From: Xanthomonas campestris pv. campestris str. ATCC 33913
Lineage (GTDB): Bacteria > Pseudomonadota > Gammaproteobacteria > Xanthomonadales > Xanthomonadaceae
Assembly: GCF_000007145.1 (NCBI RefSeq)
Contig: NC_003902.1
Location: 4,136,497-4,168,496, forward strand
DNA: 32,000 nucleotides
Direction: 5' to 3'
The notes under the pieces were generated by a model that ran no database searches, had not been told where the DNA came from, and saw nothing but the letters and a program-made list of their open reading frames with translations. Of this stretch, positions 1 to 32,000 are shown piece after piece (positions within the stretch are counted from its first letter, which is position 1; each line of letters opens with the position of its first letter). A program made the translations under genes and the position numbers.

Positions 1-569
1 TCGGCAGCGAGCGTGCGGTGCCGCTGGAGTTGCACGTGATCAGCGCCAGCCACCGAGACCTGGCCCAGCGCGTCTCCGCGGGCGAGTTTCGCGAAGACCT
101 GTATTACCGACTCAACGGCGTGGTGCTGCATCTGCCGCCCTTGCGCGAGCGCAGCGACAAGGCCGAGTTGATCCGCACCCTGCTGCGCGAAGAGAACAAC
201 GAGCGCGGTGTCCGCATCAGCGAAGAGGCCATGCACAAACTGCTCAGCTACGCGTGGCCCGGCAATCTGCGCCAGCTGCGCAACGTGCTGCGCACCGCCG
301 CGGTGCTGTGCAGCGATGCGGTGATTCGCCTGCCCAACCTGCCGCAGGAAATCGTCGATGCCGGCAGTGCGCCGTGCCTGGTCGATGGCCGCGCCGTGGC
401 CGCCGACGACATGCCCGGGCGCGTGGCGCTGGACCAGGCCGAGCGCCTGGTCCTGCAGCAGCAGCTCGAACGACACCGTTGGAATGTCAGCCGCACCGCT
501 GACGCGCTGGGCATCAGCCGCAATACGCTGTATCGCAAGCTGCGCAAGCATGGGTTGGAAACGGGGTGA
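1..569 (+). CDS. sigma-54-dependent transcriptional activator, C-terminal part (5' end outside window)
   Basis: The frame is open from the window edge (phase starts at nt 3) to TGA 567-569. It carries enhancer-binding-protein AAA+ C-terminal motifs (FREDLYYRLN, AWPGNLRQLRN) and a Fis-type HTH (ISRNTLYRKLRKHG). Confidence 0.85.
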   Translation, partial: GSERAVPLELHVISASHRDLAQRVSAGEFREDLYYRLNGVVLHLPPLRERSDKAELIRTLLREENNERGVRISEEAMHKLLSYAWPGNLRQLRNVLRTAAVLCSDAVIRLPNLPQEIVDAGSAPCLVDGRAVAADDMPGRVALDQAERLVLQQQLERHRWNVSRTADALGISRNTLYRKLRKHGLETG

Positions 570-578
570 CTGAGCGGC

Positions 579-608
579 GGGGATTGGTGATTGGGGATTG
601 GGGATTCG
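579..608 (+). repeat. 7-nt periodic repeat block A (GGGGATT GGTGATT GGGGATT GGGGATT CG)
   Basis: Four tandem heptamers start 10 nt after the activator stop codon, G-rich on the gene's sense strand. The block is followed by the hairpin caaagcc-N8-ggctttg. Confidence 0.8.
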
Positions 609-762
609 TCAAAGCCAAGGCAGTGGCTTTGCGCTGACATTTAGAGCGATCAACACAATTATTTCTTGGCCATCAGACGGGTGGTGCTGTGGCCGTGTGC
701 GGCGTTTGTCATGCGCGCATGTCGCGATTGCGGAGCGGGTGCTCTGGGCTTAGCTGCAGGGC

Positions 763-864
763 CCTTGCCCGCCCACCATCGCGGGACACGCTGCAAGTAC
801 GTCCTTGTAAGCTCTTACGCGGCATCCATGCCGCGTAAGGTCCCGCGACGGTGAGCGGGCAAGG
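763..864. repeat. ~102-bp long-hairpin (REP/MITE-like) element, copy 1
   Basis: Outer arms ccttgcccgc..atcgcgggac pair with gtcccgcgac..gcgggcaagg. The inner perfect palindrome is cttacgcggcat-cc-atgccgcgtaag. A related copy lies inverted at 1854-1960. Confidence 0.75.
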
Positions 865-947
865 ACCAGTGGAGATGGTCGGTGTGCATGGTGCAAGCAA
901 TGCTTGACGTGGGTTGCTTAGAACCTGTTCACGATCTTTCCTGATCA

Positions 948-1343
948 GTGCAGACTATGCGGATGCGCCAAAAGACCTATCCGAGTGACATGAGCCGGGA
1001 GCAGTTCGAACACGTGCTGCCGATTCTGGAACAAGCGCGTAAGCGCACCAAGCCACGCCGTGTGGATATGTATGAGGTGTGGTGCGCAGTGTTGTACGTG
1101 CTGCGAACCGGTTGCCAATGGCGAGCGCTACCCAGCGACTTTCCGAAGTGGCGAACCGTGCACTCGTACTTTGCCAAGTGGAGCGAGTGCGACGATGAGG
1201 GAGTGAGCCTGCTGGAGCAGGCACTTAAAAAATCAGGTTGGCGTGGCCCGCGCCAGACAGGAGCGCAACGCTTGCACCAGGTTCTTGATCGTGGACGCGC
1301 AGAGCGTAAAGAACACGGACACAGCAGGGCAAAAGGGATATGA
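948..1343 (+). CDS. IS5-family transposase OrfA (N-terminal DNA-binding part)
   Basis: The product (YPSDMSREQFEHVLPILE...GCQWRALPSDFPKWRTVHSYFAKW) is typical of the IS5/IS427 N-terminal domain. The likely true start is ATG 957 or 963. An A6 tract lies at 1227-1232. Confidence 0.85.
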   Translation: MQTMRMRQKTYPSDMSREQFEHVLPILEQARKRTKPRRVDMYEVWCAVLYVLRTGCQWRALPSDFPKWRTVHSYFAKWSECDDEGVSLLEQALKKSGWRGPRQTGAQRLHQVLDRGRAERKEHGHSRAKGI

Positions 1344-1761
1344 CACGGGCAAGAAGGTGTCGGGCATCAAGCGGCATATCGCTGTTGATACTCAGGGATT
1401 GCCCCATGCAATCGCGGTGACGACGGCGGAGGTGACCGACCGCAAAGGTGCGCTGCAAGCGTTGGAGCGCTGCCAGTCAAAGTTGACGCATGTACAAACC
1501 TTACTGTGCGACAGCGGTTACACCGGAGTACGGTTTGCCGACGGCGTGCGAGAGATTTTAGGCGAACAGCTCACGGTGCAGATTGCCAAGCGCAGCGAAC
1601 TGCACACCTTCAAGGTCATGCCCAAGCGATGGATCGTCGAGCGTAGTTTTGCTTGGCTGGAGAAGAACCGAAGGCTATGGAAGAACTGCGAGCGCAAACT
1701 CAACACCAGCCTGCAGTTCATCCATTTGGCCTTCTTGGCACTATTACTCAGAAGATCGTGA
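1243..1761 (+). CDS. IS5-family transposase OrfB (DDE catalytic part)
   Basis: The product (FLIVDAQSVKNTDTAGQKGYDTGKKVSGIKRHIAVDTQGLP...DSGY...KRWIVERSFAWLEKNRRL) is a DDE_Tnp_1-type domain. The frame is +1 relative to OrfA and open back to the A6 tract. Confidence 0.85.
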   Translation: MARARQERNACTRFLIVDAQSVKNTDTAGQKGYDTGKKVSGIKRHIAVDTQGLPHAIAVTTAEVTDRKGALQALERCQSKLTHVQTLLCDSGYTGVRFADGVREILGEQLTVQIAKRSELHTFKVMPKRWIVERSFAWLEKNRRLWKNCERKLNTSLQFIHLAFLALLLRRS

Positions 1762-1853
1762 ACAGGTTCTTAGATAACCGCGCGTCCGATCATTTTCTCA
1801 ATGAAAGCCGAGCAAAGGACAAGATTTCAAGAAAACAACCGACCAACTCCAAG

Positions 1854-1960
1854 GTGCGGTGTCCTCGCCGCTTGCGGGACCGTGTGGCGGCACGGATGCC
1901 GCCACCGAGCCCCCAGGGACGGGTTCACGGCGTGTCCCGCGAGCGGTGAGGGCACCGCAC
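1854..1960. repeat. ~107-bp long-hairpin (REP/MITE-like) element, copy 2 (inverted relative to copy 1)
   Basis: The 27-nt arm gtgcggtgtcctcgccgcttgcgggac pairs with gtcccgcgagcggtgagggcaccgcac (24/27). The core shares cgcgggacacgc...gcggcatcc(a/g)tgccgc...ggtcccgc with 763-864. Confidence 0.75.
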
Positions 1961-2023
1961 TGCCGATCAGCGCGACACGCGGCCCTCCAGAGACCGCCGA
2001 GCGCGGCTGGTGCTGACGCCTTA

Positions 2024-2058
2024 CGAATCTCTAATCTCCGATACCGAATCCCCGCCCC
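2024..2058 (-). repeat. 7-nt periodic repeat block B (sense: GGGGCGG GGATTCG GTATCGG AGATTAG AGATTCG)
   Basis: It starts 5 nt after the TonB-receptor stop on the gene's sense strand. It shares its termini (GGGGCGGGGATT...GATTCGTAAG) with block F at 31556-31590. Confidence 0.75.
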
Positions 2059-2062
2059 AAAC

Positions 2063-4447
2063 TCATAACGCCCAACGCACCCCGATCAGATACTGCCGCG
2101 GCACACCGGGTGCGAGAAACCGGGCCGGCCCGGTTTCTACCGGCGCGTCCTGCGGGCGCGCCAGTTCGCCATCTGGGAACACGTCTTCGGCTACTGCGGC
2201 ATACGTGGCGTACTGGCGGTCAAACACATTGTCGATCCGCGCGAACAGCGAGAGTCGTTCGCTGAGTTGCCAGCGCGCCTGCAGATCCACCAAGGCATAA
2301 CCGGCGGTGCCGATGTCGATACGTTCGGGTGCGGGCTCGCCGTCTTCAGCGTTATCGACCTGGCCGTCTTCGTTGCCGCTGGCCACGCGCCCCGACACCG
2401 CGCGTAACCCCGCACCCAGCGTCAGTGCATCGCCCTGCCATTCGACCCCGAGCTTGAGGTTATGCCGCGGCAGTGCGGCAATGCGCAGCCCCGGGCGCAA
2501 GGTGATCACGCGTTCGCCGGAGAGCAGCTCACCGTCGCTGCGGTAGGTCGCATCCAGATAGCTGTAGCCCGCCGACCATTGCCAGGCGCCCGCCTGAAAC
2601 CGCATTGCCGCATCGGCGCCCTGGTAGCGGGTGCGCCCCACGTTGTCGAAATAACCCAGTTGGGTGTCTGGTGCGCGCAGGAACAGGATGTCGTCGCGGT
2701 TGTCGGCACGGTACACCGACAAGGTGACGTCGCTGTCTTGCGAAGGCGCCCAGCGCGCACCCAGCTCGTAGGTGCGCGAGATGATCTGCTCCAGCCGCGG
2801 GTCGGCCTGCAGCCCGGTCGGCAGCCGGCACGGTTGGGTGGGGTCGGCGCAACCCAGCTCGATGGCGGTGGGTGCGCGGCTGTTCTGCGCGACCGAGCCA
2901 TACACAGTGAGCCCCTCATGCAACCGATGGGTGAGGCCCAGCGATGGATTGGCCTTGGCATACACGAAGCGCTCGCGCGGGCGGTCGCCGTCCTCGGCGG
3001 TGGAAAGAATGTTGTCCACGGTGACGTGATTCCAGCGCACCGCGGCGGTGAGATGGGTGGCCGCATCCAGCGCCCAGGTGTCGGCAACGAACACGCCCAG
3101 CGTCTTGGTGCTGCCGCGTACGCCGGAGAAGAACGCGCGTTCGGCATCCGGATCGGCGGCAACCGAGCGGTCTGGCTGCACCCAGCCCTCGCGGGCGAAT
3201 TGCTGGTAACGCACATGGCCGCGATCGAAGGTGGCGCCGGTGCTGAGCGCATGGGCGCCCCATTGCTTGCTCACATTCACCGCCACGCCCTGCGCTTCCT
3301 GGCGCATCTGGGTGGTATTGAGCGCGCCGGTGGGCAAGGTATCGGCATCGGCGCGAGCGACGTCGCAATCGGCATCCAGCGCAGTGCCATCTGCGGCATA
3401 GCCGGAGGCGCACTCTTCGACGAACTCCTCGTAGTCTTCGCCGATGTCGCCATTGACGGTGTCACGCCGGCCCACGCGCGAGTAGGCCAATGCATGCAGC
3501 GCGGTGTCCGCATCGGAGCGGTGATCCAGCTGCGCGGTGAACAAGGTATTGCGGTTGCGGGTGAGGTCGGGCGAGGTGTAGACCGCGCGGCGGTCGGCAC
3601 GGTACAGGCCCGGCCTGCTGCCGTCGTCGGTGTAGCTTGTGTCCGGCAGCAAGCCGTTGCCGATCAGGCGGCTGCGCCCATGCAGCACCGACAGGCTCCA
3701 GTCGGTCTGCTCGCCCTGCTTGCCGACCTTGCCGAACACCGTTCCCAGCCGGCCTTCGGACGCATCGCGCCAGCCGTTTTCATCGAAGCCGGTGACCGCC
3801 ACAAACCCATGCCAGCCGTCGTTGCCGGCAATGCCGTAGCTGGCATCCAGGCGCTTGCGCGCGCCGCTGCCGATGCTGAGCTCGCCTTGTGCGCCGGGCG
3901 CGGTCAGCCCCGAGGCGGTAGTGAGCACCACCGCACCACCGAGCGTGTTGGGGCCAAACAACGGATTGGAACCGGGCATCAGCGTGACTGCGTTGATCGC
4001 CGCTTCGGGCAGCATGTCCCAGCTGACGATGTCGGCGAAGGGTTCATTGAAGCGCACGCCATCCAGATACACCGACACGCCCTGCGAGGCACCCGGCAAC
4101 GCGGAGGCGCGGAAGCCGTGGAAGGTGAGATCGTTCTGGAATGCACTGCCCTGCACGTCATTGCCATCCACGCCGACAAAACGCCGCTGCAGCAGATCGC
4201 CCAGGTTGTTGCTGCGCCCGCGCGAGAGCTCGGCGCGGTTGGCCGATTGCACCATGTAGGGCAGCTGCGCGGCATCGATGGTGGTGCCGGGGATCGGTGT
4301 GGCGGTCACTTCGATGCGATCCAGCCAGGTCACCTGCGGCGCCTCGGCCGCGATGCCCATCGCCGGCCCCGCCAGCAGCGCCATCGCGCATGCACCCGCC
4401 AACGTCTTCCGCTGCACTCCCGCTGCCCTGCGCTTGCCTGCTGCCAT
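2063..4447 (-). CDS. TonB-dependent outer-membrane receptor
   Basis: 794 codons. It has a signal peptide (ALLAGPAMGIAAEA) and a plug start (LDRIEVTATP, SNNLGDLLQR, FRGF-type HGFRAS). The C-terminal part is a long beta-barrel. Start ATG 4447 is preceded by GGAG and lies 10 nt after the upstream stop. Confidence 0.9.
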   Translation of the reverse strand: MAAGKRRAAGVQRKTLAGACAMALLAGPAMGIAAEAPQVTWLDRIEVTATPIPGTTIDAAQLPYMVQSANRAELSRGRSNNLGDLLQRRFVGVDGNDVQGSAFQNDLTFHGFRASALPGASQGVSVYLDGVRFNEPFADIVSWDMLPEAAINAVTLMPGSNPLFGPNTLGGAVVLTTASGLTAPGAQGELSIGSGARKRLDASYGIAGNDGWHGFVAVTGFDENGWRDASEGRLGTVFGKVGKQGEQTDWSLSVLHGRSRLIGNGLLPDTSYTDDGSRPGLYRADRRAVYTSPDLTRNRNTLFTAQLDHRSDADTALHALAYSRVGRRDTVNGDIGEDYEEFVEECASGYAADGTALDADCDVARADADTLPTGALNTTQMRQEAQGVAVNVSKQWGAHALSTGATFDRGHVRYQQFAREGWVQPDRSVAADPDAERAFFSGVRGSTKTLGVFVADTWALDAATHLTAAVRWNHVTVDNILSTAEDGDRPRERFVYAKANPSLGLTHRLHEGLTVYGSVAQNSRAPTAIELGCADPTQPCRLPTGLQADPRLEQIISRTYELGARWAPSQDSDVTLSVYRADNRDDILFLRAPDTQLGYFDNVGRTRYQGADAAMRFQAGAWQWSAGYSYLDATYRSDGELLSGERVITLRPGLRIAALPRHNLKLGVEWQGDALTLGAGLRAVSGRVASGNEDGQVDNAEDGEPAPERIDIGTAGYALVDLQARWQLSERLSLFARIDNVFDRQYATYAAVAEDVFPDGELARPQDAPVETGPARFLAPGVPRQYLIGVRWAL

Positions 4448-4457
4448 GCTGGTCTCC

Positions 4458-5564
4458 TCAATAAAGCACGATCGATTTGATGCCGCGCGCCGCACGCAGA
4501 TCCGCCAGCGCCTGATTGATGTCGTCCAATGCCAGCGTGCGCGTGATCAGCGGTGCAAGCTGCAGATCGCCGCGCAGATACCGCTCCACATAACCGGGCA
4601 GTTCGCTGCGGCCCTTGACCCCGCCAAAGGCGCTGCCGCGCCACACCCGCCCGGTGACCAGTTGGAAGGGCCGCGTGCTGATTTCCTGCGCGCCATCGGC
4701 GACGCCGAGGATGACGCTCTCGCCCCAGCCCTTGTGGCAGCACTCCAGCGCCGCGCGCATTGCACCGACATCGCCGATGCATTCGAAACTGTGGTCGGCG
4801 CCGCCGTCGGTGAGGTCCACGATCACCTGCTGGATCGGCGCGCCGTAGTCGCGTGGGTCCAGGCAGTCGGTGGCGCCCAGCGCGCGTGCCAAGGCGAATT
4901 TTCCTGGGGCGATATCCACCACGATGATGCGCCCGGCCTGCGCCAGCACCGCGCCCTGGATCACCGACAAACCGATGCCGCCCAGGCCGAATACCGCCAC
5001 GCAATCGCCAGGGCGCACGTGGATGCTGTTGAGCACCGCGCCCACGCCGGTGGTGACCGTGCAGCCGAGCAGGCAGACCTGATCCAGCGGCGCATCCGGA
5101 TGGATCCGCGCCACCGCGATCTCCGGCAGCACCGTGTATTCGGAAAACGTGCTGGTACCCATGTGATGCAGGATCGGCCGCCCATCCAGCGAGAAGCGGC
5201 TGCTGCCATCGGGCATCAGCCCACGCTCCTGGCTGCTGCGAATCGCCTGGCACAGATTGGTGCGGCCGGAGCGGCAGAACTTGCAGACGCCGCATTCGGG
5301 CATGTCCAGCGGAATCACGTGGTCGCCCACGCGCACGCTGGTCACGCCGATACCCACTTCCTCGACAACCCCGCTGCCTTCCTGGCCCAGGATCGCCGGA
5401 AAACTACTGGCCGGCGCATGCGCCAACGCATGCGCATCGCCGTGGCAGATGCCGGTGGCCACCAGGCGCACCAGCACCTCGCCCGGACGTGGCGGCTGCA
5501 GGTCCACTTCTTCGATGCTCAGCGGCTGGTGCGGGCCCCAGGCCACCGCGGCGCGTGTCTTCAT
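4458..5564 (-). CDS. class III (glutathione-dependent formaldehyde dehydrogenase-like) Zn alcohol dehydrogenase paralogue
   Basis: 368 aa, collinear with FrmA/AdhC ([11 protein letters not shown]..., [45 protein letters not shown]). It reads CHGD instead of CHTD and LGQEG instead of LGHEG. Confidence 0.85.
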
Positions 5565-5598
5565 CCAGCCTCCCGGGCGCGCATCGGCATGCTGCCGC

Positions 5599-6645
5599 TC
5601 AGCGCGCGATCACCACGCCCCACGGCAATTCGCCGACAGGGATCTGTTTGATCTCACGCAACGTGGCGGTGTCGATCACGCTCACCGAGTTGGAGCGCCC
5701 GTTGGCCACGTACAGCTTGTCACCGGCCGGGGTCAGCGCCGGATTCCACGGGCGCAGGCCGACCGGGATTTCGGCGATGCCGGCACCGGTGCGGGTGTCG
5801 AGCACACTCACGCTGCCAGCGCCGCCATTGGAGGCATACAGCCGCGTGCCATCGGCCGACAAGGTCACCCCGGCGGTGCGCACGCCGGCCGGAATGCTGG
5901 CCCGGCGCGTGCGTGTCTGCAGGTCGATCACATCCACCACGTTGGCGGTTTCCTGCGCGATGTACACGCTGTGGCCATCGGGCGCGAAGGCCATGCCACG
6001 CGGATGGCCACTGGTGGCGACCACGCCGCGCGAACTGTGCGTGGCGAGGTCGATCATGTCCATGTCGTTGGAGCCCTCATTGCTGGTGAGCACCCACTTC
6101 CCGTCCGGCGTGTAGGCGCAGTGCTCCGGCGCCTGGCCGCGCGTGGCGATCACCTGCTGCACCTTGAACTGGCCGACATCGATCAGCATCACCTGGTTCT
6201 GGCCTTCCACGCAGATGGCGAATTGCGTGCCGTCCGGCGACAGCGCGATGCCCTCGGCGTTCTCGCCGATCTCCACGCTGCGCAGCACACGGTCCTGCGT
6301 GGTATCCAGTTCGATCAGGCGGTGGTGCTCGGCATCGATCAGATACAGCTGTCCTTGCGGGCCGGGCAATACCTGCTGCAGCCGTTTGCCGAGCGCCCCT
6401 TGCGCACTGAGCGTGCGCACCACCGTATCGCTGGCGGTGTCGATCACCGACACCGTGCCGCTGCGCTGGTTGGGCACGAAGGCCAGCACCGGCGCAGTCG
6501 CCTTGGGCGGCGCGCTGGTGCTGGCGGCAGCGGCAGGCGTGGCCGCGGGCGCTGCGCTGTCGCGTTGGCAACCTGCCAACGCCAGCAGCGCGCACAACAC
6601 GCCTGCGGTGATCCTCCAACGTTGCCGCGCGGCCGCTGCCGTCAT
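5599..6645 (-). CDS. YVTN-family beta-propeller lipoprotein (PQQ-catabolism-associated type)
   Basis: 348 aa with lipobox LALAGC and repeated YVxN/SVID-type blades ([45 protein letters not shown]). Its ATGA overlaps the upstream cytochrome stop. Confidence 0.85.
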
Positions 6646-7244
6646 TGCGCCTTGCCCGCGGTCTTGTTGATGGAGTGGATGAAGGCCAGCAGTTTTTCGG
6701 TATCACCCGGCTTGAGCACCGGTGCGAACGGCGGCATCTGCCCCACCACCTTTTCATGGCCGATGCGGGTCTTGCCGTGGGTGATCATCGCCGCGGTGCC
6801 CTCGCTGATCAGTGCACGCAAGGTGTCGTCATCGCTGCCGTACACCCAGATGTCGTTGGTCAGCGGCGGGCACATGCCACCGCCGCCGGTGCCGCCATGG
6901 CAGGCGTTGCAGCCGGCGGAGAAATATATCTTCTTGCCTTCGGCGATGAGCTCGGGCGTGACCTTGACCTCGGGCCCCTTCGGGATCGGCAGCACCGCGG
7001 CGGGCGGCGCGGGCGGCGTAGCCGGGTCCGGCGCAGGCCCGGCGGCTGGTGCAGCGGCCGGCGTGCCCGGTGCGGGCGCTGCGGCATCGGCAGCCGGCGC
7101 CGGTGTGCCGGCCGCAGGCGGCGTGTCGGCGGCGGGTGCTGGCGGTGCGTCCTTGCCGCAGGCGGCCAGCAGCACACTGACCAACAACGCGCACAGCGGT
7201 GCGCGCAGGGAACGATCGAAACGACGGGCAGTAACCTTGCGCAT
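6642..7244 (-). CDS. c-type cytochrome lipoprotein (XoxG/ExaB-like electron acceptor candidate)
   Basis: Start ATG 7244 (MRKVTARRF...LLAACGK lipobox). A ~60-aa Pro/Ala linker precedes the CNACH heme motif and a distal Met (GQMPPF). The annotated longer ORF 6642-7361 was trimmed. Confidence 0.85.
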   Translation of the reverse strand: MRKVTARRFDRSLRAPLCALLVSVLLAACGKDAPPAPAADTPPAAGTPAPAADAAAPAPGTPAAAPAAGPAPDPATPPAPPAAVLPIPKGPEVKVTPELIAEGKKIYFSAGCNACHGGTGGGGMCPPLTNDIWVYGSDDDTLRALISEGTAAMITHGKTRIGHEKVVGQMPPFAPVLKPGDTEKLLAFIHSINKTAGKAQ

Positions 7245-7308
7245 GAACGAACCTTTCTGACAATCGGAGGGAACACCGCGCACCCCTTGCACGCGGTGGA
7301 TGACGCAC

Positions 7309-9063
7309 TTATTGGGTGGTGCTGCGCTTGCCAGGTGCCAGCAGCGCGGCCAATGCCGCATCGCCGCGCTCCTGCGCCAAGGTCGCAGCGGTCTTACCGT
7401 CGCGATTGCGCGCAGCCGGGTCGGCGCCGGCGGCCAGCAAGCGCTTGGCCGTCGCTTCGCGGCCGGAGGCAGCCGCCAGCATCAAGGCGGTGACGCCGGC
7501 CTGGTTGGCGCCACGTACATCGGCGCCGTGCTTCAGCAATGCATCCAGAATGGCCGGGTCCTCGCGCGGTACTGCAAACATCACCGGCGTAAACCCGGTG
7601 CGGTTGGCGCCACGTGCCTTGGCGCCGGCTTTCAGCAACGCCTCAACGACACCGACGTCGGCGTACGACACCGCCAGCTCCAGCGCGTTCCAGCCATCGC
7701 TGGACACGGTGTCCAGTGGCGCGCGGCGGGCGAGCAGCCGTTGCACGCTGTCCGCATCGTTGCCCCAGGCGGCCTTCATCAAGGCCGTCCAGCCGTTGCC
7801 ATCACGCGCGTCAAGGCGTGCGCCGGCGTCGATCAGCAGGCCAACCAGGTCCGGTTCCTGATTGCGGATGGCCTGGTGCAACGGTGGCTCGCCCAGCAGG
7901 TTGGGCTGGTTGGCATCGGCGCCATGGCGTAGCAACCACGCTGCACGCAGCGCATCACCGGCATCCAGCGCGTGGGCCAGTTCCTGGTTCGGATCTGCGC
8001 CATCGGCGATGCGCAGCTGCAGTTGGGCCAGCTCCTGCGAGGACGTCGCGGCATTGGTGCTTTTCGGTGCGGACGCGGGTGTGACATACGGCCCATGCGA
8101 TGCCAGATCGCCGGCCACAATGCAGTCCGCACACCGCACCAGCGGCACGTGATAGCTGCGCAGAATTTCATCGATCTTGGCGGCGCTCTGCTGCAGGGCG
8201 GTGTTCAGCGCATCGCGCAGTGCCGCGTTCTTGCGCGCCACGGCCCAGGCCATCGAATACTCCAGCACCGCATCGTCGATGGTGTTGAGCGGCACCACGC
8301 CAAGGTTGTTGCGTGCGGCGTAGTACCCAGCCACCGGGCCCCAGGATTCGGCCGCATCCAGCTCACCGGCGGCAACGCGCTCGACCAGTTTGCCGGGATG
8401 CTCTTCCGGCGCGGTGGCCGAGTCGTAGAACAGGTATTTCACCTCGCCCGACACGCCATGTTCGTACAAGGCCTGACGGGCAGGCGAACTCTGGAACACG
8501 CCCAGCCGCAGTTTTTTCAGGGCCGGGTCGTCGAGCGAGGTGGGTACCAGGTCCAGGCCCTTGCGCGTGACCAGCACATAGGGCGAGCGATACAGCGGCC
8601 GTGTGGTCAGGCCCATTTCGAAATCGCTGTTGAGGTCCATCAACACATCGCAGCGGCCGGCATTGATGGTGCTGCGTGCCAGACCGCGCTGGTAATAGGT
8701 GCGCCATTCGTATTCCAGCCGGCGGCCCATGGCCTCGGCCACGACCTGCGCAATCTTGTTCTGGAAGCCTTCGCCAGCCTTGTTGGACAGCGGCATGTTG
8801 CCGGGGTCCGCGCATACGCGCAGCACCGACGGATCGGCGGCGGGTGGAGGCGTGGACGCTGGCGCCGGCGACGCAGTGGGCGTGGCCGGCGCAGCATCGG
8901 AATGAGAAGCGCGAGCCGTCGGTGAGGACGGCTCGCGTGTGCAACCTGCGGCGACGAGTCCGAGGCTGCACCCCACCAGCACCATGCACAGGTGCCGGGT
9001 GAGGCCACGCACGCCGGCAGTGACCTGCCGGTGTGCGTGCCGAACGCCTTGCAGATGCGTCAT
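7309..9063 (-). CDS. quinoprotein-dehydrogenase-associated MoxJ/XoxJ-like periplasmic binding protein fused to C-terminal ankyrin repeats
   Basis: 584 codons from ATG 9063, which forms an ATGA overlap with the dehydrogenase stop (alternative start 8985). The lipoprotein-like signal is LVAAGC. The SBP-fold part reads VLRVCADPGNMPLS...YVLVTRKG. Five to six ANK repeats occupy about 7312-8037. Confidence 0.85.
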   Translation of the reverse strand: MTHLQGVRHAHRQVTAGVRGLTRHLCMVLVGCSLGLVAAGCTREPSSPTARASHSDAAPATPTASPAPASTPPPAADPSVLRVCADPGNMPLSNKAGEGFQNKIAQVVAEAMGRRLEYEWRTYYQRGLARSTINAGRCDVLMDLNSDFEMGLTTRPLYRSPYVLVTRKGLDLVPTSLDDPALKKLRLGVFQSSPARQALYEHGVSGEVKYLFYDSATAPEEHPGKLVERVAAGELDAAESWGPVAGYYAARNNLGVVPLNTIDDAVLEYSMAWAVARKNAALRDALNTALQQSAAKIDEILRSYHVPLVRCADCIVAGDLASHGPYVTPASAPKSTNAATSSQELAQLQLRIADGADPNQELAHALDAGDALRAAWLLRHGADANQPNLLGEPPLHQAIRNQEPDLVGLLIDAGARLDARDGNGWTALMKAAWGNDADSVQRLLARRAPLDTVSSDGWNALELAVSYADVGVVEALLKAGAKARGANRTGFTPVMFAVPREDPAILDALLKHGADVRGANQAGVTALMLAAASGREATAKRLLAAGADPAARNRDGKTAATLAQERGDAALAALLAPGKRSTTQ

Positions 9064-9363
9064 CGTGCGGTCTTCGCTGCTGCGTTGGCGGTGCCGCCAC
9101 CTGCGGCCGCCGTGGCGGTCGCACTGGCGGTCACGGTCTTGCCTGCACCATCGATGCGGAAGGTATGCACCATGCCGCCGAGCGGGATCTTGTCGAAACC
9201 GGCGCCAAACGCCAGCCCGGCAGCACCCAGCGCGCCGTACGGATCCGCCGGATCCAGACCTGCCGCCACCGGCAACCCAATCCAGCCGCCGATGCCGGAG
9301 AACACCGCCACGTACTGGTGGCCATTGGCCTTGTAGGCGATCGGGTTGCCGATGATGCCGGAG
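9060..9363 (-). pseudogene. PQQ-dependent alcohol dehydrogenase, C-terminal fragment (about 100 codons) left of the IS3 insertion
   Basis: The frame reads S-GIIGNPIAYKANGHQYVAVFSGIGGWIGLP..., the last propeller blade of PQQ-ADHs. It joins in frame to 10598 when the IS and one GAG copy are removed. Confidence 0.9.
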
Positions 9364-9389
9364 TGATACGCCCAGGGTTCCGTAGACAC

Positions 9390-10244
9390 TCAAGACCCTC
9401 GTTGCGCGTAGCGCCGTTCAAACTCTACAGGTGACAGGTCGCCAGTTGAACCGTGGCGGCGGTTGGGGTTGTAGAACATCTCGATGTAGTCGAATACCTC
9501 GGCGCGAGCGGCGTCCTTGGTGGGATAGGTCAGCCGCCTGATCCGCTCGCGTTTGAGCAGGCCGAAGAAGCTCTCCACGGGTGCGTTGTCGTGGCAGTTG
9601 CCACGCCGACTCATGCTGCACACCAAGCCATGGGACGCCAGGAAACTGCGCCAGTCATCGCTGGTGTAGACAGACCCTTGGTCCGAATGAACCAAGCAAC
9701 CAGCGTTGGGTTTGCGCCGCCACACCGCAGACAACACCGCCTGCACGACCAACTCGGTGTCGGCCCGATCGCGCATCGCCCAGCCGACGACCTGCCTGGA
9801 AAACAGATCGATCACAACAGCCAAATACATCCAGCCTTCATGCGTGCGGATGAAGGTGAAATCGCTCGCCCAGGCCGTGTCCGGCTCCGTCACGTCGAAC
9901 TGTCGGTCAAGCAGGTTGGCCGCCGCCTTGCACTGCATTCCTCCATGGAAGCGCGGTTTGCGACCATAGCCCACCTGGGCACGCAGTCCCTCGGTGCGCA
10001 TCAGCCGATGCACCCGATGACGACTACAACGCTCACCCAGATCGCGCAGATCCGTGGTGATCTTGCGATGCCCATAGACACTGCCGCTGGCCAGCCAGTG
10101 GTGCTTGATTAGTCCAAGCAAGCGATCATCTTCCTTGGCGCGCTCACTGTTGGGCGAGCACAACCAGGCGTAATAACCCGACCGGTTGACCCGCAATACC
10201 CGGCACATTGCACACACCCTGAATTCCTCGCAGTGGGCTTGCAT
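9390..10244 (-). CDS. IS3-family transposase OrfB (integrase/DDE domain)
   Basis: 284 aa with rve-type motifs (WASDFTFIRT, VHSDQGSVYTS, GNCHDNAPVESFFGLLKRE). It is probably made as an OrfAB fusion by a -1 frameshift. Confidence 0.95.
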   Translation of the reverse strand: MQAHCEEFRVCAMCRVLRVNRSGYYAWLCSPNSERAKEDDRLLGLIKHHWLASGSVYGHRKITTDLRDLGERCSRHRVHRLMRTEGLRAQVGYGRKPRFHGGMQCKAAANLLDRQFDVTEPDTAWASDFTFIRTHEGWMYLAVVIDLFSRQVVGWAMRDRADTELVVQAVLSAVWRRKPNAGCLVHSDQGSVYTSDDWRSFLASHGLVCSMSRRGNCHDNAPVESFFGLLKRERIRRLTYPTKDAARAEVFDYIEMFYNPNRRHGSTGDLSPVEFERRYAQRGS

Positions 10245-10261
10245 GAAGGCGTACTTTGCCT

Positions 10262-10555
10262 TTACCCCTTGGCAAAGTACGCGGCGGCCTTTTTTAGGAT
10301 GTCGCGCTCCTCGGTCACTCGACGCAACTCTGCCTTCAGCCGCCGAACCTCGGCGCTCTGGTCCACCTCGGCGCGATGCACCACGCCAGACTTGCCGAAC
10401 GTGCGCAGCCAGGCGTACAGGCTGTGCGTGGTGACACCCAGCCGCTCGGCGACTTCTGCCACCTTGAACCCACGATCAGTCACTTGCCGGACCGCCTCGA
10501 TCTTGAACTCATCCGTATATCGCTTGCTGCTCATAGACACCTCCGAATCGACCAT
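10262..10555 (-). CDS. IS3-family transposase OrfA (HTH)
   Basis: The product reads KRYTDEFKIEAVRQV...VAEVAERLGVTTHSLYAWLR...LKAELRRVTEERDILKKAAAYFAK. The likely true start is the internal ATG at 10534, preceded by GGAGG. Confidence 0.95.
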   Translation of the reverse strand: MVDSEVSMSSKRYTDEFKIEAVRQVTDRGFKVAEVAERLGVTTHSLYAWLRTFGKSGVVHRAEVDQSAEVRRLKAELRRVTEERDILKKAAAYFAKG

Positions 10556-10597
10556 TTTCCATGGCCTTGAGATGTCTAGGAAACCCTGGGCGTATCA

Positions 10598-12315
10598 GAG
10601 GGCAACTTCATCTCCCACAGCTTCTTGCCGGTGTCCTTGTCCACTGCGCGGAACCAGCCGTCCAGCGTGCCGTAGAACACCAGCCCGCCATCGGTGACCA
10701 GGGTGCCGCTCCACACCGGGAACTTCTCCTTGATCTCCCACTTGGACTTGCCTTCCACCACGTCGAACGCCTTGACAATGCCCAGTGCGCCGGGCTCGTT
10801 GGGCTTCATCATCACGTTGGCGAACACATACGGCAGGCCCATCATGGTGTTGCCGCGTTCCTGCGGCTCAAGCTCCATGTGCCAGTTGTTGGTGCCGCAG
10901 AAGAACACCGCCGAATTGGCCGGATCCACCGAGCACGGCTGCTGGTCCTTGCCGCCCATTGCCGACGGGAACGCCTGCACTTTCTTGCCGCGTTCCAGTG
11001 GCGAATGCGCAGCCACCTTCACCGGGCGGCCGGTCTTCATGTCGATGCGTTCGGCCCAGTTGGCCGGCACGAACTTGTGCGCGCGCAGCAGCGTGCCATC
11101 GCGGCGATCGAGCACGTAGGCAAAGCCGTTGCGATCGAACTGCACCACCGAGGGAACTTCCTTGCCGTCGATGGTCAGGTCGACCAGGATCGGCTCGTTG
11201 ATACCGTCGTAATCCCACTGGTCGAACGGGGTTTTCTGGTAGCCCCACACCGCTTCGCCGGTGTCGATCTTGCGGGCGAACAAGGTCATCGACCACTTGT
11301 TGTCATGCTCGCCGTTGTTGCATTCCTCATGCGAGGTCTTGCCGCAGCGGTACGACGGGCTCCACAGCCCCGGGTTGCCGGTGCCGTAGTAGAGCAACTT
11401 CAGCTTCGGGTCGTAGCTGTACCAGCCCCAGGCCGCACCGCCGCCGCGCTTCCATTCGTCGTTGGGAAAGGTCTTCACGCCCAGGTCGCCGAGCTGCCCA
11501 TGTTGCGGGTTGGCCTTGTTGAAATCGGCGCCCAGGCAGATGGATTTGTCGGTGCCGGCCGCATCGCAGGACCACGCCTGCTTACCATCGGCCAGGTTGT
11601 AGGCGGCCACGCGCCCAAGCACGCCGAACTCGTTGCCGCTGATGCCGGCGATCACTTTGCCGTCGGCAATGATCGGCGCCATGGTGATGGTTTCGCCCTT
11701 GTCGGGGTGGCCAAGTTTCTGCTTCCACACTTCCTTGCCGGTCTTGGCATCGAGCGCGATCACATCGCCACTCAGGCTGCCGAACACCAGCTTGCCATCG
11801 GCATACGATGCGCCGCGGTTGACCGTGTCGCAGCACGCCACTGCCACCGAGCGTTCGTCCTGCTGCGGGGTGTATTTCCACAACACCTTGCCGCCGTCGT
11901 CCTGCGATGCCAGATCGATCGCGTACACGTTGTTGGGATACGCGCTGACCATGTACATGATGCTGCCGATCACCAGCGGTTGGCCTTCGTGGCCGCGCGT
12001 GGCGTCGGTCTTCATTTCCCACGACATCTTGAGGTTCTTGACGTTGTCGCGATTGATCTCCGCCAACGGGCTGTGGCGGGTCAAGGCGAAGTCGCGACCG
12101 ACACCGCCCCAGTTATCCGGGTTGCTGGCGTTGGTGGTGAATTCGCCATCGGTATCGACCACTGCGGCCGCCGGCGCCGCTGCGGCAGGTGCCGCCGTTT
12201 GCGCAGGAGCGGCAGGTTCGGCCGGCGTGTCTTTCTTGCAGCCGGCCAGCACAGCGCTCAGTGCAAGCATGAGCAACACGCCGCCACGCGCGCTGCGACA
12301 GGAAGATTGGTGCAT
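10598..12315 (-). pseudogene. PQQ-dependent methanol/ethanol-family dehydrogenase (XoxF/PedH-like), N-terminal 573 codons, interrupted by IS3
   Basis: Start ATG 12315 is preceded by GAGAGGGG and followed by lipobox AVLAGC. The sequence has the vicinal Cys pair ACCD, the W-D-Y-D-G motif (11217-11203) and multiple W-docking propeller repeats. The reading frame runs into the IS end after ...KLWEMKLPS. Confidence 0.92.
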
Positions 12316-12422
12316 TGCGTCTACCCCTCTCGATTGAACAACCCGCTGGTTGAAGCATCCCGAGGCGCCGGCGTGACAGCGGCCGATCGCATCGCAGACG
12401 TCGGAAACGTCGAGGGAGATAG

Positions 12423-12438
12423 AGCAAAGCCCATGCCA
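12423..12438 (-). promoter_or_regulatory. sigma-54 (-24/-12) promoter candidate for the dehydrogenase operon
   Basis: The minus strand reads TGGCAT-GGGCT-TTGCT with correct GG-N10-GC spacing, 108 nt upstream of ATG 12315. A sigma-54 activator gene lies at the other end of the cluster. Confidence 0.6.
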
Positions 12439-12478
12439 GTGCACTGGTGCGCTGCACCACGTCGCGCTGACGCGGCTT

Positions 12479-12989
12479 TCACGTTGGTGACGCGGGCTTG
12501 TCCATCGGAGGTGTCACGGATATGGCACAGTTTGCGCCGTGCGTGCTGTGACACGGATGGAGCAGTTCGATATAGGAGGCTTGCGGATGGCCGTTATGGC
12601 GGGGCGTGGTGCCGGCCATTTCCGCCATCTCCTCCAGTCGCTGATTTCGCCGAGTAGCACGATTGGGAAGCACTCCACGGTGTGCGCATGCCATTCGGGC
12701 GCGGGATCACATCCAGGCGCGAAGCCGATGTCCAGCAGCCAATCGCCCAAACGGCGGCCAGGTGCGCCTCCTCGCCGGACAGCTGCATCGATGCCAGCGG
12801 TGCGGCGGCGAAGCGGCGAGGCGGGCTTCGCCCTAGATGCATCACGGACAGCCTGGCCGGACAACGCCAACCGCTGGCGACATGGGTGGCCGGTGCGTTG
12901 CCGACCGACGCCTGCGCATTGCCGGCCAGTGTGTCGATCGACGACCTTCGCCGCCTGTTCGCCGACCCGGCCTGCAGTTCCTGCGCCAT
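12479..12989 (-). pseudogene. possible degraded gene (cupin-like fragment) read across three frames
   Basis: Protein-like stretches appear in successive minus frames: ...SMQLSGEEAHLAA / LGDWLLDIGFAPGCDPAPEWHAHTVECFPIVLLGEISDW / LEEMAEMAGTTPRHNGHPQASYIELLHP. No single intact frame exists. The evidence is weak. Confidence 0.25.
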
Positions 12990-13153
12990 CGCCCGGGCGT
13001 GCGGCTGCCGGACCCGGCCGGCGAAGCCACTGCAACGATCTATCTCTAACGAGCTCTTTGCCGAAAGTCGCCCTAGGAATTAGTCAGCGAAGCCCGGGAC
13101 GTCCAGGCGTCGAATCAGCATCAGCTACCGCGCCTGACCAGCAAGACGGGAGG

Positions 13154-13777
13154 CTAACCCTGCCACTGCGCCAGCAGCTGCGCGCAGTCGCGCAAGCGCC
13201 AATCGGCCAGGCCGGGCCACGGGTCGCCCGGCGTGTTGACCAGGACGGTGCAGGCACCCACCGCGCGGCCGCAGGCCAGGTCATTGCAGTGGTCGCCCAC
13301 CATCACCAGCGCGCTGCCTTCCACCGCCCAGCGGCGTGCGAAGTACTGCAATCCGTCCGGTGCGGGCTTGGGTGCGGCCTCGTCGCGGCCGACGATGTCG
13401 TCCCAGGCAAAGGCATCGCCCAGCCCGAGCGCCTGCAAGGTCACCTGCGCCAGCGTGCGGGCATTGCGCGTCAGCAGGCCCAGCCGGCAGCCGCTTGCCT
13501 GCAGCGCACGCACCAGCGCCACCGCGCCCGGCGCAGCACGCGCGCCTTCGGCCAGCGCGCGCTCGTGCTCCAGCAGCCAGGCGTGCTTGGCCTGCGACTG
13601 CGCCGCAGGCAAGGCGGCCAGGTGATGCAGGATGTCCGCCTCGGGCGGGATCTGCAGTTCTTTGCGGATCAGCGCGAAGTCGTGCACGGCCTCGGTCAGC
13701 GTGCCGTCCATGTCGAATACCCAATGCCGGCAGCTGCGCAAGGCCGGTGCAGCCCCTGCCGGAACGGTGCCATCCAT
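13154..13777 (-). CDS. HAD-superfamily hydrolase (phosphoglycolate phosphatase-like)
   Basis: 207 aa with motif I FDMDGTL, LTRN, and a C-terminal GDHCNDLACG (motif III/IV). Confidence 0.85.
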   Translation of the reverse strand: MDGTVPAGAAPALRSCRHWVFDMDGTLTEAVHDFALIRKELQIPPEADILHHLAALPAAQSQAKHAWLLEHERALAEGARAAPGAVALVRALQASGCRLGLLTRNARTLAQVTLQALGLGDAFAWDDIVGRDEAAPKPAPDGLQYFARRWAVEGSALVMVGDHCNDLACGRAVGACTVLVNTPGDPWPGLADWRLRDCAQLLAQWQG

Positions 13778-13780
13778 GCG

Positions 13781-14500
13781 CTATTTCCAGCCCGGCAGTT
13801 GGGTGGTATCCAGCCCGCCCACCTCGAACTCGGCGGTGCGCGTGCCGCCGGCCTTGACCGGGAACGCGATGCTGATGCGCTTGGCGCCGCGCACCAGTTT
13901 CCACAGCGCCTTGTCGTCGTCGATAAACATGGCGATTGCCTCGTCGGTATCGGGGCGATGTGCCGCCATCGGGCGCGCGGCGCCACCGTCCACCGACACC
14001 TGCACCTTGCAGCCGCGGTAGCAATTGAAGTCGCCGGCCTTCAGCACGAGATAGCTGTGGCGCTTCCACTGCGGATGGTCGCGAAACACCAGGCTCACCG
14101 GCTTGGGGCCGCTGCCATCCACATCCACGCGCTGCTTGGCATCGATCATCGCCGAGCGCTGCGTGCCGCCCTTGGCCGGCACCTGCGAGTACTGCCACAG
14201 CGCCTGCATGCGGCGCAGCTCGCGCGCCTGCTCGCCCTTGGCCTTGATCTCGGCATAGCCGGCCTCCACGCGGGTAGCGGCCGGCGTGCCGGCGTAGCCT
14301 TCCAGCAGGGCGGCGCCATGCGCGCGCGCCATGTCCCAGTTCTGTGCCTGCACCGCTGCGTCGTACTGCTTGGCCAATGCCTCGGCCTCGTGTTCCTTGG
14401 CCTGCGCCTGCGCGGCTTCCTGCGCCTGGCGTTGCGCCTCGCGATCGGTGCAGCCACTCAGCGCCGCGACGCACAGGGCCGCACTCAACAGATATTTCAT
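13781..14500 (-). CDS. hypothetical lipoprotein
   Basis: 239 aa with signal and lipobox MKYLLSAALCVAALSGC and high GC3. Its stop lies 3 nt before the HAD start. No family was recognised. Confidence 0.7.
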   Translation of the reverse strand: MKYLLSAALCVAALSGCTDREAQRQAQEAAQAQAKEHEAEALAKQYDAAVQAQNWDMARAHGAALLEGYAGTPAATRVEAGYAEIKAKGEQARELRRMQALWQYSQVPAKGGTQRSAMIDAKQRVDVDGSGPKPVSLVFRDHPQWKRHSYLVLKAGDFNCYRGCKVQVSVDGGAARPMAAHRPDTDEAIAMFIDDDKALWKLVRGAKRISIAFPVKAGGTRTAEFEVGGLDTTQLPGWK

Positions 14501-14620
14501 CGTCGACTCCAGGGCAAATTCAATGGCAACGATACCAGCCTGCCCCGATGGAATTGATCAAGGGCATGGGCGTATCGCGGTGACCGCAGCGCCCGCGATC
14601 AGACGGGGCGACCAAGCACC

Positions 14621-15057
14621 ATAGGAGCGCACTTGTGGGCGATCGGGCTTTACCGGGAACGCCTCATCGCGCACAAGCGCGCTCCTACGGGGCGTGGAGC
14701 GTTTGAGGATGCGGCGTTGCGTGCGCAGAGGAGCCCACGCTCTCGTAGGAGCGCACTTGTGCGCGATCGGGCTTCACCGGGAATGCTTCATCGCGCGCGA
14801 GCGCGCTCCTACGGAGCGTGCAGCGTTTGAGGGTGCGGCATTGCCTGCGCAGAGGGGCCAACGCTCTCGTAGGAGCGCACTTGTGCGCGATGGGCTTTAT
14901 CGGGAACGCGGCATCGCGCGCGAGCGCGCTCCTACGGAGCGTGCAGCGTTTGAGGATGCGGCGTTGCCTGCGCAGAGGGCCCACGCTCTCGTAGGAGCGC
15001 ACTTGTGCGCGATGGGCTTTACCGGGAACGCCTCATCGCGCGCTAGCGCGCTCCTAC
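14621..15057. repeat. tandem array of GTAG-type REP units (3 full ~123-bp units plus a terminal REP)
   Basis: Unit starts are at 14621, 14745, 14869 and 14991 (periods 124, 124, 122). Each unit has a REP hairpin (GTAGGAGCGCACTTGTGCGCGAT...ATCGCGCGCGAGCGCGCTCCTAC) and a second hairpin (GAGCGTG...CACGCTC). Confidence 0.9.
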
Positions 15058-15125
15058 AAGGGCGATTGCGCACACGCGAGACCGATGAAACAACGGGAGG
15101 GCGTAGGCAACGCCCTCCCCGGCCA

Positions 15126-17105
15126 TTACGGCTGCGCTGGCGGCGCGGCCTTGGCCTTGGCGATCATCTCGGCCACCGACGCGGTGGTGATCGGGTGGTA
15201 GCTCGGCTTGGCCTTTTCGAAGGCCTGCTCGGCGAAGGTGATGCCGTCCGGGGTCTTCAGCAGCTCGGCATAGATCGGCAGCACCAGCTTGCGACGGCCG
15301 ACGCGTTCGATGAACTCGCCCGCGGCCGGGCGTGCATCGATGTAGCCGCTGCGGATCGCCAACGGATACCAGCGCATGGCGATCTCGCCGTTGGGCGTGC
15401 CGGTGAAGTGGTAGGCATCGTCCAGCTGCTTGAGTTGTTCGGGCTTCAAAGTCGCGCCCATGCCGCTGAGGAAATGCACCCACTCCTGCGTGCCCCATTC
15501 GCCGGTGACCTGCTTGTTGGGCAGCGTGCCGCTACCGCTCCAGGCGATACGTGCGGTGTCCACGATCGAGAAGCTGCGCGAGCGTGCCTTGGCGGCGAAG
15601 GCCGGGATGCCCGGCTGCTTCAACCAGGCGTCCACTTCGGCCGCGCTCACCGTGTTGGGATGCTTGGCCAGCAGGTTCTTGTTGAGATAGTCGACGAACT
15701 GGTCGGTGGTCGCGCTCTGGAACGCATGATCGTCGAACCAGCCACGCAGGAACGGGTCGAACACCTCGCGCCCGAAGCGCTGTTCCAGGAACTGCAGGAA
15801 CCACGCGCCCTTGACGTAGGCCACCTGGCTCAGCGCTTCATCCGGGTCGCGCTCGGCCAGCGGCGGCAGCGCCAGGGCCTGGTCGGCCGGCGCCATGCCC
15901 TTCACTTCGGCCAGCAAATCACCCTGGTCGATCTCGCGCTCCATCTCGGCCATCTCGTTGCCGTACAGCGCTTCGGTGATGCGGCCCTGCACGTAGGTGG
16001 TGAACCCTTCGTTCAGCCAGATGTCCTTCCAGCTCGCATTGGTCACCAGGTTGCCCGACCAGCTATGCGCCAGCTCGTGCGCCACCAGCGACACCAGCGA
16101 CTTGTCGCCCACGATCACCGTCGGCGTGGCGAAGGTCAGGCGCGGGTTCTCCATGCCACCGAACGGGAACGACGGCGGCAGCACCAGCATGTCGTAACGG
16201 CCCCAGCGATACGGGCCGTAGAGTTTCTCGGCGGCACCGATCATCTTCTCGGTGTCTTCGAATTCCTTCGCAGCCTTGTCGGCCATGCTCGGCTCGGCCC
16301 ACACGCCCGAGCGCGCGGAGATCGGCTTGAACACCACATCACCGGCAGCGATCGCCAGCAGATACGAGGGAATCGGCTCGGGCATCTTGAAGCTGTAGTC
16401 GCCGTCGCGCGCGGCCTTGGGGTCATTGTCGGCGCTCATCAGCACCATCACGTCCGGGCGCGAGGTCACATGCGCGCTATAGGTGAAGCGCACGCTCGGG
16501 GTGTCCTGCAGCGGCACCCAGCTGCGCGCATGGATCGCCTGCGACTGGCTGAACATGAAAGGCAGTTGCTTGCCTTCGGTCATCGCCGGCTCCAACCACT
16601 GCAGGCCCGATGCGGTGGGCGCGGTGTGGTAGGTGATGACGACCTTGGCCGGCTGGTTGGGGGTTTCGATGGTGAGCTTGCTGCCGAAGGTCTTGTCGGC
16701 CGGCGCCAGCGCGAACTGCAGTGGCGACAGCGTGCCCTTGCCATCGTCGGCCTGCACCTGGGCAATGCTGAGCTCGCGCGTGTCCAGCACCAGTTGCTTG
16801 GCGGCCTTGTCCTTCCAGTCCAGCGTGTAGGTGGCGGTGCCGCCGATCTGCTTGGCGTCGAAATCCAGCTTCAGATCCAGCGCCAGGTCCTTGATGACCA
16901 CCAGCTGCGGCTGGGCGTAGGAGCTTTCGTCGTGGTTGCGGGCGTCTGCTTTCACGGGAGCCTTGGCGGTGGCGGCCGGGGCGGCGGCAGTGGACGCCGG
17001 CGGCGTGGATTCGTTGGAACAGCCGGCCAATGCAATGGACACGGCCAGGGACAGCGACAGGAACGGGAAGCGCATCGAAGGCACCGCAGCAAAGGAATTG
17101 GTCAT
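15126..17105 (-). CDS. M1-family zinc aminopeptidase lipoprotein (leukotriene A4 hydrolase-like)
   Basis: 659 aa from ATG 17105, preceded by GAGGG. It has lipobox IALAGC, GGMENP, and HELAHSWSGNLVTNASWKDIWLNEGF (HEXXH-X18-E). The longer ORF to 17612 was trimmed. Confidence 0.9.
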   Translation of the reverse strand: MTNSFAAVPSMRFPFLSLSLAVSIALAGCSNESTPPASTAAAPAATAKAPVKADARNHDESSYAQPQLVVIKDLALDLKLDFDAKQIGGTATYTLDWKDKAAKQLVLDTRELSIAQVQADDGKGTLSPLQFALAPADKTFGSKLTIETPNQPAKVVITYHTAPTASGLQWLEPAMTEGKQLPFMFSQSQAIHARSWVPLQDTPSVRFTYSAHVTSRPDVMVLMSADNDPKAARDGDYSFKMPEPIPSYLLAIAAGDVVFKPISARSGVWAEPSMADKAAKEFEDTEKMIGAAEKLYGPYRWGRYDMLVLPPSFPFGGMENPRLTFATPTVIVGDKSLVSLVAHELAHSWSGNLVTNASWKDIWLNEGFTTYVQGRITEALYGNEMAEMEREIDQGDLLAEVKGMAPADQALALPPLAERDPDEALSQVAYVKGAWFLQFLEQRFGREVFDPFLRGWFDDHAFQSATTDQFVDYLNKNLLAKHPNTVSAAEVDAWLKQPGIPAFAAKARSRSFSIVDTARIAWSGSGTLPNKQVTGEWGTQEWVHFLSGMGATLKPEQLKQLDDAYHFTGTPNGEIAMRWYPLAIRSGYIDARPAAGEFIERVGRRKLVLPIYAELLKTPDGITFAEQAFEKAKPSYHPITTASVAEMIAKAKAAPPAQP

Positions 17106-17149
17106 TTTAGCGCCCTCGCCCGGCCGCTGCCCGTGCTGCCGTGGGCCGA

Positions 17150-18040
17150 TCACGCCACCGGATGGCTGCGCGGGGCGTCGTGGCCATCGCGCACCAGCCG
17201 CCGGCCACCGGAGAACTTGGCGCGGTACATCGCCGCATCCGCACGCCGATACAGCTCGGTGGCGTCGATCCCCACCTCGCACACCGCACTGCCGGCGCTC
17301 ACGTGCAGCGGCGCCTCTTCGGCATCTTCGCGCTCCAGCATCGACAGCCACTGATTGAGCTTGAGCGTGGCTTCGTCTTCGGAGGCATGCACGCCGATCA
17401 GGAATTCGTCGCCGCCCCAGCGGCCGATCCAGTCCTGCGCACCCAGCCAGCCGTAGGCCGATTCGACCAGGCGCACCAGCACGCGGTCGCCGGCCAGGTG
17501 GCCGAAGCGGTCGTTGATCGGCTTGAGGTTGTCCATGTCCAGCACGAACAGCACGAACGGCCAGCCTTCGCGTTGCGCGGCGGTCACCGAATCGCGCATG
17601 GCCTGCTCGCAACCGCGGCGATTCAGGGCTTCGGTAAGCGGGTCGAACAGCGCGTGCCGCTTGAGATCGCGCATGCCCGCGTCGATGCCGCGCAGGCTGC
17701 GGTTGATGCCGCGCAACAGGCGGCCCAGTTCGTCATCGCCGTGCTCGGGCAGCGTGGGCAAGCGTTGATCGGCGTAGTACGCATCCAGCGCATCGGCGGC
17801 GATGCGCAGCGGCGCCAGCAAGCGATACAGCGCCGAGAGCGTCAATGCGGTGCCGGCCAGCGTGGCCAGCAAGGCCACGATCACCACCGACCACAGCGGC
17901 CGCCCGTCCAGCTCGCTTTGCGCGGCCAGCCAGGCGATCAGCAACAACAAAGGCAGATGGATGCCGACGAACGTCACCGCCAACAGCTTGGCGCTGAAGG
18001 AGCGGGGAAACAGGCGCGACAGCCCGGCGTACAAGCGCAT
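17150..18040 (-). CDS. membrane-anchored GGDEF-domain diguanylate cyclase
   Basis: Two N-terminal TM segments precede DPLTEALNRRG, LFVLDMDNLKPINDRFGHLAGD and RWGGDEFLIG. Start ATG 18040 is preceded by GGAG (the ORF track starts at TTG 18055). Confidence 0.85.
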   Translation of the reverse strand: MRLYAGLSRLFPRSFSAKLLAVTFVGIHLPLLLLIAWLAAQSELDGRPLWSVVIVALLATLAGTALTLSALYRLLAPLRIAADALDAYYADQRLPTLPEHGDDELGRLLRGINRSLRGIDAGMRDLKRHALFDPLTEALNRRGCEQAMRDSVTAAQREGWPFVLFVLDMDNLKPINDRFGHLAGDRVLVRLVESAYGWLGAQDWIGRWGGDEFLIGVHASEDEATLKLNQWLSMLEREDAEEAPLHVSAGSAVCEVGIDATELYRRADAAMYRAKFSGGRRLVRDGHDAPRSHPVA

Positions 18041-18230
18041 CCATGTCTCCGGCAAAAAGAACGTCTAGTGTCGCCGACGGTTTGTGGAGCCAACGCGATG
18101 GATGTCTCAAAATTCCGTCGGTCAGCGCGCGCAAATGCGTCGATTCACGCGCGCAAGCGAACCCAAGCGTGCATGCAGCGAGGAGTGCAGTGGAGCGACA
18201 CCGGCGCGCTGGCACGCGCCGGCCGGTGCA

Positions 18231-18992
18231 TCAGATCTTGTAGCCGGAATGGATAGCCACGATGCCGCCGGTGAGATTCTTGTAGTGGCACCGCGCAAAG
18301 CCTGCCTCGCCCATCATGCCCTTGAGCGAATCCTGCGGCGGGTGCTTGCGGATGCTCTCGGCCAGGTACTGGTAGCTGTCGGCATCGCGCGCGAACAGCT
18401 GGCCCAGCTTGGGCAGGATCTTGAACGAATGGAAGTCGTAGATCGGCTTGAACCAGTCGGCGGTGACTTCGGAAAATTCGAGCACGCGTGCCTGTCCACC
18501 TACCTTCAACACGCGGTACATCTCGCGCAGCGCGGCGTCCTTGTCGGTGACGTTGCGCAGGCCGAAGGAGATGGTCACCAGGTCGAAGCTCTGATCCGGG
18601 AACGGCAGCGCTTCGGCATTGCATTGCACGTAATCGAAGCCGGCCACCAGGCCGCGGTTGGTCAGGCGGTCGCGGCCCACCGAGAGCATCCCGGCGTTGA
18701 TGTCGCCCAGCACCACCGCGCCTTCGTTGCCCACGCGCTCCTTGAGCAGCACGGCGATATCGCCGGTACCGCCGGCCAGATCCAGCACGCGGTCGCCCGG
18801 CTTCACCTGCGCGGTGGCCACGAAGTAGCGCTTCCACGCACGGTGGATGCCCAGGCTCATCAGATCGTTCATCAGGTCGTAGTTGCGTGCGACCGAGGTG
18901 AACACTTCGCCGACCAGCTTCTGCTTGTCCTTTGCTGCGACGTCGCGGAAGCCGAAATGGGTAGTACCGGAGGTGTAGGGAGATTCGCTCAT
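18231..18992 (-). CDS. ubiE: ubiquinone/menaquinone biosynthesis C-methyltransferase UbiE
   Basis: 253 aa reading THFGFRDV...[22 protein letters not shown]...LDLAGGTGD...SFGLRNV. The long upstream ORF extension to 20762 was rejected. Confidence 0.93.
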
Positions 18993-19076
18993 GGGCGGAT
19001 TATCGCACTGCTGACGCCACCATGACCGCAACGGGACCACAATCGCGGCTCTTCCTGCGACGGCCCCAGCGAGCAC

Positions 19077-20729
19077 TTGGTGCGCGACAAGTACGTTCAG
19101 CGCGACTGGCAGCCCCATGAGAAGCCCACCCTGCCCGGGTCGGCCTCCACGCCGCTGCACCCGACCCGGCGACGCATCCAGTACGGCCTGGTCGGCGTGG
19201 TGGTGGCGCTGACCGGTGGGCTGAGCAATGCGCTGGTCACTGCCAACCTGCCCTATCTGCAAGGCACGCTGGGGGCGTACGCCACTGAAATGGCCTGGCT
19301 GCCGGCCGCCTACGTGATGACCAACATGTCGGCCAACCTGCTGCTGGTGAAGTTCCGCCAGCAGTTCGGGCTGCGGCGGTTCACCGAGATCTTCCTGGCG
19401 CTGTATGCGGTGATTGCCTTCGCGCACCTGTTCGTGCACAGCCTGAGTTCGGCCATCACCGTGCGGGCCGCCCACGGGCTGGTGGGCGCGGCGCTCAGCT
19501 CGTTGGGGCTGTACTACGTGATCCAGGCGTTCCCGGCCAAATACCGGCTCAAGGCGGTGGTGACCGGGCTGGGGCTCACCCAGCTGGCACTGCCACTGGC
19601 GCGGGTGTTTTCCACCGACCTGCTGGAATTTGGCGAATGGCAGGGGCTGTATCTGTTCGAATTCGGCCTGGCGGTGTTTGCGCTGGCCTGCGTGCTGGCG
19701 CTCAAGCTGCCGCCGAGCGACCGGTACCGCGTATTCGAGCCGTTGGACTTCCTCACCTTCAGCCTGTTCGCTGCCGGCGCGGCGGGATTGGCCGCGGTGC
19801 TCTCGCTGGGCCGGCTGCTGTGGTGGACCAGCACGCCGTGGCTGGGCGTGGTGCTGGCGGCCTCCATCGTGCTGCTGTGCGCGGCCGCATGGATCGAACA
19901 CAACCGCCGCAATCCGATGATCAACACGCGCTGGCTGGCCAGTGCCGACATGCTGCGCCTGGGCCTGGCAATCCTGCTGATCCGCCTGGTGCTGTCCGAA
20001 CAGAGCACCGGTGCGATCGGCTTCTTCCAGACTCTGGGGTTGGCGAACACCCAATTGCAGACCTTGTTCGCGCTGATGTTGCTGGGCGCGGTGGTGGGCG
20101 TGGTGGCCAGTGCCTTGCTGATCAATCCGGCGCGCATTGCAGAGCACCTGATCATCGCGGTGGCGGCGATCTGCATCGGCTGCTTCATGGATGCGCGCGC
20201 CACCAGCCTGACCCGGCCGGAACAGATGTATGTCAGCCAGTTTCTGCTGGCGTTCGGCAGCACCTTCTTCGTGGGCCCGGCGATGGTGGCCGGCATCGGC
20301 CGCGTAGTCACCCAGCCGCGCAACCTGATCAGTTTCATCGTGTTGTTCGGCATGGCGCAGAACATGGGCGGCCTGCTCGGCAGCGCGCTGCTGGGCACGC
20401 TGCAGGTGGTGCGCGAGAAATATCACTCCAGCCAATTGGTCGAGCACCTGGTGCTCACCGACCCACAGGTGGCCGCGCGCGTGCAGGCCTATGCCAGCGT
20501 GTACGGGCGCGCGATCGGCGACCCGGCCCTGCGCCAGGCGCAAGGCGTGCGTGCACTGGGCACGGTGGCCACCCGCGAAGCCAACGTACTGGCCTATAAC
20601 GATGTGTTCCTGTTGATCGGCTGCATTGCCATTGCCACCGGGTTGTGGATTCTCTCCGTGCTGGTGTGGCGCCGTTATCTGCGCCCGCCGGTTGCCCCCT
20701 CTCCTTCTGTTCCGACTGCGCGCCCATGA
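19077..20729 (+). CDS. MFS transporter, EmrB/QacA-like (14-TMS type)
   Basis: About 550 aa and highly hydrophobic, with multiple predicted TM segments. Its stop overlaps the start of the HlyD-family gene. The start codon is uncertain (TTG 19077 or GTG 19080). Confidence 0.8.
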
Positions 20730-21817
20730 ATACACCTGCCGACACCGCTCCAACCGCCGCACAGAGACGGCGTCGCCGTCGCCGCCGTCTGTATGGCGTG
20801 CTCGGGTTCGGTGGGCTTGCGCTGATCGGCGTGGCGTTGGTGCTGTATGCGTGGCGGCTGCCGCCGTTCACCAGCGCGGTGGAGCGCACCGAAAACGCGA
20901 TGGTGCATGGCCAGGTCACGGTGATCGCGCCACAGGTCAGTGGCTATGTCACGCAGGTGCCGGTGCAGGATTTTGCGCATGTGCGCCGCGGCCAGCTGTT
21001 GGCAAAGATCGACGACCGCATCTATGCGCAGCATTTGGAACAGGCCAAGGCGCAACTGCAGACCACGCAGGCCAACCTGGCCAACTGGGAACAGCAGCGC
21101 CACAGCGCCGAGGCCACCATCGCCGAGCAACGCGCCACCCTGAGCAGCAACCAGGCCCAGCGCGATCGCACGCGCTCGGCGTATGCACGCGCGCAGCAAC
21201 TGGCCAACCAGAAACTGGTGTCCGAGCAGGACCGCGACACCGCATTTGCCGCGCGCGCACAGGCCGACGCCGGCGTGGCTCAGGCGCGCGCCGCAGTGCA
21301 GGCCGCCGAAGAGAACGCGCGCAGTGTCACCGTCAATCGTGCAGCGCTGGAAGCGGCGGTAGCCAATGCGCAGGCAGCCGTGCAGCTGGCACAAATCAAC
21401 CTGGACAACACGCGCATCCTCGCGCCGCGCGACGGCCAGCTGGGTCAGCTCGGCGTGCGCCAGGGCGCCTATGTCACCAACGGCACGCAGTTGATGGCCT
21501 TGGTGCCGGACACCTTGTGGGTGGTGGCCAACTTCAAGGAAACCCAAATGGCCAATGTGCGTGTGGGCCAGCGCGCCAGCTTCACCGTGGATGCGCTGGC
21601 CAATGCGCGCCTGCAGGGCCGCGTGCAGGAGATCTCGCCAGCGGCCGGCTCCGAGTTCAGCGTGTTACGCGCGGACAACGCCACCGGCAACTTCGTCAAG
21701 ATTGCCCAGCGCATTCCGCTGCGCATCAGTGTCGATCCCGGCCAGCCGCAGGCCGCGCGGCTGCGTCCGGGCATGTCGGTGGTGGTGGCCATCGACACCG
21801 CCCAGCGCGCCGAGTAA
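20726..21817 (+). CDS. HlyD/EmrA-family membrane fusion protein
   Basis: Start ATG 20726 forms an ATGA overlap with the MFS stop. The protein has an N-terminal Arg8 run, one TM segment, a long coiled-coil (Q/A-rich), and C-terminal ILAPRDG...VRVGQRA...IPLRISV motifs. Confidence 0.88.
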
Positions 21818-21842
21818 GCAACGCAGCCGTTATGATGCGGCG

Positions 21843-22343
21843 ATGACTGTTTTGGCCCCCTTTCCTGTGCACTGGCGCGCACTGCGCTTTGCCGAGCTGG
21901 ACACGCCCCAGCTCTACGCAGTGCTGCGGCTGCGCACCGATGTGTTCGTGGTCGAGCAGCACTGCGCGTACCCGGAGCTGGACGGCAAGGACACCCACGC
22001 CGAGGTGCTGCACCTGCTCGGCACCACGGATGACGGTGCGCTGGCCGCGTACCTGCGCGTGCTGCCGCCCGGGCTGAGCTATCCCGAACCGAGCATCGGC
22101 CGCGTCGTCATCGCTGCCGCACACCGCGGCCATGGGTTGGCCCACGTCTTGTTGCGCGAAGGCCTGCGCCTGGTGCAGGCCCAGTGGCCCGGCCGTGCCG
22201 TGCAACTGGGTGCGCAAACGCACCTGCAACACCTCTACGCCGCGCATGGTTTTGCGCCCACCTCTGCGCCGTATCTCGAAGACGGCATTCCGCATATCGA
22301 CATGCTGCGTCGCGCCGACGCAGCCACTCAGGAGCTTGCATGA
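21843..22343 (+). CDS. GNAT-family N-acetyltransferase (ElaA-like)
   Basis: 166 aa reading FAELDTPQLYAVLRLRTDVFVVEQHCAYPELDGKD...RGHGLAHVLL...LYAAHGF. Confidence 0.85.
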   Translation: MTVLAPFPVHWRALRFAELDTPQLYAVLRLRTDVFVVEQHCAYPELDGKDTHAEVLHLLGTTDDGALAAYLRVLPPGLSYPEPSIGRVVIAAAHRGHGLAHVLLREGLRLVQAQWPGRAVQLGAQTHLQHLYAAHGFAPTSAPYLEDGIPHIDMLRRADAATQELA

Positions 22344-22795
22344 TCACCACACCCGACTACCGCGCGCTGCTCGACACCGCCATCGCCGAAGCCCGCCAGG
22401 GTCTGGCCGAAGGCGGCATCCCGATCGGGGCCGCGCTGTACCACAGCGACGGACGTTTGCTTGGCTGCGGCCATAACCGCCGCGTGCAGGAAAACGACCC
22501 TTCCGTGCACGGCGAGACCGATGCATTCCGCAAGGCTGGTCGCCAACGCCGCTACCAGGACACCATCATGGTCACCACGCTGGCGCCATGCTGGTACTGC
22601 AGCGGGCTGGTGCGGCAGTTCAATATCGGCACTGTGGTGGTGGGCGAATCGGTCACCTTCCAAGGCGGCATCGACTGGCTGCGCGAGCATGGTGTCAACG
22701 TCATCGATCTGCACAGCCAGGAGTGCATGGACCTGCTCGGTGGTTATATCGCCGCCAATCCGGATGTGTGGAACGAGGATATTGGCGAAGACTGA
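22340..22795 (+). CDS. CDA-fold nucleoside/cytosine deaminase (Fcy1-like)
   Basis: 151 aa with zinc motifs HGETD and PCWYCSG. Its ATGA overlaps the GNAT stop. Confidence 0.85.
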   Translation: MITTPDYRALLDTAIAEARQGLAEGGIPIGAALYHSDGRLLGCGHNRRVQENDPSVHGETDAFRKAGRQRRYQDTIMVTTLAPCWYCSGLVRQFNIGTVVVGESVTFQGGIDWLREHGVNVIDLHSQECMDLLGGYIAANPDVWNEDIGED

Positions 22796-22952
22796 GTCCG
22801 TGCTGTGGTGGCGCTGGCGGTTGTCGTTGCAGCGCCATGGTGCGTTTGTGCCGTAACTGGATGCGCCAGGCGGCCAGCAACTCCTGTGTAAAAACGTCTG
22901 GCCGGCCAGGATCTTCGCAGCAGGTGACGTTCGCCAATGCCCTGCCCCGGCC

Positions 22953-22970
22953 TGTCAACGCGCGTTGACA
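22953..22970. promoter_or_regulatory. 18-bp perfect palindrome TGTCAACGCGCGTTGACA (operator-like)
   Basis: It is perfectly self-complementary and contains TTGACA on both strands. It lies 44 nt upstream of the ATG of the small ORF at 23014. Confidence 0.45.
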
Positions 22971-23013
22971 TGCCCAGCGCTACGCTCGCGCTTCACACAG
23001 GGGGAAGGCGTCG

Positions 23014-23313
23014 ATGGCAGCAGTGGATGTGGTGGTAGCGAATGGCGCTGCGGCGCTGCCGTTTGCGTTGGAGCGGGCGCCGGCAATGCGGCAGCTGGCC
23101 GCAGTGAACGGCGGGCGGGCGCTGGATGTGCCGCTGGCGAGAGACGCCTTGCCGGCATTGGAAGCAAGTGACCTGACAGAGAGCGACGCGGCCGCGCAGA
23201 CCGCGCGCCAGGGTGAGAACACCCTGCCGCCCGCGGCTGCCGACCGCGCACTGCACGCGCATGTGCAGCTGGGCGCACTGCTGATCCGGCGCTACAGAGA
23301 CAGCCTGCGCTGA
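23014..23313 (+). CDS. hypothetical small protein (99 aa)
   Basis: A strong SD (GGGGAAGG) lies 5 nt upstream of the ATG, and GC3 is about 75-80%. No family was recognised. It could still be a GC artefact. Confidence 0.4.
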   Translation: MAAVDVVVANGAAALPFALERAPAMRQLAAVNGGRALDVPLARDALPALEASDLTESDAAAQTARQGENTLPPAAADRALHAHVQLGALLIRRYRDSLR

Positions 23314-23494
23314 TTGTTTCGCCGCGAGAGCCGACTGACGGCAGCGAGCGGCGCTGCTGAAGCCAGCCGTGAGCGGATCTAATGTGCGAGCGCGGTGAGC
23401 CGCAGTGAAACGCGCGAGCGATGCCGCTGGCACAGCGATCGCGTTTGGGCGATTCCTGCGGCTTTGCGTGGCGCTTTAAAGACGTGATCGCCGC

Positions 23495-23523
23495 AAAAAA
23501 AGACCCGCCAACGGCGGGTCTTC
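23495..23523 (-). terminator. rho-independent terminator of hslU
   Basis: The GACCCGCC-AAC-GGCGGGTC stem-loop is followed by T7 on the minus strand, about 50 nt after the hslU stop. Confidence 0.85.
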
Positions 23524-23570
23524 TTACAACTGCCGGTCTGCATGCGTTACCGCAAGCAGACCGCACAGGG

Positions 23571-24938
23571 TCACAAGATGTAACGGCTCAGATCCGGATC
23601 CTGGACCAGCTCGCCCAACTGCGCATCCACGTAGGCCGCATCCACGGTGACGCTCTGGCCATCGCGGTCGGGCGCCTCGTAGCTCAGCACATCGAGCAAG
23701 CGCTCCAGCACCGTATGCAGACGCCGCGCACCGATGTTTTCCTGCCGCTCGTTCACCTGCGCGGCAATCTCGGCCAGGCGGTCCACCGCATCGGCGCCGA
23801 AGGTCAAGGCCACACCTTCGGTCTGCAGCAAGGCTTCGTACTGTTTGATCAACGCCGCCTTGGGCTCGGTGAGGATGCGCACGAAATCGGCCTTGGTCAG
23901 CGCGGTCAATTCCACGCGGATCGGGAAGCGGCCCTGCAATTCCGGAATCAGATCGCTGGGCTTGGCCAGATGGAACGCGCCCGAAGCAATGAACAGGATG
24001 TGGTCGGTCTTGACCGTGCCGTACTTGGTGGACACGTTGGAACCTTCCACCAGCGGCAGCAGATCGCGCTGCACGCCCTCGCGGCTGACATCGCCACCGG
24101 ACGAACCGGCTTCACCACGTTTGGCCACCTTGTCGATCTCGTCGATGAACACGATGCCGTGCTGCTCGCACGCCTCGATCGCCGCGGTGCGGATGTCGTC
24201 TTCGTTGACCAGCTTGCCGGCTTCTTCCTCGATCAACAGCGGGCGCGCGGCCTTGATGGTGAGCTTGCGCTTCTGCGACTTGCCGCCACCCAGGTTGGAG
24301 AACATCTGCCGTAGCTGCTGGCCCATTTCCTCCATGCCCGGCGGGGTCATGATGTCCATGCTGGCGTTGACCGCCACTTCCAGTTCGATCTCGCGCTCGT
24401 CCAGTTCGCCGTTACGCAACATGCGGCGGAACTTGATGCGGGTTTCATTGTCCTGCGCCGACGGCTCATGACGCGCCGCCTCCGGGTCGAAGCCGATGCC
24501 GGCCGAGCGTCGCGGCAACAATGCATCCAGGATGCGATCTTCGGCGCGCTCTTCGGCCTGGTTGCGCACGCGCACCTTGGCCTGCTCGCGGTACAACTTG
24601 ACCGAGGTATCGGCCAGGTCGCGAATGATCTGTTCCACATCCTTGCCGACGTAGCCCACTTCGGTGAAACGCGTGGCTTCCACCTTGACGAACGGCGCAT
24701 TGGCCAGCGTGGCCAGACGCCGCGCGATCTCGGTCTTGCCCACGCCGGTGGGGCCGATCATCAGGATGTTCTTGGGCATCACTTCGTTGCGCAATTCTTC
24801 CGGCAACTGCATGCGCCGCCAGCGATTGCGCAGCGCAATGGCCACCGCACGCTTGGCATCGTGCTGGCCGACGATATGGCGGTCGAGCTCCTGCACGATT
24901 TCGCGCGGAGTCATGGTGGCGGTATCGATATTAGGCAT
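23571..24938 (-). CDS. hslU: ATP-dependent protease ATPase subunit HslU
   Basis: 455 aa reading [34 protein letters not shown], with Walker [16 protein letters not shown] and IVFIDEIDK. Confidence 0.97.
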
Positions 24939-24955
24939 TGGGGATTCGAGATTGG
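24938..24955 (+). repeat. 7-nt periodic repeat block C (TTGGGGATTCGAGATTGG)
   Basis: On the plus strand it abuts and overlaps the hslU start codon. On the mRNA it is the C-rich complement directly 5' of the AUG. Confidence 0.7.
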
Positions 24956-25017
24956 TAAAAGCGGAATAGGAATGATCAAAGTGTCCGAGTGGCTATCAGA
25001 ACCCAGGAATGCAGTTG

Positions 25018-25056
25018 CAAATCCCGAATCCCGAATCCCGACTGCCGAATCACGAT
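25018..25056 (-). repeat. 7-nt periodic repeat block D (sense: ...GGGATTC GGGATTC GGGATTT G)
   Basis: Three perfect heptamers at 25021-25041 plus degenerate flanks sit directly after the hslV stop (25057-25059) on the sense strand. Confidence 0.8.
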
Positions 25057-25608
25057 TCACAGCTCTTCAACCACCACATTGCGATTGGTATAAATGCAAA
25101 TATCGCCGGCGATGTTGATCGCCTCGGTGGCAATGGTCTTGGCGTCCAGCTCGGTGTGCGCCAGCAGCGCGCGTGCGGCAGACAGTGCGTACGAGCCGCC
25201 GGAGCCGATCGCGATGATGCCGTCTTCCGGCTCGATGACATCGCCGGTGCCGCTGATGATCAGCGAGGTTTCCTTGTCGGCCACGGCCAGCAATGCTTCG
25301 AGCTTGCCCAGGCGGCGCTCGGTGCGCCAATCCTTGGCCAGCTCCACGGCGGCGCGGGTCAGTTGGCCGTGTTTGTCCAGCTTGGCTTCGAACAGTTCAA
25401 ACAGGGTGAACGCATCGGCGGCTGCACCGGCGAAACCGGCCAGTACCTGGCCGTCGCGGCCGAGCCGGCGCACCTTGCGCGCGTTGCCTTTCATGACCGT
25501 ATGGCCGAGGGTGACCTGACCATCGCCGGCGACGGCGACATGCCCGCCACGTCGGACCGAAATGATGGTGGTGGCGTGAACGACGTTGGGGTTCTGGCTG
25601 GGATCCAT
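25057..25608 (-). CDS. hslV: ATP-dependent protease peptidase subunit HslV
   Basis: 183 aa from ATG 25608, preceded by GGAGG. The N-terminal region reads ...[12 protein letters not shown] (catalytic Thr after processing), followed by [14 protein letters not shown]. The long ORF to 25920 was trimmed. Confidence 0.96.
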
Positions 25609-25631
25609 GGGTCCTCCGGGGGTTTCCAAAG

Positions 25632-25659
25632 AGGTGGGGACGCCCCTGCCGGGTTCAAG
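25632..25659 (-). promoter_or_regulatory. sigma-32 (heat-shock) type promoter candidate for hslVU
   Basis: The minus strand reads CTTGAAC-N13-CCCCACCT (consensus CTTGAAA-N13-15-CCCCATNT). The -10 element ends 24 nt upstream of the hslV ATG. Confidence 0.6.
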
Positions 25660-25715
25660 CGGGATGCAACGAAGGAAGAGAGTGATGCCGGTGGTGCAGG
25701 TAACAAGTAGCGGGT

Positions 25716-25742
25716 GGCCATTGGGCCATTGGGCCATTGGGC
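25716..25742. repeat. tandem octamer GGCCATTG x3 (+partial), followed by GAGTTG x2 at 25748-25762
   Basis: These are perfect direct repeats read from the sequence, about 60-85 nt upstream of the putative -35 of hslV. Confidence 0.8.
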
Positions 25743-25844
25743 GAATAGAGTTGGAGTTGGAGAATGGACAGGCGCGAAGTGCGCACACGCTGGCGGAGCG
25801 CACCGACCGCCACCCAAGCAGGTGACCGCATGCCATCCGTATAG

Positions 25845-25880
25845 CCCCTCTCCCGTCGGGAGAGGGGTTGGGGTGAGGGT
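25845..25880 (+). repeat. 36-bp GC hairpin repeat (CCCCTCTCCCGTCGGGAGAGGGG-TTGGGGTGAGGGT), copy L
   Basis: It has a 10-bp stem plus a G-rich tail. A near-identical copy lies in inverted orientation at 27336-27372. Confidence 0.8.
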
Positions 25881-26082
25881 ACGGCCGCTTCAATTGATTG
25901 CATGCCCAGTGAGTCAACACGCTCTATTGGCGACTTGCAGAGATGTCTCGAAAACAGCTGCGCTTCTCGCACCCATCATTGAAACGTCGCGCTGTTTAAC
26001 CGCGGTTGCCTTGCGCGCGGCATTTGAACTTCAATGGGACTGATACGCCCAGGGTTTCCTAGACATCTCAAGGCCATGGAAA

Positions 26083-26376
26083 ATGGTCGATTCGGAGGTG
26101 TCTATGAGCAGCAAGCGGTATACGGATGAGTTCAAGATCGAGGCGGTCCGGCAAGTGACTGATCGTGGGTTCAAGGTGGCAGAAGTCGCCGAGCGGCTGG
26201 GTGTCACGACGCACAGCCTGTACGCCTGGCTGCGCACGTTCGGCAAGTCTGGCGTGGTGCATCGCGCCGAGGTGGACCAGAGCGCCGAGGTTCGGCGGCT
26301 GAAGGCAGAGTTGCGTCGAGTGACCGAGGAGCGCGACATCCTAAAAAAGGCCGCCGCGTACTTTGCCAAGGGGTAA
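26083..26376 (+). CDS. IS3-family transposase OrfA
   Basis: The protein is identical to copy 1 OrfA. The likely start is ATG 26104, after GGAGG. Confidence 0.95.
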   Translation: MVDSEVSMSSKRYTDEFKIEAVRQVTDRGFKVAEVAERLGVTTHSLYAWLRTFGKSGVVHRAEVDQSAEVRRLKAELRRVTEERDILKKAAAYFAKG

Positions 26377-26393
26377 AGGCAAAGTACGCCTTC

Positions 26394-27248
26394 ATGCAAG
26401 CCCACTGCGGGGAATTCAGGGTGTGTGCAATGTGCCGGGTATTGCGGGTCAACCGGTCGGGTTATTACGCTTGGTTGTGCTCGCCCAACAGTGAGCGCGC
26501 CAAGGAAGATGATCGCTTGCTTGGACTAATCAAGCACCACTGGCTGGCCAGCGGCAGTGTCTATGGGCATCGCAAGATCACCACGGATCTGCGCGATCTG
26601 GGTGAGCGTTGTAGTCGTCATCGGGTGCATCGGCTGATGCGCACCGAGGGACTGCGTGCCCAGGTGGGCTATGGTCGCAAACCGCGCTTCCATGGAGGAA
26701 TGCAGTGCAAGGCGGCGGCCAACCTGCTTGACCGACAGTTCGACGTGACGGAGCCGGACACGGCCTGGGCGAGCGATTTCACCTTCATCCGCACGCATGA
26801 AGGCTGGATGTATTTGGCTGTTGTGATCGATCTGTTTTCCAGGCAGGTCGTCGGCTGGGCGATGCGCGATCGGGCCGACACCGAGTTGGTCGTGCAGGCG
26901 GTGTTGTCTGCGGTGTGGCGGCGCAAACCCAACGCTGGTTGCTTGGTTCATTCGGACCAAGGGTCTGTCTACACCAGCGATGACTGGCGCAGTTTCCTGG
27001 CGTCCCATGGCTTGGTGTGCAGCATGAGTCGGCGTGGCAACTGCCACGACAACGCACCCGTGGAGAGCTTCTTCGGCCTGCTCAAACGCGAGCGGATCAG
27101 GCGGCTGACCTATCCCACCAAGGACGCCGCTCGCGCCGAGGTATTCGACTACATCGAGATGTTCTACAACCCCAACCGCCGCCACGGTTCAACTGGCGAC
27201 CTGTCACCTGTAGAGTTTGAACGGCGCTACGCGCAACGAGGGTCTTGA
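26394..27248 (+). CDS. IS3-family transposase OrfB
   Basis: It is identical to copy 1 OrfB except for Glu6Gly. Confidence 0.95.
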   Translation: MQAHCGEFRVCAMCRVLRVNRSGYYAWLCSPNSERAKEDDRLLGLIKHHWLASGSVYGHRKITTDLRDLGERCSRHRVHRLMRTEGLRAQVGYGRKPRFHGGMQCKAAANLLDRQFDVTEPDTAWASDFTFIRTHEGWMYLAVVIDLFSRQVVGWAMRDRADTELVVQAVLSAVWRRKPNAGCLVHSDQGSVYTSDDWRSFLASHGLVCSMSRRGNCHDNAPVESFFGLLKRERIRRLTYPTKDAARAEVFDYIEMFYNPNRRHGSTGDLSPVEFERRYAQRGS

Positions 27249-27335
27249 GTGTCTACGGAACCCTGGGCGTATCAGACACAGCGAACTCTGAGGTTCTCCA
27301 ACTTTCCCAAGACGCCAAGCAGCGTCTGCACAGGG

Positions 27336-27372
27336 ACCCTCACCCCAACCCCTCTCCCCGAGGGGAGAGGGG
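27336..27372 (-). repeat. 36-bp GC hairpin repeat, copy R (inverted)
   Basis: ACCCTCACCCCAA-CCCCTCTCCCCGAGGGGAGAGGGG is the reverse complement of copy L, differing in the loop region and by one extra base. Confidence 0.8.
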
Positions 27373-27646
27373 CTAGAGCGGAGCACACTTCATGAGCTGC
27401 CAGCTATCCAAGCACTGCTTTACCGCTGTGATGGCCCAATCAGCTGGACTGGGCCGCTAGCTGGACTGAGTTATCAACGGTGGTGGCTTTACCAGCGGTA
27501 CTTGTTTTGCCAACTACTGGCTTTAACAGCTGCATCGGCTCTATCAACGGCACCTATGCTGGACCGGGCCAGCACCAGCGTCTCGATCACAATAGCTGGC
27601 CGGCAGGCTGATGACGTCTCTCACACTCACGCGCAGAGGCGCGCAC

Positions 27647-28615
27647 TCATTCCGTCGCCTTCTTGCGCTTCGCCCGCGGATGCGCAGCGTCGTAGACCTT
27701 GGCCAGATGCTGGAAATCCAGATGGGTATAGATCTGCGTGGTGGCGATATCCGAATGCCCCAGCAACTCCTGCACACCGCGCAGGTCGCCGGAGGATTCC
27801 AGGATGTGGCTGGCAAAACTGTGGCGCAGCATGTGCGGATGCACGTGCTTGAACATGCCCTGGCGCACCGCCAGCTGCTTGATGCGGATCTGCACCGCGC
27901 GTTGCGAGATCGCACCACCCGCACGCCCCGGGAAGACATGCGTCTGCGCGCTGCCGCCGCTGTCGCGCTGCCAGGCGCGCAAGGCCGCCACCGCATGTGA
28001 CCCCACCGGTACCAGGCGTTGCTTGCCGCCTTTGCCAAGCACCGTGACCAGGCCGCTGTCCAGATCCAGATCGCGCCAGCGCAAGGCGCACAGCTCGCTC
28101 AGACGCAGCCCGGAGGAATAGAACAATTCCAGCAAGGCGCGGTCGCGCAGGCCCAGCGGCGCGTCGGTTGGCACTTCCACCAGCCGCACCGCTTCATCGG
28201 CATCCAGCACCTGCGGCAATTTGCGCGGCGCCTTGGGCGCGCGCAACGCAGCCGCAGGGCTGGTCGCGATGCGGCCATGCTTGAGCAACCACGCGTAATA
28301 ACTGCGGCAAGCCGACAGGCGACGCTGCAGGCTCTTTGGCGACAACCCGCGCCGGTGTTCGGCAGTGACAAATTTCCGCAGCTGCGCGCTGTCGAGCTGC
28401 GCGACATCCTCGCTGCCCTGTGCACTTGCCCAACCGATCAGCGCGGCAAGATCGCGCCGGTACGCATCCAGCGTATGTGCCGAGACCTGCCGTTCGATCT
28501 GCAGATGCGCCAGGAAGGGCTCTACCGCAGACAGCGTTGCATCTGCGCCGGGTCCGGTCGTCGCTGTCGGCGAGGAACCCCGCGCATCCGCAACCGGCGG
28601 CGCCGCCTCAGGCAT
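27647..28615 (-). CDS. xerC: site-specific tyrosine recombinase XerC
   Basis: 322 aa reading FLAHLQIERQVSAHTLDAYRRDL, with the catalytic region HMLRHSFASHILESSGDLRGVQELLGHSDIATTQIYTH. It lies in the conserved dapF-DUF484-xerC context. Confidence 0.93.
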   Translation of the reverse strand: MPEAAPPVADARGSSPTATTGPGADATLSAVEPFLAHLQIERQVSAHTLDAYRRDLAALIGWASAQGSEDVAQLDSAQLRKFVTAEHRRGLSPKSLQRRLSACRSYYAWLLKHGRIATSPAAALRAPKAPRKLPQVLDADEAVRLVEVPTDAPLGLRDRALLELFYSSGLRLSELCALRWRDLDLDSGLVTVLGKGGKQRLVPVGSHAVAALRAWQRDSGGSAQTHVFPGRAGGAISQRAVQIRIKQLAVRQGMFKHVHPHMLRHSFASHILESSGDLRGVQELLGHSDIATTQIYTHLDFQHLAKVYDAAHPRAKRKKATE

Positions 28616-29276
28616 CGAAGCGCTGCAGTGCCACCACCAGCGACTCGCCCATCATGCGCAAGAACAACGTACCCATGCCCGGGTAGAACCGATTGGCGTC
28701 GCTACTGCCCACTGCGATCAGGCCGATGCCCGGCAACGGCAGCAACGCGGTGGATTGGACCTCGCCTGCATGCGCGCCGTACAACAGCGCATGTTTTTCG
28801 GCTTGCAGGCGGCCGCAGATCGGCTCGCCATCGGTGAGGCAATCGCGAAATGGCGCCAGGCGCGCGTCATCGGCCGCCATCACCTGCAACCAGTCTGCCT
28901 CCAGCCCGGCGACCGGTTGCAGCAACACCAGCCGCACCAGTTCGCCATTGAAATCTTCCGCCAACGATGCGGCCATCGCCTTGAGCGTGTCGGCCGGGGT
29001 GGCCTGGCGCATCAGCGCGAGCGTCAGTTGATGCGTGCGCACCGCCAGCCGTTCGTTGACCTGCGCATTGCTGCCCAGTTCGTGCAGGCGCCGCGACAAC
29101 TCGCGGTTCTTGTCGCGCAGCACTTCCAGCTGGTACGTGGCCAGGGAGGCAGTGGGGCCGTCATCGCGCGGCACCAGCAGGCTCACCGCCAGATCCGGGA
29201 ACTGCTTGAGGAAGGTCGGATGGCGGCGTAGCCAGTTGGCGACGTCATGCGCGCCGAGTTTGTCGATCTCGCTCAT
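28608..29276 (-). CDS. DUF484-family protein (YigA-like)
   Basis: 222 aa from ATG 29276, which forms an ATGA overlap with the dapF stop. It reads [18 protein letters not shown]...[16 protein letters not shown]. The long ORF to 29885 was trimmed. Confidence 0.85.
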
Positions 29277-30127
29277 TGGTTCCACTCTCCATCGAAGACG
29301 AACACGGCCGGCCCGGACATCACCACCTGCGCCTGCTCGCCGGCCCAGCGGATCCGCAATTCGCCACCCGGCAAGGACACCCGTACATCGCGCTCGACCC
29401 GGCCCCGATGCATCAGCACCACCGCGGCCGCGCACGCACCGCTGCCGCAGGCGAGCGTTTCGCCAACGCCGCGTTCGTACACACGCAACCGCACATGCGC
29501 CGGGTCCACCACCTGTGCAAACCCGACATTGACTGATTCGGGAAACGCCGCATTCTGTTGCAGCAACGCACCTACCCGCTCCACCGGCGCCGCATCGACC
29601 CGGCCAACTTCCACAACCGCGTGCGGGTTGCCCATCGACACCGCGCCAAAGCGCACGGTTTCTCCGTGCACGGGCAGCGCGTATTCGTCGCGCGCATGGG
29701 CAAAGCCGGCCAGCGGAATCTGCGTGGGCTCGAACTGCGGTACACCCATCGCTACCGAATATGTGCCCGCGTCCAATCGCTCGACGCGGTGCGCGGTGAA
29801 GGGGCTGTCGATGGTGAAGACATCGCCCTGCGCGGTGCCCTCGCGCACCAGCCACGCGGCCACACAGCGCGCGCCATTGCCGCACTGCTGCGAGTGTGAT
29901 CCGTCGGAATTCCAGATGCGGTAGGCGGCCACCGCCTCGGCGCTGCGTGGCGTTTCGATGGTCAGGATCTGGTCGCAGCCCACACCGAAATGACGATCCG
30001 CCAACCGCGCGGCCAGGCTGGCATCGGGCGGTGGTGTGCCATTGCGCAGATCCAGCACCACGAAATCGTTGCCGGCGCCATGCATCTTGGTGAAACGCAA
30101 GCGCCCGGTGTGGACGTCAGCGCTCAT
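29273..30127 (-). CDS. dapF: diaminopimelate epimerase
   Basis: 284 aa from ATG 30127, reading [32 protein letters not shown] and [14 protein letters not shown] (both catalytic Cys motifs). Confidence 0.95.
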
Positions 30128-30383
30128 TGCCGCTGCTGGCGGGCTGATCCGTGGTCGGCGTGGTCGGCGCGGGCTGGGTGGTGCTGTCGGCCGGCACGGG
30201 CGCGGGCGTCTGCGATTCGTCCAGCGGTTGCGGTGCATCCGGCGGCTGCAGCACGGGCTGGGCTTCCACCGGCACCGGCTTCTGCGGCATCACCAGCGGG
30301 CCCTTGTTGCCGCAGGCGGCGAGCAGGACGAGGGTCGCACCCACCAGTGCGAGACGAACAGACGGTCGGGACATAATGCTCAT
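30117..30383 (-). CDS. lptM: small lipoprotein, LptM/YifL-like
   Basis: 88 aa with lipobox [11 protein letters not shown] (the CG-KGPL signature of YifL/LptM) and a Pro-rich tail. It lies immediately upstream of dapF, as in enterobacteria. Confidence 0.75.
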
Positions 30384-30422
30384 GCACCGAAGTATAGCCA
30401 GAACACCCTGACTGCCGTGCGC

Positions 30423-30827
30423 TCAGTGCGAGGCGGGCGTTTGCAGTGCGCGCGGCGGCGGCTCCGGGCGCAGCCACAGCCAGATGGCCACCACCGCCAT
30501 GCTGCCGATCGACAGGCATTTGACCCACAGCACCGGCACGCACCACAGCATGATGGCGGCGCAGATGGTCATGGTCAGGGTCGCCATCCATTTGGCCTTG
30601 CGGCTCACCGCGCGATAGGTCTGCCATTCGACGATGGCCGGGCCAAAGCGCGGGTGCGCCATCAGCCAGCGGTGCAGGCGTTCGGAGCCGCGCGAGGCGG
30701 CCCAGGCGGAGATCAGCACGAATACGGTAGTGGGCAGGCCGGGGACGAAGATGCCGACAATGCCGGTGGCCAGGCTGGCATAGGCCAGCAGCCACCACGC
30801 CCAGCGGAATCGGTTCGGTCGCGTCAT
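30423..30827 (-). CDS. YbaN-family (DUF454) inner-membrane protein
   Basis: 134 aa reading GIVGIFVPGLPTTVFVLISAWAASRGSERLHRWL..HPRFGP, with predicted TM segments. Confidence 0.85.
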   Translation of the reverse strand: MTRPNRFRWAWWLLAYASLATGIVGIFVPGLPTTVFVLISAWAASRGSERLHRWLMAHPRFGPAIVEWQTYRAVSRKAKWMATLTMTICAAIMLWCVPVLWVKCLSIGSMAVVAIWLWLRPEPPPRALQTPASH

Positions 30828-31300
30828 GGGGGAATGATACGGCCAGTGGTGGGGGTTGGTGGGTGGACGGTTTTTTGTTGCAGGGGATGTGGGGTGCGCT
30901 TGGGAGCAGCTTGTGTTGGGGTGCGTGCCATGTGTGTGCGCTCAGGCTCGCTTCGATTTTGCGGCGGCGTTCTTTCAGCCGGATGCTTTGCCCGGAGAAC
31001 GCACGAAGGGGTGGGTTGATTGCGGTGCTTGGGCGACGATTGGTTTGTCGCTTATTGCTGGCACGTCTGAAAGCACGGCAGAGCGAGTGCAGGGCTTTCG
31101 CGCCTGCGGCGCGAGTTCCTTTTGTCTTGGCAAAATGAACCAAAACCGCTGTCGCCGACGCGATCCGGTGCGGTGAAGCCGCACCGGTGCCCTGCGCTCC
31201 TCACCACGCGTGGCACGGCGCCCAAACTCGCTGCGCTCAGACAAGGGCGCCTCTTCGGCCCCGCGCAGCTGCGGTGCTCGGCTCGCTTTAAGGCGACGTT

Positions 31301-31475
31301 GGTGGAGCGAGAGCGTCAGCAGAAGCGAGAGCAGGAGCAGGAAGCGAAAAAACAGGAAGGAAAACGCTAGGTGGGACGGCGGGAAGCGAAGCAGGAAGCG
31401 GAAGCCGGAGCAGAGGTGAAAAGGGGGAAGAAGGAGACGGAAGACGGGAATTGGGAATTGGGAGGCGGCGGCGGC
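31301..31475 (+). other. 175-nt purine-rich tract (about 81% A+G, about 5% T) with degenerate GGAAGCG motifs
   Basis: By direct count there are 34 pyrimidines in 175 nt. GGAAGCG recurs at about 31339, 31382 and 31393. No credible ORF is present. Confidence 0.8.
31446..31465 (+). repeat. 7-nt periodic repeat block E (GGGAATT GGGAATT GGGAGG)
   Basis: This G-rich plus-strand block lies inverted relative to block F, 90 nt away. Confidence 0.7.
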
Positions 31476-31555
31476 AACACCAGCCTCCCGCATCCACCGT
31501 CCCCTGACATCCAGGCAAATAGCTAATCGCTAAAAGCCCGCGCGATCTGCTCTTA

Positions 31556-31590
31556 CGAATCCCAAATCCCGACTCCCCAATCCCCGCCCC
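31556..31590 (-). repeat. 7-nt periodic repeat block F (sense: GGGGCGG GGATTGG GGAGTCG GGATTTG GGATTCG)
   Basis: It starts 5 nt after the ptrB stop (31595-31597) on the sense strand. Its five G3-4 runs with 1-4-nt loops form a canonical G-quadruplex motif. Confidence 0.8.
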
Positions 31591-31594
31591 TCAA

Positions 31595-32000
31595 CTATTT
31601 GACGCCCAGCTGGTCCAGCACGAAGGCATACGATTCGGCCAGTTCGCGGTAGCGGCGGAAGCGGCCGGATTTGCCGCCGTGGCCGGCTTCCATGTTGGTG
31701 CGGAAGACGATCGGGTAGGTGCCGGTGTTGTCGTCGCGGAGCTTGGCGACCCACTTGGCCGGTTCCCAGTACTGCACCTGCGAATCCCACAGGCCGGTTC
31801 CGACGAACATCGCCGGGTAGGCCTGCTTGCGCACGTTGTCGTACGGGGAATACGACAGCATGTAGTCGTAGTAATCCTTGGTTTCCGGGTTGCCCCATTC
31901 ATCGTATTCGTTGGTGGTCAGCGGGATGCTGGCATCGAGCATGGTGGTGACCACGTCCACGAACGGCACCTGCGCCACCATCACCCGGTAGTCCTGCGGG
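31595..32000 (-). CDS. ptrB: oligopeptidase B / S9 prolyl-oligopeptidase family serine protease, C-terminal part (5' end outside window)
   Basis: The C-terminal catalytic region reads [26 protein letters not shown]...YSPYDNV...EAGHGG (the Asp and His of the triad). The frame is open to the window edge. Confidence 0.85.

Follow-up and report, generated by a model that had tools for sequence, protein, structure and literature searches.

The results presented here indicate, with a rough probability of 0.72, that the locus analyzed in Xanthomonas campestris is the Xanthomonas version of the lanthanide-dependent methanol oxidation (xox) operon, with a TonB-dependent receptor that probably imports lanthanide. 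The locus lies within a 32-kb stretch of DNA (hereafter, the window) and comprises six co-oriented minus-strand genes running from 12315 to 2063, with ATGA start/stop overlaps at 9060-9063 and 6642-6645 and intergenic gaps of 64, 34 and 10 nt. Every coordinate given for these genes, overlaps, gaps and motifs in an earlier note on this DNA was confirmed. The features of the locus are as follows.

18..569, plus strand: 3' end of acoR (XCC3472/XC_0689), encoding a sigma-54 enhancer-binding protein; cut by the window edge
about 920..1770 (approximate), plus strand: IS5-family element (IS1480 in the ATCC 33913 annotation); DUF4096, DDE_Tnp_1
2063..4447, minus strand: gene 6, TonB-dependent receptor XCC3474/XC_0687, 794 aa; plug and barrel domains
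4458..5564, minus strand: gene 5, class-III alcohol dehydrogenase-like (ADH3-like) protein, 368 aa; TIGR02818, 594 bits (cut-off 544)
5599..6645, minus strand: gene 4, YVTN-repeat beta-propeller lipoprotein, 348 aa; TIGR02276 repeats, 182 bits
6642..7244, minus strand: gene 3, c-type cytochrome with CNACH haem motif, in the XoxG position; Cytochrome_CBB3 and Cytochrom_C domains
7309..9063, minus strand: gene 2, XoxJ-like (MoxJ-like) periplasmic binding protein fused to C-terminal ankyrin repeats, 584 aa
9060..12315, minus strand: gene 1, PQQ dehydrogenase (xoxF), ATG at 12315 and stop at 9060; split by an insertion sequence
9060..9363, minus strand: xoxF 3' fragment, residues 574-672 (insertion sequence and one duplication copy removed)
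9364..10597, minus strand: IS3-family element interrupting xoxF, 1,234 bp; orfA 10555..10262, orfB 10244..9390
10598..12315, minus strand: xoxF 5' fragment, residues 1-573; from TIGR03075, the 7o6z alignment and translation
12423..12438, minus strand: sigma-54-type -24/-12 element TGGCAT-N5-TTGCT, 108 nt upstream of the xoxF ATG
12445..12459, minus strand: palindrome TGGTGCAGCGCACCA, immediately 5' of the -24 element; conserved in alignments A1 and A4
12512..12565, minus strand: upstream block with nested inverted repeats TGTCAC..GTGACA and CACAG..CTGTG; alignment A4
26040..27274, plus strand: second IS3-family copy, 100% identical and in inverted orientation, forming a 1,235-nt perfect inverted repeat with 9364-10598

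Removal of the insertion and of one duplication copy yields a spliced XoxF of 672 aa that carries CC at residues 161-162 and WDYDG at 367-371, and restores ...KLPSGIIGNPIAYKANGHQYVAV... across the junction, in agreement with 7o6z and with 672-aa orthologues. The 5' fragment contains a lipoprotein signal (LAGC), an Ala/Pro-rich linker, Cys161-Cys162, Glu229, Asn314, Asp368 and Asp370. The spliced protein scored 598.6 bits against TIGR03075 (cut-off 480), and its best solved relative was 7o6z, which we take to be a structure from Methylacidimicrobium thermophilum AP8 (891 bits, E 4.6e-267), followed by 4mae (XoxF2, 632 bits) and the XoxF structures 6oc5 (522 bits) and 6dam (511 bits); scores were about 460-520 bits against MxaF structures and about 300-320 against PedH and ExaA. 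Glu229, Asn314, Asp368 and Asp370 align with the Ce ligands Glu172, Asn256, Asp299 and Asp301 of 4mae, and Asp370 falls in the same column as the lanthanide Asp of 7o6z, 4mae and 6oc5. Judged by these alignments, gene 1 encodes an XoxF1-clade lanthanide/PQQ methanol dehydrogenase with all four predicted metal ligands, as expected from the earlier proposal of a lanthanide-type enzyme with a vicinal Cys pair and W-D-Y-D-G, in which Asp370 occupies the metal-coordinating position.

The IS3-family element that interrupts this gene has 25-nt TG..CA inverted ends and two transposase ORFs (333 bits against NF033516, transpos_IS3), is bordered by a 3-bp CTC target duplication (10598-10600 and 9361-9363), and matches IS3-family copies on X. 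campestris plasmids at 99.8% identity. Other species have an empty insertion site, as do X. campestris strains L094, L096 and L101, and an intact 672-aa XoxF is present in other X. campestris strains; strain L102 shows an inversion between the two IS3-family copies. The IS5-family element sits between the receptor and activator genes; strain L094 and other species lack it. Since the IS3-family insertion splits xoxF after codon 573, gene 1 reads as a pseudogene in this genome and its dehydrogenase is predicted to be inactive. The insertion probably also reduces sigma-54-dependent transcription of the five genes that follow, all of which are intact. The gene content and order of the oxidation system drawn previously stand, but with its dehydrogenase gene broken, a circumstance implied there only by the word "reconstructed", the system cannot work in this genome as drawn.

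The XoxJ-like protein carries a lipobox (AAGC) and an Ala/Pro-rich linker, matches TIGR03871 with 264 bits (cut-off 212) and Ank_2 at 7e-54, and has its two parts in one ORF in 74 of the 76 XoxF1-clade loci. Similarly, the cytochrome has a lipobox (LAAC) followed by a long Ala/Pro linker, and its gene position is kept in all loci; it reached only 27 bits against the cytochrome cL model TIGR03872 (cut-off 148). The YVTN propeller is related to propellers tied to PQQ-dependent catabolism, with a score against TIGR03866 (166 bits) below the cut-off of 287. The ADH3-like protein presents non-canonical active-site motifs (CHGD...LGQEG), with the Thr48 proton relay replaced by Gly and the His67 zinc ligand by Gln. 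Both substitutions occur in every Xanthomonas in-cluster copy, and the copies of Dokdonella, Nevskia and others are canonical. Because two canonical catalytic residues are missing, the aldehyde-oxidation step suggested before is uncertain.

The pattern TGGCAY-N5-TTGCW has a single match in the window (expected 0.10), the element at 12438-12423. Its TGGCA and -12 TGCT (GG/GC) are invariant in 13 Xanthomonas species, with variable spacer and flanks. The block at 12512..12565, located 74-127 nt upstream of the -24 element, is nearly invariant in 7 Xanthomonas species, set in flanking DNA that does not align (A4), and constitutes a candidate binding site of the sigma-54 activator, while the 12445..12459 palindrome is a candidate regulator site. 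At the far end, the AcoR C-terminus contains Sigma54_activat, AAA_lid_14 and HTH_8 domains, and its gene converges on the receptor gene; the full-length orthologue measures 653-680 aa, with MimR_N/PAS N-terminal domains. A convergent sigma-54 activator was found in all strains. Both this gene and the promoter element ahead of the operon are as originally described. Terminator- and promoter-like sites within the operon showed no excess over chance, and no such site lay between 4458 and 4447, at the ADH3/receptor junction. We infer that this tightly packed set, in which xoxF is joined to J- and G-like genes, a propeller, an ADH3-like gene and a receptor, as the earlier note had it, is co-transcribed as one unit.

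In all Xanthomonas loci long enough to be compared, the xoxF, xoxJ::ankyrin, cytochrome c, propeller, adh3 and receptor genes follow one order, with receptor identities of 71-93%; two loci in this set end before the receptor, and one (L013) has no xoxJ::ankyrin match. The expected retention of the receptor at the operon 3' end thus holds across Xanthomonas. Outside Xanthomonas, a receptor within 10 kb is missing from most XoxF1 clusters, indicating that the two need not occur together. As a plant pathogen, the organism fits its description as a plant-associated xanthomonad, but the term "island" does not suit a locus that is part of the syntenic core and shares the G+C content of its flanks. 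"Self-contained" was likewise an overstatement for a locus that carries no pqq, inner-membrane transporter or chelator genes and whose receptor ligand we infer.

The receptor was identified as XCC3474 through Table S1 of Blanvillain 2007, where Mfla_1253 of Methylobacillus flagellatus (35/49) is among its best outside homologues. It could be assigned to no specific NCBIfam family, and no solved structure is close to it. Its loops are acidic and Cys-bearing (DYEEFVEEC...DADC; ELGCADPTQPCRLP; SGNEDG), and these motifs are invariant in alignment A3. Orthologues about 50% identical to it have PQQ dehydrogenase or formaldehyde-oxidation genes within 10 kb in all seven contexts examined outside Xanthomonas. 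The PQQ enzymes adjoining them carry D-[YF]-D and CC in five of five cases and belong to three clades, with 72%, 47-48% and 35-39% identity to the window XoxF. Two metagenomic contigs reproduce the layout, as PQQ dehydrogenase, SBP, cytochrome c, ADH, GFA and receptor genes in that order, with a convergent sigma-54 activator; in Dokdonella koreensis and Rhodanobacter, the neighbors of the receptor are a two-component system and a Zn-ADH, and no PQQ enzyme is encoded within 10 kb. The receptor is probably a LutH-like lanthanide importer, its link to LutH, LanA and Mfla_1253 resting on a published BLAST at 35% identity.

Association with several PQQ-enzyme clades could reflect a common cofactor just as well as a common metal, and the receptor could import PQQ, like E. 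coli PqqU/YncD, pairing an apo-quinoprotein with cofactor uptake. The absence of pqq genes from the 32-kb window and a weak hit of 72 bits to NF041535, the PqqU model, fit this explanation, which we nonetheless consider unlikely: the score is far under the cut-off of 1200, every associated enzyme is of the Asp-x-Asp type, and the homologue Mfla_1253 responds to La3+. Furthermore, the Noviherbaspirillum orthologue adjoins pqqA, pqqD, pqqE and further likely pqq genes, while that of Cupriavidus necator adjoins a radical-SAM/SPASM (PqqE-like) gene, so that PQQ uptake is not obviously needed in those hosts. It is less probable still that the operon serves periplasmic detoxification or energy spilling for other alcohols and aldehydes (ethanol, formaldehyde, plant volatiles), with methanol not the main substrate and the metal requirement secondary. 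XoxF enzymes accept formaldehyde and ethanol, AcoR/MimR-type activators are known with acetoin, ethanol and alkane-alcohol systems, and the receptor family also occurs with PedH/ExaF-like ethanol-type dehydrogenases and aldehyde dehydrogenases. The window XoxF is, however, closest to a structurally solved XoxF1-type methanol dehydrogenase, the operon has a formaldehyde-type (class III) ADH homologue instead of an acetaldehyde dehydrogenase, and such a function would alter the substrate and leave the architecture the same.

Two further explanations treat the xox neighborhood as fortuitous. That the receptor is an ordinary ferric-siderophore receptor, here by chance, would accord with its historical annotation ("fepA" or "involved in Fe transport") and with a generic resemblance to TIGR01783, the siderophore-receptor model (103 bits), but that score is below the cut-off of 223.5, the sole solved-structure match is 28 bits over 36 residues, and no E. 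coli-type or Xcc-type Fur box above chance was found at the receptor. A published assay also found the receptor not to be Fur-regulated, making this reading very improbable and setting aside the Fur-controlled siderophore receptor that the earlier note had weighed. Equally hard to sustain is membership of a partial carbohydrate-utilization (CUT) locus (Blanvillain et al. 2007), the position of the receptor behind the xox genes then being incidental. Carbohydrate receptors are numerous in Xanthomonas, and in Table S3 of that study the heading "putative partial CUT locus" covers the genes from XCC3471, a sugar kinase, to XCC3477; the kinase lies, however, beyond the convergent activator gene, and the receptor starts 10 nt past the ADH3-like stop. 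Non-Xanthomonas orthologues retain PQQ/formaldehyde genes, with a sugar kinase beside the receptor in none of seven contexts, and the eight XCC3474 expression ratios in Table S4 are 0.23 to 1.84.

Under the preferred reading of a lanthanide-dependent xox operon, in strains with an intact copy an AcoR-type activator bound at the conserved upstream palindromes would activate the sigma-54 promoter and have the six genes transcribed as one message. The LutH-like receptor would carry lanthanide, probably chelated, over the outer membrane to the periplasm, where it would be loaded into XoxF, the XoxF1-clade PQQ/lanthanide methanol dehydrogenase, here a predicted lipoprotein. The c-type cytochrome would accept electrons, alongside the XoxJ-like binding protein joined to ankyrin repeats and the YVTN beta-propeller lipoprotein, and the divergent class-III ADH paralogue would probably act on the aldehyde product or its thiol adduct. 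In the genome analyzed here, which belongs to the 8004 lineage of X. campestris pv. campestris, XoxF is inactivated by the recent insertion of an IS3-family element.

Among known systems, the xoxF1-xoxJ-xoxG cluster of M. thermophilum AP8 encodes an XoxF of the same clade; the window XoxF is 63-64% identical to those of Methylacidimicrobium loci, which share the xoxF, xoxJ::ankyrin, cytochrome order of Xanthomonas. The AP8 receptor gene cirA lies three genes from xoxF1, and rare-earth uptake has been proposed for it (Picone et al. 2021, PMC7907005). Verrucomicrobial receptor genes are nevertheless upstream of and outside the operon, and the cirA-like receptor next to xoxF1 in the related strain LP2A (L039) is only 26% identical, without the conserved acidic/Cys motifs. 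The verrucomicrobial cluster also has no ADH3-like gene, its XoxF has no lipobox, and its propeller match is only 25-27% identical and on the opposite strand.

In M. flagellatus KT, the receptor Mfla_1253 (35% identity and 49% similarity to XCC3474 by published BLAST) is induced by La, and a mutant from which it is deleted no longer shows a growth response to La (Hemmann et al. 2023, PMC9988556). As in Xanthomonas, a sigma-54 activator gene (Mfla_1254) adjoins the receptor and a sigma-54 promoter precedes xoxF; another activator, Mfla_0343, accompanies the xoxF Mfla_0344 (PMC9988556). Receptor and xoxF are, however, at separate loci, unlike the single operon of Xanthomonas, and M. flagellatus is an obligate methylotroph whose XoxF belongs to another clade. 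Mfla_1253 is treated as an orthologue of LutH (PMC9988556), the TonB-dependent receptor needed for lanthanide-dependent XoxF function in Methylorubrum extorquens, where the lut cluster combines LutH with an ABC transporter and lanmodulin nearby; the lut genes lie apart from xoxF, and their products include a periplasmic binding protein and an ABC importer, none of which is encoded in this window.

The ped/exa clusters of Pseudomonas putida and its relatives (PedH, propeller, binding protein, cytochrome c550 and the PedA1A2BC transporter) share with the Xanthomonas operon an Asp-x-Asp PQQ dehydrogenase, a MoxJ_2-type binding protein (TIGR03871), a TIGR03866-related YVTN propeller and a c-type cytochrome, and the ped-like clusters of Cupriavidus and Noviherbaspirillum include an orthologue of the Xanthomonas receptor. 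Their enzyme clade differs (35-39% identity to the window XoxF), and P. putida reportedly has no homologue of methylotroph lanthanide receptors and depends on the ABC transporter. The XoxF3 clusters of Acidobacteria and Gemmatimonadetes (Voutsinos et al. 2024, PMC10875860), of another XoxF clade and other phyla, have xoxF and genes for cytochrome c, a YncE-type propeller and a TonB-dependent receptor in common with the Xanthomonas locus, which lacks their cytochrome oxidase and NRAMP genes. Receptor genes beside xoxF have thus been reported earlier, and calling the Xanthomonas layout a departure from the textbook arrangement was an overstatement: the operon is a variant of a known system.

The six minus-strand genes between 12315 and 2063 have the anatomy of a single transcription unit, and the coordinates, overlaps and gaps reported for them in the earlier note were all recovered without change. 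ATGA overlaps lie at 9060-9063 and 6642-6645, the intergenic gaps measure 64, 34 and 10 nt, and the five genes downstream of xoxF are full length in the window.

Genes of the operon and an adjoining insertion element
start 12315, minus strand: gene 1, PQQ dehydrogenase, split by an insertion element
9063..7309, minus strand: gene 2, 584-aa binding protein (TIGR03871) with ankyrin repeats
7244..6642, minus strand: gene 3, cytochrome c (CNACH haem motif, generic cytochrome c domains)
6645..5599, minus strand: gene 4, beta-propeller with YVTN repeats
5564..4458, minus strand: gene 5, ADH3-like protein (TIGR02818)
4447..2063, minus strand: gene 6, TonB-dependent receptor with plug and barrel domains
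about 920-1770: IS5-family element (annotated as IS1480 in ATCC 33913), between the receptor and the convergent activator gene

No sigma-70-like promoter was detected between 1700 and 12800, and terminator-like sites were no commoner than expected by chance. Neither kind of signal was found at the junction between the ADH3-like and receptor genes, in line with the proposal that the receptor belongs to the same unit. The predicted co-transcription of the six genes is thus well supported by gene anatomy. Upstream of gene 1, the TGGCAT-N5-TTGCT element at 12438-12423 is the sole such site in the window (0.10 expected), and in an alignment of 13 species its TGGCA and TGCT positions are invariant while spacer and flanks vary. 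The GG-N10-GC core at conserved spacing, together with the convergent gene at the far end of the operon, which encodes an AcoR/MimR-type sigma-54 enhancer-binding protein, identifies this element as a predicted sigma-54 promoter. Two further features accompany it, the longer of which is near-invariant in seven species within DNA that is otherwise unalignable.

Features upstream of the predicted promoter
12565-12512, 74-127 nt further upstream: 54-nt conserved block with nested inverted repeats TGTCAC...GTGACA and CACAG...CTGTG
12459-12445: 15-nt palindrome abutting the -24 element

Profile and structure searches on the spliced product of gene 1 (672 aa, with Cys161-Cys162 and W-D-Y-D-G at 367-371) agree on the identity of the dehydrogenase. 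The protein matches the PQQ methanol/ethanol dehydrogenase family model TIGR03075 over residues 55-598 with 598.6 bits, against a curated cut-off of 480 bits. Among all solved structures searched, the best match is 7o6z (E 4.6e-267, 891 bits), followed by 4mae (Methylacidiphilum XoxF, 632 bits), 6oc5 (522 bits) and 6dam (511 bits), the last two being entries named 'lanthanide-dependent methanol dehydrogenase XoxF'. Lower scores were obtained for Ca-type MxaF (~460-520 bits) and for PedH and ExaA (~300-320 bits). We take 7o6z, which its depositors named just 'methanol dehydrogenase', to be the XoxF1 enzyme of Methylacidimicrobium thermophilum. In the printed alignments, Cys161-Cys162 is matched by the CC of 7o6z, 4mae and 6oc5, and the WDYDG motif is the same in 7o6z and 4mae and reads WDFDG in 6oc5. 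By counting along the alignment, Glu229, Asn314, Asp368 and Asp370 correspond to Glu172, Asn256, Asp299 and Asp301 of 4mae, its cerium ligands. Asp370, the residue on which the initial assignment of a lanthanide-type enzyme could be checked, hence falls at the metal position, and that assignment holds. Gene 1 is accordingly predicted to encode a lanthanide-type PQQ methanol dehydrogenase, which bit scores place in the XoxF1 clade, the scores to XoxF2, XoxF5, MxaF and ExaA/PedH being lower.

In the genome studied here, xoxF is a pseudogene and the system is inactivated. A 1,234-bp IS3-family element at 9364-10597, inserted after codon 573, interrupts the frame; this insertion is bounded by 25-nt inverted ends (TG...CA) and a duplication of CTC, and it contains two transposase ORFs of the IS3 family. 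Excision of the element and one CTC copy yields the 672-aa frame, and the interrupted gene would give a product of ~579 aa that ends in an IS-derived tail. Matching X. campestris pv. campestris loci share 99.96-100% identity with the window, and three of these (L093, from strain 8004, L097 and L099) carry the element in xoxF. Three other X. campestris loci (L094, accession CP066947.1, L096 and L101) encode an intact 672-aa xoxF, as do other species, and their DNA aligned to the window in two parts, one to positions 1-9363 and one from 10598 on, that overlap by 3 bp, revealing an empty target site. In three draft genomes xoxF appears as two fragments, with the IS collapsed. The precise ends, the target duplication and the empty site in sister strains rule out that the element is an assembly artefact or a genus-wide feature, and the occurrence of intact and interrupted xoxF among X. 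campestris strains indicates that the insertion is recent and polymorphic. Because xoxF is broken by the IS in the 8004 lineage, negative phenotypes in these widely used laboratory strains would mislead. A copy of the ADH3-like protein that agrees at every residue is encoded on CP000050.1, which we take to be X. campestris pv. campestris 8004, as well as in many further genomes of the same pathovar.

A second IS3-family copy at 26040-27274, 15.4 kb apart and inverted, is 100% identical to 9364-10598. In one strain (L102, CP101174.1), the segment between the two copies is inverted, so that the xoxF 3' fragment now lies by the hslVU side; a further IS sits within the IS3-family copy of that strain. 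Other species and some X. campestris strains lack the IS5-family element. Elsewhere in the window, a 124-nt G+C-rich unit is repeated 3.5 times in tandem (91% matches) at 14622-15057, between an unannotated 239-aa ORF and an M1 peptidase gene, and extra alignments suggest that its copy number varies among X. campestris strains. The 239-aa ORF (13781-14500, minus strand), with a HAD-hydrolase gene downstream of it, is among the genes called in X. campestris genomes and is conserved at the DNA level in other Xanthomonas species, with no Pfam match. An Rfam scan of the window returned nothing.

The accessory genes conform in part to the XoxF-J-G-type module that had been proposed for this operon. 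The gene 2 product exceeds the cut-off of TIGR03871, a model of quinoprotein dehydrogenase-associated substrate-binding proteins (264 bits against 212), and falls below that of the MoxJ equivalog TIGR03870 (125 against 258); its C-terminus consists of five or six ankyrin repeats. Binding-protein and ankyrin parts occupy a single ORF in 74 of the 76 XoxF1-clade loci, from Xanthomonas to Methylacidimicrobium and Hyphomicrobium, and a literature search returned no paper pairing XoxF1 or xoxJ with ankyrin and no mention of the xoxJ::ankyrin fusion. The XoxF and J-like components therefore stand, but the gene 3 cytochrome scores 27 bits against the 147.8-bit cut-off of the cytochrome cL model TIGR03872 and is XoxG-like by position only. 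Gene 4 likewise scores below the cut-off of TIGR03866 (166 bits against 287.3) and shows clear YVTN repeats (TIGR02276). The first four products share an N-terminal lipobox followed by an Ala/Pro-rich linker.

Predicted lipoprotein N-termini
12240-12315: XoxF, lipobox LAGC, Ala/Pro linker
8940-9063: XoxJ::ankyrin, lipobox AAGC, Ala/Pro linker
7160-7244: cytochrome, lipobox LAAC, Ala/Pro linker
6570-6645: beta-propeller, lipobox LAGC, Ala/Pro linker

The XoxF lipobox occurs in Xanthomonas and Coralloluteibacterium and maybe, as AAC, in Lysobacter and Pseudoxanthomonas; the XoxF proteins of Dokdonella, Methylacidimicrobium and Hyphomicrobiaceae have ordinary signal peptides. This distribution suggests a membrane-tethered assembly in the Xanthomonas lineage, and on its location and any contact with the receptor we can only speculate.

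Gene 5 passes the model for S-(hydroxymethyl)glutathione dehydrogenase/class III ADH (TIGR02818, 594.4 bits against a cut-off of 543.95). In class III ADHs, Thr48 (horse numbering) serves the proton relay and Cys46, His67 and Cys174 are zinc ligands. Residues about 40-65 of gene 5 read CHGD and LGQEG in place of CHTD and LGHEG, so that, in horse ADH numbering, Gly replaces Thr48 and Gln replaces the zinc-binding His67. These changes are present in every Xanthomonas in-cluster copy (79-96% identity), and canonical motifs are found in the xoxF1-adjacent ADH copies of Dokdonella, Nevskia, Hydrocarboniphaga and Coralloluteibacterium, suggesting that gene 5 is probably a conserved, re-tooled class III ADH paralogue. 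Of the ADH3-like enzyme with aldehyde oxidation envisaged in the earlier note, the family assignment survives but the role does not follow: with two canonical catalytic residues replaced, a formaldehyde-oxidation step is not to be assumed.

To assess conservation of the operon, we scanned one genome per species, obtaining 80 loci that were then searched with the six window proteins. All Xanthomonas loci, save two that end early (L015 and L024), contain xoxF, cytochrome, propeller, ADH3-like and receptor genes in the same order and orientation, and all of these except L013 also contain xoxJ::ankyrin. The species covered include hortorum, arboricola, pisi, dyei, floridensis, codiaei, cannabis, melonis, prunicola, phaseoli and euvesicatoria, and the layout is shared by the more distant Xanthomonas AmX2 and NCPPB 1128. 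Receptor identity across the Xanthomonas loci is 71-93%, so that retention of the receptor in orthologous clusters is borne out at the genus level in loci long enough to show it. Beyond the genus, Coralloluteibacterium harbors a 62% identical receptor orthologue about 6 kb further on, the receptor relatives near the Dokdonella and Nevskia loci are just 33-35% identical, and the sole match in Lysobacter (27%) is on the opposite strand. No receptor match was found within 10 kb of the Pseudoxanthomonas loci, two of three Methylacidimicrobium loci and the many Hyphomicrobiaceae loci. The xoxF-xoxJ::ankyrin-cytochrome trio is universal in the XoxF1 clade. The locus has the same G+C as its flanks, and in more than 20 Xanthomonas species it is collinear and lies between the same neighboring genes; a horizontally acquired island is therefore rejected. 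'Self-contained' is an overstatement: the window contains no pqq genes, ABC importer, lanmodulin or chelator synthesis genes.

The ligand of the receptor (XCC3474/XC_0687) was approached through its sequence, its published record and the genomic contexts of its relatives. The protein has the PF07715 and PF00593 domains and falls below the cut-offs of siderophore, haem, B12, copper and PqqU models, no specific receptor family fitting it; a search of solved structures gave only a marginal match of 36 residues. Blanvillain et al. (2007) described it as a 794-aa protein with TonB box WLDRIEV, signal cleavage at 33-34 (their Table S1) and a C-terminus ending ...RWAL, and entered the locus under 'putative partial CUT locus', naming the protein 'Ps-TBDR fepA'. 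Only the non-aromatic C-terminus appears to underlie the 'pseudo' label. A ferric-siderophore receptor under Fur control, the alternative weighed in the earlier note, would be expected to respond to iron. Reporter fusions to all 76 receptor genes placed XCC3474 outside the nine that are induced by iron starvation and repressed by Fur (Blanvillain et al. 2007). The best matches to an E. coli-type Fur box equal those in shuffled sequence, and the Xcc Fur consensus has no match within 3 mismatches. With no Fur box, a negative published iron assay and a siderophore-receptor score below cut-off, this alternative is rejected. The main rival, import of PQQ, is unlikely: identity with PqqU is rejected by a score of 72 bits against a cut-off of 1200, and PQQ uptake is further weakened by the presence of pqq genes next to two receptor orthologues.

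Several lines of comparative evidence point instead to uptake of a lanthanide by the receptor, to which we assign a probability of roughly 0.6-0.7. The receptor family contains invariant acidic, Cys-bearing segments, DYEE(F/Y)VE.C...D.DC (Cys346, Cys361), ELGCADP..PC.LP (Cys533, Cys540) and SGNEDG, which would suit a hard cation, or a chelate of one, as the ligand. Receptor relatives with 49-55% identity were also examined in seven genomic contexts. The Cupriavidus necator gene diverges from a ped-like cluster that encodes a PQQ dehydrogenase, a cytochrome and a PqqE-like radical-SAM/SPASM protein. The Noviherbaspirillum gene comes after one for an AcoR-type sigma-54 activator and has as neighbors pqqA, pqqD, pqqE and other candidate pqq genes, together with genes for a PQQ dehydrogenase and for aldehyde dehydrogenases. 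On two metagenomic contigs the layout PQQ dehydrogenase, binding protein, cytochrome, Zn-ADH, GFA, receptor recurs with a convergent sigma-54 activator, and in a third a XoxF1 cluster lies 3.6 kb from the receptor. In Dokdonella koreensis (L083) and Rhodanobacter (L084), at 5400-12500, the receptor is accompanied by a HisKA_3/GerE two-component pair and a Zn-ADH, and in the former also by a GFA gene. The kinase and regulator are of the same domain types as the lanthanide-sensing PedS2/PedR2 of P. putida, and this receptor family may thus have another type of regulatory module. All five neighboring PQQ enzymes present D-[YF]-D and the Cys pair, and they represent three clades, with 72%, 47-48% and 35-39% identity to the window enzyme.

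Together, these comparisons support well the reading of the locus as a lanthanide-type xox operon with its own putative receptor, a better one than that of the 2007 catalogue, in which it stands as a 'partial carbohydrate utilisation locus' and the receptor as a 'pseudo-TBDR fepA'. A wider and distinctly more tentative proposal is that the receptor belongs to an unnamed, widespread lanthanide-receptor family with acidic, disulphide-type loops, present in Xanthomonas, Dokdonella, Rhodanobacter, Cupriavidus and Noviherbaspirillum, which are not known methylotrophs, and found alongside Asp-x-Asp PQQ dehydrogenases of three clades and regulators of the sigma-54 or two-component kind. In the Xanthomonas operon the receptor gene comes last, and the dehydrogenase, XoxJ::ankyrin, cytochrome and propeller are all predicted lipoproteins on Ala/Pro tethers; this arrangement might then allow a membrane-anchored metal hand-over and methanol-oxidation complex, including the re-tooled class III ADH, with which this genus of plant pathogens would draw on pectin-derived methanol. 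Methanol is abundant on and in leaves, where it arises from pectin demethylation. Should the intact copies function as suggested, most species of the genus would be capable of rare-earth-dependent methanol oxidation, and lanthanide availability would bear on the physiology of a major crop-pathogen genus. The genomic association also singles out a candidate lanthanide-uptake receptor family outside the methylotrophs, where outer-membrane uptake (e.g. in P. putida) is unexplained.

Literature searches combining xoxF or lanthanide with Xanthomonas returned no description of the locus, and the papers searched give no account of such a one-operon union with lipoproteins and a divergent ADH3 in a plant-pathogen genus; the paper cited for xoxF1 in Xanthomonadaceae contains none of the terms methanol, PQQ, xoxF, TonB and quinoprotein. 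The separate elements, namely Xox clusters, LutH-like receptors and control by sigma-54, have each been described before. The earlier note's view that the layout departs from the textbook arrangement holds with respect to M. extorquens, but links between receptor and xoxF have been noted in other systems: by Keltjens 2014 and Wu 2015, as cited by Wehrmann 2019, for cirA of M. thermophilum AP8, at a distance of three genes from xoxF1 (Picone et al. 2021, PMC7907005), and in XoxF3 clusters (Voutsinos et al. 2024, PMC10875860). An experimental link comes from the best outside homologues of XCC3474 listed by Blanvillain et al. (2007), namely H16_B1039, Reut_A1787 and Methylobacillus flagellatus Mfla_1253 (35/49). 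La3+ induces Mfla_1253, a deletion of this gene does away with the growth response to La3+, and the authors regard it as the orthologue of the M. extorquens lanthanide receptor; a sigma-54 activator gene follows Mfla_1253, and another lies by xoxF, where a sigma-54 promoter is predicted (Hemmann et al. 2023, PMC9988556). In M. flagellatus the receptor and xoxF lie at separate loci, each with a sigma-54 activator gene beside it; the Xanthomonas locus unites such elements at one place.
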